Below, one piece after another: positions 1 through 64,000 of a stretch of 64,000 nt of DNA. Each line of letters starts with the position of its first letter. Position 1 is the stretch's first letter. Origin of the DNA: Verrucomicrobiota bacterium (GTDB taxonomy: Bacteria > Verrucomicrobiota > Verrucomicrobiia > Opitutales > Opitutaceae); the NCBI GenBank assembly GCA_025361935.1, contig JANYJB010000006.1, positions 3,344-67,343 of the forward strand, given 5' to 3'. Position numbers and translations under genes: made by a program. The notes beneath the pieces are model-generated. The model was not told the origin of the DNA and made no database searches. It saw only the letters and a list, made by a program, of their open reading frames with translations.

Positions 1-237
1 GCCCAAGCCGAAGTCGCCACCGCGCGCGAGCCGGTGGGCGAGCCGATTCTGCGCCTCTACGACCGGCTGGCCACGCGCCACATGCCTGTCTGCGTGCCCG
101 TTAAGGGCAACACCTGCGGCGGCTGCCACCTCAAGGTGTCCTCCGAGGTCGAATCGGCCCTGCGCGGCAAGGGTGACCCCGCCAAGCTCATCACCTGCGA
201 CCAGTGCGGACGCATCGTGTGGTTTGACAACATGTGA
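1..237 (+). CDS. C4-type zinc-ribbon domain protein (DUF164/CT398-like), 3' part only
   Basis: Frame open from the window edge; CGGCH...CDQCGRIV zinc knuckle at the C-terminus; stop TGA 235-237. Confidence 0.8.
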   Translation, partial: AQAEVATAREPVGEPILRLYDRLATRHMPVCVPVKGNTCGGCHLKVSSEVESALRGKGDPAKLITCDQCGRIVWFDNM

Positions 238-313
238 GGCGGGCCGGGCGGTTTTGCGCTACATGCGCATTAGTCGTTCGACATCCCGTATTCCGCGACT
301 TTAAGGTCGCGGC

Positions 314-773
314 TGGTTTTGGGGCTGGATCGTCGCTCCAAGTTCTTTGATCCCACGCGGGCGGGTAACGCCGTCCGCAGACTAATACAGCTTGGAGAGG
401 AAAGTCCGGACACCGCAGGGCAGGATGCCGCACGAGCTTCACGGCAAGTGCGGGCGGCGCGTTTCAAGGCGCGCCGACGGCCAGTGTCACAGAGAATATA
501 CCGCCGCGCGGGCAACCGCGAGGTAAGGGTGAAAAGGTGGGGTAAGAGCCCACCGCGTCGCCAGCAATGGCGGCGGCACGACAAACCCCTTCCGGTGCAA
601 GGCAAAATAGGTGGCTGGGCGGCTCGTCCTTTAGCCACGGGTATGCCGCACCTTCCGCGCTTCGCGCAAGCGGGCAGCGGAGGGCTCGTTCGCCGCAAGG
701 CGAACGTGAGAGAAATGACGATCAACCACCGCAAGGTGGACACACAGAATCCGGCTTACCGGCCCCAAAACCA
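314..773 (+). ncRNA. rnpB: RNase P RNA (bacterial type A)
   Basis: Hallmark GAGGAAAGTCCGG near 397 and ACAGAATCCGGCTTA near 744; P1 pairing TGGTTTTGGGGCTGG / CCGGCCCCAAAACCA; AGGGTGAAAAGGTGGGGTAAGAGCCCACCG core; several GNRA-capped hairpins. Confidence 0.95.
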
Positions 774-884
774 ATTTTTATCGGTAGCTCAACGCAGCGG
801 ACGCCATTGCCCGTGCGACCGAGATTGCCCTTGACTCAACCTCTCGGGTTTGGGTTTCTGTCCGGCTTTAACTTTTAAACCGCC

Positions 885-1145
885 ATGGCCAACACGAAAT
901 CCGCTATCAAAGCCGCCCGCAAGGCGACCCGTCTGACGACCCGCAACAAGGGTGTCAAAACCCGCCTCAAGACTCTCCACAAGAAGCTCCTGACCGCCGA
1001 GAAGGCCGGCAAGCTCGAAGACACCAAGGTTGCCGCCGCCGCCTACGTCTCCGCCATGGACAAGGCCACCAAGTCCGGCGTCGTCCACAAGAACGCCGCC
1101 GCCCGCGCCAAGTCGCACGTCGCGAAGTTCGTGTTCGCCAAGTAA
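885..1145 (+). CDS. rpsT: 30S ribosomal protein S20
   Basis: MANTKSAIKAARK...MDKA..GVVHKNAAARAKS signature, 86 aa, basic. Confidence 0.97.
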   Translation: MANTKSAIKAARKATRLTTRNKGVKTRLKTLHKKLLTAEKAGKLEDTKVAAAAYVSAMDKATKSGVVHKNAAARAKSHVAKFVFAK

Positions 1146-1171
1146 TCGTTCGGCTCGCGCCAAAATCCTTT

Positions 1172-1206
1172 AGCCCCCGCCGGCCTCGCGCCAGCGGGGG
1201 CTTTTT
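1172..1206 (+). terminator. Intrinsic terminator after rpsT
   Basis: AGCCCCCGC..GCGGGGGCT GC-rich stem followed by a T tract. Confidence 0.8.
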
Positions 1207-1271
1207 GTTGGCTGCGCGAGCGGTTAGGATTGAGCCGGCGCGCCGGATTTGGAGTGTAAGTTCCGCAACCC

Positions 1272-4169
1272 GTGGCCAACCCTCCGCGAATTGAACTGCT
1301 TCTGTCCCGCCATGCCGACACCGCGTGGGTGGAGGTCGTGCGTCCATGGCTTGAGGCCGGCCGAGGACAACTGGCCCGCGCCTTCGTCGTCGTGGCCACC
1401 CGCGGCCAGGCGCATGGATTCAAACAACGCTGTCTCATGGAAGGCGTGCCGCTGCTCGGGGTGGAATTTTTAACGCCCGGTCTTGCCCGCCAAAAATGGC
1501 GTGCGCTCGCCGCCGAGCCGCGTTCGGTGATCGGCCGCGAGCTGTTGTTACTTGGCCTGCGCACGCTGATCGCGCGCCGTTTGGCTCCGCTCTCGATCAC
1601 GGATGAGCACTGGGGTTTCTGGAAAAGCCTGCAAAGCGACCCCGAGCGGGCGCTCGACGATTTCGACGCGCTGCTCAAGGGCGGGTTCCGCGCAAGTGAT
1701 TTCCCGCTGGAGCCGCTCAGGGAAGTTTTCACGGAGCTGACCGCGTGGGTGGAGGCGCACGGGGCGGGCTTTGCGCCGGTCGAGGCCGAGCGTGCGGGAC
1801 TCGCGAAATTACCGGCGGACGCGACGCGCATCGGCGGGCGTCTGCTGGTGTGCGGGTTGGGCGCGGAGCATTGGGGCGAGTTTTTCAACGTGGCGGCTTT
1901 CGTGCGCCGCATGACCGGCGTGACCGTGGTGCTGCCCGAGCCGGCGTTTCGCGGGCGCGCCGACAGCGATGAGAAATGGGTGGAACTCTGGCAGTCGTTG
2001 CTCGGCGTGTCCGCGCAGCCGATCGATGCGCCGCCACCCTCCGAAACCTGCGAGCCGGTCGGCGCGCTCTGGACGCGCGAGCCGGCGGACGGCGCGACCG
2101 AGCGGGCCACCGTGCTGGTGGGGCGAGCGCGGGCCGACGAAATGGTTTTGGTGGCCGACGCGATTACTGAACGTCTCGCGAACGGGGCCGAAAATATCGG
2201 CGTTATTTTCCCGAAGGCAGACGCGGCTTATCTGAGGTTGATTGCGCTGCTGCGCGCGCGCGACGTGTCTTTTGCCGATTTGCTCGAAGGCGCGGCGATG
2301 CCGCCAGTGGATGTCCAGGCGCAGCGGGCGTTGGTTAAGTTCTACAAAGGCGGCGCGCGTATCGACGATCTCCTGGAGATCTGGCCGCTGTTGCGCGCGC
2401 TCGGCGCGGGCAACGACGAGCACGTCAACCTCACGCTTGCGACGGTGCGCACCGCGTGCGAACGCAGTTTCGACGAGTTGCACACGCATGCGCTGGCCGC
2501 GCATGTGGAGCACTGGAAAGAGGAGGAACCTGCGCTCGCGGAGATCGCGGGAAAACTTCTGCCGGCGTGGCCGGACGAGCTGAAGCTGGCGGACGCGCTG
2601 GTGCGATTTGAAGCGGCGTGCGGGGCGCTCGGCATTGTCGAGCCCGAGGGACTCGGGCCGCTGGAGGCGTTCGCCAAAAAGGCGGGCGACGAGGTTTTCC
2701 CGGTCGCGGTGGTGCTGGCCGCGCTGGAGGAATTTTTGCCGGCGAAGAGTCCGCCGGCTGACCGGACGGGCAAGGGGGCTTTTGCGCGCGTGACGATCAC
2801 GACGCGGCGACGGGCCGAAGGGTTGGCGTGGTCGCATCTGTTTCTGGTGGAGGCCAACGCGGGCGTCTGGCCGGATCGCGGTCAGCCGAGCCCGTGGCTG
2901 ACGGATGAGCAGCGCGAGGAGCTCAACAAACGCGGGCGGTTTACGCTGGGGCTGTTCACGGGCGAGCATCGGGCCGCGCTGGAAAAGGAAGGCTATGCGC
3001 AGCTGGCGCGTGATACGCGGAGCGAGGTGGTGTTCTCGGCGGCGCTGTTCGACGAGGAGAATCCGGAGCTGCCGCTGGCGCCAAACAGTTGGGTGGAGAG
3101 GGTGTTGTGGGCGAGCGGCGCGGCGACCGAGGCGGGCGGTTTGGAGGAGGCGTTCGCGCGCGAGGCGCGCGTGATGGCGGACGTTGTGAAGCCGGATGAG
3201 TCGGATAAAAAGTGGAAGGCTATCTGGGATGGGCGGCGCGATGCGGAGGAGCCGTTTGACGACTATTTTTTTGCGGGCGATCCGGCGGTGATAACGCCGG
3301 AGAAGTGGTCGGCGCGACGCGTGGAGCAGGGCGTGCAGGACCCGGCGGTGCTGTGGTTCGAGAGCGTGCTCGGCGTGCGCCGCGTGCCGTGGGAGCCGTT
3401 GGTGCGCGTGCGGGCACGGGCGCTCGGGCAGCTCGCGCATGCGTTGCTCGCGGAGGCACTCGCGGCGGGGCAGGTGGGCGCGGGAGGGTTTGGTCCGCTG
3501 CCGTTGCAGGATGAAGCGGCGGAACGACTGGCCGGGGCGCTCGCGACCAAGCGTGCGGGTTGGCCGGCGGACCGGTATTGGGACTCGTTTCACGCGGAGC
3601 TGACGCATGCGTGCGAGGTGCTGCTGGGTCGCACGTATGAGCTCGCGCCGGCGCAGGCGTTTGTCGCCGCCGAGTGGAATCTGCCCAAGGGCGCGACGGT
3701 AAAGTGCGGCGAAAAACGCATCGAAGTGGGAGGGCGCGTCGATCTCGTGTTGAGCGACCGGCCGGGCTGGCGCGGGGCGACGGTGGAGATTTTGGATTTC
3801 AAGACGGGCGGTGACGTGAAGCTCAATGCGGAGCGGATGGCGCGCGACGGGAGGTCGTTGCAACTGGCGCTTTACCTCGCGGCGATGCAGGCGCTGGGCG
3901 CAGCGGGCGGGCGCGTGTGGATGGTGAAGATCGAGCCGGGCGGGACGACGTCGCTGGGTATGGAGGAGGTGGACTTGGCGCTGACCTCGCTCTCGCGGCT
4001 GGGGAAATTTATCGCGAGCGGACGTTACGGGGCGCTGACGGCTGACCGGGCGGAATATCCGCCTTATGGTTACACGTGGCCGCTGGCCTGCGTGCCGGTG
4101 CCGGCGACGGTGCTGGCGGCGAAGTTCGTGAAAACCTTCGGAAGCGAAGAGGAGGAGGCCGATGTCTGA
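1272..4169 (+). CDS. addB: AddB-like inactive helicase with C-terminal PD-(D/E)XK nuclease
   Basis: C-terminal GRVDLV...ILDFKTG...SLQLALY RecB-family nuclease motifs; overlaps the start of the UvrD-type helicase-nuclease. Confidence 0.75.
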   Translation: MANPPRIELLLSRHADTAWVEVVRPWLEAGRGQLARAFVVVATRGQAHGFKQRCLMEGVPLLGVEFLTPGLARQKWRALAAEPRSVIGRELLLLGLRTLIARRLAPLSITDEHWGFWKSLQSDPERALDDFDALLKGGFRASDFPLEPLREVFTELTAWVEAHGAGFAPVEAERAGLAKLPADATRIGGRLLVCGLGAEHWGEFFNVAAFVRRMTGVTVVLPEPAFRGRADSDEKWVELWQSLLGVSAQPIDAPPPSETCEPVGALWTREPADGATERATVLVGRARADEMVLVADAITERLANGAENIGVIFPKADAAYLRLIALLRARDVSFADLLEGAAMPPVDVQAQRALVKFYKGGARIDDLLEIWPLLRALGAGNDEHVNLTLATVRTACERSFDELHTHALAAHVEHWKEEEPALAEIAGKLLPAWPDELKLADALVRFEAACGALGIVEPEGLGPLEAFAKKAGDEVFPVAVVLAALEEFLPAKSPPADRTGKGAFARVTITTRRRAEGLAWSHLFLVEANAGVWPDRGQPSPWLTDEQREELNKRGRFTLGLFTGEHRAALEKEGYAQLARDTRSEVVFSAALFDEENPELPLAPNSWVERVLWASGAATEAGGLEEAFAREARVMADVVKPDESDKKWKAIWDGRRDAEEPFDDYFFAGDPAVITPEKWSARRVEQGVQDPAVLWFESVLGVRRVPWEPLVRVRARALGQLAHALLAEALAAGQVGAGGFGPLPLQDEAAERLAGALATKRAGWPADRYWDSFHAELTHACEVLLGRTYELAPAQAFVAAEWNLPKGATVKCGEKRIEVGGRVDLVLSDRPGWRGATVEILDFKTGGDVKLNAERMARDGRSLQLALYLAAMQALGAAGGRVWMVKIEPGGTTSLGMEEVDLALTSLSRLGKFIASGRYGALTADRAEYPPYGYTWPLACVPVPATVLAAKFVKTFGSEEEEADV

Positions 4170-7100
4170 CGCGCCGCGACTGATCGACCAGGAGGCGCGC
4201 GAGCGTTTCCGCAACGAGTGGCACCGCAACTTTGCGGTGAGCGCCAACGCGGGCTCGGGCAAAACGACCGCGATTTCGGAGCGGCTGGCGGCGATGGCAC
4301 TCGCGGCGGAAGGCGCGGAGATGTTGCGCAAGACGGCGGTCGTGACGTTCACGAAAAAGGCGGCGGCGCAGATCGGCCAGAGGGCGCGGGCGGTGTTGCT
4401 TAAGCGAGTCGGAGAAACGGGCGGGAAAGATCTCGCGCCGCTCGATCATCTGGAGCGGGCGTTCTTTGGGACGATCCACAGTTTTTGCCTGAAGCTGGCG
4501 CAGACCTACGGGCAGACGCTGGGCATTAACTTGAACCCCGAGGTGGTGAGCGACGACAACGACGAGGCGTTGTGGGAGGAATTTTTGGAGCAGGACGCGA
4601 TGCAGTTTTCGTCGCTGCCGCCGGAGCAGCTGTCGGCTTTTCTGCGGCATGCGCCTCTGGAGGATGTGTTCACGCTGGCGCGTCAGCTGGATGATGCGAC
4701 GGCGCGACGGTTTTTGAAATGCGTGCCCGGGCGGATCGTTGGGCCGGATGCGATGGTGTTGAAGGAAATCCTGGCGGTTACCTCGAAGCGGAAGGACTCT
4801 ATGCCGAAAATTGCGGCGAACCAGGCGGCGGCGGCGGAGTGGTTGCTGGCATGGAAAGAAGAGTCGCGTTATCTGCCGATCATCAAACCCGACGGGACAG
4901 CGGGCGGGATAGTGGCGTTGTTTGATCGCTTTTTCGCGCCGTTGAAGGACTGGCTCGCGTCGGCGGGTGCGGTGGTGGCGGCGGAACTGGCGGAGCGGTA
5001 TCGGGTGTGGCGTTTCGAGCGCGGCGTGCAGACTTACGCGGACCAGATCGACGCGGCGATGGCGGTGCTGCGCGACCGGGAAATTTTGGAGCGCATCCGC
5101 GCGGAGGGCTGGCGGGTGATTCTGGACGAGGCTCAGGATACCGATCCGCAGCAGTTCGCGGTGCTGGTGGAGATCACGCGTCCGCCGGGAGCGGAGTTGC
5201 ATGCGTGGCCGGACGCGCCCGGCGCGACGGGACCGCGCGCGGGGCATTTTTGCCTCGTGGGTGATGGGCAGCAGGCGATTTATGGGAGCCGGGCGGACAT
5301 CCGGAATTTCCGGCGGCACACACAGGCGTTCGGACGCGGCGATGGTGGGGAGTTATTGAATTTTCAGGTGACGTTTCGCGCGCCGCACGCGGTGGTGGGG
5401 TTGCTCAACGCGACGCTGCCGGAGGCGTTTGGCGAGGAGCGGGCGTATAATTTCGGACTGGCGTTGGGCGAAAGCGCGTCGGCACCGATGTTACAGGTGC
5501 CGTATGAGCCGCTGGAGGCGGGACCGAAAAATGTCGAAGGCGCGGCGCGGCGGCTGCCGCTGGTCGTGCCTGTGACTGTGCTAAGCGGGGTCGATGCGTG
5601 GCTGGCGGAGGAAATCCGGCAGGTGGCGGTGTTTTTTAAGACGAACGGGCCGGCGGGTGTGGGCGCGCGGAATTGGGGCGAGGTCTGCGTGATCGCGCCG
5701 CGCAACGGTTGGTTGCTGGAGGCGCGCAAGGGCTTCGAGGCGGAGGGACTGAAAGTGGCGTTGCAGACGCGGCGCAACCGCAATGGCGACAACCCGGCCT
5801 ATGCGTGGCTGGCGGGGCTGCTCGCGGTGGTGTGCGATCCGGACAACGCGTTCGAGTGGGTGGGGGTTCTACGGGAGATTTTTGGAGTGAGCGACGCGCT
5901 GCTGGCGGTCGAACGGAAGCGAGAAGGCGGCGCGGAGAACGGTTTCAACTGGGCCGACCCGGAGGCGCATCCAGAGCCGTTGCGCGGGGCACTGGCGACG
6001 TTGCGGCCGTTTATTTTGAAGGCGCAGGACGAGGGCGTGGCGTTGGAGCGGTTTTGCGCGGAGTTGGTTAAGGCGACGCGGTTGGAAGAGAAAATCCGGC
6101 TGGTCGATCCGAGCGGTGGCGTGGCCGGGGAGCTGGAGCGGTTGCTGGCGCAGGCGGCGGAACTGGGACTGGAGGGAGCCGGGCCGCGCGATTGGTGGCG
6201 CGAGCTCGCGGCGCATCTCGACGACGGGCGTCCGGCGGGCAAGCCGACCGACGATGCGATCAATCTACTGACATCGCATTCGGCCAAGGGTCTCGAATGG
6301 CCCGTGGTGGTTGTGCTCGGCCTGTGGCGCGAGCCGGGGACGTTTACGGAGCGAGGACTGCGGCTGATCCCGGATGCGACCGGACAGATGGGCGTGTTTT
6401 TCGACGGAGCGAGCGTGCCGGCCGACACCAAGGATGCGCGGGAGCGCGAGCGGTTGCGGGAGTTGGTGCGGTTGCTCTATGTGACGCTGACGCGGCCGCG
6501 GCGGGTGTTGATGTTGCCGTGGGCTGAAGGCTTTGGCGGCAAGGCGAAGGCGGGGAGTTTTGCCACGCTGTGGGGGGCGGATTTTACGGAAATTGAAGAA
6601 ATGGATGGGGTTGGAGTGGTTGAATCGGCTCCTGCCATGTTGCAACCGACGAAGATGCCACGGGCGAAAAATGCTTCTGTGGTGAAGACGCCGGTTGCGT
6701 TGCCCCAGCGGGTGTTGCCGCATCAATTGGCGAACAAGCCTGATCTGACTCGGCTTGCGATGCATGAATCAGGGCTTGAGGAACCGGTTTCGGCGCGGGC
6801 GCTTACGGATGATGCCGTGGACTACGGTTTGTGGTGGCATGAGACGCTGGAGTTTATGCCTTGGAAGGGCGATGAAGCCGCAGTCTCTGCGCATGGAGCC
6901 GTGCGGCTGGAGGCTGCGAAAGCGGCGGGCTTCGGCGCACGCGCGGCGGAAGAATGGAATCGGTGGCTGGCCAGTTCATCGCGGCGGGAGTTGGGCAATC
7001 CCAAGTGGGCGCGGCAGGCCGAGTTGTCGGTCTTCGCGCCGCTCGATGAAAACGCGTGGATGGATGGCGTGATCGATCTGGTCCTGCACGACCCGGTTGC

Positions 7101-7314
7101 CCGCCAAGTCTGGGTGCTGGACTGGAAGACCAATCGCCGTCGGGTAGAAGAATCGGACGAGGCGTTGCTGAGCCGCCTGCGCGAGGAGTATGCGCCTCAA
7201 CTGGCGGCCTATGGCGCGAGCGTGAAGGCGTTCTTTCCGGGCTGCGCGGTGAGGTTGTTGGTCTATAGCACGGCGGTGGGCGGGTGGGTGGAGACGGTCT
7301 GCGGGGCAGATTGA
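4162..7314 (+). CDS. addA: AddA-like UvrD helicase-nuclease
   Basis: ANAGSGKT Walker A, VTFTKKAA, TIHSF, ILDEAQDTD, VGDGQQAIY, TSHSAKGLE, RLLYVTLTR; C-terminal GVIDLV..LDWKT..QLAAY nuclease. Confidence 0.9.
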   Translation: MSDAPRLIDQEARERFRNEWHRNFAVSANAGSGKTTAISERLAAMALAAEGAEMLRKTAVVTFTKKAAAQIGQRARAVLLKRVGETGGKDLAPLDHLERAFFGTIHSFCLKLAQTYGQTLGINLNPEVVSDDNDEALWEEFLEQDAMQFSSLPPEQLSAFLRHAPLEDVFTLARQLDDATARRFLKCVPGRIVGPDAMVLKEILAVTSKRKDSMPKIAANQAAAAEWLLAWKEESRYLPIIKPDGTAGGIVALFDRFFAPLKDWLASAGAVVAAELAERYRVWRFERGVQTYADQIDAAMAVLRDREILERIRAEGWRVILDEAQDTDPQQFAVLVEITRPPGAELHAWPDAPGATGPRAGHFCLVGDGQQAIYGSRADIRNFRRHTQAFGRGDGGELLNFQVTFRAPHAVVGLLNATLPEAFGEERAYNFGLALGESASAPMLQVPYEPLEAGPKNVEGAARRLPLVVPVTVLSGVDAWLAEEIRQVAVFFKTNGPAGVGARNWGEVCVIAPRNGWLLEARKGFEAEGLKVALQTRRNRNGDNPAYAWLAGLLAVVCDPDNAFEWVGVLREIFGVSDALLAVERKREGGAENGFNWADPEAHPEPLRGALATLRPFILKAQDEGVALERFCAELVKATRLEEKIRLVDPSGGVAGELERLLAQAAELGLEGAGPRDWWRELAAHLDDGRPAGKPTDDAINLLTSHSAKGLEWPVVVVLGLWREPGTFTERGLRLIPDATGQMGVFFDGASVPADTKDARERERLRELVRLLYVTLTRPRRVLMLPWAEGFGGKAKAGSFATLWGADFTEIEEMDGVGVVESAPAMLQPTKMPRAKNASVVKTPVALPQRVLPHQLANKPDLTRLAMHESGLEEPVSARALTDDAVDYGLWWHETLEFMPWKGDEAAVSAHGAVRLEAAKAAGFGARAAEEWNRWLASSSRRELGNPKWARQAELSVFAPLDENAWMDGVIDLVLHDPVARQVWVLDWKTNRRRVEESDEALLSRLREEYAPQLAAYGASVKAFFPGCAVRLLVYSTAVGGWVETVCGAD

Positions 7315-7388
7315 GCTTTACAGCGGGGGGCGCAGACTGTTTGACCGTCTGTTTCTACACGAACCTTTCAATTCAAACCTGACTCCAC

Positions 7389-7490
7389 ATGGGCAACCTC
7401 AAAAAGAAACGCCGTCTCCAGATGAACAAGCACAAGCGCAAAAAGCGCTTGAAGGCCAACCGCCATAAAAAGCGCACGTGGCAGAAGTGA
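7389..7490 (+). CDS. AURKAIP1/COX24 (DUF1713) small basic protein, ribosomal protein bS22/mS38-like, 33 aa
   Basis: Manual translation [33 protein letters not shown]; fits the KKRRxxMxKHKxKKxL family pattern; has its own terminator; below the ORF-track cutoff. Confidence 0.85.
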
Positions 7491-7525
7491 TCTTACCGTC
7501 CCACGGAAGTTTAACTCTTTTCATC

Positions 7526-7556
7526 AAAACCTGCCTCGCTTTAAGGCAGGTTTTTT
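7526..7556 (+). terminator. Intrinsic terminator
   Basis: AAAACCTGCCT-cgcttta-AGGCAGGTTTTTT. Confidence 0.85.
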
Positions 7557-7733
7557 GTGTCATCAAAGAATTGTGAATACTGTTTCGTGGCAGGTGATTG
7601 AGAGAAATATGCTTGAGTTGCATGCTTCTTGCTTAGAGGGTATCAGCCCTTTCAGGGCGGCATTTCTTAATTAAACGTCAGCGATTTACATAATCAACCT
7701 CTGCCTTTTTTCTAAGGCTACGTCGAAGACCTC

Positions 7734-8771
7734 ATGTTTCTATCCGCCAAAACAAAACAAATCTTCGTGGATTTTGGGGATCACGTTGTGCTGGTGGCAA
7801 AGACTTCGTCTGCAACTGCTCCTTTCGTCGTGGAAGACATCCGGGAATGCCCTCCCGGTGATCAAGCGGCTTTGGTCGAGGCATTAAGTGCGATGCAGAC
7901 GCAGAAAAATGCTGGTGGACTAACCCATGCCAACTGTTCTGTTTACACGTCCAAACGAGTGATACGGAAGATACCTCTTGATAACAAGAGATTGAAGGAG
8001 CCGAATTATCTTAATGAATTGGCAGGCCAGCAATTACGTATCGATCCCGAGAAGTATACCTTGGCTCTCCTTAATCCCGTGGATGGTTCAGAATACGATA
8101 TGGTAAAAGCATCCCCAAAAGATGCGATTTTTTGCGGTCTGCCGACGGAAGATATTAACGGGATTCAAGATCAATTGCTGACAAGTGGTATATATCCCGA
8201 GCGTTTGGAATTGGGCACTGTGGCGACGGTAGGTGCTCTCGTTGATTATCTTACTTTAACCCAAGCAAAAGCCCCGGTATTAATGTTGGAAATAGACGCC
8301 GATTCTACTAATTCATTTATCGTAACTCAGACTGGACTTGAGGCGTCCCGCCCGATTTCCCAAGGGTTGGAGGCGATGATTCCAGTGGTTCAGGCGGAAC
8401 TCGGACTTAAGGATGCAGAATCTGCCCGTAAATTATTTTTATCCAACGCGTTCGATTTCACTGGTATGGGGCCCGCTTTGATCAAAAAACTGATTCGCGA
8501 ACTGCAATCATTCATTGGTTTTTATGAGGTTCAAACTGGGCAGTCCATCGGGCAAATTGTATGCACGGTTTTGCCTTCGAAACTGGGGTGGGTTGAAGAA
8601 ACGATTGCGTCTCAGTTAAGTGTTACTGTTTTAAAAACTGACTTGGCTTCTTGGCTGCAAACCCGGCAGATTACTTTGGCGGACTCCTTGCCTGCTGCGA
8701 CCCAAGATGCCCGTCGTTTTGGTCTTTTCGGTTTAATGGCGCAATACGGTAACCATGCTCCCAATTCTTAA
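7734..8771 (+). CDS. PilM-like (actin/FtsA-fold) pilus assembly protein
   Basis: N-terminal IFVDFG motif, C-terminal ELQSFIGFY helix typical of PilM; first gene of an overlapping operon that ends in a secretin. Confidence 0.65.
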   Translation: MFLSAKTKQIFVDFGDHVVLVAKTSSATAPFVVEDIRECPPGDQAALVEALSAMQTQKNAGGLTHANCSVYTSKRVIRKIPLDNKRLKEPNYLNELAGQQLRIDPEKYTLALLNPVDGSEYDMVKASPKDAIFCGLPTEDINGIQDQLLTSGIYPERLELGTVATVGALVDYLTLTQAKAPVLMLEIDADSTNSFIVTQTGLEASRPISQGLEAMIPVVQAELGLKDAESARKLFLSNAFDFTGMGPALIKKLIRELQSFIGFYEVQTGQSIGQIVCTVLPSKLGWVEETIASQLSVTVLKTDLASWLQTRQITLADSLPAATQDARRFGLFGLMAQYGNHAPNS

Positions 8772-9387
8772 AAAACCGAGTGAGAAAGCCGTCGCGTTGA
8801 TGATGCCCGCGTGGCATCCGAATTTCCGTAACTCGGAGCGGCTACCAGATGTTAAAGTAGTCCGGACTGCCTTTTTCATAAATAGTGCAGCGGTTGTGGT
8901 TGTGCTCGTTCTCGGTCTCTATCTGGCCCAAAGCGAGATAGGGTTTCGTGCGCTTCGGGATCAGGCAGCCGATTGGCAGCGGCAGATCAACAATGAAAAA
9001 ACCAGCAGCGATCAGGCTGTTGCACAGTTTCAAAAATTTCAAGAAGAGGAAAAGCAGCTGCTTGAAATCAAGGACTTCCAGTCATCGAGGTTGATCGGTT
9101 CGGATTTGATTTTTGAGCTTGGCGAGTGTCTGCCACCCCGTGTCACTCTGACCATGATTGATTATCGTGGTCAAACCGTTGTGTTGCGCGGAACGATTGC
9201 AGGTTCGTCCGATGAAGCGAGTGGGGATGCTTCGGCGTATTTGAGCGTTTTGAGTAAAAACCCTGCTTTCGCCGATAAATTTGATGGGGTTTCTCTCACG
9301 GGTATTAGTCGTAACCCGACCACGAATGGTATTAGCTTTGAGATTTTGTTGAAATTAAAGTCCGACCAAAAGGGAGGAAAAAAATGA
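8755..9387 (+). CDS. PilN-like inner-membrane protein
   Basis: Single TM, coiled coil, then LPPRVTLT...LRG ferredoxin-like periplasmic domain; operon position. Confidence 0.65.
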   Translation: MLPILKKPSEKAVALMMPAWHPNFRNSERLPDVKVVRTAFFINSAAVVVVLVLGLYLAQSEIGFRALRDQAADWQRQINNEKTSSDQAVAQFQKFQEEEKQLLEIKDFQSSRLIGSDLIFELGECLPPRVTLTMIDYRGQTVVLRGTIAGSSDEASGDASAYLSVLSKNPAFADKFDGVSLTGISRNPTTNGISFEILLKLKSDQKGGKK

Positions 9388-9947
9388 GTATCGATGCCAA
9401 GTCATTATTGGCCGTCGTTAAAAAGAACCCGATTTTATCGGTCTGTAGTTTGGTCGGCCTGATTCTTTTTGCTGTTATTTACGTTCGGTCGGGCTTGGGT
9501 TCCGAGTTAAAGGCAGAACTCGACCAAAAGAGCGCCGAGGGTAAACGATATCACGCTAATCTCATCAATTCGGCTCGTTTGTCGAATGAACTTCAAGTGG
9601 TGATGGACGCCAATCGTATTGTTCGTGAACGTGCGATCAATCCCGCCGATCTTGCTAAAAATCTTCAATATTTTTATCGGATAGAGGCTGAAACGGGCGT
9701 CAAGTTTACCGATCTACGCCAATTGGGGTTCGGGAGCAGTTCCTCGACTGGTCAAAAACGTGTTGGTGCTGTTTATGTCGCAGTTAACTACGCCATGAGC
9801 GTTTCCGGAAATTTCCCCAATATCATCACTTTTCTGAAAAACCTTGAACAGGGGGCTCATTTTTGCCGCCTCAACTCGATGACGGCTTCTGTGACGGGCG
9901 CCGACACAACGCTTGTCTTGAACGTAGATTTACTCGGTCAGCCATGA
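9384..9947 (+). CDS. PilO-like inner-membrane protein
   Basis: N-terminal TM, coiled coil, MSVSGNFPNIITFLKNLE matches the PilO/GspM GxYxxxxxFLxxLE pattern. Confidence 0.7.
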   Translation: MSIDAKSLLAVVKKNPILSVCSLVGLILFAVIYVRSGLGSELKAELDQKSAEGKRYHANLINSARLSNELQVVMDANRIVRERAINPADLAKNLQYFYRIEAETGVKFTDLRQLGFGSSSSTGQKRVGAVYVAVNYAMSVSGNFPNIITFLKNLEQGAHFCRLNSMTASVTGADTTLVLNVDLLGQP

Positions 9948-10447
9948 GAAAATTCTCCGGTATTTTTCTTTTAATCATCGGTATCAGCGCGACAGTCGCG
10001 TGCGGTGAACCCTTGTCCGATATTCCTTCTCCCTTAAAACGTGTAGATACGGTTAATTTCGCAAAGGGCATTGTTTCTACCCGCTCCGAATTAGCTCAGC
10101 CTGAAAACGCGGGTTCCTATAAAAGCCCGTTTAATCCCGCCGAGGCGCCATCCTCTTCGGCGGCGCCCGGCGAGGGAAGGGTATCGATACCAGACGAGTT
10201 CGCGCAACTGGCCCAAATCGCTCCCAACGTCACCCCCAGTGGATCGGTAAAAATCGGAGGAGAATTTTTTCTACTGTTTGGTCAAAAAAGATTTAAAGTA
10301 GCCGATCACCTTCCAATTGTCTTTGAAGGAAAGCCTTATGAGTTAGAGATTGTTGAAATCCAAAACACCAGTTTCACCCTCCGTTTAAATGGAGTGGAAA
10401 TCACCCGCCCTATAAAATCTGTTATCAAGCCCGTCACAAAGCCATGA
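9944..10447 (+). CDS. Exported protein in PilP position
   Basis: ATG 9944 overlaps the previous stop (ATGA); signal peptide with a VAC lipobox-like end, SPF motif, small beta-rich C-domain. Confidence 0.55.
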   Translation: MRKFSGIFLLIIGISATVACGEPLSDIPSPLKRVDTVNFAKGIVSTRSELAQPENAGSYKSPFNPAEAPSSSAAPGEGRVSIPDEFAQLAQIAPNVTPSGSVKIGGEFFLLFGQKRFKVADHLPIVFEGKPYELEIVEIQNTSFTLRLNGVEITRPIKSVIKPVTKP

Positions 10448-11916
10448 GAACGCGCACATTACTATTGGCCATGCTGGCCGCCACCACAGCCCCATTGTGG
10501 GCTCAGCAGGCTTCGTCCACCACTCCCTCCACTTCGACGGCAGTTTCTCCTGCGCAAAAAACCGCGCCGGTTCCTGATGCTGTGACGGTGGTTGCGCCCT
10601 CTCCGGCGGCCTCGGTTACCAAGGACAAGGATACCTTGTCGGTTGACTTCCCGGATGAGGAAGTGCGAACCATCCTGCGCAATGTCGCCGATCTTTTTGA
10701 GCTTAACCTTGTAATTCCAGACACGTTGCAGGGGAGAACATCGCTGAAGTTGCGTGATGTCACTTGGAGGCAGATTTTCAAAGTGGTGCTTTCACCCATC
10801 GGTTACACTTTTGCCGAAGATGGGAATATCATCAAGGTAGTCAGCCAAGACAGTCTGGCTCTTGAGCCTGTAGTAACCGAAGTTTTTATCATTAACTACG
10901 CCAAGGCGTCCGAGATTCAGGCTTCAATCTTGCCCTTGATTGATGCTACGGCGGGAGGTAAGCTGGTCATTGATAATCGCAGCAATGCCTTGATTATTTC
11001 GGAGCGCCCTTCGCGCATGAGTCGAATTAGTCCGATAATCGAAAAACTGGATAAAGCGACCGAACAAGTTAAGATCGAATCAAAGTTCGTCGAACTCAAC
11101 AGCGTTGACAGCAAGACCATCGGATTGGACTGGAGAATGACAGGAGGTGTCGATGGTAAAGGTATGGCAACAGCCGGTCTTGATGCTTCGAATGTAAATG
11201 TTAATCACGCGGTTCCTAGTTGGAACTATGCGACCTCGGTCCTTAATACTTTGGAGCTAAAATCAACACTCGATTGGATTCAAAATAACGGTAACGGTAA
11301 GTTGGTCAATAATCCGACCATCGTGACTCTCAATAATACTGAAGCCTTTATTAACGTTGGCCAGGAATACCCCATTCCAAGTTACACATATAACAGCCAA
11401 ACGGGATCTTTTGCCATTAGTGGATTTGAGTATAAGCCGATTGGAACCATCTTGAAAGTTACGCCTCAGATCAACAGCCAAGGCTTTATCAAACTGACAC
11501 TTGAGCCGGAAATCAGCTCGACTACCACAAGCGTGAATTTTGACAGTGCGTCTATTCCCATTATCGACACGCGCAAAACAAAGTCGCAGGTGTCTCTCAA
11601 GGATGGAAACACTCTGGCGATTGGCGGCTTGATCAACGAGACTGCGTCCAAGAGCAAGAACAGCCTTCCGGTCCTTGGCTCGATTCCTTTCCTGGGAAAA
11701 ATATTTCAGCATGATGATACCCTTCGCAAGCGCACTAATCTTCTTATTTTTATCACAGCCAAAATTATCAGTGCGGAAGACGCACAGGTCACGGATGTGT
11801 TGGATCCGCGTGCAATACGTGAGATTAAAATGAAGAAATCCGACCTTCCTGGTTATCGGGACAACACTGAGGCGTTTATGCCCGAGGATACCGTCATGCC
11901 TGCAAAGAAAAAGTAA
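10444..11916 (+). CDS. Secretin (PilQ/GspD family) with STN domain
   Basis: LSVDF...IDNRSNALII...QVKIESKFVE...PTIVTLNNTEAFINVG...LKVTPQI...IGGL...PVLGSIPFLGKIF...LLIFITAKI. Confidence 0.92.
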   Translation: MRTRTLLLAMLAATTAPLWAQQASSTTPSTSTAVSPAQKTAPVPDAVTVVAPSPAASVTKDKDTLSVDFPDEEVRTILRNVADLFELNLVIPDTLQGRTSLKLRDVTWRQIFKVVLSPIGYTFAEDGNIIKVVSQDSLALEPVVTEVFIINYAKASEIQASILPLIDATAGGKLVIDNRSNALIISERPSRMSRISPIIEKLDKATEQVKIESKFVELNSVDSKTIGLDWRMTGGVDGKGMATAGLDASNVNVNHAVPSWNYATSVLNTLELKSTLDWIQNNGNGKLVNNPTIVTLNNTEAFINVGQEYPIPSYTYNSQTGSFAISGFEYKPIGTILKVTPQINSQGFIKLTLEPEISSTTTSVNFDSASIPIIDTRKTKSQVSLKDGNTLAIGGLINETASKSKNSLPVLGSIPFLGKIFQHDDTLRKRTNLLIFITAKIISAEDAQVTDVLDPRAIREIKMKKSDLPGYRDNTEAFMPEDTVMPAKKK

Positions 11917-11941
11917 TGTCGTTGTAGGCTGGTCATCCATG

Positions 11942-11970
11942 GCCGCCCGTTGATAAACGGGCGGCTTTTT
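11942..11970 (+). terminator. Intrinsic terminator after the secretin operon
   Basis: GCCGCCCGTT-gata-AACGGGCGGC-TTTTT. Confidence 0.85.
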
Positions 11971-11971
11971 A

Positions 11972-12601
11972 TTAGAAAATTCCGGATACGAATCCTTGGG
12001 CCGCCTTGATCATGAAGACGCCCAGATTTTTTGTGACGTGGGCGGTGAAACAGGGAATCAAGGACCGCTGTGGATTAAAACGCGCGAAACGCACCGTGTA
12101 AAACCACAGCGAGCTCAGGAATACCATCACCGTGCTGAACCAGCCCTTGGTGGTCAGAGTCAGTTCCAGGCGTCCATCGGTCCAAAGCCAGCCGCCTTGC
12201 CATTCCCATAAAAAGGGATGCAGTGCCGCGAAGAGCACCGATGCGGCCAGAATACAAATCCAGCGCAGCACCGTGCCCCTTCCCTCGACCACGATGAACC
12301 CGCGGAAGATCAGTTCCTCGATAAATGCGGCGACCAGCGTGTAGAGGCCGAACAGCACGGTGATGGAGGACTGTTGTTCGCTGAGGCCGAGTTTAATTTC
12401 CCCGATGGTCTCGAAGGCGAGAATCGCCAGCGCCCCGATACCTGCTATCACGCAGGCCGCAAGCGAGGTGGGGGTCGCCCCCGGCAGGGCGCGTGGTTCG
12501 GGGCGCCCGGCCTGGGCTGAGCGATAGTCTGCCCGCCACAGATAAACCATGTAGAGGCTGGCGGCGATCATGAGGACGAGAAACAGGGGATCGTGCGTCA
12601 T
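11972..12601 (-). CDS. CPBP/Abi (CAAX protease-like) intramembrane metalloprotease
   Basis: EELIFRG, FAALH and HVTKN motifs with multiple TM segments. Confidence 0.85.
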   Translation of the reverse strand: MTHDPLFLVLMIAASLYMVYLWRADYRSAQAGRPEPRALPGATPTSLAACVIAGIGALAILAFETIGEIKLGLSEQQSSITVLFGLYTLVAAFIEELIFRGFIVVEGRGTVLRWICILAASVLFAALHPFLWEWQGGWLWTDGRLELTLTTKGWFSTVMVFLSSLWFYTVRFARFNPQRSLIPCFTAHVTKNLGVFMIKAAQGFVSGIF

Positions 12602-12665
12602 TTGGCGGGAAAGGATGACTATTGATTAGCCATTTGCGCGTCCATGCCTAGCGTGAAAGCAGTTT

Positions 12666-13703
12666 ATGTCTGTCACGCCCACCCAACCTTCCGATCGCTC
12701 GTCGGCTCAGGATTTCACCGCAGTTTTTGCGCGTCTCAAACCGCACATGGGCGCTTTGGATATTTTCCTCCGCAAGCAGCTTGCCTCTTTCGAGCCGGAA
12801 ATCCGCGACATGGCGGACTACTGCATCGACACCTCGGGCAAACGAATTCGCCCGGCTCTGGTTTTTCTCAGTGGCTGGCAGGGTGACGTTGACCCGCTGC
12901 CGGATCTTGTGCGTGTCGCCGCCGTGGTGGAACTCGTCCATTTGGCGACGCTCGTTCATGATGACATTATGGATGAGGCTGACATCCGGCGCAGCCGGCA
13001 AACGGCTTCGCGCCAGTATGGTCCTGAGGCGGCGGTGCTTTTGGGCGACGCGCTGTTTGCCCATGCGCTGCATCTCGCGGCCCAGTTTCCCACAACAGAA
13101 GTGTGTCTTGCCGTTTCCGACTCCACGAGAAAAGTCTGCGCAGGCGAGATCGTTCAGACGCTGCGGCGTGGGACCACCAACATCACCCGGGAGGATTATT
13201 TTCGGGTGATAGATCTTAAGACGGCGGAGCTGTTCCGCATCTCCTGCTTCCTGGGTAGTCGGCTGGGTGGTTTTTCACCGGCGTTTGTCGAGGATGCGAG
13301 CCGGTTTGGCCGGCATCTGGGCATCGCTTATCAAATCTACGACGATCTGGCGGATTTTTTTGGTAAGGAAAAAGCCATCGGCAAGACGCTCGGCACCGAT
13401 CTCATCAGCGGCAAGGTTACGCTGCCGCTGCTCGCCCTCATGGATCGCCTGCCTGCCGAAGAACGAGCTGGCTTGGTTGAGGAAATCCTGGGCCGTCGTG
13501 CGCCCGATATGTCGAAGCGTCTGGGGCAAATGCACGAGACGGGCGTCTTTGCGGCCGTTGCCGAGGAAGTGCAAGCTGAGTTGGCGCAAGCCGAGTCCGC
13601 GCTTGCCGCCCACGCCGGACTTGCGCCCGTGCCGTTGCTCATGCGCTTGTGCGATACCCTGCGTTATCAAGTGGCGGCCTTGCGGACGGCTCCAGGTGTC
13701 TGA
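12666..13703 (+). CDS. Long-chain polyprenyl diphosphate synthase (IspB/HepT family)
   Basis: GKRIRP, LVHDDIMD..RR, AVLLGD, KTAELF, YQIYDDLAD motifs. Confidence 0.93.
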   Translation: MSVTPTQPSDRSSAQDFTAVFARLKPHMGALDIFLRKQLASFEPEIRDMADYCIDTSGKRIRPALVFLSGWQGDVDPLPDLVRVAAVVELVHLATLVHDDIMDEADIRRSRQTASRQYGPEAAVLLGDALFAHALHLAAQFPTTEVCLAVSDSTRKVCAGEIVQTLRRGTTNITREDYFRVIDLKTAELFRISCFLGSRLGGFSPAFVEDASRFGRHLGIAYQIYDDLADFFGKEKAIGKTLGTDLISGKVTLPLLALMDRLPAEERAGLVEEILGRRAPDMSKRLGQMHETGVFAAVAEEVQAELAQAESALAAHAGLAPVPLLMRLCDTLRYQVAALRTAPGV

Positions 13704-13754
13704 CGGTGACTTTCGATTTGCGCGATTGCAGCCGTGTGCTAGCTTTGCTTCCCG

Positions 13755-14390
13755 ATGAACGCTGTCTCCAAAACGCTGACCAAGGCTCTCGTGGCCTCGC
13801 CCGAGCGTCAGCAGGAGGCGGATTCGGATTGGATGGTCGTCCAGCGAGTGCAGGCCGGGGACGTGGCCTCGTTTGACGAACTTATCCTCAAATATCGCGA
13901 ACGCGTTTACGCGATGATCTACAACATGACATCCAACCGCGAGGACGCGGCCGATTTGACTCAGGATTCGTTCATCAAGGCGTTCCAATCTATCAACCGC
14001 TTTCAAGGCCAGTCGTCATTCTTCACTTGGCTGTATCGTATCGCGGTTAACTCCTCGCTCACCCATATCAGGAAGAATAAGTTACGGACGTTCTTCAGCT
14101 TCGATAAAGTGCAAGAAGACGCTGCTGTTTCGCAGGCTATAAATCGCCTGACGGATAAAAAAAACGTGGAGCGCGATGTTTTTATTAACGAGCTTCAGGA
14201 GAAATTGAACGAAGCGCTGCAAAAATTGTCTATCCCCCATAGAACCGTGGTAACTTTGTTCGAAATAGACGGCCTCAGTCATGAGGAAATCGCCGAGGTG
14301 ATGAACTGCTCGGTGGGCACCGTCCGTTCGCGTCTCCATTACGCCAAGCAACTGTTGCAAGTCGAACTCCAGTCCTACGTCCGAACATGA
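13755..14390 (+). CDS. ECF sigma-70 factor (RpoE-like)
   Basis: DAADLTQDSFIKAF, FFTWLYRIAVN, GLSHEEIAEVMNCSVGTVRSRLHYA. Confidence 0.93.
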   Translation: MNAVSKTLTKALVASPERQQEADSDWMVVQRVQAGDVASFDELILKYRERVYAMIYNMTSNREDAADLTQDSFIKAFQSINRFQGQSSFFTWLYRIAVNSSLTHIRKNKLRTFFSFDKVQEDAAVSQAINRLTDKKNVERDVFINELQEKLNEALQKLSIPHRTVVTLFEIDGLSHEEIAEVMNCSVGTVRSRLHYAKQLLQVELQSYVRT

Positions 14391-15241
14391 TGATCCCTGA
14401 CCGCTCTCCCGAAAAGGTAACGATTGAGGATTTGCTCCGCATCAAGCGAGCCGAACGTCCGCCCGCCGAATTCTGGACGCGTTTCGAGCAGGATCTCCGC
14501 GCCAAGCAGCTTGCGGCCATCGTCGAAAAACGGCCTTGGTGGTGTTATCTGCGCATCCCCCAGGTGACTCGCGTCGTTTCGCGTTATCAAGTTCCTGTGG
14601 GTGCCGCAGCGATTCTCGCCCTGAGTTTTATCGTCGCTGGCCAGTATCGGTCGGTGGTGACACCTTCCGAACGTCTCGCGCCGGAACTGGCGGCTCCCAT
14701 CGCGCAAGTGATGGCGCCCCTTCCAGTTTCGCCTAAAGTAGATTCCGTCGTCGCTACCGTGTCGGCCTCGTCGTTGCCAGATGTGATGGCGGTGCCAACC
14801 GACGCCCGAGTCGCATCCGTCCCATCAAGCGTCGAGGCGAATCCTACTGCGCTGCCCCCTCGCCTCGCTGGGTTAACTCAGATGATTCCCTGGGGAGTGT
14901 CCTCATCCGAGGATGAGGCTCCGGCCGATCGTCTGCTCACGACCGGTCTTCAAACCGATGCTCCTCCCGCCATGTCGGTCGCCACTCTGTTGGGCAACGT
15001 TCGCTCCGACGAAAATAGCATCGAAGCCAAACCGTCCGTCTCTCAGGCGACGTCGCCCCGTGAACTTCGCAGAGCTAAAATTCTCACCGGAATGGTGCTG
15101 GTCGCCAATGCGGAGGCATCCGACTACTCCCGCGCAATCCAAGGGCGTGATATCGCCGCCAATGATCTCAGCGAAGCCCGGCTCTACGATTCCGTCCAAC
15201 GCATGGGCGTTGGTGGAGACCGCTTCACGCTTAAATTTTGA
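14387..15241 (+). CDS. Putative anti-sigma factor (single-TM hypothetical)
   Basis: Overlaps the sigma stop; N-terminal cytoplasmic domain, one hydrophobic helix, low-complexity periplasmic tail. Function inferred from position. Confidence 0.55.
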   Translation: MMIPDRSPEKVTIEDLLRIKRAERPPAEFWTRFEQDLRAKQLAAIVEKRPWWCYLRIPQVTRVVSRYQVPVGAAAILALSFIVAGQYRSVVTPSERLAPELAAPIAQVMAPLPVSPKVDSVVATVSASSLPDVMAVPTDARVASVPSSVEANPTALPPRLAGLTQMIPWGVSSSEDEAPADRLLTTGLQTDAPPAMSVATLLGNVRSDENSIEAKPSVSQATSPRELRRAKILTGMVLVANAEASDYSRAIQGRDIAANDLSEARLYDSVQRMGVGGDRFTLKF

Positions 15242-15270
15242 GCGAAAATTCCCCCTCCCTGTTTTAGTTT

Positions 15271-15301
15271 AAACCGCACGATATCCTCGTGCGGTTTTTT
15301 T
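15271..15301 (+). terminator. Intrinsic terminator
   Basis: AAACCGCACGA-tatcc-TCGTGCGGTTTTTTT. Confidence 0.85.
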
Positions 15302-15398
15302 AGCTGCAAAAAGGAATATGGATTTACCGCGAGAATGGCGAAGATTCGAAGGAAACCTGTTTGCGGCGGATCGTGCGCTGGCGGGCAGTGGGTAATTG

Positions 15399-15815
15399 AT
15401 GATCCACCAAGCAGTCCTTTCCATCGAATCACGCGGGCCAGGCACGCACGAGATCACCGAGGCGATCGCGCGTGAGGTGAAGCGCAGCGGACTGAAGACC
15501 GGCGTGGTCACGGTGTTTTGCCAGCATACAAGTTGTTCGCTGGTTATCATGGAAAACGCCGATCCGACCGCGCGGCGTGATCTGGAAGCGTGGCTTGACC
15601 GACTCGTGCCGGAGAACGATCCGCAGTTTGAGCATATGCTGGAAGGTCCGGACGACATGCCGAGCCACATCAAGATGGCGCTCACGCGCACGAGCGAGAG
15701 CGTGCCGTTTTCTGAGGGCCGCATGCTTCTGGGCACATGGCAGGGGATATTCCTGTTGGAGCACCGTCGCTACTCGCATACGCGCTGCGTGGTGGTGACG
15801 GTGATGGGTGAGTGA
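15399..15815 (+). CDS. yjbQ: YjbQ/UPF0047 family protein
   Basis: HTSCSL..ENADP, HxxEGPDDMPSHIK, LGTWQGI.L.EHR. Confidence 0.92.
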   Translation: MIHQAVLSIESRGPGTHEITEAIAREVKRSGLKTGVVTVFCQHTSCSLVIMENADPTARRDLEAWLDRLVPENDPQFEHMLEGPDDMPSHIKMALTRTSESVPFSEGRMLLGTWQGIFLLEHRRYSHTRCVVVTVMGE

Positions 15816-15836
15816 GCGTTTTTGGGGTTGTCGCTG

Positions 15837-16127
15837 TCAGGGTCTGACGGCGGGGCTGATCCTAAGCGGCAGGCCCAAGGCGTAGCGGGAGCGTCGTTCT
15901 TCGAGTTCCTTCAGGATAGAGGTGTTGGTTCCTTTTGGAGTGGCGGCAATCATGGCATCCATCGTGGATACGGCTTTATTGAAATCTCCCGTTTCGGCCA
16001 ACGCGGCGGCCAAAGCATCAACTTCCTGATAAGACATTAGCTGTCCGTCAGTGCTCAGCTTGCTCATCATGGCCAGCAGCAGACTAAGGACGAAGACAGC
16101 GCGATTAAGAACTGGACGGCTCAACAT
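15837..16127 (-). CDS. Small hypothetical protein resembling the C-terminal cap of a TPR protein; possibly a remnant
   Basis: DALAAALAETGDFNKAV is a TPR-like helix pair; only one repeat; AT-richer DNA. Confidence 0.4.
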   Translation of the reverse strand: MLSRPVLNRAVFVLSLLLAMMSKLSTDGQLMSYQEVDALAAALAETGDFNKAVSTMDAMIAATPKGTNTSILKELEERRSRYALGLPLRISPAVRP

Positions 16128-16226
16128 GCGGGGCGTGGTAAGAACATCTAGCGTGCGTTTTGCGGGCCTCGCTGCGAGGGTAAACCATGCTTGCGCGGCA
16201 TGCCTCGCCTCGGTTTGGCGGATTTT

Positions 16227-17888
16227 TTATTTGCGAGCGGCGGCGGTGATGCCTCCGGGGAGGCAGGCGCCGCAGCCTTGGGCGAAGAAGTCGTTGCCCT
16301 TGTCGTCCACTAAGATGAACGCGGGGAAATCAACCACGTCGATCTTCCACACGGCTTCCATGCCGAGTTCGGGATATTCAAGGACTTCGACTTTCTTGAT
16401 GTTTTCCTTCGCAAGAATCGCGGCGGGTCCACCGATGCTGCCGAGGTAGAAGCCGCCGTATTTTTTGCAGGCGTCGGTCACGGGCTTCGAGCGGTTGCCT
16501 TTGGCGAGCATCACCATCGAGCCGCCAAGCGACTGGAAGAGATCGACGTAGCTGTCCATGCGGCCAGCGGTCGTGGGGCCGAAGCTGCCGGAGGCGTAGC
16601 CTTTTGGCGTCTTGGCGGGGCCGGCGTAGTAAACGGGATGGTTTTTGAAGTAGTCGGGCAGGCCTTGGCCGGAGTCCACGCGCTCCTTGAGCTTGGCGTG
16701 GGCGGTGTCGCGCGCGACGACGAGCGGGCCGGTGAGGAGCACGCGGGTGGTCACGGGGTATTTCGACAGCTCGGAGAGGATGGCGGGCATCGGCTGGTTG
16801 AGGTCGATGCGGACAACCTTGTCGTCCTTGATCGTGCGCTGGCTCGCGGGGATGAAGCGGCCGGGATTGGTTTCCATCTTTTCCAGCCAGATGCCGTCCT
16901 TGTTGATCTTGGCCTTGATGTTGCGATCGGCGGAGCAGGAGACGCCGAGACCGACGGGGCAGCTCGCGCCGTGGCGGGGCATGCGGATGACGCGGACATC
17001 GAGGGCGAAATATTTGCCGCCGAACTGGGCGCCGATGCCGGTGTTCTGGGCGATTTTGAGGACGAGTTTTTCGGTCTCGAGGCAGCGAAAGGCGCGGCCC
17101 TCGTTGTTGCCCGTGACGGGGAGGTGATCGAGGTATTTGGCGGAGGCAAGTTTGACCGTCTTCATGCAGGCCTCGGCGCTGGTGCCTCCGATGACGAGCA
17201 CGAGGTGGTAAGGCGGGCAGGCGGAGGTGCCGAGGTAGGAGAGCTTGTCGGTGATGAACTTTTCGAGGCCCTTGGGGTTGAGGAGCGCCTTGGTTTCCTG
17301 GAAGAGAAACGTCTTGTTGGCGGAGCCGCCGCCCTTGGCGACGAAGAGGAATTTATACTCGGAGCCTTCGGTGGCGTAGAGGTCGATCTGCGCGGGCAGG
17401 TTTGTGCCGGTGTTGACCTCGTTGAACATGTCGAGCGGGGCGGTCTGCGAGTAGCGGAGGTTTTCCTTCGTGTAGCACTCGTAGATGCCCTTCGAGATAA
17501 ACTCGGCGTCGTTGGCGCCGGTCCAGACTTGCTGGCCTTTTTTGGCAACGACGGTGGCAGTGCCGGTGTCCTGGCAGAAGGGGAGGATGCCCTCTGCGGC
17601 GATCTCGGCGTTTTTCAACAACGTGGTGGCAACGTAGCGGTCGTTGGAGGAGGCTTCGGGGTCGTCGAGGATGGCGGCGACCTGCGCGAGGTGTTTTGAA
17701 CGTAGCAGGAATGACGTGTCGCGCATGGCCTGCTGAGCGACGAAGGCGAGGACCTCGGGATCAACCTTTAGGATTTCGCGGCCTTCGAAAATGGCGGTCG
17801 AGATGCCTTCTTTCGAAAGCAGACGATATTCGGTGTCATCGGGACCGAGCGGAAAGATGTCCTGATAAGAAAACGGGGGCGTGGCCAT
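16227..17888 (-). CDS. Class I Fe-S fumarate hydratase
   Basis: [53 protein letters not shown]. Confidence 0.96.
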
Positions 17889-18008
17889 GCATTGAATATA
17901 GCCACAATTCCCGACAACCGGAGAACGAAAAACGGTTTTGTGGCAAAAATTAGCAGAAATTGGCGGCCCGTAAGTTAAGCAGGCGTGGCAGGACCGACTC
18001 TTTCGATT

Positions 18009-18998
18009 TCAGACGATCTTCAGCTTGGGCAAATCCTGGCCGTCCACGAGACCGACGGGTTTGCCCTTGGCGTCCACTACGATGAGGTCGTCGATTTTGT
18101 GCGCCTCGAAAAGGTTCAGAGCGTCCACACCCAGAGCTTCCTCGGAAACAACTTTCGGTGAGCGGGTCATATGGGCGGCCACGGGTTTTTCTAGAAAGCC
18201 CGCGCCGGTGAGCGCACTGCGGCGGAAGTCGCCGTCGGTGAAGATGCCGGTGAGTTTGCCTGATTTCGGGTGGACGATGGCAATGCTGCCGCTGCGGGCC
18301 TTGGTCATAGCGAGAATGGCGGCCTGGGTGGTGGCGGTCTCGGGGGCGATGGGCAGGCGATTGCCGCTGCGCATGATGTCTTTGACCTTGAGCAGGAGGA
18401 CGCGGCCGAGGTTGCCGCCGGGGTGGTATTTGGCGAAGTCGTTGCGCGTGAGTCCGCGGGCGGCGAGGAGAACCATCGCCAAAGCGTCCCCGAGGGCGAG
18501 GGCGGCGGTGGTGCTGGCGGTCGGGGCGAGCTTGAGAGGGCAGGCTTCGCGGGGGACGCGGTAGATGAGCTTGAGGTCGGCGTTTTTGGCGAGATCGGAT
18601 ACGGCGTTGCTCGTGAAGGCCACGATGCCGACGCCGAAGCGCTTCAGCACGGGGATGAGGCGGAGAACTTCCTCCGTCTGGCCGCTGTTGCTGAGGAGAA
18701 ACGCGAGGTCTCCCTTGCCCACGAGGCCGAAATCGCCGTGCAGCGCCTGGGTGGCGTCGAGGAAACACGCCGAGAGGCCGATGCTGTTGAAGGTGCCGAC
18801 GAGTTTTTCCGCGATGTGGGCGGACTTGCCGACGCCGCTGAAGATAATCTTGCCGCCCGCGTCGGCGGCCGTCTCGACGCTCTTGGCGACCGCGACGAAG
18901 CCTTGGTCGAGCCCTCGGGAGGTGGCGGCGAGCGCTTCCTGTTCGATTTTGATGCAGGCACGGGCGCGGCTGAGGGCGGTTTTTGGGTCGATTGCCAT
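18009..18998 (-). CDS. kdsD: Arabinose-5-phosphate isomerase (KpsF/GutQ; SIS + 2 CBS)
   Basis: GVGKSAHIA, ALHGDFG, SNSGQT, APTASTT, HPGGNLG, CBS pair. Confidence 0.92.
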   Translation of the reverse strand: MAIDPKTALSRARACIKIEQEALAATSRGLDQGFVAVAKSVETAADAGGKIIFSGVGKSAHIAEKLVGTFNSIGLSACFLDATQALHGDFGLVGKGDLAFLLSNSGQTEEVLRLIPVLKRFGVGIVAFTSNAVSDLAKNADLKLIYRVPREACPLKLAPTASTTAALALGDALAMVLLAARGLTRNDFAKYHPGGNLGRVLLLKVKDIMRSGNRLPIAPETATTQAAILAMTKARSGSIAIVHPKSGKLTGIFTDGDFRRSALTGAGFLEKPVAAHMTRSPKVVSEEALGVDALNLFEAHKIDDLIVVDAKGKPVGLVDGQDLPKLKIV

Positions 18999-19074
18999 TT
19001 AGGGTTTGAGTCGAAAGTCGGACTGCGAGACTTAGGAGCAACTTTTATTCGTTCAATCCCATTTCCCGACCTCG

Positions 19075-19950
19075 ATGAGGCTCCGTTTTCCCATTCTTCT
19101 TGTTTTTGCGTTCGCCGCGCTGTTGCTGGTCGCGGGTTGCGAGCGGTCCATGGATTCGCCGTTCACCGCCGAGATTGACGAGTCGGACTACCGTCGCGGC
19201 AAGGAACTCCTCCGCCAAGGTCGCAACCAGGAGGCGCTCGCGGCCTTCCAGAAAGTTATTCAACAACGCGGAGACGACGCCCCTGAATCGCACCTCGAGC
19301 TCGGCATCCTTTATCAGCAGCACATCAAGGATCCGATCGCCGCGATTTACCATTATCGGAAGTTCCGCGAGCTGAAGCCCAACTCCACGCAGGCCGATCT
19401 TGTGCGCCAGCGCATCGACGCCGCCACGCGGGAGTTTGCCCGCACGCTGCCGGCCCAGCCGCTGGACAACCAGATGGAGCGTCTCGACCTGCTCGAAAAA
19501 ATGGACCAGCTCCAGCGCGAGAACGCCCAGCTCAAGGACCAGCTCATCGCCGCCCGCACGCAGTCGATCAATTCCCTGCGGCCCGCCGTTTCGTCGGTGG
19601 CGCCCGAGCCGGTTGCTCCGCTGGCGGTGGACCCCGAAGAGTCGCCCATCGCCCGCGCTCCCGATCCGGAGCCCCAGGCCGCTCCGCCGCCCCAGCCTGC
19701 GATTCCGACGATTTCTCTCAACCGCCCGAACAGCCAGGTTTCGACCCCCGCGCCGCGTCCCGCCGTCGTCACAACCTCCACAGTCGGCGGGCGCAAGCAC
19801 ACCGTCGCGAAGGGCGACACGCTCTTCAGCCTCGCCCAGAAGTATTACAGCAACAAGTCGCGCTGGCGTGACATCTACGCCGCGAACCGCGACGTGATGA
19901 AAAGCCAGAACGACCTGAAGATCGGCATGGAGCTGAAAATCCCTCAGTAA
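19075..19950 (+). CDS. Lipoprotein with TPR-like helices, coiled coil and C-terminal LysM domain
   Basis: LVAGC lipobox; HTVAKGDTLFSLAQKYY...IYAAN...LKIGMELKIP LysM. Confidence 0.88.
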   Translation: MRLRFPILLVFAFAALLLVAGCERSMDSPFTAEIDESDYRRGKELLRQGRNQEALAAFQKVIQQRGDDAPESHLELGILYQQHIKDPIAAIYHYRKFRELKPNSTQADLVRQRIDAATREFARTLPAQPLDNQMERLDLLEKMDQLQRENAQLKDQLIAARTQSINSLRPAVSSVAPEPVAPLAVDPEESPIARAPDPEPQAAPPPQPAIPTISLNRPNSQVSTPAPRPAVVTTSTVGGRKHTVAKGDTLFSLAQKYYSNKSRWRDIYAANRDVMKSQNDLKIGMELKIPQ

Positions 19951-19969
19951 ACCACGCCGCCCCGCCGCC

Positions 19970-21130
19970 ATGCCGCGCACCTCCCGTCGCACGTCGGTCT
20001 TCACCGAGTCGCTCATTCGCGAGATGTCGCGCGTCGCTGCGCAGCACGGCGCGATCAACCTCTCGCAAGGTTTTCCCGACGGTGATCCGCCCGCCGCGCT
20101 TGTGCAGGCAGCGAAGGACGCGATGGACGCCGGCCGCCACCAATATGCTGTCACCTGGGGTTCGCCGGAGTTGCGCGATGCGCTGGCGGCCAAACTCACG
20201 CGGTTCACCGGCCTCCCCGTCGATCCGTTGCGAGAACTGGTTGTTACTTGCGGCGCGACCGAGGCGATGCTCGCCGCCGTTATGACCGTGTGTGATCCGG
20301 GCGAGCGCATCGGGATGTTTTCGCCGTTCTACGAAAACTACAACGCCGACGCCATCCTGAGCGGAGCGAAGGCGGTTCATGTGCCGCTGCATCCGCCCGC
20401 CTACGGGTTTGATCCGGCGGAACTGCGCGCGGCGTTTGCGACGGGCGGCGGACTGAAGGCGTTCATTTTGTGCAATCCGTCGAATCCCTGCGGCCGCGTA
20501 TTCACGCGAGAGGAGCTGTTGCAAATAGCAGCGCTGGCGGAGGAGTTCGACACGTTTGTCATCACCGACGAAGTGTATGAGCACCTCGTGTTCGACGGGC
20601 GGAAGCATGTTTATTTCGCGACGTTGCCGGGGATGGCAAAGCGCACGCTGAGTGTGTCGTCGCTGTCGAAAACCTTTTCGATAACCGGCTGGCGTCTCGG
20701 CTACCTGCACGCCTCGCCGGAGATCGTTGCGCAGGCGCGCAAGGTCCACGATTTTCTAACGGTGGGTGCGGCGGCGCCGTTGCAGCATGCGGTCGTCACG
20801 GCGCTCGGCTGGGGTCCGGAGTATTACGCCGGGCTCTGCGCCGAATATCAGGCGCAGCGCGACGTGTTGCTCGGTTATCTCGACAAGACGGGGCTGCACT
20901 ACACGCGGCCCGAAGGCGCGTATTTCGTGATGCTCGACATCTCGCCGTTCGGTTTCGCGAGTGACGTGGAGTTCGCGCACTGGATGGCGAAGGAGATCGG
21001 CGTCGCGCCGGTGCCGGGATCGAGCTTCTTCGCCAATGGCGAGAACCGCTACGTGCGGCTCAACTTCGCCAAAAAACTCGCCACGCTGCACGCCGCAGGC
21101 GAGCGGTTGCTGAAGCTCAAACGCGGATGA
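19970..21130 (+). CDS. PLP-dependent class I/II aminotransferase (YbdL-like)
   Basis: AINLSQGFPD, NPSNPCG, DEVYE, SLSKTFSITGWRLG. Confidence 0.92.
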   Translation: MPRTSRRTSVFTESLIREMSRVAAQHGAINLSQGFPDGDPPAALVQAAKDAMDAGRHQYAVTWGSPELRDALAAKLTRFTGLPVDPLRELVVTCGATEAMLAAVMTVCDPGERIGMFSPFYENYNADAILSGAKAVHVPLHPPAYGFDPAELRAAFATGGGLKAFILCNPSNPCGRVFTREELLQIAALAEEFDTFVITDEVYEHLVFDGRKHVYFATLPGMAKRTLSVSSLSKTFSITGWRLGYLHASPEIVAQARKVHDFLTVGAAAPLQHAVVTALGWGPEYYAGLCAEYQAQRDVLLGYLDKTGLHYTRPEGAYFVMLDISPFGFASDVEFAHWMAKEIGVAPVPGSSFFANGENRYVRLNFAKKLATLHAAGERLLKLKRG

Positions 21131-22026
21131 TCACCACCGTCACGTTCAACCCCGCCATCGACCGCACGGTGGAGATTACGAACTTCACCGCGGGCGCGGT
21201 CAACCGTGTGGAGCACGCGAGCGACCGGGCGGGCGGGAAGGGTGTCAACGTCGCCGCCGCGCTCTCCGGAAACGGGCACGCCGTCGCGGCAATGGGATTT
21301 CTTGGTCGAGACAACGCCGATGTCTTCACGGCATTTTTCTCCGCTCACGGCATCGAGGATCGCTGCCTGCGGCTGCCCGGCTCGACGCGCACGGGCATCA
21401 AAATCGTCGATCCGTTGCGCGGGCAGACGACCGACATCAATTTTCCCGGGCTGTCGCCGTCGGCTGCTGATCTTGATGCGTTGCGCGGGCAACTGGCCGC
21501 GCTTTCCGGAGGCTGGTGCGTGCTGGCGGGCAGCCTGCCGCCCGGCGTGCCGACGGGCATTTATCGCGAGTTTATTTCCAATCTGAAAACCAGAGGCGTC
21601 CGCACGGTGCTGGACGCGAGTGGCGAGGCGTTGCGCGAGGCGCTGAAGGCCGCGCCCGATATCATCAAGCCCAACGTCCACGAACTCGAGGTGTTGATGG
21701 GAAAGGCACTGCCTGCCGAGGCCGACGTGATCGCGGCGGCGCGCGGGTTGGTTGCCGGTGGAGTGAAACTGGTCATTGTTTCGCGCGGTGCCGACGGGGC
21801 GTGCTTTGTCACGGCTGAGGAGGCTTTGGTGGTGCGTCCGCCGGTCGTCCGAGTTGGCAGCACGGTGGGTGCGGGCGATGCGATGGTGGCGGGCATAGTG
21901 AGCGCGCAGCTTCGCGGGATGCCACTGGCCGAGTGCGCCCGGTTGGCGACGGCGTTTGCCTTGGCTGCGCTTACGGGCACGACTCCGGCCGATTTTGTGG
22001 AGCAAGTGCAGGTAACCGCCGCTTAA
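21127..22026 (+). CDS. 1-phosphofructokinase family hexose kinase (PfkB/FruK)
   Basis: MITTVTFNPAID, GGKGVNVA, AGSLPPG, IKPNVHEL, STVGAGDAMVAG. Confidence 0.9.
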   Translation: MITTVTFNPAIDRTVEITNFTAGAVNRVEHASDRAGGKGVNVAAALSGNGHAVAAMGFLGRDNADVFTAFFSAHGIEDRCLRLPGSTRTGIKIVDPLRGQTTDINFPGLSPSAADLDALRGQLAALSGGWCVLAGSLPPGVPTGIYREFISNLKTRGVRTVLDASGEALREALKAAPDIIKPNVHELEVLMGKALPAEADVIAAARGLVAGGVKLVIVSRGADGACFVTAEEALVVRPPVVRVGSTVGAGDAMVAGIVSAQLRGMPLAECARLATAFALAALTGTTPADFVEQVQVTAA

Positions 22027-22034
22027 GCTGCCTC

Positions 22035-23312
22035 ATGCCGGCCCATCCCACATTTCGCGAGGCGCTGAGGTTTTGGCTGAAGCTGGGATTTATCAGCTTC
22101 GGCGGACCCGCCGGGCAAATCGCGATCATGCAGCACGAGCTGGTGGAGCGCAAAAAATGGATCGGGCAGGAGCGGTTTCTGCATGCGCTCAATTTCTGCA
22201 TGCTGCTGCCCGGGCCGGAGGCGCAACAACTGGCGGTTTACTGCGGCTGGCTGCTGCATCGCACGCGGGGCGGGATCGTGGCGGGCGTGTTGTTCGTGCT
22301 GCCGTCGGCGGTGATTTTGTGGGTGTTGAGCTATGTCTATGTCGCCTATGGCGAGGTGCCGTGGATTGCGGCGATTTTCTACGGGCTGAAGCCGGCGGTG
22401 ATGGCGATCGTGTTCGCGGCGGTGCTGCGGATCGGAAGCAAGGCGCTTAAAAACGGTGTCATGTGGGGGATCGCGACGGCGGCGTTCGGGTTGATCTTTT
22501 TTGCGAAAATGCCGTTTCCGGCGATTGTGTTTGGCGCGGCGCTGATCGGCTTCGCGGGCGGGCGGCTGGGGTGGAGCGCGTTGACCCCAACGCGCTCGGA
22601 TGAGGGGACTCAAACGAACGCGTTGGGGTCAACGCGTTCCACCTGGGTTTACTCGGCGCGGGTGGTGGCGGTGTGCGGTGGGCTGTGGGCGGCGCCGCTG
22701 GTCGCGGTGGGACTGTGGCAGGGGTGGTCGGGCACGCTGGCGCAGGAAGGGTTGTTTTTCAGCAAGGCGGCGATGGTGACGTTTGGCGGGGCCTACGCGG
22801 TGCTGCCGTATGTCGCGCAGCAGGCGGTGGAGACTCATTCGTGGCTGGCTGCGCCGCAGATGCTCGATGGGCTGGCGTTCGCCGAGACGACGCCGGGGCC
22901 GCTCATCATGGTGCTCCAGTTTGTGGGGTTCATGGGCGGGTGGAACCATCCGGGGGCGTTGTCTCCCCTGGTGGCGGCGACGCTCGGCGCGGCGATCACG
23001 ACGTGGGTGACGTTTGTGCCGTGCTTCCTGTGGATTTTTTTAGGTGCGCCGCACATCGAGCAGTTGCGCGGCCAGAAGGTTGTCACGGCGGCGCTCGGCG
23101 CGGTGACGGCGAGCGTGGTGGGCGTGATCCTGAATCTCGCGGTGTGGTTTGGCTGGCACGTGCTCGTGCCCACGGGAACGTGGGCGAGCGTGGACTGGTT
23201 TGCGGCGGCGGTGGGCGCGGGGGCGTTTGTGGCGCTGCACCGGTTCAAGGTGAACTTGATCGCGGTGATCGCGGCGAGCGGGGCGTTGGGGTTGGCGTGG
23301 AGCTGGGTGTGA
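22035..23312 (+). CDS. chrA: Long-chain chromate efflux transporter (CHR family)
   Basis: KLGFISFGGPAGQI, LLPGPEAQQ, TFGGAYAVL, ETTPGPLI; start moved to ATG 22035. Confidence 0.92.
   Translation: MPAHPTFREALRFWLKLGFISFGGPAGQIAIMQHELVERKKWIGQERFLHALNFCMLLPGPEAQQLAVYCGWLLHRTRGGIVAGVLFVLPSAVILWVLSYVYVAYGEVPWIAAIFYGLKPAVMAIVFAAVLRIGSKALKNGVMWGIATAAFGLIFFAKMPFPAIVFGAALIGFAGGRLGWSALTPTRSDEGTQTNALGSTRSTWVYSARVVAVCGGLWAAPLVAVGLWQGWSGTLAQEGLFFSKAAMVTFGGAYAVLPYVAQQAVETHSWLAAPQMLDGLAFAETTPGPLIMVLQFVGFMGGWNHPGALSPLVAATLGAAITTWVTFVPCFLWIFLGAPHIEQLRGQKVVTAALGAVTASVVGVILNLAVWFGWHVLVPTGTWASVDWFAAAVGAGAFVALHRFKVNLIAVIAASGALGLAWSWV
22570..22643. repeat. Palindromic repeat family A, copy 1 (in frame inside chrA)
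   Basis: GGTGGAGCGCGTTGACCCCAACGCGCT...AACGCGTTGGGGTCAACGCGTTCCACC; near-identical arms occur at 49929-50007 and 54026-54129. Confidence 0.9.
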
Positions 23313-23342
23313 GCGACGGCCAATACCGCCTGGTGAGGGGGG

Positions 23343-23426
23343 ATCTTTCTGTTTATTCTTTATCTTAATCTTTCTCGTCCGGCCCGGTGCGGTCGGGTCG
23401 GAACTGACGAAAGAGAAAGATTAAGA
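23343..23426. repeat. Pyrimidine/purine inverted repeat family B, diverged copy
   Basis: TCTTAATCTTTCTC (23363-23376) / GAGAAAGATTAAGA (23413-23426), a perfect 14-bp inverted repeat. Confidence 0.7.
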
Positions 23427-23550
23427 GGGCGGAGGGGGGCGAGGTAGGCGGTGCGGCGGCTGGTGCGATTTTAGGACTGATCGTCGCCTGCCAGCAGGCT
23501 CCTGCGTCTGAGCAGTGCGGCAGGCGGAGCAAGTTACACGGAAAGCGCGC

Positions 23551-25389
23551 CTACCAGTTGGCCATGGCGTTGCTGACCTCGGCGAGGTGGTGCGAGCCGT
23601 CTTCCTGAGCGACGATTGCGAAATTGCGCACGTGAAACGCCTTCAACGTGCTGCGGTGCGCGATGGTGAGGTAGGTCACGTCGGGCAACGTGGCGCGCAG
23701 GCTCAGGTAGAACGCGTGCTCGGCGTGTTCGTCCATCGCGGAGGTGGATTCGTCGAGGAACAACCAAGCCGGCTTGTGGATGAAAATGCGCGAGAGGGCG
23801 ACGCGTTGCTGTTCGCCGCCGGAGAGCGTCTGCGACCAGTGGGCTTCTTCGTCGAGGCGGGCGGCGAGGGTGGGAGCTTGCGCGAGGGCAAGGGCGGTGC
23901 GGATGGCTTCGTCGGTGAATTTCTCGGGCGGCTCGGGGTAGCAGACGGCGGCGCGGAGGGTGCCGATGGGGAGATAGGGTTTCTGCGGCATGACCATGCA
24001 GCGGAAAGGATCGGGCAGGTGAACGAGACCCTGTTCGTAGGGCCAGAGGCCCGCGAGGGCGCGGAGGAGGGTGCTCTTGCCGCAGCCTGACGGGCCGGTG
24101 ATGAGGACGGAATCGCCGGGCGACAGGCTGAAGGTCACGGGGGCGAGGAGCAGGCGTTCGTCGGGGCGGAAGAGGGCAAGGTCTTGCACTTCGAGGCGGT
24201 CGCCGGTGACACCGGAGTCGTAGATGCGGCTCTGGGTGGCGCGGAGTTGGCGGGAGTGCTCGATGCCGCGCACGAAGCCGTCGAGACGCTGGGTGACGGC
24301 CCACCAGCCGGCGAAGGTCTCGAAGCTGTTGATGAAAAGATTGAGGCTGCTCTGCACGCGTCCGAACGCACCGGTGAGCTGGGTCAACTGGCCGAGCGAG
24401 ATGATGCCGGCGAAGAAGCGCGGGGCGGAGAGGAGGAGCGGAACGGTGTCGGAGAGGCGAAAGTAAACGGACTTGAAGGCGTTGAGGTGGATCTGGCGGA
24501 CGAGGCGGGCGTTGAAGTTGCCCACGATGCGGCCGAAGCTTAGCCCGAGGGTGCGGCGCTCGGCGGGTTCGCCGTCGATGAGGGCGGTGCTTTCGCTGTT
24601 TTCGCGGAGGCGCATGAGGCCGAAGCGGAAGTCGGCCTCGAGTTTTTCCTGTTCGTAGGAGAGGCCGATGATTGGGCGGCCGACGCGGCTCACGAGCCAC
24701 GAGCCGAGCCACGAGTAGAGGAAGCAGAACCACACGAGATGCCCGGGGATGGCGGTGAGGAACGCCATGGTGGTTTCGTAGGCGTGCCAGAGCCAGAGGT
24801 AGGTGGCGCCCAGCCAGGCGACGTGGGTGGAAATGTCCACCGGGGGCGGACGGCCGAGCGGAGTGGGGGGACCCTCGGAGAGATTCCAGAGGATGACAAC
24901 GAAGGCGATGAAGCCGATTGCGGAGGAAAAGATCTGCATGAACAGATCGAGGGAGGTGAAGACGAAGCCGCGGATGTCCTCGCTGATGCGCTGGTCGGGG
25001 TTGTCGCCGCCGCCGGAGTCGAGCTGGCCGAGGTAGTGGGCGCGGTCGCCGAGCCATTGGTCGAGGAAGCGGGCGGTGAGCCAGCGGCGCCAGCGGATCT
25101 TGAGCGAGGAGAAGAGGAAATCTTCGGCGAGCCAGAAGGTGATCGAGAAAAAGATGAGCCCGATCATCACCGCGCCGAGATGCACGAAGTAGCTGTAATC
25201 GCCGCGCTGGACGGTGTTGAAGAAATCGCGGTTCCAGTAGGACAGGCGCACGCCGATCCAGTTTTGGAGCGCGGTGGTCGTGAGGACGCAGCCGAGCAGA
25301 AGGAGCGCGTGCCACTTTTCCTCGGAGGTCCAAAACGGTTTCGCCAGGCTCCAGAAGAGGCGGAGTTTTGAGACGAGGGCGTGGGGCAC
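23551..25389 (-). CDS. Fused ABC transporter permease/ATPase (YddA/BacA-like, ABCD-related)
   Basis: WRRWLT, DNPDQRISED, EADFRFGLMRLRENSE, GPSGCGKST, PQKPY, LSGGEQQR, LFLDESTSAMD. Confidence 0.92.
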   Translation of the reverse strand: MPHALVSKLRLFWSLAKPFWTSEEKWHALLLLGCVLTTTALQNWIGVRLSYWNRDFFNTVQRGDYSYFVHLGAVMIGLIFFSITFWLAEDFLFSSLKIRWRRWLTARFLDQWLGDRAHYLGQLDSGGGDNPDQRISEDIRGFVFTSLDLFMQIFSSAIGFIAFVVILWNLSEGPPTPLGRPPPVDISTHVAWLGATYLWLWHAYETTMAFLTAIPGHLVWFCFLYSWLGSWLVSRVGRPIIGLSYEQEKLEADFRFGLMRLRENSESTALIDGEPAERRTLGLSFGRIVGNFNARLVRQIHLNAFKSVYFRLSDTVPLLLSAPRFFAGIISLGQLTQLTGAFGRVQSSLNLFINSFETFAGWWAVTQRLDGFVRGIEHSRQLRATQSRIYDSGVTGDRLEVQDLALFRPDERLLLAPVTFSLSPGDSVLITGPSGCGKSTLLRALAGLWPYEQGLVHLPDPFRCMVMPQKPYLPIGTLRAAVCYPEPPEKFTDEAIRTALALAQAPTLAARLDEEAHWSQTLSGGEQQRVALSRIFIHKPAWLFLDESTSAMDEHAEHAFYLSLRATLPDVTYLTIAHRSTLKAFHVRNFAIVAQEDGSHHLAEVSNAMANW

Positions 25390-25464
25390 GCGGAGGAGTG
25401 AACGGGAAAAGAGGGAAAGGACAATCCCCGCGTTGGCGGGAAAGGGTCCAAATCTCAGAATTTT

Positions 25465-25548
25465 TTAACCACGAATGGAATCGCCCAACCGGGCGATTCG
25501 GTGGAAGCGGTTCCGGCCAATGGCCTCCACGATTAAACGGAGGGGCGG
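25465..25548. repeat. ~84-bp structured direct repeat, copy 1
   Basis: TTAACCACGAATGGAATCGCCCAACCGGGCGATTC...CAATG...CGGAGGGGCGG; aligns end to end with 25744-25826. Confidence 0.75.
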
Positions 25549-25588
25549 CTGATGCCACCATGGAAACGGCAGTCAGGAGATGCAGACT

Positions 25589-25732
25589 TCACACCTTCCA
25601 GCTTTTGAGTATCTTGATGTCGTTGGCGCGTTCGTGGGCGGGTAGATCGCGATGAGCTCGTTAAGCCCGGTAGGCGACGGAAGCGACGGCCTCGTTGGCG
25701 TCGAGAGTGGCGAAATGCGGGGCGGCGGAAGG
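25589..25732 (-). pseudogene. Deletion scar: 5' stub of pyruvate:ferredoxin oxidoreductase (nifJ-type) joined to the 3' stub of a dihydroorotate-dehydrogenase-like gene
   Basis: Minus strand reads FATLDANEAVASVAYR, one extra base, LNELIAIYP (PFOR N-terminal consensus DGNEAVAxVAY..EVIAIYPITP), then PAHERANDIKILKSWKV* (cf. ERANY.K.L.S tail of DHOD-like proteins). No start codon. Confidence 0.7.
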
Positions 25733-25743
25733 CCGGAGTTTTA

Positions 25744-25826
25744 TTAACCACTAATGAAATCCGCCAATCGGCGGATTTTTTGGGAGTGGCCTCTCGCAAT
25801 GCTCCGGCTGTGAAGCGGAGGGGCGG
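25744..25826. repeat. ~84-bp structured direct repeat, copy 2
   Basis: TTAACCACTAATGAAATCCGCCAATCGGCGGATTT...CAATG...CGGAGGGGCGG. Confidence 0.75.
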
Positions 25827-25933
25827 AATTATGACGGCTGGAGGAAGTCGGGCCAGGTGGTGAAGCCGTCTTTGGCGTAAATGGCGGACGGGTTGGGGGA
25901 CCTTTTAGGTTCGACCTAACTTTGACTGAAAAC

Positions 25934-26194
25934 TCAGTGTTTTCTTGGGGTAAGTTCGTGCCAATCCATTTGTTTTGGCAGTAGATCGACCGGTGGCACG
26001 CGAAGGATTTTGGCGAGCATCACCAGCTCAAAATCACCAACCCAACGAACCCTTCCTTCAATGGCGGCGATGATGCTGCGCGAAATATCCCAGCCCGCGA
26101 CCTGGCACTTGGCGGCCAACGCTCCCTGCGACCAACCGAGTTGATCCCGGTATCGGCGCACTTGCGGTCCGACGATGTTTTTAGGCCGTGGCAT
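25934..26194 (-). CDS. XRE-family HTH transcriptional regulator
   Basis: NIVGPQVRRYR...WSQGALAAK...ISRSIIAAIEG..R...LAKILRV...LLP, 86 aa. Confidence 0.88.
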   Translation of the reverse strand: MPRPKNIVGPQVRRYRDQLGWSQGALAAKCQVAGWDISRSIIAAIEGRVRWVGDFELVMLAKILRVPPVDLLPKQMDWHELTPRKH

Positions 26195-26259
26195 TGTCTG
26201 GTTTTCGAGACTTGACTGTAACAGTCGGCGGCAGACCTAATGTCTTGAAAACCAGACAT
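26195..26259. promoter_or_regulatory. Two inverted copies of a GTCT-N8-AGAC operator-like palindrome in the divergent promoter
   Basis: TGTCTGGTTTTCGAGAC (26195-26211) and GTCTTGAAAACCAGACA (26242-26258) are 16/17 reverse complements; TTGACT and a GACTGT-A-ACAGTC palindrome lie between them. Confidence 0.7.
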
Positions 26260-26307
26260 TATGCCGAGTGCGGCAGAAGTTGAATGTAAAGCCTCCGCCC
26301 ATCACCC

Positions 26308-27120
26308 ATGATCGACCCGTTAGCGGACAATTTATCAACGCCGGACGTTCTTCACGGCAGGCGCGAGATTGACGCTCTTTATACGCCACTCGACGAGGCG
26401 GTCGTAGAATTGCACAAACGGCGACAGGATACCCGGCTCTTGCAGCGAGTCGCAGATTTTCACCAAGAGCTGCCGCCGACTTTTATGCCAGACGATCCCG
26501 TGGGCGTTTTGTTCCGGCATATTCAGACGCCCAACCACGAGTTTGAGGTATTTGATGCGAGCATTCAGCAAGCCGCACTCCAGCCGCTTTGTTTGGAATA
26601 CGCGCAGGATAACTTCTACTCGTGGAATCAAGATAAGCACCGCCTTTGCCAGCCCGTATTTTGTCTGACACCCAATCACCTCAATCATCTGCGCTTGGTA
26701 AATTTCAACGGCATAGAAAAATGTCCGTTGAGCGGCATCAAAACCAAGAACGGCTTACTGCTGACGGACTATCATCACGCCCTGCTTGAGCATACGAAGC
26801 CGGGCAACGCGTGCTCCATCATCGACATTTCACCGTGGTTTTTCGACGCGAGCCGGGGGGATTATTATTACCTCCGGTTCTTGGCCCTTTTTATCTGTCA
26901 CGGTATCCTCTTTGAAAACTTCGTTGCCGCCGATGAGTCGGAACTCCGTTTCACCCGCGAAAAAGTCATTCCAAGTTTCGGCAAGGCGAGGGAGCTCTTT
27001 GGCGTCCGCCCGTTGATTGTGCCCATCATGTCGGTAGCGACGGAAGACAGTGACCGCTGGCGCTGCCATCCCGGCGCACTCTGGAACTTCGCCCAAGAAC
27101 TCCTGCATCCAAAACCATAA
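26308..27120 (+). CDS. Hypothetical soluble protein, 270 aa
   Basis: Clean ORF with globular composition; its stop abuts the next start (TAAATG). No family recognised with confidence. Confidence 0.8.
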   Translation: MIDPLADNLSTPDVLHGRREIDALYTPLDEAVVELHKRRQDTRLLQRVADFHQELPPTFMPDDPVGVLFRHIQTPNHEFEVFDASIQQAALQPLCLEYAQDNFYSWNQDKHRLCQPVFCLTPNHLNHLRLVNFNGIEKCPLSGIKTKNGLLLTDYHHALLEHTKPGNACSIIDISPWFFDASRGDYYYLRFLALFICHGILFENFVAADESELRFTREKVIPSFGKARELFGVRPLIVPIMSVATEDSDRWRCHPGALWNFAQELLHPKP

Positions 27121-27675
27121 ATGAGCAGTGGCAAAAACAGGTTCATCATAAAAAACACCCGAAAATATGGTAAGGGTGTCTTTGCCTCTAAAAATATCGG
27201 CAAAGGAGATGTGATACACATCCTTTCAGGGGAAAGACTGGATATCAAAGATGTCGTGAAGCGAGTTCTTGCGGGAGGTGAATTGATAGACGATCCGCTC
27301 CAGATAGGGAGACGCACGTATCTCGATCTCGATCAGCTCTCCCGGATGTTTAACCATAGCTGTGATCCCAATGCTGGGGTCAAAGGCGTAAGCGATCTTT
27401 TTGCCCTGAGAGACATCGGACTGGGAGAGGAAATCACCTATGATTACTCTCTTACGATCGCACCCACGGAGTGGGCGATGAGGTGCCAGTGTGGATCATC
27501 AAAATGCCGCCAAGTAATCGGAGACATTTTGAGTGTGCCCAGCAAACGACGTAAAGAATATAGGAAAATGGGCGCACTCCAGATATACCAGCGGCGGCTT
27601 CTGAAGGAAATCGACGAAGAGCGTTATCAAATTCCGAGGTATGAAATCGCTGCGCTGGAAAGGTTGAAATCGTGA
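27121..27675 (+). CDS. SET-domain protein-lysine N-methyltransferase with post-SET cysteines
   Basis: GKGVFA, FNHSCDPN, GEEITYDY, CQCGSSKCR. Confidence 0.93.
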   Translation: MSSGKNRFIIKNTRKYGKGVFASKNIGKGDVIHILSGERLDIKDVVKRVLAGGELIDDPLQIGRRTYLDLDQLSRMFNHSCDPNAGVKGVSDLFALRDIGLGEEITYDYSLTIAPTEWAMRCQCGSSKCRQVIGDILSVPSKRRKEYRKMGALQIYQRRLLKEIDEERYQIPRYEIAALERLKS

Positions 27676-28169
27676 ATCAGGAACATCGCGTCGCCCGGAG
27701 CACAGCGGAGATCGCCACGGGATTCCTCACCTGGCACGCCTTGGAGTATGCCTTCGACTGCGCCCTGTATCCGTTCGCGATTTGGAAGCTGGGGCTGTGG
27801 CGCGGTGGCGCGCTCATGGCCGTGCTCTCGTTGCTTTCATGTCTGCTTCTGTTGTGGCTCTACGACAAGCTGAAGCGTGACTGGTTCGGGATCGAGTTGG
27901 CGAAGGAACTGCGGCTCTACTCCGGGCCATCACGTTGGAAGCGTGCCATGGCAAGGCTACTTGGTCGCGGCGATGCGGTGGCGTTCATCGTGCTCTCGCT
28001 GCGCTTCGATCCGTTCATCACGACCGCCTACATCCGGCATGGGGCCTATAACGGGCTCGCACGGCGGGATTGGAAAATCTTTCTCGGCAGCGTCGCCCTC
28101 AGCAACGCCGCGTGGGCGCTGGTATGTTTTGGCGGGGTCGAAGCGGTGCGTCGGCTGGGTAGATTTTAG
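27672..28169 (+). CDS. Hypothetical multi-pass membrane protein
   Basis: GTGA overlap with the SET gene; 3-4 hydrophobic segments. Confidence 0.75.
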   Translation: MNQEHRVARSTAEIATGFLTWHALEYAFDCALYPFAIWKLGLWRGGALMAVLSLLSCLLLLWLYDKLKRDWFGIELAKELRLYSGPSRWKRAMARLLGRGDAVAFIVLSLRFDPFITTAYIRHGAYNGLARRDWKIFLGSVALSNAAWALVCFGGVEAVRRLGRF

Positions 28170-28182
28170 GGGGAGAGCGAGC

Positions 28183-28418
28183 ATCGCCTGCAAGCAGACC
28201 CGTGCGGTTGAGCCGTGCGCAGCGCCGGGCGTGTGACGCGTAGGGAAATCGTTCTCGTTCTCATACTCGTTCTTCGTTCTCGATCCGAAACGGATGAGGA
28301 GAGAACGAGTAGGAGAACGAAGAACGAGAACGATCAGGAGCGGCTGGAGAGGGGAAATATCGCCTTCAAGCAGACTCCTACATGGCAGAGGCGGAATCGC
28401 GCATAAATGCGCTCCTAC
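28183..28418. repeat. Repeat hotspot: three GTAG-type REP half-copies and a family B inverted repeat
   Basis: ATCGCCTGCAAGCAGAC (28183), family B ATCGTTCTCGTTCT...AGAACGAGAACGAT (28248-28334), ATCGCCTTCAAGCAGACTCCTAC (28359), ATCGCGCATAAATGCGCTCCTAC (28396). Confidence 0.75.
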
Positions 28419-28505
28419 GCGCGGAACAAAGTAACCTATTGGGTTACTTTGGGCGGTCCCTGCCCCGACTGGTCGAGTGAACAGGGTTCTGATCTACCCG
28501 CCGGT

Positions 28506-29741
28506 TCAGACGGCGAAGAACTTCAGGATGCGGCGCATCGACTTCACGAGGAGGTCGATCTCGGCGTCGGTGTTGTAAACATAGAAGCTGGCGCGCGTCG
28601 TCGAGGACAGGCCGAGTTTGCGCATCAAGGGCTGGTTGCAGTGGTGGCCGCCGCGGAGCGCGATGCCGTCCTGGTCGGCGAAGGTGACGACGTCGTGGGC
28701 GTGGGCTTCGGCGAAGGAAAAACTCACGAGGCCGCCACGGGGCTGGCCGGGCTTGGGGCCGAGGATGCGGATGCCGGGGAGCTCGGAGAGGGCGGCGCAG
28801 GCTTTCATCGCGAGGGCGTGGTCGTGGGCGCTGATCGCGGGACGGCCGAGGGCGTCGAGGTAATCGAAGGCGGCGTGGAGGCCGATGGCGTCGGCGACGT
28901 TGGGCGTGCCGGCTTCGTGGCGCTCGGGCGAGGGTTTCCAGGTGGCACCTTCGTAGGTGACGTTGACGACGATGCCGCCGCCGGTCTGCCACGGGGGCAT
29001 GGCGTCGAGGAGGGCGCGGCGGCCGTAGAGCACGCCGATGCCGGTGGGGCCGGCCATCTTGTGGCCGCTGAAGGCCAGGAAATCGCAGCCGAGGGCCTGC
29101 ACGTCGATGGGTTCGTGGCCGATGGACTGGGCGGCGTCGATGAGCGTGAGGGCGCCGACGGCACGGGCCTTGGCGCAGAGGAGCGCGGCGTCGTTCATGA
29201 CGCCGAGGGTGTTGGAGAGATGGGTGAAGGCGAAGAGCTTCACCTGCGGGGTGAGGAGCTTGTCGAGCGCGTCAAGGTCGAGGCCGTGTTCGGCGTCGGT
29301 TCCGGCGACGGGGACGTATTTCAACGTGGCGCCGGTGCGGAGCGCGAGTTGCTGCCAGGGGACGAGATTGGAGTGGTGCTCCATCTCGGTCGTGAGGATG
29401 ACGTCGCCGGGTTTGAGGTTGGCGAGCCCCCAGGACTGGGCGACGAGGTTGACGGACTCGGTGGTGCCGCGAGTGAAGATGATCTCGGCGGAGTGGGCGG
29501 CGTTGATGAACTTGGCGGCGCGGGCGCGGGCGGCCTCGTAGCCGTCGGTCGCGCGCATGGAGAGGGCGTGAAGACCGCGGTGGACGTTGGAGTTGTCGCG
29601 TTCGTAGAAACGGGCGAGGGCGTCTATCACGGAACGCGGCTTCTGGGTGGTGGCGCCGTTGTCGAGGTAAACGAGGGGCTTGCCGCCGACGTGCTGGTCG
29701 AGGGCGGGGAAGTCGATGCGGAGGTTGGGAGAGAGGGACAT
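28506..29741 (-). CDS. sufS: Cysteine desulfurase SufS
   Basis: VYLDNGATTQKP, NVHRG, EHHSN, FSGHKM, EAGTP, RGGHHC; start moved to ATG 29741. Confidence 0.95.
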   Translation of the reverse strand: MSLSPNLRIDFPALDQHVGGKPLVYLDNGATTQKPRSVIDALARFYERDNSNVHRGLHALSMRATDGYEAARARAAKFINAAHSAEIIFTRGTTESVNLVAQSWGLANLKPGDVILTTEMEHHSNLVPWQQLALRTGATLKYVPVAGTDAEHGLDLDALDKLLTPQVKLFAFTHLSNTLGVMNDAALLCAKARAVGALTLIDAAQSIGHEPIDVQALGCDFLAFSGHKMAGPTGIGVLYGRRALLDAMPPWQTGGGIVVNVTYEGATWKPSPERHEAGTPNVADAIGLHAAFDYLDALGRPAISAHDHALAMKACAALSELPGIRILGPKPGQPRGGLVSFSFAEAHAHDVVTFADQDGIALRGGHHCNQPLMRKLGLSSTTRASFYVYNTDAEIDLLVKSMRRILKFFAV

Positions 29742-29748
29742 GGTTTTT

Positions 29749-29858
29749 ATCGTTCTCGTTCTCTTAATCGTTCTTCGTTCTCGATCAGGCGGGGCGGAAA
29801 AAAGGGAGAACGAGAAAGAGAACGAAGAACGAGAAAGAGAACGAAGAACGAGAACGAT
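29749..29858. repeat. Family B inverted repeat between sufU and sufS
   Basis: ATCGTTCTCGTTCTCTTAATCGTTCTTCGTTCTC ... iterated GAGAACGAGAAAGAGAACGAAGAAC ... GAGAACGAT. Confidence 0.85.
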
Positions 29859-30292
29859 TAGGAGGCGGAGGGCGGCTGCTTTAGGGCTTCGAGGGCGGCG
29901 TGCCAGCCGAGGGTGGCGCATTTGATGCGGGCGGGGAAGGCGTGGACGCCGGCGAAGGCCGCGAGCTCGCTGAGCTCCTCGGGCGCCTTGCCGGTGGTGA
30001 CGATTTCCTTGAACTCGTTGAAGAGCGTCTCGGCCTCGGGGGCGGTCTTGCCCTTGACCTGCGTGGTCATGAGGGAGGTCGCGGCCTGGGAGATGGCGCA
30101 GCCGGAGCCCTCGAAGCCGATGGCGTCCACGCGGCCGGCACCGTCGAGGTGGAGGAAAACCGTGCAGTTGTCACCGCAACTGGGGTTGTCGCCGGTGGCC
30201 ACGCGGTTGGCGGTCGGCGGCTTGCCGCGGTTGCGGGGGCGCTTGTTGTGGTCGAGGATGACCGACTGGTAGAGATCGGTGAGGTCGGACAT
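29858..30292 (-). CDS. sufU: SufU (IscU/NifU-like) Fe-S assembly protein
   Basis: LYQSVILDHNKRPRN, NPSCGD, GCAISQA, PARIKCATL. Confidence 0.93.
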   Translation of the reverse strand: MSDLTDLYQSVILDHNKRPRNRGKPPTANRVATGDNPSCGDNCTVFLHLDGAGRVDAIGFEGSGCAISQAATSLMTTQVKGKTAPEAETLFNEFKEIVTTGKAPEELSELAAFAGVHAFPARIKCATLGWHAALEALKQPPSAS

Positions 30293-30370
30293 GGGAAAGA
30301 CTACTCATGACCAATGTCCAAGGACCACTGAAGCACAAACTCGGGGCGCAGTTTTGAGGCGGTGGCCGGT

Positions 30371-30820
30371 CTATTCCCAATACTCCGCCCAACTGGTGGC
30401 GGTTTCGGTGACGCGCACGCGTTCCAGCCGGACGGCGGGGCCGATGGGGTAGGCGGGGTCGCCGGGCGAAGTTGTCAGCGCGGCGCGGATTTCCCGGAAG
30501 ATGACCCGGGCCACCGCTTCGGAGGTGGGGTCGGTGTTGTCGAAGGGCACCACGCGGTCGCCGTAGGCGGCGCGGAGGGCGGGGAACTGCGGGTCGGCGG
30601 TGTTGAGCGCGAGGCTGTGGTCGTATCGGGAGACGGTGTTGGAGATAATCTGTTTCAGCGCCTTGAAGTCGCAGACCATGTCGCGGGCGTCGAGGGTGTT
30701 GGCGGTGAGGACGACCTCGACGGTGCGGCTGTGGCCGTGGGGGAACTTGCACGCGCCGGGGTGCTTGGTGAGCAGGTGGCCGCTTTCGACGGTGAAGGTT
30801 TTGGCGATGCGGAAGGGCAC
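30371..30820 (-). CDS. queD: 6-carboxytetrahydropterin synthase (QueD/PTPS family)
   Basis: GH.L...CKFPHGHS, MVCDF, DH..LN, PTSE, ETATSWAEY; GTG start at 30820. Confidence 0.85.
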   Translation of the reverse strand: MPFRIAKTFTVESGHLLTKHPGACKFPHGHSRTVEVVLTANTLDARDMVCDFKALKQIISNTVSRYDHSLALNTADPQFPALRAAYGDRVVPFDNTDPTSEAVARVIFREIRAALTTSPGDPAYPIGPAVRLERVRVTETATSWAEYWE

Positions 30821-30836
30821 GGTGGCGCGGGGGCAA

Positions 30837-32267
30837 TTAAACCGACATCGCGTGGCGCTTGCCCGTGGCGGCTGGGGAGAAGTGTTCGTCGAAACGCATG
30901 GCGACGACGCGGAGGAGCGGTGCGCCGAGGGCGGTGACGCGCAGGCCCTCCTCATCGAGTTCGACGATGCCGTCGGCAACGAGGTCGGAGAGCGAGGCGA
31001 GTTCGCGGGCGTAGTCGGCGGAGACGTCGATGCCGGTGTCGCGCTCGAGGGCGGCGAAATCCAGGCGGCGGTCGCACATGAGGCGCATGACGAGGGTGCG
31101 GCGGCGGAGGTCTTCGGTGGTGAGGGTGAGGCCGCGCTCGATCGGAAGGTGGCCGGCGTCGAGGGCGGAGCGGTATTCCTCGAGGGTCTTGACGTTCTGG
31201 CGGTAGGTGTTGGCCGTGCTCGAAATGGAGGAGACGCCGAAGGCGTAGAGCGAGGCGCCGGCGCGGGTGCTGTAGCCTTGAAAGTTGCGGTGGAGGGTGC
31301 CGGCCTTCTGGGCGAGGGCGAGTTCGTCGTCGGGGCGCGCGAAGTGGTCGAGGCCGATGTCAACGTAGCCGGCTTCGAGGAGGCGTTCGCGGGCGAGGGC
31401 GAAGAGTTCGAGCTTTTGCTCGGAGGTAGGGAGCTGGTGGCGATCCTCGAAAATGCGCTGGGCGGGCTTCAGCCAGGGGACGTGAGCGTAGCTGAAAAGC
31501 GAGAGGCGTTCGGGGCGGAGCGCGAGCACGTCCTCGATGGTGCGGCCGAGGGAAGCGAGGGTTTGCAGGGGCAGGCCGTAGATGAGGTCGAGGTTGACCG
31601 ACGTCACGCCGGCGGCTCGGAGCATCTTGGCGGCGGCGACGTTGAGGCTGTGGGGCTGCACGCGGTGGATGGCGGCCTGGACCTCGGGATTGGTGTCCTG
31701 AACGCCGAGCGAGGCGCGGTTGATGCCGAATTCGGCGAGCGCGTCCACTTGCACTTGGGTCAACTGGCGGGGGTCAATCTCGACGCTGATCTCGGCGTTG
31801 GCGGTGAAGGTGAAATGCGTGCGGATGATCTTCGCGAGGCGGCGGAGCTGGTCGGCGGTCAGGAAGGTGGGGGTGCCGCCGCCGAAGTGGAGTTGCTCCA
31901 CGGGGCGGGAGCGGTCGAGCTTGGCGACCGTGATGATGATCTCGCGTTCGAGGTCGCTGATGTAGGCGTCGGCTGACTCACGGTTGCGTGTGATGAAGTT
32001 GTTGCAGCCGCAATACCAGCAGAGCGATTCGCAGAAAGGGAGGTGGACGTAGAGGGAGATCGGGCCGGCGGCTGCATCGTGGTTGTCGGCAAGGATCGCG
32101 GCCTCGGCGGCGGTGGAATCAAAGGCCGGGGTGAACTGCGTGGCGGCGGGATAAGAGGTGTAGCGCGGGCCGGGAATGGCATAACGCCGGATAAGGTCGA
32201 GATCGAGCAAGGGGAGGGATGTGGCCGGGCCGGTGGCGGAACCGGGGGACAGGGTGGTGGAGATCAT
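30837..32267 (-). CDS. hemN: Oxygen-independent coproporphyrinogen III oxidase
   Basis: GPRYTSYP, LYVHLPFCESLCWYCGC, GGGTPT, IGLDHFA, RNFQGY. Confidence 0.95.
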   Translation of the reverse strand: MISTTLSPGSATGPATSLPLLDLDLIRRYAIPGPRYTSYPAATQFTPAFDSTAAEAAILADNHDAAAGPISLYVHLPFCESLCWYCGCNNFITRNRESADAYISDLEREIIITVAKLDRSRPVEQLHFGGGTPTFLTADQLRRLAKIIRTHFTFTANAEISVEIDPRQLTQVQVDALAEFGINRASLGVQDTNPEVQAAIHRVQPHSLNVAAAKMLRAAGVTSVNLDLIYGLPLQTLASLGRTIEDVLALRPERLSLFSYAHVPWLKPAQRIFEDRHQLPTSEQKLELFALARERLLEAGYVDIGLDHFARPDDELALAQKAGTLHRNFQGYSTRAGASLYAFGVSSISSTANTYRQNVKTLEEYRSALDAGHLPIERGLTLTTEDLRRRTLVMRLMCDRRLDFAALERDTGIDVSADYARELASLSDLVADGIVELDEEGLRVTALGAPLLRVVAMRFDEHFSPAATGKRHAMSV

Positions 32268-32478
32268 GTGCGGGCGGGTGGATGGATGAACGCGGGCTTA
32301 TAGTCGCAAGAAAGCCTTTTGCGTGCTGCGTGCCGCTTGGCGGTGACTACGCAGATTTTGCCCTACAGATTGAAAATTACCCGGCCGAGTCGAGTGGGGG
32401 TGAGTTTCGAGCGATCACCAGAAGGACCACCAAGTCACGGAATTCCGCCCCCATTCACCGAGTATAATTGTTAAATAA

Positions 32479-32568
<90 letters not shown>

Positions 32569-32789
32569 GGAAGTGCTGCGGGCGGCCACCTTGCGGTGAC
32601 GCGTCCGTCGGGCGAAGGGGCTTAAGAAGAGGCGTCACCCTTCATCGGTCAATGGCGAAAATCCGCGGCATGGCCTTACACCTGCTGACAGGTCTTCTGA
32701 TACATCGACTGTTTTCTTAAAAGCGCTTGCGCGACCCCGCTCCACTGCTACGGTGCGCCTTTTACTAATTCATCCGACGATTTATAACC

Positions 32790-33302
32790 ATGGTTACCGC
32801 TAACACCGAGCTGGCTTACAACACGAAGATCGAGGGCGACATCGTGGTCACCAAGGCCGATGCCGTGATCAACTGGCTTCGCAGCTCCTCAGTCTGGCCG
32901 ATGCCCATGGGTCTCGCCTGCTGCGCCATCGAGCTGATGGCCGTGGGCGCCTCCCGCTTCGATATCTCCCGCTTTGGCGCGGAGGTGATGCGTTTTTCCC
33001 CCCGTCAGGCCGACTGCATGATCGTTGCCGGCACCGTCACCTACAAGATGGCTCCGCATGTCCGCCGCGTTTACGACCAGATGGCCGAGCCCAAGTGGGT
33101 CATCGCCATGGGCGCCTGCGCCTCTTCCGGCGGCATGTATCGCAGCTACGCCACCCTCCAGGGCGTGGATCAGATCATCCCGGTTGACGTTTACATCAGC
33201 GGTTGTCCTCCGCGCCCGGAGGCGTTGCTGGACGCGTTGATTAAACTCCAGTCGAAGATCGGCACCGAGCGGTCTGCCAAGACCCTCCTCGCCTCCGCCT
33301 AA
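32790..33302 (+). CDS. nuoB: NADH-quinone oxidoreductase subunit B
   Basis: [30 protein letters not shown]. Confidence 0.97.
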
Positions 33303-33332
33303 CGCTTCGAGCCAACCGCCGCCCTTTTTTCC

Positions 33333-33962
33333 ATGACCGCGCCCGCCGACGTCACCGCCGCCCTTCAGTCGAAATTTCCCCAAGTCACCCCGCGTCCGAG
33401 CGGTGACCATCCCGCCGTCAACGTATCGCCCGCCGAGGTGGTTGCCGTGCTGAAATACCTGCGCGACGAGTTGGCTTACGATTTCCTGGTGGACGTCACA
33501 GCGGTGGACTGGGGTGTCGAAGCCTCTCCGAGGTTCACGGTTATCTGGCATCTGTTTTCGACCACGCATCATCAATATATCCGCCTCGCGATGAACTGCG
33601 CCAGCGACACTGAGCCCGTCGCCCCCAGCGCGACCGGTCTCTGGCCGGCCGCCAACTGGCACGAGCGCGAGACTTACGATCTTCTCGGCGTCAAGTTCGC
33701 CGACCATCCCGACCTCCGCCGCATTTTGATGTGGGATGAGTATCCGTATCACCCGTTGCGCAAGGATTTCCCCCTGGCCGGTATCGAGGTGCCGCTGCCC
33801 GACATCGAGGTGGCCGAGCTCACCGGAGCCTCCGCCAAGCCCGCTCCCATGATGGGCGGACCGTTCGTCGCCTCCTCCGGCGAGATGAACCTCACCGACG
33901 CCGAACCGCGCGCCAAGGACGAGAGCTGGACCGAGCGCAAAGTAAAACCCGTGTCCGCATAA
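33333..33962 (+). CDS. nuoC: NADH-quinone oxidoreductase subunit C
   Basis: ANWHERETYDLLG..F..HPDLRRIL...HPLRKDFP. Confidence 0.96.
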   Translation: MTAPADVTAALQSKFPQVTPRPSGDHPAVNVSPAEVVAVLKYLRDELAYDFLVDVTAVDWGVEASPRFTVIWHLFSTTHHQYIRLAMNCASDTEPVAPSATGLWPAANWHERETYDLLGVKFADHPDLRRILMWDEYPYHPLRKDFPLAGIEVPLPDIEVAELTGASAKPAPMMGGPFVASSGEMNLTDAEPRAKDESWTERKVKPVSA

Positions 33963-34000
33963 CCCGCGCCCTTCGCCTTTAGCCCATAGCCCACTTCCCG

Positions 34001-35233
34001 ATGGCCACCGAATTTGCCTATCCCGACAACGCCTCCAAAACCGAGAGCGCCTCGCAGGAGTTCCAGACTGAAAAGATGGCCCTCGCGATGGGTCCGTCCC
34101 ACCCGTCCACGCACGGCGTGCTCCGCCTTTCCCTCGAACTCGATGGCGAGATCGTGACCAAGTGCGACCCGGTGCTCGGCTACCTGCACCGCGGCGACGA
34201 GAAGATTGCCGAGAACATGACCTACAACCAGTTCGTGCCATACACGGACCGGTTGGACTACCTCGCCCCGCTCGCCAACAACGTCGCTTACGCCCTCGCG
34301 GTCGAGAAACTCGCCAAGCTCGAGGTGCCCGCCCGCTGCCAGGCCATCCGCGTCATCGTCAGCGAGCTCGCCCGCATTTCCGCCCACCTGCTCGGTCTCG
34401 GCGCCTACGGCATCGATGTCGGCGCGTGGTCGGTGTTCCTCTACGCCTTCGAGGAGCGCGAGAAACTCTACAAGCTCTTCGAGGAGCTCACCGGCGCGCG
34501 CTTCACCACCAGCTACACCCGCATCGGCGGCGTCGCCCGCGACGTGCCCGAGGGTTGGAACGGCCGCGTCGAGGCGTTCTGCGACCAGTTCCTCCCGATC
34601 CTCGAGGAAATCCTCGGCCTGCTCACCCGTAACAAGATTTTCCAGGACCGCACTGTGGATGTCGGCATCATCTCAAAGGCCGACGCCATCGCCTACGGAC
34701 TCACCGGCCCGAACCTCCGCGGTTCCGGCGTCCCTATGGATCTGCGCAAGGACCGTCCTTATTCTGGCTACGACCAGTATGAGTTCGACGTGCCCGTCGG
34801 CGCGAAGGGCGACTGCTACGACCGCTACCTCTGCCGCGGCGAGGAGATGCGCCAGTCCGTCCGCATCATCCGCCAGGCGATCAAGAAATTCCCCTCCGGC
34901 GCCTGGTATAACGAGGACGCGAAGACGATCTTCGCCCCGCAGAAGGCCAAGGTGCTTTCCTCGATGGAAGAGTTGATCAACAACTTCATGATCGTGACCG
35001 AGGGACCGCAGATGCCGTCGGGCGAGGTTTATTTCGAGGCCGAGGTTCCGAAGGGCCTGCTCGGCTTCTTCATCGAGAGCAAGGGCGGCGGCGTGCCCTA
35101 CCGCATGAAGATCCGCAGTCCCTCCTTCTGCAACCTCTCCATCCTGCCCAAAGTCTGCGCGGGCAACCTCGTCGCCGACGTCGTCTCCATCCTCGGCTCG
35201 CTCGACTTCGTGATGGGCGAGTGCGACCGCTAA
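34001..35233 (+). CDS. nuoD: NADH-quinone oxidoreductase subunit D
   Basis: GPSHPSTHGVLR, GYLHRG, DRLDY, GECDR end. Confidence 0.97.
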   Translation: MATEFAYPDNASKTESASQEFQTEKMALAMGPSHPSTHGVLRLSLELDGEIVTKCDPVLGYLHRGDEKIAENMTYNQFVPYTDRLDYLAPLANNVAYALAVEKLAKLEVPARCQAIRVIVSELARISAHLLGLGAYGIDVGAWSVFLYAFEEREKLYKLFEELTGARFTTSYTRIGGVARDVPEGWNGRVEAFCDQFLPILEEILGLLTRNKIFQDRTVDVGIISKADAIAYGLTGPNLRGSGVPMDLRKDRPYSGYDQYEFDVPVGAKGDCYDRYLCRGEEMRQSVRIIRQAIKKFPSGAWYNEDAKTIFAPQKAKVLSSMEELINNFMIVTEGPQMPSGEVYFEAEVPKGLLGFFIESKGGGVPYRMKIRSPSFCNLSILPKVCAGNLVADVVSILGSLDFVMGECDR

Positions 35234-35248
35234 CCCTTTTTCGTCTCG

Positions 35249-35743
35249 ATGAATCTCAAGCCCGAAACCCTCAAGCGTATTGACGAAGTCATCACGCACT
35301 ACCCGGTCAAGCGCAGCGCCACGCTGCCGCTGCTGCATCTCGTGCAGGAGGACGCCGGCCACATCTCCGACGAGGCCGTCGCTTGGATCGCGCAGAAGCT
35401 CGAACTCGAGCCCATCAACGTGCTCGAAGTCGTGACGTTCTACCCGATGTTCCGCCGCAAGCCCATCGGCCGCCGCCACATCAAAGTCTGCCGCACGCTC
35501 TCCTGCGCCCTCGTCGGCGGTTACAAGACCTGCGAAACCTTCGAGAAGGAATTTGATACCCACGTCGGCATCAACCACATCTCACCCGATGGCGAAGTGA
35601 CCGTCGAATTCGTCGAGTGCCTCGCCTCCTGCGGCACCGCGCCCGTCGTCCTCATCGACGACACGCTGCACCAGAAGGTTGACGTCACGAAAGCCAAGGC
35701 GCTTTCCGCCCAGATCAAGGCCGAGGCCGCCGCCCGCAAGTAA
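35249..35743 (+). CDS. nuoE: NADH-quinone oxidoreductase subunit E
   Basis: TFYPMF, CRTLSC, ECLASCGTAP. Confidence 0.96.
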   Translation: MNLKPETLKRIDEVITHYPVKRSATLPLLHLVQEDAGHISDEAVAWIAQKLELEPINVLEVVTFYPMFRRKPIGRRHIKVCRTLSCALVGGYKTCETFEKEFDTHVGINHISPDGEVTVEFVECLASCGTAPVVLIDDTLHQKVDVTKAKALSAQIKAEAAARK

Positions 35744-35760
35744 CCCTTACGCCCACCGCC

Positions 35761-37119
35761 ATGTCCGCTCCCGCTCAAAAACGCATCATTTTCCAGCACA
35801 TCGACGAGCCCGGCTACACCGACGACCTCGCGTGCTACCTCAAGCACGGCGGTTACGAGGTGATGAAACGCGCCTTCGCCCGCCCGCCCCAGGAACTCAT
35901 CGACGAGGTCAAGAAATCCGGCCTGCGCGGTCGTGGCGGCGCGGGTTTCCCCTGCGGCGTGAAGTGGGGTCTCGTTGACCGCAAGAGCGGCAAGCCGATC
36001 TACCTCATCGTCAACGCCGACGAGTCCGAGCCCGGCACTTTCAAGGACCGTTACATCATGTATCAGGACCCGCACCAGTTGATCGAGGGCACGATCATCT
36101 CGTGCTTCGCGAACAACGTGAAGCAGGCCTACATCTACATCCGCGGCGAAATGGCCGAGGGTGCGATCATTCTCGAAAAAGCCATCGCCGAAGCCCGCGC
36201 CGCCCACTTCGTCGGCCCGAACATCCTCGGCTCGAACTACAGCTGCGAAATCTTCGTCCACCGTGGCGCTGGTGCCTACATTTGCGGCGAGGAAACCGGT
36301 CTCATCGAGTCCCTCGAAGGCAAGCGCGCCAACCCGCGCATCAAGCCCCCGTATTTTCCGGCCGTCCTCGGACTCTACCAGTGCCCGACGATCGTGAACA
36401 ACGTCGAGACGCTCTGCCACGTTAAGTATATCGTCGATGTCGGCGGCGAAGCCTTCACCAAGATCGGCACGCCCAACAACACCGGCACACGCATTTTCTG
36501 CGTTTCCGGCCACGTGCAGCGCCCCGGCTACTACGAGTTTCCCGCCGGCACCATCACGATGGGCCAGCTCCTTTACGACGTCTGCGGCGGCCCGCTTCCC
36601 GGACGCATCTTCAAGGCCGTGATCCCCGGCGGCTCGTCCGCCAAGGTCATGCGCTTCGGCGAACGCTACAAGGGCAAGCGCAAGGTCGGCGCCGACATGG
36701 TTGATTACGATTGGGGTGTCGAGGACGTGCCCATGGATTTCGACTCCCTCGCGATGGTTGGCACGATGGGCGGCTCCGGTGGCGTCATCGTCATGGACGA
36801 CACCGTCAACATGGTCGAGGCCCTCGCCAACATCAACGCGTTCTACTCCCACGAGTCCTGCGGCCAGTGCACGCCCTGCCGCGAAGGCTCCCTGTGGATG
36901 AAGAAAATCTCCACCCGCATGGTCCACGGCGACGCCCGTCCCGGTGACGCCGCCCTCCTCAAAAGCGTGGCCGACCAGATTCCCGGCCGCACCATCTGCG
37001 CGTTCGGCGAAGCCTGCTCATGGCCGACCCAGAGCTTCTACCTGAAGTTCAAGGACGAGTTCGATGGTTACTCCGACGCCAAGAAAACCCTTCCCGCCGA
37101 CCGCCGCGTCCTCGTCTGA
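35761..37119 (+). CDS. nuoF: NADH-quinone oxidoreductase subunit F
   Basis: GLRGRGGAGF, NADESEPGTFKDR, GAGAYICGEET, ESCGQCTPCREG. Confidence 0.97.
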   Translation: MSAPAQKRIIFQHIDEPGYTDDLACYLKHGGYEVMKRAFARPPQELIDEVKKSGLRGRGGAGFPCGVKWGLVDRKSGKPIYLIVNADESEPGTFKDRYIMYQDPHQLIEGTIISCFANNVKQAYIYIRGEMAEGAIILEKAIAEARAAHFVGPNILGSNYSCEIFVHRGAGAYICGEETGLIESLEGKRANPRIKPPYFPAVLGLYQCPTIVNNVETLCHVKYIVDVGGEAFTKIGTPNNTGTRIFCVSGHVQRPGYYEFPAGTITMGQLLYDVCGGPLPGRIFKAVIPGGSSAKVMRFGERYKGKRKVGADMVDYDWGVEDVPMDFDSLAMVGTMGGSGGVIVMDDTVNMVEALANINAFYSHESCGQCTPCREGSLWMKKISTRMVHGDARPGDAALLKSVADQIPGRTICAFGEACSWPTQSFYLKFKDEFDGYSDAKKTLPADRRVLV

Positions 37120-37141
37120 TCCACCTTCTTTCTCTCTCGCA

Positions 37142-38812
37142 ATGATCCAGCCTGCCAAACCCGAGCTCGTCACCGTCAACATCGACGGCAAGGAGATCGC
37201 CGTGCCGAAGGGCACCAACGTCATCGAAGCCGCGCGCATGGTGAACGTTGACGTGCCCCACTACTGCTACCACCCGAAGCTCGCGGTGGTTGGTAACTGC
37301 CGCATGTGCCTCATCGAAATGGGCATGCCCGCCGTCGATCCCGCCACCAAGGCCCCTGTCATCGACCCCGCCACCGGCAAGCAGAAGATCAACTGGATTC
37401 CCCGCCCCCAGATCGGTTGCGGCACCAACGTCTCCCCCGGCCTCCACGTCAAGACCACCAGCCCGATGGTCAAAGACGCCCGCGAAGGCGTGATGGAGTT
37501 CCTCCTCATCAATCACCCGCTCGACTGCCCCATCTGCGACCAAGCCGGCGAGTGCAAACTCCAGGAGCAGGCCACTGGCTACGGCCGCGGCTACTCCCGC
37601 TTCGTCGAGCAGAAAAACGTCAAACCCAAGCGCACCCAGCTCGGGCCCCGCGTCACCCTCGACGACGAACGTTGCGTGCTTTGTTCACGTTGCATCCGTT
37701 TTTCCCGCGACATCGCCGGCAAAGATGTTCTCGGTTTCGTGGACCGCGGCAGCTACTCCACGCTCACCTGCCATCCCGACAAGAAGCTCGATCACAATTA
37801 CTCGCTCAACACGGTGGACATCTGCCCCGTCGGCGCGCTCACCTCGACGGATTTCCGCTTCAAGATGCGCGTCTGGTTCCTCAAACAGACGAACACCATC
37901 GACACCGAGTCCTCCGTCGGCGTGAACACCGTCGCCTGGTCCCGCGAAGGCGTGCTCTACCGCATCACCCCGCGCCAGAACGACGAGGTCAACGACACGT
38001 GGATGGCCGACTCCGGCCGCGTTCTCTATAAACAGGTCGCCGCCGCTGACCGCCTGAAGTCCTCCGACACCGTCAACATTCTCGTCACGAAAGCCGCCGA
38101 GTTTTTCAAGTCCGGTTCCGTCGCCGTCGTCGGCTCCGGTCGCAGCTCGGTTGAAGAGCAGTTTCTCACCAAGAAACTCGCCGCCGCCCTCAAGGTCTCC
38201 GTCTCCCTCGTCTCGCGCACCGCGCCGGGCGATAAGCTCCTCATTTCCGCCGACCGCAATCCCAACATCCGCGGTGCGCTCGTCACCGGCCTCATCTCCG
38301 AGCTGCCATCCGCGCAGCTCACCGGCCTCGCCGCCGACATCGACGCGGGCAAGGTCAAGACCGTCGTCTCCGTTGGCGAAGATCTCGCCGCCGCCGGCCT
38401 CACCGCCGCGCAGCTCGCCAAGGTTTCCATCGTCTATCTCGGCACCCACGCCAACGCTACCAGCGCCGCCGCCAAGGTGGTTATCCCGACGCTCACCGTC
38501 TTCGAAAAAGCCGGCACGTTCGTGAACCAGCAGTTCCGCATCCAGAAGTTCGCCAAGGCCGTCCCCGGTCTGGCTGGCGCCTACGACGACCTTGTCGTCC
38601 TCTCCAAGCTCACCGTCGCCGCCGGCGGCGCTTCCGCTGCCGACGAGATCAACGCGCTCTGGACTGCCATCGCCGCCGAGGTTCCCGCGCTTTCCGCGAT
38701 GCTCTACAAGAACATCCCCGAAACCGGCCTGCTGCTCGACGGCACCGCCTGGGCCGGCCTGCCCTTCGCCGAGGGCGAGACGCTTCACTATAAACCCGCC
38801 GCTACGATCTAA
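37142..38812 (+). CDS. nuoG: NADH-quinone oxidoreductase subunit G (short form)
   Basis: CYHPKL..GNCRMCL, NHPLDCPICDQAGEC, CVLCSRC, DICPVGAL; ATG 37142. Confidence 0.93.
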   Translation: MIQPAKPELVTVNIDGKEIAVPKGTNVIEAARMVNVDVPHYCYHPKLAVVGNCRMCLIEMGMPAVDPATKAPVIDPATGKQKINWIPRPQIGCGTNVSPGLHVKTTSPMVKDAREGVMEFLLINHPLDCPICDQAGECKLQEQATGYGRGYSRFVEQKNVKPKRTQLGPRVTLDDERCVLCSRCIRFSRDIAGKDVLGFVDRGSYSTLTCHPDKKLDHNYSLNTVDICPVGALTSTDFRFKMRVWFLKQTNTIDTESSVGVNTVAWSREGVLYRITPRQNDEVNDTWMADSGRVLYKQVAAADRLKSSDTVNILVTKAAEFFKSGSVAVVGSGRSSVEEQFLTKKLAAALKVSVSLVSRTAPGDKLLISADRNPNIRGALVTGLISELPSAQLTGLAADIDAGKVKTVVSVGEDLAAAGLTAAQLAKVSIVYLGTHANATSAAAKVVIPTLTVFEKAGTFVNQQFRIQKFAKAVPGLAGAYDDLVVLSKLTVAAGGASAADEINALWTAIAAEVPALSAMLYKNIPETGLLLDGTAWAGLPFAEGETLHYKPAATI

Positions 38813-38819
38813 ACCCAGG

Positions 38820-38947
38820 ATTTTACAGAAGGAAACGAAGGTAACAAAGAGTATCCCGTTTATCTCCGCTCCAAGTTCCAAGCGCCTTACCCACTGACAT
38901 AAGAAAACCCGCGACTCTTCGTTTCCTTCGTTATCTTTTGTAAAAAT
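38820..38947. repeat. ~128-bp MITE-like element family C, copy 1 (nuoG-nuoH)
   Basis: Terminal inverted repeats TTTTACAGAAGGAAACGAAGGTAACAAAGAGT / ACTCTTCGTTTCCTTCGTTATCTTTTGTAAAA (27/32 by hand); similar along its full length to 40746-40875. Confidence 0.85.
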
Positions 38948-38959
38948 TTCCGTTCCGAA

Positions 38960-40174
38960 ATGTTCGACTTCTACTTCCACCTCCCGCTCATCGTCCGCCT
39001 CGTCCTGCAGGCGATCGCGGTGATCCTGTTCATGTTTCCGGTCGCCGCCGCGTGCTCGATGGCCGAGCGTAAAGTCTGCGCCTGGATTCAAAACCGCCCC
39101 GGCCCGAACCGCACCATCGCGCCCATTGGCGGCTTGCTCACGCCTCTCGGCATCGTTGGCCGCATCCCGTTTCTCGGGCCGTTCCTCCAGCAGATGGGCA
39201 TCTTCCAGCTCGCAGCTGACGGCGGCAAGTTCACCTTCAAGGAAGACCCTGTTCCGGCCCACGTGAACAAGTTCTACTTCATCCTCGCCCCCATCGTGGC
39301 GATGATCCCCGCGCTCACCACCGTGGCAGTCGTTCCCGTCGGCGCCTACTACGCCGTGGTCAATGGTCAGACGATCCTCCAGCCCATCGTGCTGGCCAAC
39401 GTCGATATCGGCCTGCTCGCCGTGTTCGCCGTTTCCTCGCTCGGTGTTTACGCGGTGATTCTCGCCGGCTGGGCATCGAATTCCAAATACGCCTTCCTCG
39501 GCGGCGTCCGCGCCTCCGCCCAGCTCGTCTCGTATGAACTCGCGATGACGCTCTCCGTGCTGCCGTCCTTCCTCTGGATGAACAAGCCAGGCGGGCAGGG
39601 GACCCTGAGCCTCTTCGACGCCGTGCAAATGCAGAACGGCGTCTGGCACGGGTTCTCGATGGCCAGCCTCCACGGCATGTGGGGCGTGTTCTACATGCCT
39701 ATCTCGGCCTTCATTTTCCTCGTCGCCCTTTTCGCCGAAACCAACCGCGCTCCGTTCGACATGGCCGAGGCCGAGTCCGAACTCGTGGCGGGTTTTCACA
39801 CCGAATACGGCGCCTTCAAGTGGTCGCTCTTCTTTCTCGCCGAGTATTGCCACATGATCATCGGCTCCGCCGTGTGCATCCTGCTCTTCTTCGGCGGCTG
39901 GAACATCCTCCCCTGGATTCCGCTCACCACGCTCATTGACTGGCTCTCGCACTTCATCCCGTTTGCCGCGCATCCGCTCTTTATGGGTCTGGTCGGCATC
40001 GGCATCTTTGTTGGGAAAGTCTTTTCATTCATCTTTTTCTTCATGTGGGTCCGCTGGACGCTGCCGCGTTTCCGCTACGACCAAGTCATGCACCTCGGCT
40101 GGAAGAAGCTCCTGCCTCTCTCCATCGCCAACCTGATCTTCTACACGCTCGGCATCGCCCTGCTGCAAAAGTAA
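38960..40174 (+). CDS. nuoH: NADH-quinone oxidoreductase subunit H
   Basis: ERK..AWIQNRPGPNR, ASNSKYA, AETNRAPFD..EAESELVAGFHTEY, RWTLPRFRYDQ. Confidence 0.97.
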   Translation: MFDFYFHLPLIVRLVLQAIAVILFMFPVAAACSMAERKVCAWIQNRPGPNRTIAPIGGLLTPLGIVGRIPFLGPFLQQMGIFQLAADGGKFTFKEDPVPAHVNKFYFILAPIVAMIPALTTVAVVPVGAYYAVVNGQTILQPIVLANVDIGLLAVFAVSSLGVYAVILAGWASNSKYAFLGGVRASAQLVSYELAMTLSVLPSFLWMNKPGGQGTLSLFDAVQMQNGVWHGFSMASLHGMWGVFYMPISAFIFLVALFAETNRAPFDMAEAESELVAGFHTEYGAFKWSLFFLAEYCHMIIGSAVCILLFFGGWNILPWIPLTTLIDWLSHFIPFAAHPLFMGLVGIGIFVGKVFSFIFFFMWVRWTLPRFRYDQVMHLGWKKLLPLSIANLIFYTLGIALLQK

Positions 40175-40194
40175 TTTCCCAACTCTCCCGCGCC

Positions 40195-40734
40195 ATGGCC
40201 GTCATCCAAGTCGAACGCAAACCGCTCACCTTCGCCGAGCGCACCTACATTCCCCAGATCATCGGGGGGTTGTGGGTCACCCTTAAGCATTTCTTCCAGC
40301 CCACCGTCACGCTCCAGTATCCCGAGCAGCGCCCCGAGATTCCCAAGGGCTACCGTGGCGTGCCCACGCTGGTGAAAGATCCCAACGGTCGCGAAAAGTG
40401 CGTCTCCTGCCAGCTCTGCGAATTCGTCTGCCCGCCCAAGGCCATCCGCATCACCCCCGGCGAAATTTCCGCCGAGTCCGACAACGCCCACGTCGAGAAA
40501 GGCCCGCAGGCTTTCGACATTGATATGTTGCGCTGCATCTACTGCGGCCTGTGCCAGGAGGTCTGCCCCGAGGAGGCGATTTTCCTTCAGAACCAATTCT
40601 CCATGTCCGGCTACACCCGCGCCGAGATGGTCAACAACAAGGAACGCCTCTACGAACTCGGCGGCACGCTGCCCGACGAGCATCTCAAGTGGGACAAGAA
40701 AAAGACCGCCGAAGAACACGGCAACGCCCATTAA
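40195..40734 (+). CDS. nuoI: NADH-quinone oxidoreductase subunit I
   Basis: CVSCQLCEFVCP and CIYCGLCQEVCP; ATG 40195. Confidence 0.96.
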   Translation: MAVIQVERKPLTFAERTYIPQIIGGLWVTLKHFFQPTVTLQYPEQRPEIPKGYRGVPTLVKDPNGREKCVSCQLCEFVCPPKAIRITPGEISAESDNAHVEKGPQAFDIDMLRCIYCGLCQEVCPEEAIFLQNQFSMSGYTRAEMVNNKERLYELGGTLPDEHLKWDKKKTAEEHGNAH

Positions 40735-40745
40735 GCCCTTAATCC

Positions 40746-40875
40746 ATTTTACAAAAGGAAACGAAGTTAACGAAGAGCCTCCCGTTCATCGCGGCTCCAA
40801 ATTCCAAACGCTTTAGCCTTTGATCTAAAAATCACCCGCGCCGCTTCGTTACCTTCGTTATCTTCTGTTAAAAAT
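40746..40875. repeat. MITE-like element family C, copy 2 (nuoI-nuoJ)
   Basis: ATTTTACAAAAGGAAACGAAGTTAACGAAG ... CTTCGTTACCTTCGTTATCTTCTGTTAAAAAT. Confidence 0.85.
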
Positions 40876-40883
40876 TTTCGCCC

Positions 40884-41402
40884 ATGTCCTCCGACATCTT
40901 CTTCTATCTCTTCGCCGCTTTCACCACGGGCACGGCCCTGGCGGTGGTGCTCACCAAGAACACCGTCGCCTCGGCGCTCTCGCTCCTGCTCTGCCTCGTC
41001 GGCGTGGCCGGCGTCTTCATCCTGCTCGACGCCTTCCTCTTGGCCGCGCTGATGGTGTTTGTTTACGCGGGCGCCGTCGTCGCGTTGTTCCTCTTCATCA
41101 TCATGCTCCTCGATGCGCAGGGCGGCGACCGCAAGCCGTTCAAAAAGACGGCTTACGTCTCCGGCGGCATCGCCTTCGCGTTGCTCGTAGTCGGCGTGCT
41201 TTCGTTCTGGAAGAGCGGTCAGCAGACGACCGGCGAGCTCGGCTCCATCGTCCCCGTGGGCTCGACGCTCAAGAACTACGGCGAACAGCTCTTCACCACC
41301 TATCTCCTGCCCGTGCAGATCGTCGGCTTCCTGCTCCTCATCGCCATGCTCGGCGTGATCGTGCTCAGTAAAAAATTTGAAGGCTTGGAGGATATCAAAT
41401 GA
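40884..41402 (+). CDS. nuoJ: NADH-quinone oxidoreductase subunit J
   Basis: [25 protein letters not shown]; operon order. Confidence 0.94.
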
Positions 41403-41704
41403 CCGTCGGTCTTAATCATTACCTGCTTCTCAGCGCCGTGCTGTTCGCCATCGGCTTCTTTGGCGTGCTGCTCCGCAAAAACACCCTGGTTATCTACATG
41501 TGCCTTGAGCTCATGCTGGTCGCCTCGACCGTCGCGCTCGTGGCGTTTTCGCGCTACAACAACACGATGGACGGCAATGTCTTCGTTTTTTTCATCCTCA
41601 CCGTGGCCGCCGCCGAGGTCGCCGTCGGCCTCGCCATCATCGTGGCGCTCTTCCGCCGCCGCCAGTCCATCGATGTCGCTGAACTCAACGCGCTGAAAAA
41701 CTGA
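41399..41704 (+). CDS. nuoK: NADH-quinone oxidoreductase subunit K
   Basis: [17 protein letters not shown]. Confidence 0.96.
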
Positions 41705-41708
41705 CGCC

Positions 41709-43607
41709 ATGACGCCCACCTGCATCGCTCTCATCACCCTGCTCACGCCGCTCGTCTCTGCGGCGATCATCGCGCTTTTCCTGCGCAAACAAGGCGCGCT
41801 GTCCTCGACCATTTCGACGCTCGCCGCCGCCGTGGTCGCCGCCGGTGCGCTCATGCTCGCCTTCGGCGGACACCGTGACGCCTCCGTCAACGCCTCCGTC
41901 GAGTGGCTGAGGCTCGGTGACTTCGTCCTGTCGCTCGGCATCAAGTTTGACGATCTCGCCGCCCTCATGCTCTCGATCGTCGGCGTTGTCGGTCTCGCCG
42001 TCCACGTCTTCTCGCTCGGCTACATGCACGACGATGCCTCGAAGGCCCGCTTCTTCGGCGGTCTTTCGATTTTTATGTTTTCGATGATCGGCATCGTCCT
42101 CGCCGACAATCTCCTGATGATTTTCATCTTCTGGGAGCTCGTGGGTTTCAGCTCCTACGTCCTCATCAACCACTATCACGAAAAAGCGTCCGCCTCCGAC
42201 GCCTCGAAAAAAGCCTTCATCGTGAACCGCGTGGGCGACTTCGGTTTCCTCCTCGGCATCATCATGTGCTACTGGGCCAACGGCACGGTCAACCTCACCG
42301 AGCTCGGCCATCTTGGCGATACCCACGCCCTTGTTTACAGCCGCCTCATCCCGCTGCTCCTGTTCTGCGGCGCGGTCGGCAAGTCCGCCCAGATGCCGTT
42401 GCAGGTGTGGTTGCCCGACGCGATGGAAGGTCCGACGCCCGTCTCTGCCCTCATCCACGCCGCGACCATGGTCGCCGCCGGTATCTACATGCTCTGCCGC
42501 ATCCAGGTGCTCATGGTGCCCGATGCGTTGACGGTAATCATGTGGGTCGGCGCGATCACCGCGTTTTATGCGGCCCTCTGTGCGATCACTCAGAGTGACA
42601 TTAAAAAAGTCCTCGCTTACTCCACGCTCTCCCAGCTCGGCTACATGGTCGCCGCCTTTGGCCTCGGCTCTCTCGAACTGGTGCCCGATGGCAAGGAAGG
42701 CACGCTGGTGGTCATCTCCGCCGGCGTCGGCGCCGCGATGTTCCACCTCACGACGCACGCCTTCTTCAAGGCGCTGCTCTTCCTCGGTTCCGGCTCCGTG
42801 ATCCACGGCTGCCACCACGAGCAGGACATCTTCAAGATGGGCGGTCTTAAGAAAAAGATGCCGTTCACCTTTGTCACCTTCACGATCGGCGTCGCCGCGA
42901 TCTGCGGTCTGCCGTTCCTCTCCGGCTTCTTCTCCAAGGACGCGATCCTCCACCTCGCCCAGGAGAACAACAAAGCGGTCTTTGCGATCCTCGCGCTCAC
43001 CGCCGTCCTCACCGCCTTCTACATGGTGCGCATGTGGAAACTGACGTTCCTCGGCCAGCCCCGCAGCCACGAGGCCGAGCACGCCCACGAGGGTGGCCTG
43101 TCCATGACCGCCCCGCTTGCCGTGCTCGCGGTGCTGGCGCTTGTCGGCGGCTACGCCGGTCATTTTTTCAACATCTATGGCCGCGCCTTCCAAGGCGTCT
43201 GGTCGCAGATCCCCTTCGCCGAAGGTGCCGAGCCCTACGTCACGAGCATCGTGATCCTCGTAGTCGGTGCCGGTGCCGCGCTCTATTTCTACAAATCCGC
43301 CGCGACCGACACGCTGGAGGACAAAGCCCCCGCCGTTTTCGGATTTCTCTCCGTGGTCAAAGGCTCTCCCGACGCCGTTTACGACTGGTATGTCGCCAAG
43401 GTTCAGCAGCGTTTCGCGATGCTCCTGGAGTTCTTGGAGCGCATTTTCCTCTCCGGCCTGATCATCCGCGGCATCGTCTCCGGAACGGTCGGGCTTATCG
43501 GCATCGGGGCGCGTGCGCTCCATGTCGGCAGCCTGCACGCTTATGTTTACTGGTTCCTGTTTGGCTCCGCCCTCCTCTGGGCTTACGCCGCCGGATGGCT
43601 TTTCTAA
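41709..43607 (+). CDS. nuoL: NADH-quinone oxidoreductase subunit L
   Basis: GKSAQMPL.VWLPDAMEGPTPVSALIHAATMV, HAFFKALLFLGSGSVIH. Confidence 0.97.
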   Translation: MTPTCIALITLLTPLVSAAIIALFLRKQGALSSTISTLAAAVVAAGALMLAFGGHRDASVNASVEWLRLGDFVLSLGIKFDDLAALMLSIVGVVGLAVHVFSLGYMHDDASKARFFGGLSIFMFSMIGIVLADNLLMIFIFWELVGFSSYVLINHYHEKASASDASKKAFIVNRVGDFGFLLGIIMCYWANGTVNLTELGHLGDTHALVYSRLIPLLLFCGAVGKSAQMPLQVWLPDAMEGPTPVSALIHAATMVAAGIYMLCRIQVLMVPDALTVIMWVGAITAFYAALCAITQSDIKKVLAYSTLSQLGYMVAAFGLGSLELVPDGKEGTLVVISAGVGAAMFHLTTHAFFKALLFLGSGSVIHGCHHEQDIFKMGGLKKKMPFTFVTFTIGVAAICGLPFLSGFFSKDAILHLAQENNKAVFAILALTAVLTAFYMVRMWKLTFLGQPRSHEAEHAHEGGLSMTAPLAVLAVLALVGGYAGHFFNIYGRAFQGVWSQIPFAEGAEPYVTSIVILVVGAGAALYFYKSAATDTLEDKAPAVFGFLSVVKGSPDAVYDWYVAKVQQRFAMLLEFLERIFLSGLIIRGIVSGTVGLIGIGARALHVGSLHAYVYWFLFGSALLWAYAAGWLF

Positions 43608-43619
43608 AACGACTTCGTG

Positions 43620-45158
43620 ATGAACTCCCTGCCTGTTGACCTCCTTCTGCTGTCCATCGCGACGCCTCTGGTCGCCGCCCTGGCGATCTCCCTGGGGATG
43701 CCCCTGCGCCTCGCCAAGGGCCTTGCCGCCGCGGCGTTCGCCGTGCCCGCGCTCATCGCGCTGTTCCTCTGGAGCCGCTTCGCGGGAGAGACGCAGCACG
43801 CCACCTACGCCTTCCTCTCGGTTTACAACACCGGGTTGCAGGCCGTCGGCATCCATCTCTCGCTGGGATTGAACGGCATCTCCCTGCCGCTCTTCGTGCT
43901 CGCCGGCGTCGTCGGCCTCGCCGCCGGTCTCTACGCGATCCAGTCCAACGCCGAACGCCTCAAGACCTACCTCGTCCTCTTGCTCGTTATGCAGGGCGGC
44001 TTGATGGGCGTCTTCGCCAGTGTGGACATCTTCTTCTTCTACTTCTTCCACGAACTCGCGCTCATCCCGACCTTCATCATGGTCGGCATCTGGGGTGGCA
44101 AGGACCGCAACTACGCGGCCATGAAGATGACCATCTATCTCACGCTCGGCGCGATGTTGTCGTTGATCGGCCTCATCGCCCTCTACCACAAGAGCGGTGC
44201 CAACAGCTTCGACCTCATCGCCCTCCGCGCGGCCCTGCTCGAACACGGCCTCAAGGCCGCCGCCTCGAAATACATCTTCGGTCTGCTGATGTTCGGTTTC
44301 GGCATTCTGGTGTCGCTCTGGCCGTTTCACACCTGGGCACCCCTCGGCTACGGCGCCGCCCCCAGTTCCGCCGCCATGCTCCATGCGGGCGTGCTGAAAA
44401 AATTCGGTCTCTACGGCCTCGTCCAGATCGTCCTCCCGCTGCTTCCCCTCGGCGTGGCCGAGTGGGCCCGTCCCCTCGCGCTTCTCGCGGTCGTCGGCAA
44501 TCTTCTCGTGATTGGTTTCATCACCATCGCCCAGCGCGACCTCAAGCAGATGGTCGGTTACAGCTCGGTCATGCACATGGGCTACGCGTTCCTCGGCATC
44601 GCCACCTTCTCGGTGGCCGGCGCGGGTGGCGTTGTCCTGATGATGGTCGCGCACGGCTTCTCCGTCGCGCTGCTTTTCCTCCTCTCGACCAGCATCTATC
44701 ACCGCACCCAGACCTTCGACATGACGGAAATGGGCGGACTCGCGCAAAAAGCCCCCGTCATGGCCGCTTTCTTCGTCGCCGCCACCATGGCCAGCATCGG
44801 TCTCCCCGGCTTCGCCAATTTCTGGGGCGAGCTCGCGATCTTCGTCGCCGCGTGGCAGTTTTCTCCTTTGCTCACCGCGCTCTCCGTCACCGGCGTGGTG
44901 ATTTCCGCGATCTACGGCCTGCGCTCGGCCGCCCGCGTTTTCTTCGGACCGCAGACTGAGGCCTTCGCCAAGGTCGAAGCGACCAAGCCCGTCACCGACC
45001 TCACCTGCTGCGAAAAACTCCCCGCGCTCATCCTGATCGCCGCGCTCTTCTTCGTCGGCTTCTGGCCGCGCTCGATTTCCACCCAGCTCAACTCCGCGAT
45101 CGAGGCCATCTATCACCCGTCCGCCGCTGTCCAGGCTCCCGCCGCGACCGCCAAATAA
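43620..45158 (+). CDS. nuoM: NADH-quinone oxidoreductase subunit M
   Basis: WPFHTWAP, DLKQMVGYSSVMHMG, MASIGLPG..NF.GE. Confidence 0.95.
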   Translation: MNSLPVDLLLLSIATPLVAALAISLGMPLRLAKGLAAAAFAVPALIALFLWSRFAGETQHATYAFLSVYNTGLQAVGIHLSLGLNGISLPLFVLAGVVGLAAGLYAIQSNAERLKTYLVLLLVMQGGLMGVFASVDIFFFYFFHELALIPTFIMVGIWGGKDRNYAAMKMTIYLTLGAMLSLIGLIALYHKSGANSFDLIALRAALLEHGLKAAASKYIFGLLMFGFGILVSLWPFHTWAPLGYGAAPSSAAMLHAGVLKKFGLYGLVQIVLPLLPLGVAEWARPLALLAVVGNLLVIGFITIAQRDLKQMVGYSSVMHMGYAFLGIATFSVAGAGGVVLMMVAHGFSVALLFLLSTSIYHRTQTFDMTEMGGLAQKAPVMAAFFVAATMASIGLPGFANFWGELAIFVAAWQFSPLLTALSVTGVVISAIYGLRSAARVFFGPQTEAFAKVEATKPVTDLTCCEKLPALILIAALFFVGFWPRSISTQLNSAIEAIYHPSAAVQAPAATAK

Positions 45159-45177
45159 CCCGCTTACGTTTCCCGCG

Positions 45178-46713
45178 ATGCCGCACCTAGACCTTCTCAA
45201 AGCCGCCGCCGAGTCCAACCACTGGATGGCGATTCTCCCCGAGCTTCTGCTCGGCAGCCTCGCCCTGTTCCTGCTCGTGCTCGAACTCGTCCTCCCCAAG
45301 AAGCAGCACGACGTCATCCCCGCCGTGGCCATCATCGGCCAGATCGGCATTCTTCTCGGCCTGCTCCTCCGGCTTTATCCCTCGTTTAACGGACAATACA
45401 CCTTCAGCGGACTCCTCCATCACACCTCCAACGGCGAGTTCATGCGGGCGTTTTTCCTGCTCTCTTCGACCTTTGTCTGCGTGCTGGGCACGATCGCCCT
45501 CGCCAAGCAGAAGATGCCCCGCATCGAGTTCTTTAACATCGTGCTCGTTGTCTCGGCTGCGATGATGCTTCTCGCGCAGAGCAACAACTTCATCCTCCTC
45601 TTCGTCGCGCTCGAGACGGTTACGGTCGGGTTCTACATCCTCGTCAGTTATTTCCGCACCAACCCGCGTTCACTTGAAGCCGGCCTCAAATACCTGATCA
45701 CCGGCGCGCTCAGCTCCGGCCTGCTCCTCTTCGGCATCGTCCTCCTCTACGGCGTGGCGGGCAACCCGACGCTCCCCGGCTCCACGGCGAACTCGATGGA
45801 TTTCACCGCGCTGCACACCTTCCTCGCGGCCAACCCCAACAACTTCCTCGCCGCCATCGGCATCGTCCTCGTGCTCTCCGGCGTGGCCTTCAAGATCGGC
45901 GCCGTCCCCTTCCAGATTTGGATTCCCGATGTTTATCAAGGCGCGCCCACCCCCGTGACCGCGTTCCTCGCCGTCGCCTCAAAGGCCGCCGGTTTTTCCA
46001 TCCTCCTCATCCTTATGGGCGTGTTTGCGCCCTACAATCACCTCACGGTCACCGTGCTCTCGCTGATGGCGATGGCGACCATCCTCTTCGGCAATCTCGC
46101 CGCGCTCACCCAGCACAACGTCAAACGACTCATCGGCCTCTCCGGCGTTTCGCACGCGGGTTATTTGTTAATCGGCGTCATCGCGGCCTCCGTGCTGCCC
46201 TCCAATCTTGCCGGCCAAGCCGTGGGCGCGATCTACTTCTACCTGTTCGCCTACCTGCTCGCCTCGTTCGCGGTCTTTGGCGTGATGACGCACGTCGCCG
46301 GTGGCGATGACGCCGATCAGGAACTGGAACACTATTCCGAACTCGCCAAAACCCACCCCTTCCTTGGTGCGGTTCTGGCCATCGGCCTCGGTTCGCTGGC
46401 GGGCATTCCTCCGCTCGCCGGTTTCATGGGCAAGCTCCTCATCTTCGTCGCCGCCTTCAAGGCCGGCCTCTACACGCTACTGGTCGTCGCGATTATCGGC
46501 GTGGTTATCTCGATCTATTACTACTTCGGCTGGATCAAGGCCGCCTTCTTTGAAACCTGGCGCGCGCCGTTGCTCGAAGGCGAAACCGATCCCCGTCCGG
46601 TTCGCACCCCGGTCGGACTCGCCGCCGGCGTCATGCTGGCCTCGCTGGCCGTCGCAACCGTCGTCCTGGGTTTCTACCAAGGCTCGCTGGGCGTGTGGCT
46701 GCTGAACCGGTAG
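45178..46713 (+). CDS. nuoN: NADH-quinone oxidoreductase subunit N
   Basis: EAGLKY, FKIGAVPF..W.PDVYQGAPTPVT, SLAGIPPLAGF.GK. Confidence 0.96.
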   Translation: MPHLDLLKAAAESNHWMAILPELLLGSLALFLLVLELVLPKKQHDVIPAVAIIGQIGILLGLLLRLYPSFNGQYTFSGLLHHTSNGEFMRAFFLLSSTFVCVLGTIALAKQKMPRIEFFNIVLVVSAAMMLLAQSNNFILLFVALETVTVGFYILVSYFRTNPRSLEAGLKYLITGALSSGLLLFGIVLLYGVAGNPTLPGSTANSMDFTALHTFLAANPNNFLAAIGIVLVLSGVAFKIGAVPFQIWIPDVYQGAPTPVTAFLAVASKAAGFSILLILMGVFAPYNHLTVTVLSLMAMATILFGNLAALTQHNVKRLIGLSGVSHAGYLLIGVIAASVLPSNLAGQAVGAIYFYLFAYLLASFAVFGVMTHVAGGDDADQELEHYSELAKTHPFLGAVLAIGLGSLAGIPPLAGFMGKLLIFVAAFKAGLYTLLVVAIIGVVISIYYYFGWIKAAFFETWRAPLLEGETDPRPVRTPVGLAAGVMLASLAVATVVLGFYQGSLGVWLLNR

Positions 46714-46784
46714 GAGCCCATTTATGGGCGATAGCTTGCGCGATAAACAAAAGGTTATCGCATCGCCCGTAAACGGGCTCCTAC
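46710..46784. repeat. GTAG-type REP doublet (REPIN-like), family D
   Basis: GTAGGAGCCCATTTATGGGCGAT ... ATCGCCCGTAAACGGGCTCCTAC; its TAG is the nuoN stop. Confidence 0.85.
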
Positions 46785-46827
46785 GCCGGAAAATACCCTG
46801 AGATTACCAAGGATTTCCTCAACTTCC

Positions 46828-46857
46828 GCGCCGGGCCGAAACGCCCGGCGCTTTTTT
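46828..46857 (+). terminator. Intrinsic terminator of the nuo operon
   Basis: GCGCCGGGC-cgaaac-GCCCGGCGC-TTTTTT. Confidence 0.85.
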
Positions 46858-46877
46858 GCGTCCCGGCTTGGAGCCGC

Positions 46878-47792
46878 TCACTCTGCAAACGCGCTCGTCA
46901 CCGGCTTGCCGTCCCAATCTGCGGGCACCGGGATGCCGAGCAGCCAGAGGGCGGTTGCCGCCGTGTCGCACGTGCCGATGGGTGCGGTGAGTGACGTTTG
47001 TTTTTTCACGCCCTTTCCCCAAGCAATCCACGGGATGATGAGGTCGTCGGGAATGGCTAGGCCGTGGGTTTTGTCATGGCCGCCATGATCGGCCGTCAGG
47101 ATGACCACGCTGGAGTCGGCGATTCCCGCCTTGTTGATCGCATCCATCACGGTCTTCAGCGCGGCGTCGCAGTTGGCAAAAGCCTTGATCTGCTCCGGCG
47201 AACCCCAGCCGTATTTATGGCCGGCGGTGTCGGTGTCGGAAAAATGAATGAAGCACAGATTCGGTTTCAGTCCCTGGGCGAGCGCGGCGGCGAAAGCCTC
47301 GGCCACGGGCTTCGCCTCGACCTTGGATTTTTCCGCAGCTTTCGCATCGGCTGGCAGGTTTGGCAGGGGAAACACAAACGTGTCCACGGTGCCGGGCAGG
47401 TCGAGATGGCGGAACTTCACCTTCCCCACGAACATCGCGGTGGTGAAGCCGTGCTCCTTGGCGATGCTGAAAATCGTGGGCACCTTGACCAGCCCGAGCT
47501 CGGGTTTCCAGTCATTCCAGATGATGTGGTGTTTGAGCGGGGTCACGCCGGTGAGCATCGAGGTGTGCGAGGGCAGGGTGATGCACGGCATGATCGTCTG
47601 AGCCTCCCAGGTATGCGCGCCCTCGGTGGCCATGGACTTGAGGACTGGCATCTCGCTCTGCGCGATCACGGCGGGCTTTCCGCCGTCGAAACTGACGATG
47701 AAAACATGGTCTGCTCGCGGAGCGGCTGCGGACGCGACGACGGCGGTCATCAGAAAAAATCCTGTCAGGCGGGATAAAAACGGGTGATTCAT
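46878..47792 (-). CDS. Exported alkaline-phosphatase-superfamily (NPP/phosphodiesterase) protein
   Basis: Signal peptide, VFIVSFDG, ITLPSHTSMLTG, DTAGH.YGW, LTADHGG; start ATG 47792. Confidence 0.88.
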   Translation of the reverse strand: MNHPFLSRLTGFFLMTAVVASAAAPRADHVFIVSFDGGKPAVIAQSEMPVLKSMATEGAHTWEAQTIMPCITLPSHTSMLTGVTPLKHHIIWNDWKPELGLVKVPTIFSIAKEHGFTTAMFVGKVKFRHLDLPGTVDTFVFPLPNLPADAKAAEKSKVEAKPVAEAFAAALAQGLKPNLCFIHFSDTDTAGHKYGWGSPEQIKAFANCDAALKTVMDAINKAGIADSSVVILTADHGGHDKTHGLAIPDDLIIPWIAWGKGVKKQTSLTAPIGTCDTAATALWLLGIPVPADWDGKPVTSAFAE

Positions 47793-47909
47793 TGGGCGGG
47801 GGGATTTCTTGCCAGCATGAGGGCGTTTGCAACCTCGGCGAGAATTGATTCCCGCTGGTGATTTTCCTTCCCGCGCGGAGGGTTTTGCGGCACCGCTTGA
47901 GCCTACGTT

Positions 47910-49256
47910 ATGAAGGTTACCGGCCTCGCCCTTGTCCCTCCTCCCTCCGCCGCCGACCTGCCCAAGGTCACTCCCGAGCTGCTCGCCTCCGTGCTGGCCC
48001 GCTACTCGCGGAGCAACGAGGGCCTCGCCGCCATCATGGCCAAGGTGGACCTCGCCAACCCCGACGCCTCCATCGACCGCATCCTGAAGTTCGTGGACTA
48101 CGGCCACGCCTCCATCGGCGGCCTCACCGGTGGCCTCGCCATCGCCCTCGACGACGTCTCGATGTGGCTCGCCTATAAAATTTTCGAGATTGCCCAGATG
48201 GCCGACGGCCAGGAGTCGTCCACCCGCTACATCACGATGGACGCGGCCAATCTCCCCGCGCCCTCCGAGATCGGCATCCCCGCCGACCTCGCGCCGCGCT
48301 GGCAGGCGCTCATGGCGAAATCCTTCGCCGCCTATCACGCCGAATATTCCCGCCTCGACGCCCTCGGCACCGCCGAGCCTCGCCGCGTGCGCGTTCCCGC
48401 CGATGCGAAGCCCGCCGTCGTCACCCGCATCCGCAAAAACTACGCGCTCGACCGTTCGCGCTACTTCATCCCGCTGGCCACGCGCACCAACCTTGGCCTC
48501 GTCCAGTCGTCGCGCATGTGGGCCGCGACGGTCAAGCAGCTCGACTCGCTCCCGCATCCCGAGGCGCGCGCCGCCGCCAAGCTCATCCGCGACGAGCTTC
48601 TCAAGATTTCCCCGCGTCTGATGCGCCACAGCTCCGCCGAAAAATCCTATCAGGAACAAGCTCAACAAGAGCTGGCCGCGTCGCTCCGTCTCGGTTTGTC
48701 GCGTCTCTCGACCGCCCCGCTGGCCGACCAGGTGTGGGTTCACGTTGACCGCGTCACGCCGCCATTTCTCGCCGAGGAGCAGCCGGTCGCCGAGGCGCTC
48801 CGCCATCGCGCCAACCGCTACGGCTACCAAGGCACCGCCACCCGCCGCATGCGTGTCAGCTTCGCCTGGAATAACATGGCGGTCGCCGAGCTGCGCGACC
48901 TCAACCGCCACCGCACCGGCCATCGCTACACGCCTTTCATCCAGGCCGGATTTTATCTCCCGCCCGAGATTTCCCACGCGTCCCATCAGGCGCTGCTCGA
49001 CGAACAGGCCGAGCTCACCCGCGAGCTCATGCGGCGCGGGTCCGAGGCGTATGTTTACTCGCTGCTGCTCGGCGCACAGACGCCTTTCGAGCACGGCACG
49101 CACGGCGACAAGTTTATCTACGAGGCCGAGCTTCGCACCGGCATGGGCTCGCACTACCGCTACGCCGAACACCTGAGCGCGGCGCTGAAGGAGTTTTTCA
49201 AACAAGTGCCCGAGGCGCGTGAATGGGTGGTCGAGGGCACCGCCGAGCCGGAGTGA
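47910..49256 (+). CDS. thyX: FAD-dependent thymidylate synthase, long two-domain form
   Basis: LARYSRS, DYGHASIG, QESSTRY, RYFIPLATRTN, RDLNRHR, ELRT..G.H..Y. Confidence 0.8.
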   Translation: MKVTGLALVPPPSAADLPKVTPELLASVLARYSRSNEGLAAIMAKVDLANPDASIDRILKFVDYGHASIGGLTGGLAIALDDVSMWLAYKIFEIAQMADGQESSTRYITMDAANLPAPSEIGIPADLAPRWQALMAKSFAAYHAEYSRLDALGTAEPRRVRVPADAKPAVVTRIRKNYALDRSRYFIPLATRTNLGLVQSSRMWAATVKQLDSLPHPEARAAAKLIRDELLKISPRLMRHSSAEKSYQEQAQQELAASLRLGLSRLSTAPLADQVWVHVDRVTPPFLAEEQPVAEALRHRANRYGYQGTATRRMRVSFAWNNMAVAELRDLNRHRTGHRYTPFIQAGFYLPPEISHASHQALLDEQAELTRELMRRGSEAYVYSLLLGAQTPFEHGTHGDKFIYEAELRTGMGSHYRYAEHLSAALKEFFKQVPEAREWVVEGTAEPE

Positions 49257-49281
49257 CGCCTCCCTCCTCGTCGTCTTTCCC

Positions 49282-49944
49282 ATGAAGTCCCTCCAAACCC
49301 TGCTCTTTGTCCTGCTCGCCGCGCTCCCGCTGGTGGCGCGCGCCGAAGATCCGACCAAGGTCACGCCCGACCAGCGGAACACGCGGCTCGCGCCCGGCAC
49401 GGACAACACCGATACCCGGCTCACGCCCGGCAACACGGACAACCAGCTCCCCTTCAAGCGCGCCGAACGCGTGCAGAACAACCGTTTCACCACGCCCGAA
49501 CTACGTGACAAGAAACTCGCTCCTGTCGGCGACCGCCGCTCGCCGATCGAGGTCAAGGAGACCCGCGACAAGACCATCATCGACCGGAAAGACTACCCCA
49601 AGCCCGAGGTTCGCGAGAACAAGATGAGCCCCCATAACACCCAGATGTTTCAGACCCAGCCGACGGGCGACGCGATCAAGAAATACGACATGGTCGGCAA
49701 GTATCAGAACCGCATGACCGACGCCGCCAACGCGGCGGCGCAGCACCAGCCCAAACTCGAAAAACGCACGACCTTCGACAAAATCAACCGCTTCGTCTTC
49801 CACCGCAACGGCCCCGGCGCCGACGGCGGCAGCCTCGTCACCAAGGCGGGCGGCGGCTCGTCCACGACGGTGTCCGGTGGGACGCAAAAGACGGCGGATG
49901 CCCCGCCGTCTCCACAACTTCAGCCGGCGGGTGGAGCGCGTTGA
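49282..49944 (+). CDS. Hypothetical exported protein
   Basis: Signal peptide MKSLQTLLFVLLAALPLVARA; short internal duplication (NTRLAPGTDN / DTRLTPGNTDN); genome-typical codons. Confidence 0.75.
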   Translation: MKSLQTLLFVLLAALPLVARAEDPTKVTPDQRNTRLAPGTDNTDTRLTPGNTDNQLPFKRAERVQNNRFTTPELRDKKLAPVGDRRSPIEVKETRDKTIIDRKDYPKPEVRENKMSPHNTQMFQTQPTGDAIKKYDMVGKYQNRMTDAANAAAQHQPKLEKRTTFDKINRFVFHRNGPGADGGSLVTKAGGGSSTTVSGGTQKTADAPPSPQLQPAGGAR

Positions 49945-50007
49945 CCCCAACGCGTTGGTTTGAAAGGCGGCTTCGCGGCAACGCGTTGAGGTCAACGCGT
50001 TCCACCC
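49929..50007. repeat. Palindromic repeat family A, copy 2
   Basis: GGGTGGAGCGCGTTGACCCCAACGCGTTG...CAACGCGTTGAGGTCAACGCGTTCCACCC; provides the TGA stop at 49942-49944. Confidence 0.9.
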
Positions 50008-50041
50008 AAGCGGAAACAGCCGCGACTTTGCTTAAAATAGC

Positions 50042-50326
50042 CTAACGCGCCCGCCTGACTTTTTCCTTTTCGTCCTCGCGCTCTTCTTCGAGCCGACTGC
50101 GTTCGCTGGCGAGCTGGGTGCGGATTTTTTCGGACTCGTCGTATTTACCCTCGGAGAGAGCCTCGTTGAGCTGCTTCTTGAGGAAGATTTCGCGCTCGGC
50201 GATCTTGCCCTTGTAGATCGCGTCGAGTTCCGCGAGCCGCGCCTTTTTTTCTGGCGTGAGTTTTTTGCCCGCATCCGGATCGGATTTGGACAGACGTTCC
50301 ATGGCCAGCTCGTAGGCGCTTTTCAT
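50042..50326 (-). CDS. Small charged helical hypothetical protein (MKSAYELAMER N-terminus)
   Basis: 94 aa, coiled-coil-like, 9 bp downstream of comEC. Confidence 0.75.
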   Translation of the reverse strand: MKSAYELAMERLSKSDPDAGKKLTPEKKARLAELDAIYKGKIAEREIFLKKQLNEALSEGKYDESEKIRTQLASERSRLEEEREDEKEKVRRAR

Positions 50327-50335
50327 GGAGGCATC

Positions 50336-51964
50336 TCAGCCGAAGCGAACCCCGAGCACAAGCGCAAGGGCCGTGAGCGCGAACGGCGTCAGGAACCCGC
50401 CGCGTTTCCATTCCCAGCGTGTCGCATAACCATAAAGCATCGCCCCGAAAACCATGACCGTTCCGGCGTAGCCCAGCCACGCCGGCGAAAACTGCGCCGG
50501 ATAATACACGCCCGGCAGCGTCACGAAAAACCGCACGCCGTGCTCGATCACCGCCAGCACGAGAATCCCCGCGTGGTTGAACACCACGCTTAACGCGCCC
50601 AGTCCGGCGAGTCCGCAGAGCAGCGACAGAAAGCCCGCCAGCACCACGAGCACACTCGTGGGAATGAGCACCAGATTGGCCGCGAGCGAGCCGGGCGTGA
50701 ACAGCCGGAAGATCGCGACGCCGAGCAAGGCGCTGAAGAGGGTGGACGCGATGCCGATGGACAGCATGCCGATGAGTCCGCGCCAGGCTTTGTCTCGCAG
50801 GTGCTGGTGCCAGCGCCATGCGGCTTTCGGCAAATCGGCAAACAGGGGCCACCGTGCGCTCCACGCCTCGCCGAGAGGCAGTCCGAGCAGCAGCAACGCC
50901 GCGACGATGCCGTAGCTCAGTTGGAAACTCGCGCTGAAGAGCTGCATCGGCGCGAACACCAACACGACGACGGCCGATGCCACGAGGGCGGCGACCGGGC
51001 TGCCCGGCACCCGCAGCGTGCGCGAGGCGTAGAGAAACATGATCATGATCCACGACCGCACCGCCGAGGGCGTGCCGCCCGTGATGTCCACGTAGAGCCA
51101 CAGCAGCGCGCCGCCCACCGCGAGTTGCGCCCAGCGCGGCAGGCGGATCAACACGAGCACACCATAGATCACGCCGGCGATGGTCGCGATGTGCAGTCCG
51201 CTGATGGAGAACAGATGCATCGTGCCGCTTTGCATGAAAATCTGGTGCTGCTCCTCGCTCAACTCCTGCTGCTGCCCGAGCAACATCGCACGGTAAACCG
51301 CACTGTAGTTGGGATGTTTTTCTATCCCGCGATCAAGCACCCGGTCGAAACGTCGGAGGGCCGAGTCGCAAAACCGGTTGTAGGCCGTGGCCGCGCCCGG
51401 GGTGGCCAAAATCTTTCCGCGCGTGAGGCGGAAGTTGATGCCCGCGTTGGCGAGATAGCCGTCGAACGTGTCGGCCGGTGGGTCGCGCGGGAGGGTTTGC
51501 AGCACGCCGACCAAGACCAGCTCGCTTGAACGAATCGGCGGTGCCGCGCCGCGCTTGAGGTTCACCGAAAAATACACGGCCTGCCCGGCCAGCTCGGGCA
51601 GCAGCGCGTCGGACGAGACGATGTGGCCGAGGCCGCTCGCGCTTTTCCCGTCGGGACGCGGCGCGAACATCCGGTCCACGCGCACGGTGGCCTGCGTTTC
51701 GCGGGGCGGCAGCGCATTCCAGTCGGGCAGACGGGCGCGTTGGATTTCGTAGAGTGCGGCGCCGCTCAGCAGCACGCCGAGCACGAGACAAGGCGCCCAC
51801 GCCTTCCGAAAACCCAGCGAGACGGCGATCAAGACAACGCCCGCTCCAGCGCACCAAGTGGGTGCGAGCGGCAGCCAGTCGAGTTTCCCCAAGATCAGTC
51901 CGGCCATCAACGGCAGCAGCACCCAGAGGAGGGGCGCGCGGTGTCCGAGGCTTCGGCTGGTCAT
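50336..51964 (-). CDS. comEC: ComEC/Rec2 competence membrane protein (no C-terminal metallo-beta-lactamase domain)
   Basis: AMLLG, SGTMHLFSISGLH, PSAVRS, SFQLSY, ANLVLIP. Confidence 0.9.
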   Translation of the reverse strand: MTSRSLGHRAPLLWVLLPLMAGLILGKLDWLPLAPTWCAGAGVVLIAVSLGFRKAWAPCLVLGVLLSGAALYEIQRARLPDWNALPPRETQATVRVDRMFAPRPDGKSASGLGHIVSSDALLPELAGQAVYFSVNLKRGAAPPIRSSELVLVGVLQTLPRDPPADTFDGYLANAGINFRLTRGKILATPGAATAYNRFCDSALRRFDRVLDRGIEKHPNYSAVYRAMLLGQQQELSEEQHQIFMQSGTMHLFSISGLHIATIAGVIYGVLVLIRLPRWAQLAVGGALLWLYVDITGGTPSAVRSWIMIMFLYASRTLRVPGSPVAALVASAVVVLVFAPMQLFSASFQLSYGIVAALLLLGLPLGEAWSARWPLFADLPKAAWRWHQHLRDKAWRGLIGMLSIGIASTLFSALLGVAIFRLFTPGSLAANLVLIPTSVLVVLAGFLSLLCGLAGLGALSVVFNHAGILVLAVIEHGVRFFVTLPGVYYPAQFSPAWLGYAGTVMVFGAMLYGYATRWEWKRGGFLTPFALTALALVLGVRFG

Positions 51965-52046
51965 GCCGCCATTTGGAACGACTAATCGCCGCGACTGAAC
52001 ACTAATTTATGAAAGAGTTTTCAATGGTCCGCTTTCGTGCCCATGA

Positions 52047-53411
52047 ATGACCCAGCAAATGCCGCCGCCCGACCAATCCGATCTCTTTGGCGAACCCGCC
52101 GCCCCCGCTCCCACGCAGCGTAGTCGTCCGGCGACGCAGCCACTGGCGGCGCGGATGCGTCCCCGGGTGCTGGCGGATATCGTCGGACAGGAGCACCTCA
52201 CGCAGGCCGATGGGTTGCTCACGCGGCTCATCAAGAGCAACCGTTTCGGCAGCCTGATTTTCTACGGGCCGCCCGGTTGCGGGAAGACGAGCTTCGCCGA
52301 GGTCATCGCGCACGAGACCCAGAGCCGCTTCGTTCGCGTCAACGCCGTCATGTCCAACGTGGCCGAGCTGCGCGACATCCTGGCGACCGCGCGTAAGTCT
52401 TCCGATACGCCCACGCTGCTCTTCATCGACGAGCTGCACCGTTTCAACAAGTCGCAGCAGGACCTGCTCCTGCCCGACGTGGAGGAGGGCTACGTGCGGC
52501 TCATCGGCGCGACCACGCACAACCCCGGTTTTTACGTTAATCCGCCGCTGCTCTCGCGCAGCCATCTCTTCCGCCTGCAACCGCTCGCCACCGAGGCGGT
52601 CGCCGGCGTGCTCGCGCGGGCGCTGGCCGATGTGGAACGCGGCCTCGGCGCCCGCCGCTGCACCGCCGCCGCTAAGGTGCTCGCCGATCTCGCCGTGCTC
52701 TGCGACGGCGATTTGCGCCGCGCCCTCAACGCCCTTGAGGTCATTGCGCTGTCGCTGCCCGAAGCCGCCGCGATCACGGAAAAGGAAATCGAGGTCTTCG
52801 CCCGCGAGCGGCGCATCCGCTACGACGCCGACGAGGATGAGCACTACGACACCATCTCCGCTTTCATCAAAAGCTGCCGTGGAAGCGACCCCGATGCGGC
52901 GATGTATTGGCTGGCGAAGATGCTCGCCGGTGGGGAAGACCCGCGCTTCATCGCGCGTCGCCTCGTCATCCTCGCGAGCGAGGACGTGGGACTGGCTGAT
53001 CCGCTCGCGCTGCCGCTGGCGGTGGCGGCACACCACGCGTGCGATTTCATCGGGTTGCCCGAGGCGGAGCTCACGCTGGCGCACGCGACGCTGCACATCG
53101 CCTGCGCACCGAAGAGCAACTCCGCCACGCTGGCGCTGGCGGCGGCGCATCACGCGTTGAAGACGCAGCCGGTGCAGCCCGTGCCGCTTCCGCTGCGCGA
53201 CAAAAGCGGTGCGGCGAGCAAGCAGGCCGGCCACGGCAAGGGCTACCGTTACTCGCACGATTATCCGGAAAACATCTCCGGGCAGGACTACCTCGAAAAA
53301 CCGCTCTCGCTCTACACGCCGAAAAACGCCGGGCTGGAGATGCGCATCGTCGAGCGTCTGGCGCGGTGGCGGGACTTGAAGACGCAGATCAAGGCCCGGC
53401 CCGGGGCGTGA
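52047..53411 (+). CDS. rarA: Replication-associated recombination protein A (RarA/MgsA)
   Basis: PLAARMRP, GPPGCGKT, FIDELHRFNKSQQD, HYDTISAFIKS.RGSDPDAA. Confidence 0.96.
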   Translation: MTQQMPPPDQSDLFGEPAAPAPTQRSRPATQPLAARMRPRVLADIVGQEHLTQADGLLTRLIKSNRFGSLIFYGPPGCGKTSFAEVIAHETQSRFVRVNAVMSNVAELRDILATARKSSDTPTLLFIDELHRFNKSQQDLLLPDVEEGYVRLIGATTHNPGFYVNPPLLSRSHLFRLQPLATEAVAGVLARALADVERGLGARRCTAAAKVLADLAVLCDGDLRRALNALEVIALSLPEAAAITEKEIEVFARERRIRYDADEDEHYDTISAFIKSCRGSDPDAAMYWLAKMLAGGEDPRFIARRLVILASEDVGLADPLALPLAVAAHHACDFIGLPEAELTLAHATLHIACAPKSNSATLALAAAHHALKTQPVQPVPLPLRDKSGAASKQAGHGKGYRYSHDYPENISGQDYLEKPLSLYTPKNAGLEMRIVERLARWRDLKTQIKARPGA

Positions 53412-53481
53412 TCGCGGGGTTCACGCATTCTTTACCCAAGGAAACTTGCGGCGGCGGTGCGCACGCGCCAAGGTTGCGCTT

Positions 53482-53994
53482 ATGAAAATCAACGCCGCCG
53501 TGATGAAGTCCCTGTTGATGGCCGCTTCCATCGGGATGGTTGTGCCGCTCGTCGTCGTGGCGCAGACCCCGCCGCCCAAGCCCAAGCCGGTCGCGCCCAA
53601 GAAGGAAAAAACCGAGCCGCCCGCCAAGATCGACGGCATCACCATCGCCCGTGCCGATGGCCGTTTTCTCGGGCTCACCGTCAGCGGGGTGCAGTTCAAC
53701 CTGCGCTTCTACGATGCCAAAAAGAAGCCCGAGAAACCCGATGCGGCCACGGCGGCGGCGCGGTGGACTCCCGTCAACGTCAAGACCACCCAGCGGGTGA
53801 TTCTCAATCCTTCGCCCGACGGCAAGGTGCTCGTTTCGCCGGGTCTGGTGAAGCCTCCGCTCACGTTCCAAGTTTTCTTCACGCTGTTCACGGCGGACGG
53901 GCAGACGATGGACATCTTCTCGGTCGATTTGAAAGACCTTGCGGATGATGAGGCGCCTGCCGAGCCGCCGCAAAAGCCGATCAAGGGTTATTGA
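53482..53994 (+). CDS. Hypothetical exported protein
   Basis: Signal-peptide-like N-terminus, Pro/Lys linker, small beta-rich domain; exact start uncertain. Confidence 0.7.
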   Translation: MKINAAVMKSLLMAASIGMVVPLVVVAQTPPPKPKPVAPKKEKTEPPAKIDGITIARADGRFLGLTVSGVQFNLRFYDAKKKPEKPDAATAAARWTPVNVKTTQRVILNPSPDGKVLVSPGLVKPPLTFQVFFTLFTADGQTMDIFSVDLKDLADDEAPAEPPQKPIKGY

Positions 53995-54025
53995 GCAACC
54001 CGCCCGGGCGGCGGATGCCCTGCGG

Positions 54026-54129
54026 GGTGGAACGCGTTGACCGCTGTTGGTTCGACGGAGCGCTGCGGACAACGCGTTGCTTTCGGGAGGCGAAGTTCGG
54101 AGAACGCGTTGAGGTCAACACGTTCCACC
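54026..54129. repeat. Palindromic repeat family A, copy 3 (interrupted left arm)
   Basis: GGTGGAACGCGTTGACC[~27 nt]CAACGCGTT...AACGCGTTGAGGTCAACACGTTCCACC between convergent genes. Confidence 0.85.
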
Positions 54130-54142
54130 TGTCTGGAACGCC

Positions 54143-55018
54143 TCAGATGCGCTGCATCACCACGGCGACGGAGAGTTTTTTGGTGTGAGTGCCCTTGAAC
54201 ACGCCGCGAGTGGGCGTGCTGTCGTGGTAATCGCGACCGACGGCGATTTTCACGTGGCGTTCTCCGGCGACGCAGTCGTTGGTGGGATCGAGCGGCCACC
54301 AAAAGCCGCCGGGCAGGCAGGCCTCGATCCAAGCGTGGCTTTCGCTCGCACCGATGAGGGTGGTCGCACGCTTGGTTTCCGACGCCTTGCGCTGGGTCTC
54401 CGTCTCGATGTAGCCGGTGACGTAGCGGGCGGGGATTTCCGCCGAGCGGAGCACGGCGATCATCACTTGGGCAAAATCCTGGCACACGCCGGTGCGCTGC
54501 TTGAGGGCGGTGGTGACGGGCGTGTTGATGTCGGTGGTTCCCGGCGCGTAGCGGAAACTGGTCTTGATCCACTTGTTCAGCCGCAACAGCGCCTCGCCGA
54601 GCATGTCGCCGGGCTTGAAGTGCTGGTTGGCGAGGGCGTTGACCTCGGGGCCGATGGGGATCGCCTCGGAGGGCATGAGGAACTCGAAGAGCTTGAGGCG
54701 TTCGCTGCGGTAAAGTTGGCGCGCCTCGGATATGCTGATGTCGAGCGCGGCCTGGGGCGGCTCGTAGGGAAGGGTTTCGACCTCGGAGTGGCTTTCCAGC
54801 ACGAGCTCCTGGTGGCGCTTGACGATGGAGAAGGTTTCCACGCTGTTGCCGAAGTAGTCGGTGTAGGCGTGGATGTTCGCCGCCGGGGTGGTGTCGAGGC
54901 GGCGGGAGAGCAACTGCTGGCGCTGGTCGTTGGCCGGGGTGAGGCGCGCCTCCATGAAGGATTCCGAGACGGCGCCGGCATAGCTGTAGAGGGTGCGGTG
55001 GGTGATACGGAAACGCAT
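54143..55018 (-). CDS. Transglutaminase-like protein with Bact_transglu_N domain
   Basis: RITHRTLYSY, DYFGN, GVCQDFA, ARYVTGY, SHAW, DPTN, GRDY.D (Cys-His-Asp triad). Confidence 0.92.
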   Translation of the reverse strand: MRFRITHRTLYSYAGAVSESFMEARLTPANDQRQQLLSRRLDTTPAANIHAYTDYFGNSVETFSIVKRHQELVLESHSEVETLPYEPPQAALDISISEARQLYRSERLKLFEFLMPSEAIPIGPEVNALANQHFKPGDMLGEALLRLNKWIKTSFRYAPGTTDINTPVTTALKQRTGVCQDFAQVMIAVLRSAEIPARYVTGYIETETQRKASETKRATTLIGASESHAWIEACLPGGFWWPLDPTNDCVAGERHVKIAVGRDYHDSTPTRGVFKGTHTKKLSVAVVMQRI

Positions 55019-55098
55019 GCGCTTGCGCCGACATTCGCTAGTCCCGTGCCAACGACAAGCTTTTGGCGCGGGGGTTTTCGCCGGTTTAGTGGTGGTGT

Positions 55099-56436
55099 TT
55101 ACGGCACCAGCGAGCCTGCCAGGAGGACGGCCGCGAGTTGAAAGACGGGAGTGGGCGCGGTGGCGGGGGCTTTGTAGGTGAGCCCGTCTTTCTTGAGGAT
55201 GGCGGCGTGGTCGGGGAGATTGGCCAGGAACTCGATTTTCACGCGATGTTTTCCGCGCGGCAGATCGTCCGGATAAAACCAGGCCTTGTGGCTGACCCTG
55301 CCTGCGTAGGAGTAGGAGTCGAAGAACGTGGCGGTTTGCGGGGGGCGGTTATCGATGGTGATGCGAAACAGGCCGGCGGACGGGCCGCGAAAACCAGATA
55401 GGCCGAAGCCGACGCCATCGAAGGAAAATTCCAGCGTGTCGCCCGGCGCCGAGGCGGCCCAGACGCCGGAGAAATACTGGCTGATACGCTGGCTTTTTTC
55501 GGTGCCGTCGGGCGGCTCGATTTTTTGCCAGCCGGCGCTGCGGGTGATGCCTGGTGTGTCGATGGCGACCATGCTGGCGTTTTCCCAGTTGTCGGCGTCG
55601 AGCGGGGCGGGAAGGGCGTGCGGGCCGGGGCGACCGGCGGTCTTGAGCGCGGGCACGGAGCGCACGATGGCATCGAGGTAGAGCTGGTGGCCGGTATCGA
55701 AAAGCGGGTGGGTGCCGTCGGCGCTGAATACCTTGGGGGCCGTGGCGGGGGCGTCCTTGGCCGGGGCGGCGCCCTTCATGACGAGCTTGCCGTCGAGGAT
55801 GAGGCGCATGACCTCGGGTTCGAAGTCGATGGTGGGGACGCCGTAGTGGTCGGCGACGGTTTTCATGTTGGTGACCACCTGCGGGGAGCGGTTTTGTTTC
55901 AGTTCCCCCGTCATGCCGCTGGAGATCGTAAACACCAGGCATACGTCGGTGGCGGGGTCGTGGCGGCGAATCTGGCGGATGATGCCCTCGACGGAGCGGA
56001 TGGCACGCCGGGTGGTGGCGCCGGCGCCGTTGACCGCGAACTCGATGAACACGAGGTCGGGCGAGTGGCTCAGGACGTGGTTTTGCAGGCGGCACGCGCC
56101 GAACTCCGCGCCGGTGCCGGAGATGGTGGCGCGAATCTGGCTGACCTTGGCCTGCGGGTATTGTTTGGCGAACCAATCACGGGAGAGGTCGCGCCAGCCC
56201 CAAGCCTCGGTGATGCTGCCGCCGAGGTAGGCGATGCGCACGGGGCCGCCGGCTTCGAGTTTGGCGAAGAAGTTGGGCAAGCCCGAGCGCGGCTGGCATT
56301 CGGGTATGGTGATGGATGCGGAGGCGGTTGTGTCCTGCGCTGCGCGGGCAACAGCGCCGGCGCCGAGTATGGCAGTGAAAAACGCGAGGCAGAGCAGGTG
56401 ACCAAGACGGGGGTGGGAGCGGGGGTAGGCGGACAT
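55099..56436 (-). CDS. Exported SGNH/GDSL hydrolase
   Basis: Signal peptide; YLGGSIT, PDLVFIEFAVN, DGTHP. Confidence 0.88.
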   Translation of the reverse strand: MSAYPRSHPRLGHLLCLAFFTAILGAGAVARAAQDTTASASITIPECQPRSGLPNFFAKLEAGGPVRIAYLGGSITEAWGWRDLSRDWFAKQYPQAKVSQIRATISGTGAEFGACRLQNHVLSHSPDLVFIEFAVNGAGATTRRAIRSVEGIIRQIRRHDPATDVCLVFTISSGMTGELKQNRSPQVVTNMKTVADHYGVPTIDFEPEVMRLILDGKLVMKGAAPAKDAPATAPKVFSADGTHPLFDTGHQLYLDAIVRSVPALKTAGRPGPHALPAPLDADNWENASMVAIDTPGITRSAGWQKIEPPDGTEKSQRISQYFSGVWAASAPGDTLEFSFDGVGFGLSGFRGPSAGLFRITIDNRPPQTATFFDSYSYAGRVSHKAWFYPDDLPRGKHRVKIEFLANLPDHAAILKKDGLTYKAPATAPTPVFQLAAVLLAGSLVP

Positions 56437-56586
56437 GGGGTTTGTTGGGGAAAAATCTAGGTTCGGATCATCCTTAGCTTGGGATTCAGCGGTGATTAGG
56501 TGTCTTGAAATTGATGAGACTCACCCGGCCCCCTTCGGATCGACCGTCTTTGGCTTACAAGACCCCTTTGGCTTAGATTGTTAGGC

Positions 56587-57075
56587 TCATTTTATCTCTT
56601 TCTGAATGGTCTTAATGAATTTCCTCCATGCTCCTTTCGAGTCTAGAAAGAACGCATTCTTCTCTCCGAAAATATCAATGGCCAAAGCACGATATGGCTT
56701 ATAGGCTTCATGAGCCGTCAAATAAATATATCGCTTTTCCGAGGACTCCACTGCCTTCCGATAGATACGGTATTTTTCCGCGTCGGGCGCACCAAAAAAA
56801 CCGCCGCCCTTGATTTCAATCGCTACGGAACCGATGACCAAATCGAGCTTCGCTCTACCATGCAGGCTCATCTGCTCACCAATCTCGACTCCTTCCAATT
56901 CGTCCTTCAGCTCATCTTCGATACACGAACGAACGGTCTGCTCATAAACCCATCCGCTGAGACCTTTCACCGCCGGAGCACGCCCGCGAGCCACCGAAAC
57001 GCCAGCAAGACGCTTGTGTGCGTCGGCGAGCGCCGCTTCGTATAACGACTCGATATCCGATTCCGTGTATTTCAT
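56587..57075 (-). CDS. Cassette-borne hypothetical protein, possible PD-(D/E)XK nuclease
   Basis: G..YE helix and LDLVIGSVAIEIK motif; AT-richer; bracketed by GTTAGGC and GCCTAAC. Confidence 0.6.
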   Translation of the reverse strand: MKYTESDIESLYEAALADAHKRLAGVSVARGRAPAVKGLSGWVYEQTVRSCIEDELKDELEGVEIGEQMSLHGRAKLDLVIGSVAIEIKGGGFFGAPDAEKYRIYRKAVESSEKRYIYLTAHEAYKPYRALAIDIFGEKNAFFLDSKGAWRKFIKTIQKEIK

Positions 57076-57085
57076 ATTTGTTTCT

Positions 57086-57156
57086 GCCTAACGTTTGAGA
57101 CGGATGTCCTCAGAGCTAAGGTCAGGAGCGATCATGGTTGTGGCGACTGTTTCGGC
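57086..57156 (-). mobile_element. Degenerate integron attC-like site
   Basis: Minus strand GCCGAAAC-agtcgccac...gtctcaaac-GTTAGGC, 71 bp, between the stop of one ORF and the start of the next. Confidence 0.65.
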
Positions 57157-57159
57157 GTT

Positions 57160-57408
57160 TTATTTTTTATCGGTCTCTGTGCTGAAAAACTTTTCGAGCA
57201 CATTCCAATCTCTAGTAATATACTTTCCTTTCTTGCTAGAGCGCCACCGCAGACCGCCGACGCTTACGATGAGTGTGCCTACCTTCTTATCCTTCTGCTT
57301 CCACTTCTCCCATATCTCAAATTTCATTCCAGGCTTACCGATTGGGATTTCTTCTTTTACGCGAACTGAAACCCATTTGGTTGGGCGACCTTGAATGCGA
57401 CCTTTCAT
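57160..57408 (-). CDS. Cassette-borne small basic hypothetical protein, 82 aa
   Basis: AT-rich ORF preceded by GCTCGGC and followed by GCCGAAAC. Confidence 0.65.
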   Translation of the reverse strand: MKGRIQGRPTKWVSVRVKEEIPIGKPGMKFEIWEKWKQKDKKVGTLIVSVGGLRWRSSKKGKYITRDWNVLEKFFSTETDKK

Positions 57409-57642
57409 ATGTTTTTTGTATTTTTTGCCGAGCAGTGTTATAAATCGTAACTGCGTTTTACGGGATAAAACGGCAGAGTGGTTTGGATGATGACTTGCTC
57501 ATTTCTAGGTGCAATTTCCTGAATTTGCTTATGGCGTGATGGAAAGCGCGGTTTCGGATTTTTACTCAGGATAAGGAGACTCCGGAGACGTTGAAAGTCG
57601 AGGGGGTTGAGCCTCGGTGGCGTCCGGCAGGGGTGCTGTTCG

Positions 57643-58053
57643 TCACGCAACCCATGCGCGGCGTTTAGCGGGGCGGCGTTTGATGGGGCGGCGAGGCTTG
57701 GTGTCTTGCAGCAACACTTGCGCGGGGATGCCGAGGCCGGTGATCAGGTTGCGGATCATGGAAAGGCTCAGACGACGGCGACCGGAGAGAACTTCGGACA
57801 CCTTGGATGCGCTGCCAATGTAGGGAATGAGATCCTTGGCCTTGAGGTCCTGCTGTTCCATGCGAAAGCGCACGGCGGCGAGGGGCGATGGCAGGCCAAC
57901 GGGGAAGTGCTTTTCTTCGTAAAGATGGACGAGCGTGGCGAGAACCTCGGCTTCGTCACCCTTGGGTGTGCCGGGAGTCGCGTCGAAGATGGCGTCGAGG
58001 CGGGCGAGAACGGCGGCGTGATCGGCCTCGGTCTTGATGGGCTTGATGGTCAT
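57643..58053 (-). CDS. higA: HigA antitoxin (HTH-XRE)
   Basis: IKPIKTEADH.A.L, LV..YEEKHFP, RFRMEQ..L...DL, VSEVLSGRRRLSL.MIR.L...LGIP; ATG 58053. Confidence 0.9.
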   Translation of the reverse strand: MTIKPIKTEADHAAVLARLDAIFDATPGTPKGDEAEVLATLVHLYEEKHFPVGLPSPLAAVRFRMEQQDLKAKDLIPYIGSASKVSEVLSGRRRLSLSMIRNLITGLGIPAQVLLQDTKPRRPIKRRPAKRRAWVA

Positions 58054-58060
58054 GGCGGGA

Positions 58061-58354
58061 TCAGATGGTTTGCGCGTTGATTTTGTCGTAATCGGCGTGG
58101 GTGCCGACAAACCGGATGAAGATGCAGCCGGACTGATAGTTGATGCGAACGACGAGGCGGTAGATATTGCCCTTGATGTCGAAGACCACGCGGTTGCCGG
58201 GCAGGACGTCGGCGTGGCGATAGCGGTTTTTGATGTCTTGAAACGAGCGCCATTCGGCGAGTCTGGCCTCGTGATACCAAGCCTTGAGGGGGGCTTCGGC
58301 GGAGGCGTGGACCTGCCAGAATTCCCGCAAGGTTTTGATGGCGATGATCTGCAT
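58061..58354 (-). CDS. higB: HigB toxin (RelE-like mRNA interferase)
   Basis: IIAIKTLREFW, L.AWY, RVVFDIKGN.YRL, IRFVGTHADYDKI; ATG 58354. Confidence 0.92.
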   Translation of the reverse strand: MQIIAIKTLREFWQVHASAEAPLKAWYHEARLAEWRSFQDIKNRYRHADVLPGNRVVFDIKGNIYRLVVRINYQSGCIFIRFVGTHADYDKINAQTI

Positions 58355-58379
58355 GAAGACTGTTCGGTAACGGGGAAGT

Positions 58380-58409
58380 TCAATAAAAATTCCCAATTTG
58401 GGAAGTCAA
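58380..58409 (-). promoter_or_regulatory. higBA promoter with palindromic operator
   Basis: Minus strand TTGACT (-35) overlapping the TTCCCA-aat-TGGGAA palindrome (58390-58404), followed by an AT-rich -10 region. Confidence 0.7.
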
Positions 58410-58458
58410 ATCATACGGGATGATGAACAGCGGGGTGGGCGTCCGGCTTGCAGGCATG

Positions 58459-58489
58459 AAAAAGGCCGGCCTGTTGAGGGCCGGCCTTT
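58459..58489 (-). terminator. Intrinsic terminator after rng
   Basis: AAAAAGGCCGGCC-tgttgag-GGCCGGCCTTT; T tract on the minus strand. Confidence 0.8.
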
Positions 58490-58522
58490 GAGAACAAGAA
58501 CGATTAAGAGAAAGAGAACGAT
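58490..58522. repeat. Family B half copy
   Basis: GAGAACAAGAACGATTAAGAGAAAGAGAACGAT, close to the reverse complement of the left arm at 29749. Confidence 0.7.
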
Positions 58523-58549
58523 GATGGAGCCGCTGAACGCGGCTCCATC

Positions 58550-60304
<1,755 letters not shown>

Positions 60305-60403
60305 GGTGGGTGTGGTCGTGTGTTGTGACGGGGCACCCCTGGTCTTTGGTTGCGGCGCAGGAAATTCCGGCAGAGCGGTCGATATCGAATCCAGGCTTCA
60401 TTT

Positions 60404-61639
60404 TCACGTGAAGTCCTTTCGGAAGCGATAGACGCTTTGAACCAGTCCTTGCAGCAAGCAGCAACTAAGCACAAAGGAGCCACCGTAGCTGATAAAGGGA
60501 AGCGGTATGCCCGTGATGGGCACGAGTCCGATGGTCATCGCGATGTTCACGAAGACATGCACTGCGAACAGCACCGTGACGCCGATGGCGATCAAGGTGC
60601 CGAAGCGGTCGCGGGCGAGCCCGGCGACGCGTATGCCGTTAAACATCAAAATGCCAAACAGACCCAGAACCGTAAGACTTCCCAAAAAACCTTTCTCCTC
60701 GGCGATGACCGAGAAGATAAAATCGTTGTGCGCGACGGCGCGGGGCAGGTAGCCGAGCTGGGCCTGCGTTCCTTGCGTCCAGCCCTTGCCGGCGAGGCCG
60801 CCTGAGCCGACCGAGATGGTGGACTGGATCTGGTTCCAGCCGATGTCGGCGGGATCGTATTTCTGCGGATCAACGAAAGAGATGATGCGGTTGCGCTGGT
60901 AGTCGTGCAGGGGCAGGATGCCGTGCGGCTCGAACTTGCCCTTGTCGTTCATGTAGGAATACTTGTGCGCATCCATGAACTGCGTGTAGTTGTAGCAATC
61001 CCAGGCAACCAAGCTCACGAGAATAAGGAACGCGCCCAACGCAGCCGCGAAAAAGCGGGTCGAGAGGTTGGAGACGTAAAGCATGGAAAACACCACGGGG
61101 GGCAGGACGATTGCCGACTTAAGATCAGGCTGGAGAAGGATAAGGAAGATGGGCACACCCGCAGCAAGCGCCAATTTCCAGAGCGTGCCGAGGGAGTTGG
61201 CGATGGTGCCGACTTTGGAACGCACGAGTATGCCGGCGGTTACGAGCAGGACGGCGGCCTTGACCGGTTCCGACGGCTGGAGGGCGAAAAACCCGAGGTC
61301 CAGCCAGCGCGCGGCCCCAAAACGGTGGGTGCCGACGCCCGGCGTGATCACCAAAACCAGCGCGACGATGCACCCAAAATAGAACCAGTGCGAAAAACTC
61401 AGCCAGAAGCGGTAGTCGATGAGCGAGACCGCGACGTAGAGGCCGGCGCCGGCGGCCAGCCAGACGAGCTGCTTGATCCAGTCGCTCTGCGGGGTGGCGA
61501 GCTGCGCGCTGTAGATGAACGCCACGCCGATGGCGCTCAGGGCGAGCAGGACGACCGGCGAAATCCAATCGAAGCGCTCGCGCGTCGTCGTTTTGAAGAC
61601 GCCGAGAAGGTCGAGAGGGTTGCGCAGGGTGCCGGCCAC
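60404..61639 (-). CDS. rodA: Rod shape-determining protein RodA (SEDS family)
   Basis: GAARWL, QPSE..K, QPDL, YQRNRI, GSGGL.GKG, HNDFIFS...EE.G, PITGIPLPFISYGGS; probable GTG start 61639. Confidence 0.9.
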   Translation of the reverse strand: MAGTLRNPLDLLGVFKTTTRERFDWISPVVLLALSAIGVAFIYSAQLATPQSDWIKQLVWLAAGAGLYVAVSLIDYRFWLSFSHWFYFGCIVALVLVITPGVGTHRFGAARWLDLGFFALQPSEPVKAAVLLVTAGILVRSKVGTIANSLGTLWKLALAAGVPIFLILLQPDLKSAIVLPPVVFSMLYVSNLSTRFFAAALGAFLILVSLVAWDCYNYTQFMDAHKYSYMNDKGKFEPHGILPLHDYQRNRIISFVDPQKYDPADIGWNQIQSTISVGSGGLAGKGWTQGTQAQLGYLPRAVAHNDFIFSVIAEEKGFLGSLTVLGLFGILMFNGIRVAGLARDRFGTLIAIGVTVLFAVHVFVNIAMTIGLVPITGIPLPFISYGGSFVLSCCLLQGLVQSVYRFRKDFT

Positions 61640-61808
61640 GACGTTGAACAAACGGGATGCGCGGGCGGGCGCAATCCGCGAAAGGCGCGGCGCGCGGGTT
61701 TTTTGTGCACGGGGGCGATGGCCGGGCCGATTGAGGAGTTGAGTTTTGCAAGGCGGGCGGCATCGTCCGCTTCTCTTGAATTCAGCCGCTTCCGAGATTT
61801 TTGCCGTG

Positions 61809-63356
61809 ATGCCGGTAACAGGCGCACCGACTTGGTGGACGCTGGCGGCGGCCATTGCTGCCGGGGGAAGCCTCGGGTTTTTGTTTGTGTGGCTGCTCAC
61901 CCGTCACACGCGCCGGGCCGCCGAGCAAAGCGCCGCCGAGCGGCTTGAGGTCGTCAAGCGCGAGGCCGCCGTCGCCGCGCAGGAAATCAAGCAGAGGGCC
62001 GACGAAGAGATCGCCGCCCGCCGCGCGGAGATCAACCGCGAGTTCGACCGCCGCGAGATCGAGAGCGAGGTCAGGCTGCGCGAGATCCGCTCCCACGAGG
62101 AATCGCTCGCGCTCCTCGACCACCAGCTTGAGCAGAAAAGCGAACGCCTCGCCCGCGAGAGCGCGGCGATCAAGCAGGCGCGCGACGCCATCCGCACCCT
62201 TTCCAAATCTCTCCGCAAGCGCCTCGAGGGTGTCTCCCTGATGGATGCCGAGGAAATCAAACGCGCCCTGCGCGAGGAGGTTCAGCTGGAGTGCCAAGAC
62301 GAGTTGCGCGCGTTGAAGCACCAGACCCTCGACCGCTCCGAGCAGGATCTGAGCAACGAGGCCAAGCGCATCCTCATCACCGCGATGCAGCGGCTCACCT
62401 CGAAGCCCAACAACGACATCACCGCGACCATCGTCCAGCTCCCGAGCGAGGAGATGAAGGGCCGCATTATCGGACGCGAGGGCCGCAACATCAAATCCTT
62501 CGAGGCCACCACGGGCGTCACGCTGCTGATCGACGAGTCGCCTCAGATGGTGCTTATCTCGTCGTTCGACCCGGTGCGCCGCGAGATCGCCCGCATCACC
62601 CTTGAAAGCCTCGTGAAGGACGGCCGCATTCACCCGGCTTCCATCGAGGAATTTTACGCCCGCGCCAAGGAGGACGTGGAGCTCAACGTCCAGCAATCCG
62701 GCGAGGACGCCGTCCAAAAACTGGGCATCAACGGCCTGCATCCCGAGATCATCACGCTGCTGGGACGTCTCAAATACCGTTTCTCCTACACGCAAAACGC
62801 GCTCGATCACTCCATCGAGGTGGGCTTCCTCTGCTCCATGATCGCGAGCGAGAGCGGCCTCGATCCGAACCTCGCAAAGCGTGCCGGTCTGCTGCACGAC
62901 ATCGGCAAGGCCATCGAGGGCGATTACGAGGGCAGTCATGCGGCCATCGGCGCGAGTTTTGTGAAGCGCTATGGCGAGACGCCCATTGTGGTAAACGCCA
63001 TCGCCGCCCACCACGAGGAAGTGAAGCCCGATACAGTTTACGCCGGCCTGGTCATCCTTGCCGACACGGTTTCCGCCGTGCGTCCGGGCGCGCGCGCCGA
63101 GTCGATGACGGGCTACATCCAGCGCCTCGAGCGCTTGGAAAAACTCGCGATGTCCATCGAAGGCGTGCAGCAGGCCTACGCCATCCAGGCGGGCCGCGAG
63201 GTGCGCGTGGTGGTCAACCCGCAGAAGGTGACCGACGAACAGGCGAAAGAGTTGTCCAAGGAGCTGCGCCAGCGCATCGAGGCGGAGCTGCAATACCCGA
63301 GCACGATCAAGATCACGGTCATCCGAGAATCGCGGTTTACGGAAACGGCGACCTGA
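61809..63356 (+). CDS. rny: Ribonuclease Y
   Basis: N-terminal TM, coiled coil, KH domain MKGRIIGREGRNI, HD domain GLLHDIGK, AIQAGREVRV. Confidence 0.95.
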   Translation: MPVTGAPTWWTLAAAIAAGGSLGFLFVWLLTRHTRRAAEQSAAERLEVVKREAAVAAQEIKQRADEEIAARRAEINREFDRREIESEVRLREIRSHEESLALLDHQLEQKSERLARESAAIKQARDAIRTLSKSLRKRLEGVSLMDAEEIKRALREEVQLECQDELRALKHQTLDRSEQDLSNEAKRILITAMQRLTSKPNNDITATIVQLPSEEMKGRIIGREGRNIKSFEATTGVTLLIDESPQMVLISSFDPVRREIARITLESLVKDGRIHPASIEEFYARAKEDVELNVQQSGEDAVQKLGINGLHPEIITLLGRLKYRFSYTQNALDHSIEVGFLCSMIASESGLDPNLAKRAGLLHDIGKAIEGDYEGSHAAIGASFVKRYGETPIVVNAIAAHHEEVKPDTVYAGLVILADTVSAVRPGARAESMTGYIQRLERLEKLAMSIEGVQQAYAIQAGREVRVVVNPQKVTDEQAKELSKELRQRIEAELQYPSTIKITVIRESRFTETAT

Positions 63357-63474
63357 GCGGGTTCGCCGTTCTGGATTTTGTCGCACCCTCCGGTAGCTGG
63401 CGTTGAGCGGTCAAAACCGCACGAAAACAGCTTGTGATTAAGCGGCCGGAAGTGTTCAGGTTGTTCCCTTCCTT

Positions 63475-64000
63475 ATGAATAATAAAACACACAACATCCT
63501 TTTTGAAAGTGGAATGCGTTTCCCGTTAATTCTGCTCATATGCGCCTTGGGCGTAAACACCTCGTTCGGCTTCCCCGGCTTTAATCGGCCCACCATCACC
63601 GCCGTGGCGGCCGGGGTTAACAACTCGGTCGTCGATACCGGCGCCCTCGTGCTGAACGGTGCGCACGGCCATCCCCTCCAGCGTTTCGCCGAAGCCGGCC
63701 ATTTTACCGGCTGGGTGGCGGGTGATCTTGGCGCCGACAATTACGGCAGCCGCAGCGGTAATATCGGCGTCGCGGAAGTGGGCGGCGGTTATAATTTCGG
63801 TCCCGTGCAGCTCAACCTCGCCCTGGGCGTGACGAACGCACTTCAGCATACACTGAATGACGGGAAGACCAGTTTCGACGGACGGTATGTGGTGGTGGAC
63901 GCCATCGGCGCGATTCCCGGAACTCCGCTCGTCGGCACTCTCACCGGTTTTGGTCAATGGGGCCAGATCGACACCACGCGCAACGTGCTTCCCGCCGCCA
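63475..64000 (+). CDS. Outer-membrane autotransporter-type beta-barrel protein, 5' part
   Basis: Manual translation open to the window end: signal-like MRFPLILLICALGVNTSFG, then LVLNGAHGHPL..GWVAGDLG..GVAEVGGGYNFGPVQLNLALG amphipathic strands. Confidence 0.6.
   Translation, partial: MNNKTHNILFESGMRFPLILLICALGVNTSFGFPGFNRPTITAVAAGVNNSVVDTGALVLNGAHGHPLQRFAEAGHFTGWVAGDLGADNYGSRSGNIGVAEVGGGYNFGPVQLNLALGVTNALQHTLNDGKTSFDGRYVVVDAIGAIPGTPLVGTLTGFGQWGQIDTTRNVLPAA

Follow-up and report, generated by a model that had tools for sequence, protein, structure and literature searches.

In a 64,000-nucleotide stretch of verrucomicrobial DNA (the window), the loop between the two domains of a chromate ion transporter, ChrA, has probably been replaced by a GTGG-tagged REP doublet delivered by a RAYT, and this doublet is predicted to be translated and tolerated as a nearly neutral spacer. 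The gene and the parts of the element are as follows.

22035..23312, + strand: chrA, long-chain two-domain chromate ion transporter of 425 aa, unbroken (ATG at 22035, PF02417 twice, TIGR00937)
22570..22595, + strand: left REP, with GTGG tag at 22571-22574 and a 9-bp stem plus 4-nt loop extending to 22596; encodes (G)WSALTPTR
22596..22617, + strand: doublet spacer of 22 nt, variable; encodes SDEGTQT
22618..22643, - strand: right REP, inverted; encodes NALGSTRST on the + strand

The chrA product contains two PF02417 stretches, the first at residues 11-173, within one open frame and scores 229 bits on TIGR00937 (cut-off 171.7), identifying it as a long-chain CHR protein (LCHR; TIGR00937, PF02417 twice). 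It has the same two-domain organization of approximately 400 aa as these proteins and differs from them in that its linker is REP DNA. Homologues begin at the same Met, the closest named relatives being titled Opitutaceae, Rariglobus sp. or Verrucomicrobia, and the predicted function is chromate efflux. Comparison with the orthologue in G012, which over window 36000-47000 is the nearest of five genomes, gave dS/dN values of 0.481/0.051 for the N half and 0.333/0.037 for the C half; the resulting dN/dS of about 0.11 in each indicates that both halves are maintained by purifying selection. In an AlphaFold model built from a 16-row alignment, of only moderate quality overall (mean pLDDT 65), residues 185-201 had pLDDT <50 and formed a loop between helices at 161-177 and 200-229. 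A fold search with this model against the PDB gave no match at E <= 0.001.

A near-perfect 74-base inverted repeat occupies window 22570-22643, between the two CHR domains. Its arms (22570-22595 and 22618-22643) are complementary as DNA at 24/26 positions and are separated by 22 nt, and in the predicted RNA fold both mismatches pair as G-U. The predicted fold of window 22560-22655 has an energy of -74.9 kcal/mol (z = -12.3), with none of 200 shuffles equally stable. A first-pass annotation had proposed that this repeat is in-frame coding sequence, with no stop, in the hydrophilic stretch between the CHR halves, and both points were confirmed: 22572-22643 reads WSALTPTRSDEGTQTNALGSTRST, corresponding to residues 180-203 of the 425-aa ORF, and these 24 residues are the sole clearly hydrophilic run within residues 151-230. 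Across the element one of the three + strand frames is open, that of chrA. The open frame, together with purifying selection on both halves of the protein, suggests that the element is coding, and it is predicted to be read through as a floppy 24-residue spacer. The spacer between the REPs is 12 nt longer in G012 than in the source genome (G000), and contigs of sequencing runs X1-X4 carry the change C22609T (Thr to Ile) within it. An Rfam scan of the window gave no match to the repeat, the matches being confined to an RNase P RNA class A at 363-770 (+) and a tRNA at 32484-32568 (-).

A weight matrix constructed from the arms found 30 matches at >=18 bits in G000 (an assembly of 2.48 Mb, 88% complete) and 0 in a reversed-genome control, bearing out the earlier suggestion of a REP-like family. 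The tag is GTGG in 26 of the 30 arms and GTAG in two, and the pairs of the 9-bp stem, which closes on a 4-nt loop, are kept in 27-30 of the 30 arms, several pairs showing changes on both sides. From this anatomy of tag, stem and loop each arm is a GTAG-type REP, a type defined as a palindrome of 20-40 bp with a 6-13 bp stem and an unpaired GT[AG]G end that is dispersed in many copies, mostly outside genes, and the inverted pair is a REP dimer, or REPIN-like, in that the doublet and its spacer fold into one hairpin. The CGTC terminal tag of Rickettsia RPEs and CGTC REPs is absent, the tag here being GTGG, and the family is thus RPE-like in making protein without being a member of that group. 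The matches group as 20 strong and two weak loci, both arms exceeding the threshold at 10/22, and 14/20 strong loci lie outside genes called by a crude codon-model caller, which missed chrA. Three further composed repeat patterns did not rise above control (0; 1 vs 1; 12 vs 11). Two sibling copies of the chrA doublet are present in the window.

49930..50006, unstranded: second doublet of the same REP family; its left arm gives the TGA stop of ORF 49219-49944
54026..54129, unstranded: third doublet, degenerate, with truncated left arm and 52-nt spacer; intergenic, between convergent genes

These had been described as nearly identical intergenic copies, at 49929 and 54026. Near identity holds for the arms, which match those of the chrA doublet at 25/26 and 25/26 positions in the 49930 copy and at 18/26 and 24/26 in the 54026 copy, but not for the spacers, which measure 25 nt and 52 nt as against 22 nt. 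Similarly, the 54026 copy is intergenic whereas the other reaches into the 3' end of ORF 49219-49944, whose stop it provides, with the orthologous place in G012 arranged likewise. The window also contains, at 46711-46785, a doublet of a second, GTAG-tagged REP family that is multicopy in G012 and G019, the GTAG apparently giving the TAG stop of the gene upstream; searching G000 with a loose pattern for such doublets gave 17 loci, two of them in frame. Further dispersed inverted-repeat families, AG/TC- or AT-rich, lie at 28255-28340, 29749-29864, 58496-58535, 38820-38945, 40746-40872 and 23335-23427, and one of these repeats lies directly after the chrA stop.

The REP pattern was found in 12 of the 41 genomes searched, comprising G000, 10/23 congeners and 1/17 others, with 0 in controls. 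In G008, G010, G017 and G021 a REP stands on both sides of a 150-180-codon frame with HUH and Y---NP motifs, which together are reported as the RAYT signature (PMC6006769), and the three RAYT-like proteins scanned gave 70.6-74.5 bits on NF047646, below its cut-off of 80. Matches to a RAYT-like query were obtained in 6/11 REP-bearing relatives and in five genomes without the REP pattern, and were absent from G012 and from the 88% complete G000 assembly. A REP-flanked RAYT, which the first-pass annotation had suggested looking for, has RAYT-like candidates in these four congeners but none in G000 or G012. REP doublets are likely spread by their own RAYT transposase, and their presence and absence at orthologous sites suggests that they moved in the past. 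No excision joint was seen in contigs of four runs from one study, contigs being prone to drop rare variants. The sole Y1 gene of G000 (L036:1405-2404, on contig C21) encodes a 306-aa transposase-like protein, has flanking 22-nt inverted repeats unrelated to the chrA REP (TIRtron-like) and adjoins a DNA methyltransferase-like frame.

Comparison with relatives indicates what the doublet displaced. The interval corresponding to residues 173-210 is 38 aa in G000, 42 aa in G012 and 46-66 aa in 16 other congeners (full close orthologues, a distant homologue in G016 and a fragment in G017 being excluded), and more widely the linker ranges over 27-66 aa, with a median of 46 aa among 165 homologues. 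Orthologue linkers had been expected to be different or shorter; they are indeed different, but longer (46-66 aa vs 38). As the linker of relatives is longer and not shorter, the REP doublet appears from these alignments to have replaced an ancestral linker, not to be a simple insertion. The older linker common to the 16 congeners has the form RYAPGKF...GHG...RAVIDDAAE...KPTW, and its length of 46-66 aa implies that the doublet swapped about 36 codons for 25. The junctions of the doublet are identical in G012, P0003 and P0004. P0004 has the junctions of G000, but its grouping with G000, G012 and P0003 was marginally rejected (AU p = 0.039), and this placement hints at segment transfer between species. 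Two further ideas about the linker were tried and rejected. Recombination of the G000 linker from the L044/L046/L056 clade was not supported, as sliding-window identity near the linker showed no clear rise beyond one window. A Tyr or His two residues past the Trp, compensating for the lost acidic VIDD, accompanied absence of that motif in 27/28 Y/H rows, but these amount to four independent pairs (median p 0.5). The linkers of the ChrA clade comprising L044, L046, L056, L168, L169, L175, L178, L206 and P0010 have the form GW(S)...YSLR, like the G000 flanks, and this clade, several members of which have SAFA(E/K)ATAD peptides, possibly represents an older repeat-driven rewrite.

Among the 165 pooled ChrA homologues (after removal of duplicates, of five distant sequences and of a truncated locus), the REP peptide is present in seven, namely G000, G012, P0003, P0004, P0005, L105 and L185. 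The first-pass annotation had held that conservation of the peptide in distant ChrA proteins would speak against an origin from the repeat; as a conserved motif it was found in none of them. Topology tests were performed on a 30-row subset with linker columns removed, the groups being set by linker sequence after the first tree had been seen. A grouping of all seven REP-linker ChrAs was rejected (p-AU 2.8e-7), as were groupings of the first four (G000, G012, P0003 and P0004) with L105 and L185 (p-AU 5e-54) and of P0005 with L105 and L185 (p-AU 0.023), while G000+G012+P0003 (p-AU 0.43) and L105+L185 (0.38) were not rejected. Rejection of the joint groupings indicates at least three independent REP entries into the ChrA linker. 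In L105 and L185 a decayed doublet is followed by the retained right half of the old linker (...VIDD...PSW), P0005 retains the left half, and P0004, L105 and L185 have eroded forms of the REP peptide. Decay of the peptide in these older copies makes a tolerated, near-neutral spacer the most likely reading. Tolerance of the CHR linker would also account for its having been entered repeatedly, by the chrA-type REP and by others; the linkers of G005 and G010 (GQDARAT and HGQDAPAT, respectively) match Opitutus terrae GTAG-19 peptides in the table of Di Nocera and coworkers (PMC3733652).

These states suggest how the replacement may have come about. The doublet would have been placed in frame by a RAYT just past the last helix of the N half, a state in which the independent L105 and L185 would still remain, and a deletion would then have taken out what was left of the old linker, so that the terminal Thr codon of the REP came to adjoin the conserved Trp codon. 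The order of insertion then deletion is reconstructed from other lineages, using the junction and the state of L105 and L185. The old linker also reads Thr-Trp at the point where the REP Thr meets the Trp, suggesting a short microhomology. Such an element would presumably survive only where it leaves the frame open and where the protein is indifferent to sequence. The ChrA loop is such a place, taking 27-66 residues of nearly any composition, and in other bacteria the CHR halves also function as separate proteins (PMC8940164).

Intragenic GTAG REPs have been catalogued in O. terrae, where GTAG-17, -18 and -19 are found in genes and GTAG-20 is mostly GTGG-tagged (Di Nocera, De Gregorio and Rocco 2013, PMC3733652). 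As reported there, they occur singly or as dimers, contribute 7-50 aa in frame (20-30 aa for dimers) or supply stops through their ends, and were suggested to form flexible linkers, so that in-frame REPs are a known phenomenon in Opitutaceae. Like the chrA REP, these are tagged palindromes coding inside ordinary proteins, and O. terrae and the closest named ChrA relatives share a bacterial family. They are a nearer precedent than the Rickettsia palindromic elements that had been put forward: RPEs also make protein sequence, as repeat-derived in-frame peptides in unrelated proteins, but are described as CGTC-tagged or longer and without a known dedicated transposase (PMC3733652), whereas the chrA REP has a GTGG tag and a RAYT-like partner, and its nearest counterparts are the intragenic GTAG/GTGG REPs of O. 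terrae. In REPINs (Bertels and Rainey 2011, PMC3116915) two REPs in inverted orientation, with a variable spacer between them, fold together as a single hairpin. Likeness to the REPIN/REPtron arrangement extends to the GT[AG]G tag and to a small transposase with HUH and Y---NP motifs, which in congeners lies between copies of the same REP; in contrast, REPINs are defined there in extragenic space, whereas 6/20 strong loci here touch coding sequence and a RAYT was not found in the G000 assembly.

The chrA REP may be GTAG-20, its tag agreeing with a remark on GTGG in the text of PMC3733652; the first-pass annotation had considered the family possibly undescribed, but that paper may already list it and its RAYT. 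The 70 rows of its table are all GTAG-17, -18 or -19, with chrA REP peptides absent and 'chromate' occurring 0 times, and the chrA locus and coding use of the chrA REP are not listed there. Whereas the O. terrae REPs are treated there as insertions, the ChrA orthologues point to a net replacement and to one linker having been entered independently more than once. On sequence comparison the case is distinctive in apparent replacement as opposed to addition and in at least three independent entries into the linker of one transporter. A literature search, the scope of which excluded most subscription journals, found no paper on REP-derived ChrA linkers. ChrA provides a well-resolved case, with the ancestral linker, an apparent intermediate and replaced and decayed states all in one membrane-transporter loop, and it makes testable both the neutrality of repeat-derived peptides and the effect of a very stable hairpin within an mRNA. 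In proteins of Opitutaceae a variable linker is often repeat DNA, a potential source of error in alignments and in the placing of domain boundaries.

The first-pass annotation had also looked for other coding copies in the genome, and these exist. Four of the 20 strong G000 loci are internal and in frame, one is C-terminal and one supplies a stop, giving 6/20 that touch coding sequence; these counts are lower bounds because the codon-model gene caller missed chrA. The internal in-frame loci of G000 are as follows.

chrA, in the window
LplA-like ligase, contig C57
nitrite/sulfite reductase (NirA-type), contig C85
lipoyl/E3-binding/FabH fusion, contig C105

The REP in the FabH fusion is shared, as a decayed copy, by G012 and G019; the fusion itself (L119; G000 C105:5190-6755), combining lipoyl, E3-binding and FabH parts, is present in all five congeners searched. 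The C-terminal locus is in a MOSC protein (C16), in which a doublet forms the last 26 residues, and the copy is absent from MOSC orthologues of five genomes. At its end this doublet (L120:1064-1143) runs into what may be the GTG start of the following gene, an arrangement that would preserve the overlap of stop and start found in G012. Among 40 further loci from G012, G019 and G008, a subset of the pattern list, six were classed as internal in frame. Distant congeners share a REP site in the LplA-like gene (L117 vs L127) and in the NirA gene (L118 vs L274), with closer ones lacking it.

It has to be considered that permissive loops are actively re-targeted, RAYTs or homologous recombination swapping REPs at occupied sites and moving REP-bearing segments between species; we regard this as unlikely, though not negligibly so. 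At G000 C102:32634-32718 (L247, L281), in a gene whose product is presumably a U32-family enzyme, a doublet of another REP family lies at the codon where G012 and G008 have a chrA-type REP. The LplA-like protein has a clean +9 aa from its REP, a site shared by the distant G017 alone among 22 congeners aligned (0/21 others), and the NirA REP is present in G000 and G008 but absent from four closer genomes. These shared distant sites may reflect repeated insertion or short-segment transfer, and the tree placement of P0004 would also be in keeping with re-targeting. However, frequent insertion into few tolerant loops predicts equal recurrence, and neither a target motif nor an intermediate was found, nor an excision joint in the contigs of the four runs. 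Re-targeting adds to the replacement of a tolerant loop by a REP doublet and does not exclude it. A broader and more speculative proposal, to which we attach somewhat less weight, is that REPs and RAYTs constitute a genus-wide, standing means of rewriting linkers by overwriting, same-codon swaps and interspecies segments, and that the ChrA hairpin could be a co-opted ribosome pause.

Retention of the doublet for a function of its mRNA hairpin or peptide, for instance a ribosome pause between the membrane halves or tuning of mRNA decay, is rather improbable in our judgement. The predicted hairpin is very stable, and between G000 and G012 the arms changed at 1/15 synonymous sites compared with about 31% in the gene (binomial p = 0.03), a slowness that is not predicted by neutrality alone. 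The WSALTPTR frame is moreover used in all independent ChrA cases, and VERVDPNAL appears in four other G000 coding copies. However, the mostly non-coding 49930 copy is nearly as slow, differing between the two genomes at 3/52 arm bases against 1/52 in the chrA copy, so that homogenisation or DNA-level constraint explains the slow arms just as well as would a role in chrA. Selection on the REP linker at the peptide level was not significant, the two genomes differing at 0/39 non-synonymous sites (p = 0.19). Furthermore, the REP is absent from 158/165 homologues, both arms and peptide have decayed in P0004, L105 and L185, and since two frames are open the falling of three events in one frame is a 1-in-4 outcome. 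These observations are consistent with the doublet being a tolerated, nearly neutral spacer.

That the hairpin splits chrA functionally, through termination or through a restart that yields two short-chain CHR halves, or that the gene is in decay, is very improbable. CHR halves do occur as separate short-chain proteins, in pairs, in other bacteria (PMC8940164), the doublet contains a GAGG-like run and a TTG in frame, and the codon-model gene caller left chrA uncalled. On the other hand chrA is a single open frame with no in-frame stop, a point on which the earlier interpretation had been made to depend, and the frame is kept through changes of spacer length in four species-level sequences. dN/dS is low in both halves, as given above, the TTG lies hidden within the stem and the hairpin is not followed by a U-tract.

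A repeat-induced mis-join, conceivable because palindromes can break assemblies and because contigs of runs X3 and X4 end inside the repeat, is refuted by the same junctions in G012, P0003 and P0004, which are separate, diverged assemblies. Also against it, X1 and X2, from one study and perhaps from the source sample itself, contain a 738-nt contig that spans the element with C22609T as its single difference. A search of metagenome contigs with the exact junction pattern gave 0 matches, run X9 (probably DNA) yielded pieces of relatives alone, and RNA runs were not listed among the sequencing runs.

In-frame repeats in G000 extend beyond the chrA-type REP. Two other repeat families have 3/27 and 2/17 loci, respectively, that are internal and in frame, both lower bounds. 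The LplA-like protein, of 276 aa, has two repeat inserts, and at its second loop (G000 C57:54408-54482, L123-L129) the repeat-like peptides differ by congener, reading CRSLLAGD...SPASRLL, CRSPLMGD...SPINGLL or CGSELARD.

Follow-up and report, generated by a model that had tools for sequence, protein, structure and literature searches.

In the window, a stretch of 64,000 nucleotides from a Verrucomicrobiota contig, three coupled genes and a divergent XRE gene (Table 1) raise the question of what a SET methyltransferase, a small membrane protein and a protein of no named family (ORF1) do together. An earlier note had described this layout and proposed an undescribed, self-contained, methylation-based module acting in defence, signalling or the modification of peptides or small molecules. 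Re-calling of the open reading frames returned the same arrangement at the same coordinates, and the junctions TAAATG between ORF1 and SET and GTGA between SET and the membrane protein were both found in the sequence.

Table 1. Features of the islet, with positions counted from the first nucleotide of the window.
Feature	Position	Strand	Description
Imported islet, approximate extent	25730..28200	.	between PFOR operon remnant and sufS 3' end
XRE-family HTH regulator	25934-26194	-	86 aa; Pfam HTH_3 E 2e-6; divergent from operon
17-bp inverted repeat, candidate operator	26195-26211 and 26242-26258	.	XRE-ORF1 gap
ORF1, core enzyme, unnamed family	26308-27120	+	270 aa; predicted synthase/ligase
SET-domain SAM methyltransferase	27121-27675	+	184 aa; PF00856 E 8.4e-13
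Membrane protein, weakly DedA/VTT-like	27672-28169	+	165 aa; GTG start

The genes lie in an islet that is AT-richer, as previously claimed, with a GC content of 0.48-0.62 inside and 0.65-0.68 in the flanking genes, and a GC3 of 0.52-0.77 and 0.88-0.92, respectively. The repeat clusters once taken as its bounds had 57 (right flank) and 27 (left flank) blastn matches across the assembly, and because these elements are dispersed genome-wide they mark no islet boundary. The insertion site was vacant in two genomes (G003 and G007) and held other cargo in four (G009, G011, G012 and G019), while ORF1 was found in none of 60 relatives and in none of 300 genomes of the phylum. The genes of the islet are an imported, receptor-less version of a cassette known mostly from ultra-small Patescibacteria. 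An upstream SbmA/YddA-like ABC gene was considered as a further member and was placed outside the module because its GC3 is native and relatives without ORF1 also have it.

ORF1 had no Pfam, NCBIfam or PADLOC match, and a homologue search bore out the suggestion of the earlier note that similar proteins occur in Patescibacteria. The family comprised 1,017 clusters at 50% identity; it had no relative among the PDB sequences, its Atlas leads were all below 0.9, and five pattern matches in viral contigs yielded no confirmed member. A total of 117 ORF1 loci, 80 from genomes and 37 from metagenomes, were surveyed within a radius of 3 kb. In neighbour profiles that were built from these same loci, which include related genomes and are not independent, the 80 genome loci featured a 7TM histidine kinase in 63 cases and a Cys-rich membrane-anchored protein in 58, with SET (16), the SAM decarboxylase SpeD (7) and GNAT (6) as accessory neighbours. 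Within about 1.5 kb the counts were 63 for the kinase, 58 for the Cys-rich protein, 39 for the membrane protein, 26 for EamA and 15 for SET (n=80), and ORF1, the Cys-rich protein, the membrane protein, EamA and SET were found at 0/22 non-cognate 7TM-kinase loci and 0/25 bshC loci at the same distance. SET and the membrane protein both occurred within 3 kb of ORF1 at 15/117 loci, five of which repeated the gene order of the window.

Fusions of ORF1 among 259 proteins were to SET in seven, to GNAT in three and to a second membrane family in two. Since its genes co-occur elsewhere and ORF1 belongs to no known family, the module can still be called undescribed, and the cassette was nowhere described in a literature search run without most subscription journals. 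The module is not methylation-based as had been supposed, because SET is an optional part, lying within 3 kb of ORF1 at the sixteen loci above and absent from the other 64; its centre is ORF1 and not SET. Nor is it self-contained, as most genomes add the 7TM sensor kinase and the Cys-rich protein that are both missing here. The pairing of ORF1 with the kinase is not obligate. The kinase was missing at 17/80 genome loci, where a membrane protein or a tailoring enzyme was usually kept, and in one genome (G702) an M28 peptidase accompanied ORF1 while a cognate kinase was lacking. In an even sample of 400 Patescibacteria, 4/7 cognate kinases had no intact ORF1 adjacent, three of them accompanied by SET and another membrane protein and one by EamA only.

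The membrane protein is predicted to fill the exporter slot of the cassette. Within 3 kb of the 80 genome loci this slot was taken by the window's family only in 40 cases, by EamA only in 28, by both in none and by neither in twelve. The similarity of the protein to VTT_dom (E 2.6e-4, 21.9 bits) was below the PF09335 cut-off of 33.9 and was shared by 2/50 members; its Atlas lead was Sm_multidrug_ex (0.77), and Foldseek returned nothing from the PDB at E<=0.001. Lipid flippases exist among DedA proteins, and this weak match would fit a role in envelope modification, in which ORF1 would load a lipid or lipid carrier with an amino acid, the DedA-like protein would flip the product in the manner of the MprF halves and the kinase would monitor the envelope. 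At two loci (L102 and L105) an MFS gene and a fusion of the cassette's GNAT to a PlsC-type acyltransferase, both upstream, point the same way. We regard this role as distinctly unlikely, as EamA proteins, which are carriers of soluble metabolites, stand in place of the DedA-like protein at 28/80 loci and no clear membrane anchor is present in ORF1, whose hydropathy peaks at 1.61 in a single window.

The 7TM kinase retained the invariant His and the ATPase boxes, and 6/56 members matched HisKA_7TM (best E 2.9e-9). Across 70 loci, ORF1 distances correlated more closely with the sensor domain of this kinase, at r 0.60 (partial 0.57; 0/999 permutations), than with its kinase domain, at r 0.30 (partial 0.22); adjacency alone could cause the sensor correlation. 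All six of the more distant HisKA_7TM kinases that were examined in full lay directly behind biosynthetic-type genes, namely ThiF and nitroreductase in three cases, acyltransferase and dehydrogenase in two and UbiA in one. The interval between dnaJ and trpS-aspS held a kinase cassette of this kind at L200 and the ORF1 cassette at L037 and L072. The neighbouring tRNA synthetases, considered as dedicated substrate suppliers, were rejected in that role since an unrelated cassette occupies the same site. A fused ThiF-nitroreductase enzyme is reported to make oxazolones, which are suggested to be signals (bioRxiv 10.1101/2020.06.11.147165).

Based on gene linkage, fusions, exchange in the membrane slot and the joint inheritance of ORF1 and the sensor domain, we read the operon, with a probability of roughly 0.55, as encoding the enzymes that make and tailor a diffusible signal and the protein that exports it, the window's genome having the production half and its receptor being undetected. 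Among the roles that the earlier note had left open, small-molecule signalling is favoured and defence is little supported. The kinase could also sense an outside compound, which would be altered and pumped out by ORF1, SET or GNAT and the transporter. Resistance systems often include GNATs, methyltransferases and EamA/MFS exporters, a receptor-less XRE-controlled form in non-Patescibacteria hosts, at some loci in mobile elements with coupling protein, primase or IS66 genes (L082, L084 and L098), would be useful alone, and ORF1 would be expected to co-vary with the sensor because both recognise one compound. Such detoxification is nevertheless unlikely, as SpeD, spermidine synthase and a saccharopine-dehydrogenase-family gene occur in ORF1 operons, where they would supply precursors, and the sister kinases lie behind plainly biosynthetic genes. 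SpeD was located between XRE and ORF1 at L015, and at L195 the order was Cys-rich protein, SpeD, EamA, ORF1, kinase and response regulator.

That ORF1 is closely linked to the kinase and inherited with it would also suit an ORF1 that synthesises nothing and serves as its cytoplasmic partner, a ligand-binding or nucleotide-turning regulator of the USP or nucleotidyltransferase type; HUP folds include nucleotidyltransferases, which were among the structures in the fold lists. That ORF1 occurs without the kinase at 17/80 genome loci and is fused to enzymes and membrane proteins makes this highly improbable; no fusion to the kinase was seen among the 259 proteins examined, which came from searches limited by length or to the best 150.

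The AlphaFold2 model of ORF1 (pLDDT 94.4) was closest to BshC, the cysteine-adding enzyme of bacillithiol synthesis, in the VIA fold search (Z 7.6, rmsd 5.1, 218 residues aligned), and class I LysRS also matched (Z 7.0, rmsd 4.7, 180 aligned). HUP enzymes dominated the top 50, none with Z >= 8, and values of 7-8 are typical where there is no clear match; the fold is predicted to be HUP/class I aaRS-like, on a best Z that is not decisive. Against the PDB and BFVD, Foldseek found no match to the model at E<=0.001 (best E 0.093). The ORF1 profile had no significant hhalign match to BshC (26 sequences), CysRS (12), TrpRS (10) or TyrRS (6). While BshC and class I LysRS are the best structural matches, ORF1 is half as long with 6-8% identity, does not match PF10079, had a profile probability of 0.3% with BshC, which is not significant, and has no bacillithiol genes among its recurring neighbours.

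Conserved residues of ORF1 were R70, T/S74, P75, E78, D101, N107, K110, H156, Y188, E203 and W251. T/S74, kept in 253/259 sequences, lies in the loop that joins strand 1 to helix 1, and positions 71-82 had no conserved His or Gly of a HIGH motif in the same 259 sequences. Cyclodipeptide synthases (CDPSs; AlbC, PF16715) likewise consist of a single separate domain of about this size that has lost HIGH, with the HUP/class I aaRS-like fold predicted for ORF1, and their catalytic Ser sits in the strand 1-helix 1 loop (PMC2922099, PMC3105412). The conserved hydroxyl residue in this loop and the variable tailoring genes are further likenesses. ORF1 differs from the CDPSs in that it did not match PF16715 (the control was matched in B. 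subtilis), in that its loop reads R-x-I-x-[TS]-P-[ND]-x-E where the CDPS signature is G-x-S-x-x-N, and in its partners, a receptor kinase, SET and exporters. Other HUP enzymes outscored the CDPS structure 5mlq (Z 4.6 against the model).

Given the signal reading, CDPS-type chemistry is preferred by analogy at somewhat less than even odds; an activated amino acid would pass from aminoacyl-tRNA to Thr/Ser74 and then to an amine. The amino acid would be taken already activated because ORF1 lacks HIGH, and since SAM decarboxylase and further polyamine genes come into the cassette, the amine may derive from a polyamine or from SAM. An ATP-dependent ligation of the MshC/BshC type would be the alternative.

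The SET protein scored 49.1 bits against PF00856 (cut-off 22.4) and has the catalytic and post-SET motifs reported earlier (N78-H79-S-C-D-P-N, E-I-T-Y-D-Y109 and C122-x-C124-x4-C129), which were conserved across 26 ORF1-linked SETs. In line with the earlier statement that it has no signal peptide, no hydrophobic stretch was present (maximum 19-residue hydropathy 0.51), and the C-terminal extension noted as extra is common to its subfamily. At least eleven gains or losses of SET were forced on a quick ORF1 tree. SET is likely an optional tailoring enzyme with a small-molecule substrate. PDB matches were mostly histone methyltransferases, together with BurB (E 5e-8), a SET methionine S-methyltransferase that is likewise bacterial, of similar size and directed to a small molecule. 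The substrate of this bacterial SET enzyme is a free amino acid (PMC12542666). It aligned over residues 59-140 (73-155 of BurB), leaving the N-terminal 58 residues of SET unaligned; histone methyltransferases outscored it, and DMSP-pathway genes are absent among the recurring neighbours. Orthology was rejected on the partial alignment and the higher rank of the histone enzymes, and BurB is a precedent for the window SET, not its orthologue.

The higher scores of the histone enzymes count against the small-molecule reading. An alternative is protein methylation, whether anti-phage or otherwise, in which SET would methylate ORF1 or a host or phage protein and the membrane protein would be the effector. 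SET and GNAT as lysine writers, a patchy distribution like that of defence genes, and type III restriction-like and DUF1016 genes at the insertion site in G012 and G011 would fit. The same site holds a metabolic cluster in G019, however, SET is missing at 64/80 loci and the partner that predominates is a sensor kinase. ORF1, SET and the membrane protein matched no PADLOC (2.0) system model, and over 111 ORF1 members PADLOC gave a single weak match each in three only. We consider this role very unlikely.

The XRE protein is likely the local regulator, and XRE control of the operon is plausible. The arms of the inverted repeat are 30 nt apart and 94% complementary, 0/60 mononucleotide shuffles matched it and it occurs once in the genome; unlike inverted repeats lay upstream of ORF1 at L082, L083 and L084. 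A divergent XRE within 3 kb of ORF1 was present at 4/80 genome and 1/37 metagenome loci, and by tblastn these had no match to the window XRE except a 46% homologue in L086. A dedicated, conserved XRE partner was rejected as the XREs beside other ORF1 copies are mostly unrelated to that of the window. No cognate kinase was found in the window's genome (assembly 88% complete), and no cognate receptor in it or in five non-Patescibacteria hosts, with one weak match (3.8e-4).

Under the signal reading, ORF1 likely builds a small amide-linked molecule, SET likely methylates either this molecule or the amino acid that goes into it, and export is the predicted task of the membrane protein. In the full Patescibacteria cassette the 7TM histidine kinase would sense the signal, with SET and GNAT as alternative decorations changing its identity, and in the window host the islet would be an orphan producer under XRE control. 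The arrangement resembles lqsA/lqsS, cqsA/cqsS and agr, which are synthase-receptor quorum-sensing cassettes with membrane kinases, in that an enzyme, a transporter-like gene and a multi-pass sensor kinase are adjacent, enzyme and sensor domain are inherited as a block and cassettes are swapped at one chromosomal site. The predicted synthase gene lay beside a membrane sensor kinase at 63/80 family loci, which is not so in the window's genome. The ORF1 cassette differs in its unrelated enzyme fold, its HisKA_7TM-type sensor, the added Cys-rich membrane protein and SET/GNAT/SpeD accessories, and in that the signal is proposed from the genes. A survey of CPR quorum sensing had only known synthase families as queries (PMC7567580).

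In Patescibacteria, whose genomes are tiny, few routes of sensing or signalling are known. The cassette provides a concrete, clonable signalling candidate, in which an enzyme family new to description, with about 1,000 clusters, comes with a predicted exporter and receptor. A wider rule is hinted at, in which Patescibacteria HisKA_7TM kinases pair with biosynthetic genes; no ligand for this sensor family was found described in the literature. For SET proteins of free-living bacteria, small-molecule tailoring would be a testable role, and ORF1 is possibly a further case of a tRNA-synthetase fold recruited for metabolite synthesis. More speculatively, and doubtful as a whole, ORF1 could be an autoinducer synthase of a new class that arose from a fold like that of class I tRNA synthetases, and Patescibacteria could use a native quorum or host-contact language written in swappable synthase-exporter-7TM-kinase cassettes, with SET methylation and GNAT acylation setting the dialect and the disulfide-rich membrane protein acting as co-receptor. 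Bacteria with a free-living habit that have captured the production half and not the receptor, potential hosts included, could then mimic or jam the signal.

The ORF1 cassette is real, and its parts are both linked to one another and exchanged. Within 3 kb of ORF1 in 80 genome loci, the best 80 of 113 confirmed, were a seven-transmembrane (7TM) histidine kinase (63 loci), a single-pass Cys-rich protein (58), the membrane protein family of the window (40, six being a divergent subfamily), EamA (28), SET (16), the SAM decarboxylase SpeD (7), a specific GNAT (6) and a divergent XRE (4); the neighbour profiles were derived from the ORF1 loci themselves, and related loci are not independent. With 37 of 39 metagenome loci added (two had no anchor ORF and were left out), SET and the membrane protein occurred together at 15 of 117 loci, and the gene order of the window was repeated in five (L001, L022, L085, L087 and L098). 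Within about 1.5 kb, cassette partners were found at none of 25 bshC loci and, save one SpeD, at none of 22 loci of 7TM kinases outside the cognate subfamily found with ORF1. In L060, L112-L116, L119 and L192 the ORF1 context diverges: an M28 peptidase comes after ORF1, and both kinase and transporter are missing.

The membrane protein and EamA were mutually exclusive (40 and 28 of the 80 genome loci, none with both and 12 with neither), while in L102 and L105 an MFS transporter took their place upstream of ORF1. A fourth membrane family was fused to ORF1 in two proteins, and among 259 ORF1 proteins seven were fused to SET and three to GNAT. Because unrelated membrane proteins fill one and the same position, we infer that it is an export slot. 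Detoxification is an unlikely alternative reading of such a module.

We favour, with a probability of roughly 0.55, a joint reading in which ORF1 would couple an amine with an activated amino acid, and the product or its precursor would then be modified by SET or GNAT. Export would fall to the membrane protein, and detection to the 7TM kinase and its Cys-rich partner. The window would hold the production half, probably under XRE control.

Locations of features in the window and at other loci
Feature	Location	Strand	Description
XRE	window 25934-26194	-	
ORF1	window 26308-27120	+	270 aa
SET	window 27121-27675	+	
Membrane protein	window 27672-28169	+	
Palindromic repeats	window 25455-25560, 28248-28340, 29749-29864		two dispersed families; dozens of genome copies, also copies in other genus members
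Gene fusion	window 25585-25729 (ORF 25533-25799)	-	end of dihydroorotate-dehydrogenase-like gene fused straight to start of PFOR gene
Hairpin	window 22570-22643		35 bp, 89% complementary; in frame in chromate transporter gene, between two domains; relatives' matches break here
Second SET gene	G000:C62:60220-60600		window's own genome; unrelated, 32% identity
MFS-acyltransferase-GNAT fusion	L105:2233-4794		upstream of ORF1 and kinase
MFS and acyltransferase-GNAT	L102:911-3419		same set, split; upstream of ORF1 and kinase
Fourth membrane family	L197:4480-5649, L198:6423-7591, L168		unnamed, ~205 aa, no Pfam match; also proteins P0202, P0253; accompanies SET and cognate kinase at loci with no ORF1 or only a fragment
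Cys-rich protein away from ORF1	L191:5681-6616, L195:4840-5325		after glycosyltransferase region; 311-aa form in genome G779

A first search returned 115 ORF1 homologues and a profile search 1,017 clusters at 50% identity, with no match in Pfam, NCBIfam or PADLOC or to a PDB sequence. The family is sporadic, being found in six of 400 evenly drawn Patescibacteria genomes (four strong, one divergent and one fragment). The AlphaFold2 model was confident (pLDDT 94.4, pTM 0.91), and a wide fold search placed BshC first (Z 7.6, rmsd 5.1, 218 aligned) and class I LysRS second (Z 7.0, rmsd 4.7, 180 aligned), followed by GluRS, TyrRS, PPAT, NadD and ATP sulfurylase; a cyclodipeptide synthase (CDPS) came in at Z 4.6. 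No match reached 8 and, by the tool's own remark, Z of 7-8 is common even without a true match, so the predicted HUP fold rests on the consistency of this list and on no one hit; Foldseek and profile comparisons gave nothing significant. Across 259 sequences, the loop that follows strand 1 lacked a HIGH motif and conserved R/K70 (245), T/S74 (253), P75 (239), N/D76 (238) and E/D78 (249); D101 (242), N107 (255), K110 (258), H156 (255), Y188 (256), E/D203 (258) and W251 (247) were also kept. According to excerpts of two papers (PMC2922099, PMC3105412), CDPSs too have lost HIGH and carry in the same loop a catalytic Ser, which takes the aminoacyl group from aminoacyl-tRNA to give an aminoacyl-enzyme. 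ORF1 resembles them in its missing HIGH and its T/S74 in the corresponding loop, but fails both the GxSxxN signature and the CDPS Pfam model, which rules out membership; by analogy it may nevertheless work like a CDPS.

A quick tree with 110 rows required 20 changes in SET presence, at least 11 of them forced by supported branches; this is close to the shuffled mean of 22.8, and SET has thus been gained or lost again and again. In the supported clade of the window (nine rows, several on short contigs) the kinase adjoined ORF1 in no member. Among solved structures the window SET matched mostly histone methyltransferases but also BurB, which S-methylates free methionine (PMC12542666); BurB is no orthologue, but it is a precedent for a small-molecule substrate. 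A role in defence or protein methylation is improbable. L195 and L053 had SpeD within the cassette, L015 had it between XRE and ORF1, and L008 had it upstream together with spermidine synthase; the window's genome had no SpeD-profile match. Arginase-family genes adjoined EamA in L067, L068, L074 and L078 (two Pfam-confirmed), and L036 carried a saccharopine-dehydrogenase-family gene. These accessory genes point to a building block that is an amine or derives from SAM.

The four ORFs, gene junctions and SET motifs of the window all agreed with the earlier note. Its repeat clusters do not bound the islet, since the flanking repeats are scattered genome-wide. The islet is compositionally foreign (GC3 0.64 for ORF1, 0.52 for SET and 0.77 for the membrane protein, against 0.88 and 0.92 for the flanking ABC-transporter and sufS genes), and a 17-bp inverted repeat, reached by none of 60 shuffles, fills the XRE-ORF1 gap. 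ORF1 was found in none of 60 relatives or 300 genomes of the phylum. The nearest homologue that carries a name comes from a Verrucomicrobia bin, which points to a verrucomicrobial host. Among six genus members, the ABC gene-sufS interval was free of cargo beyond a PFOR operon in G003 and G007. In the others it carried different cargo: type III restriction-like genes together with DUF1016 genes in G012, DUF1016 in G011, a metabolic cluster in G019 and unassigned genes in G009. About 4.5 kb appear deleted at the gene fusion, because G003 and G007 keep both genes whole. Close ORF1 relatives in L082, L084 and L098 are surrounded by genes of conjugative elements, among them coupling protein, primase, relaxase-like and IS66 genes, which offers a possible route for transfer.

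The cassette kinase retained the invariant His and intact ATPase boxes, with C6, W66 and C137 invariant in its N-terminal region. HisKA_7TM, given only as a sensor domain in an excerpt (PMC5847659), matched six of 56 members. Over 70 loci, ORF1 distances correlated more strongly with those of the sensor domain (r 0.60, partial 0.57, 0 of 999 permutations) than of the kinase domain (r 0.30, partial 0.22), which argues that ORF1 and sensor travel as one unit, through either a shared ligand or mere adjacency. That ORF1 is a non-synthetic partner of the kinase is the least probable reading. The sensor profile matched 61 of 400 sampled Patescibacteria genomes, seven of them qualifying as cognate at E<=1e-34. 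ORF1 adjoined three of the seven kinases; another three came with SET and the fourth membrane family but had no intact ORF1 (one with an ORF1 fragment, one on a 1.9-kb contig), and one came with EamA only. The receptor can therefore be retained where ORF1 is lacking, and SET by itself may have a bearing on the ligand. A co-fold of sensor region and Cys-rich protein, with chains from different loci (L011 and L037), scored 0.37 against 0.00 for the best control, runs sharing at least 52% of contacts with partner pLDDT of at least 69; 116 of 157 solved pairs and 2 of 215 mismatched ones attained this mark, but only 18 of the solved pairs and both mismatched ones did so at or below 0.60, and a predicted contact thus has weak support. 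Neither the sensor nor the Cys-rich profile matched the window's genome (88% complete), nor was a cognate sensor found in five non-Patescibacteria hosts. The Cys-rich protein is also present at a distance from ORF1, so that its role at the cell surface may be broader. Envelope or lipid modification as the function of the cassette is unlikely, and ranks below detoxification.

The lqs, cqs and agr systems are synthase-receptor signalling cassettes. The ORF1 cassette shares their layout, while its enzyme family, receptor subfamily and Cys-rich partner are unnamed. A full-text literature search returned no description of it, and an excerpt of a published CPR survey gives known synthase and receptor families as the BLAST queries (PMC7567580). 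Among 54 more distant sensor matches, six top-scoring or near-top loci (L200-L205) were studied in full, and biosynthetic-type genes preceded the kinase in all six: ThiF and nitroreductase in L201, L202 and L205 (two with a Leu/Phe/Val dehydrogenase), an acyltransferase (PlsC) and a shikimate-dehydrogenase-like gene in L200 and L203, and UbiA in L204. Sets of ThiF, nitroreductase and amino-acid dehydrogenase also came with an unassigned protein of ~500 aa. The L200 cassette lies between dnaJ and trpS-aspS, a site occupied in both L037 and L072 by the ORF1 cassette. These distinct biosynthetic sets suggest that the HisKA_7TM kinases of Patescibacteria represent a whole repertoire of synthase-receptor cassettes.
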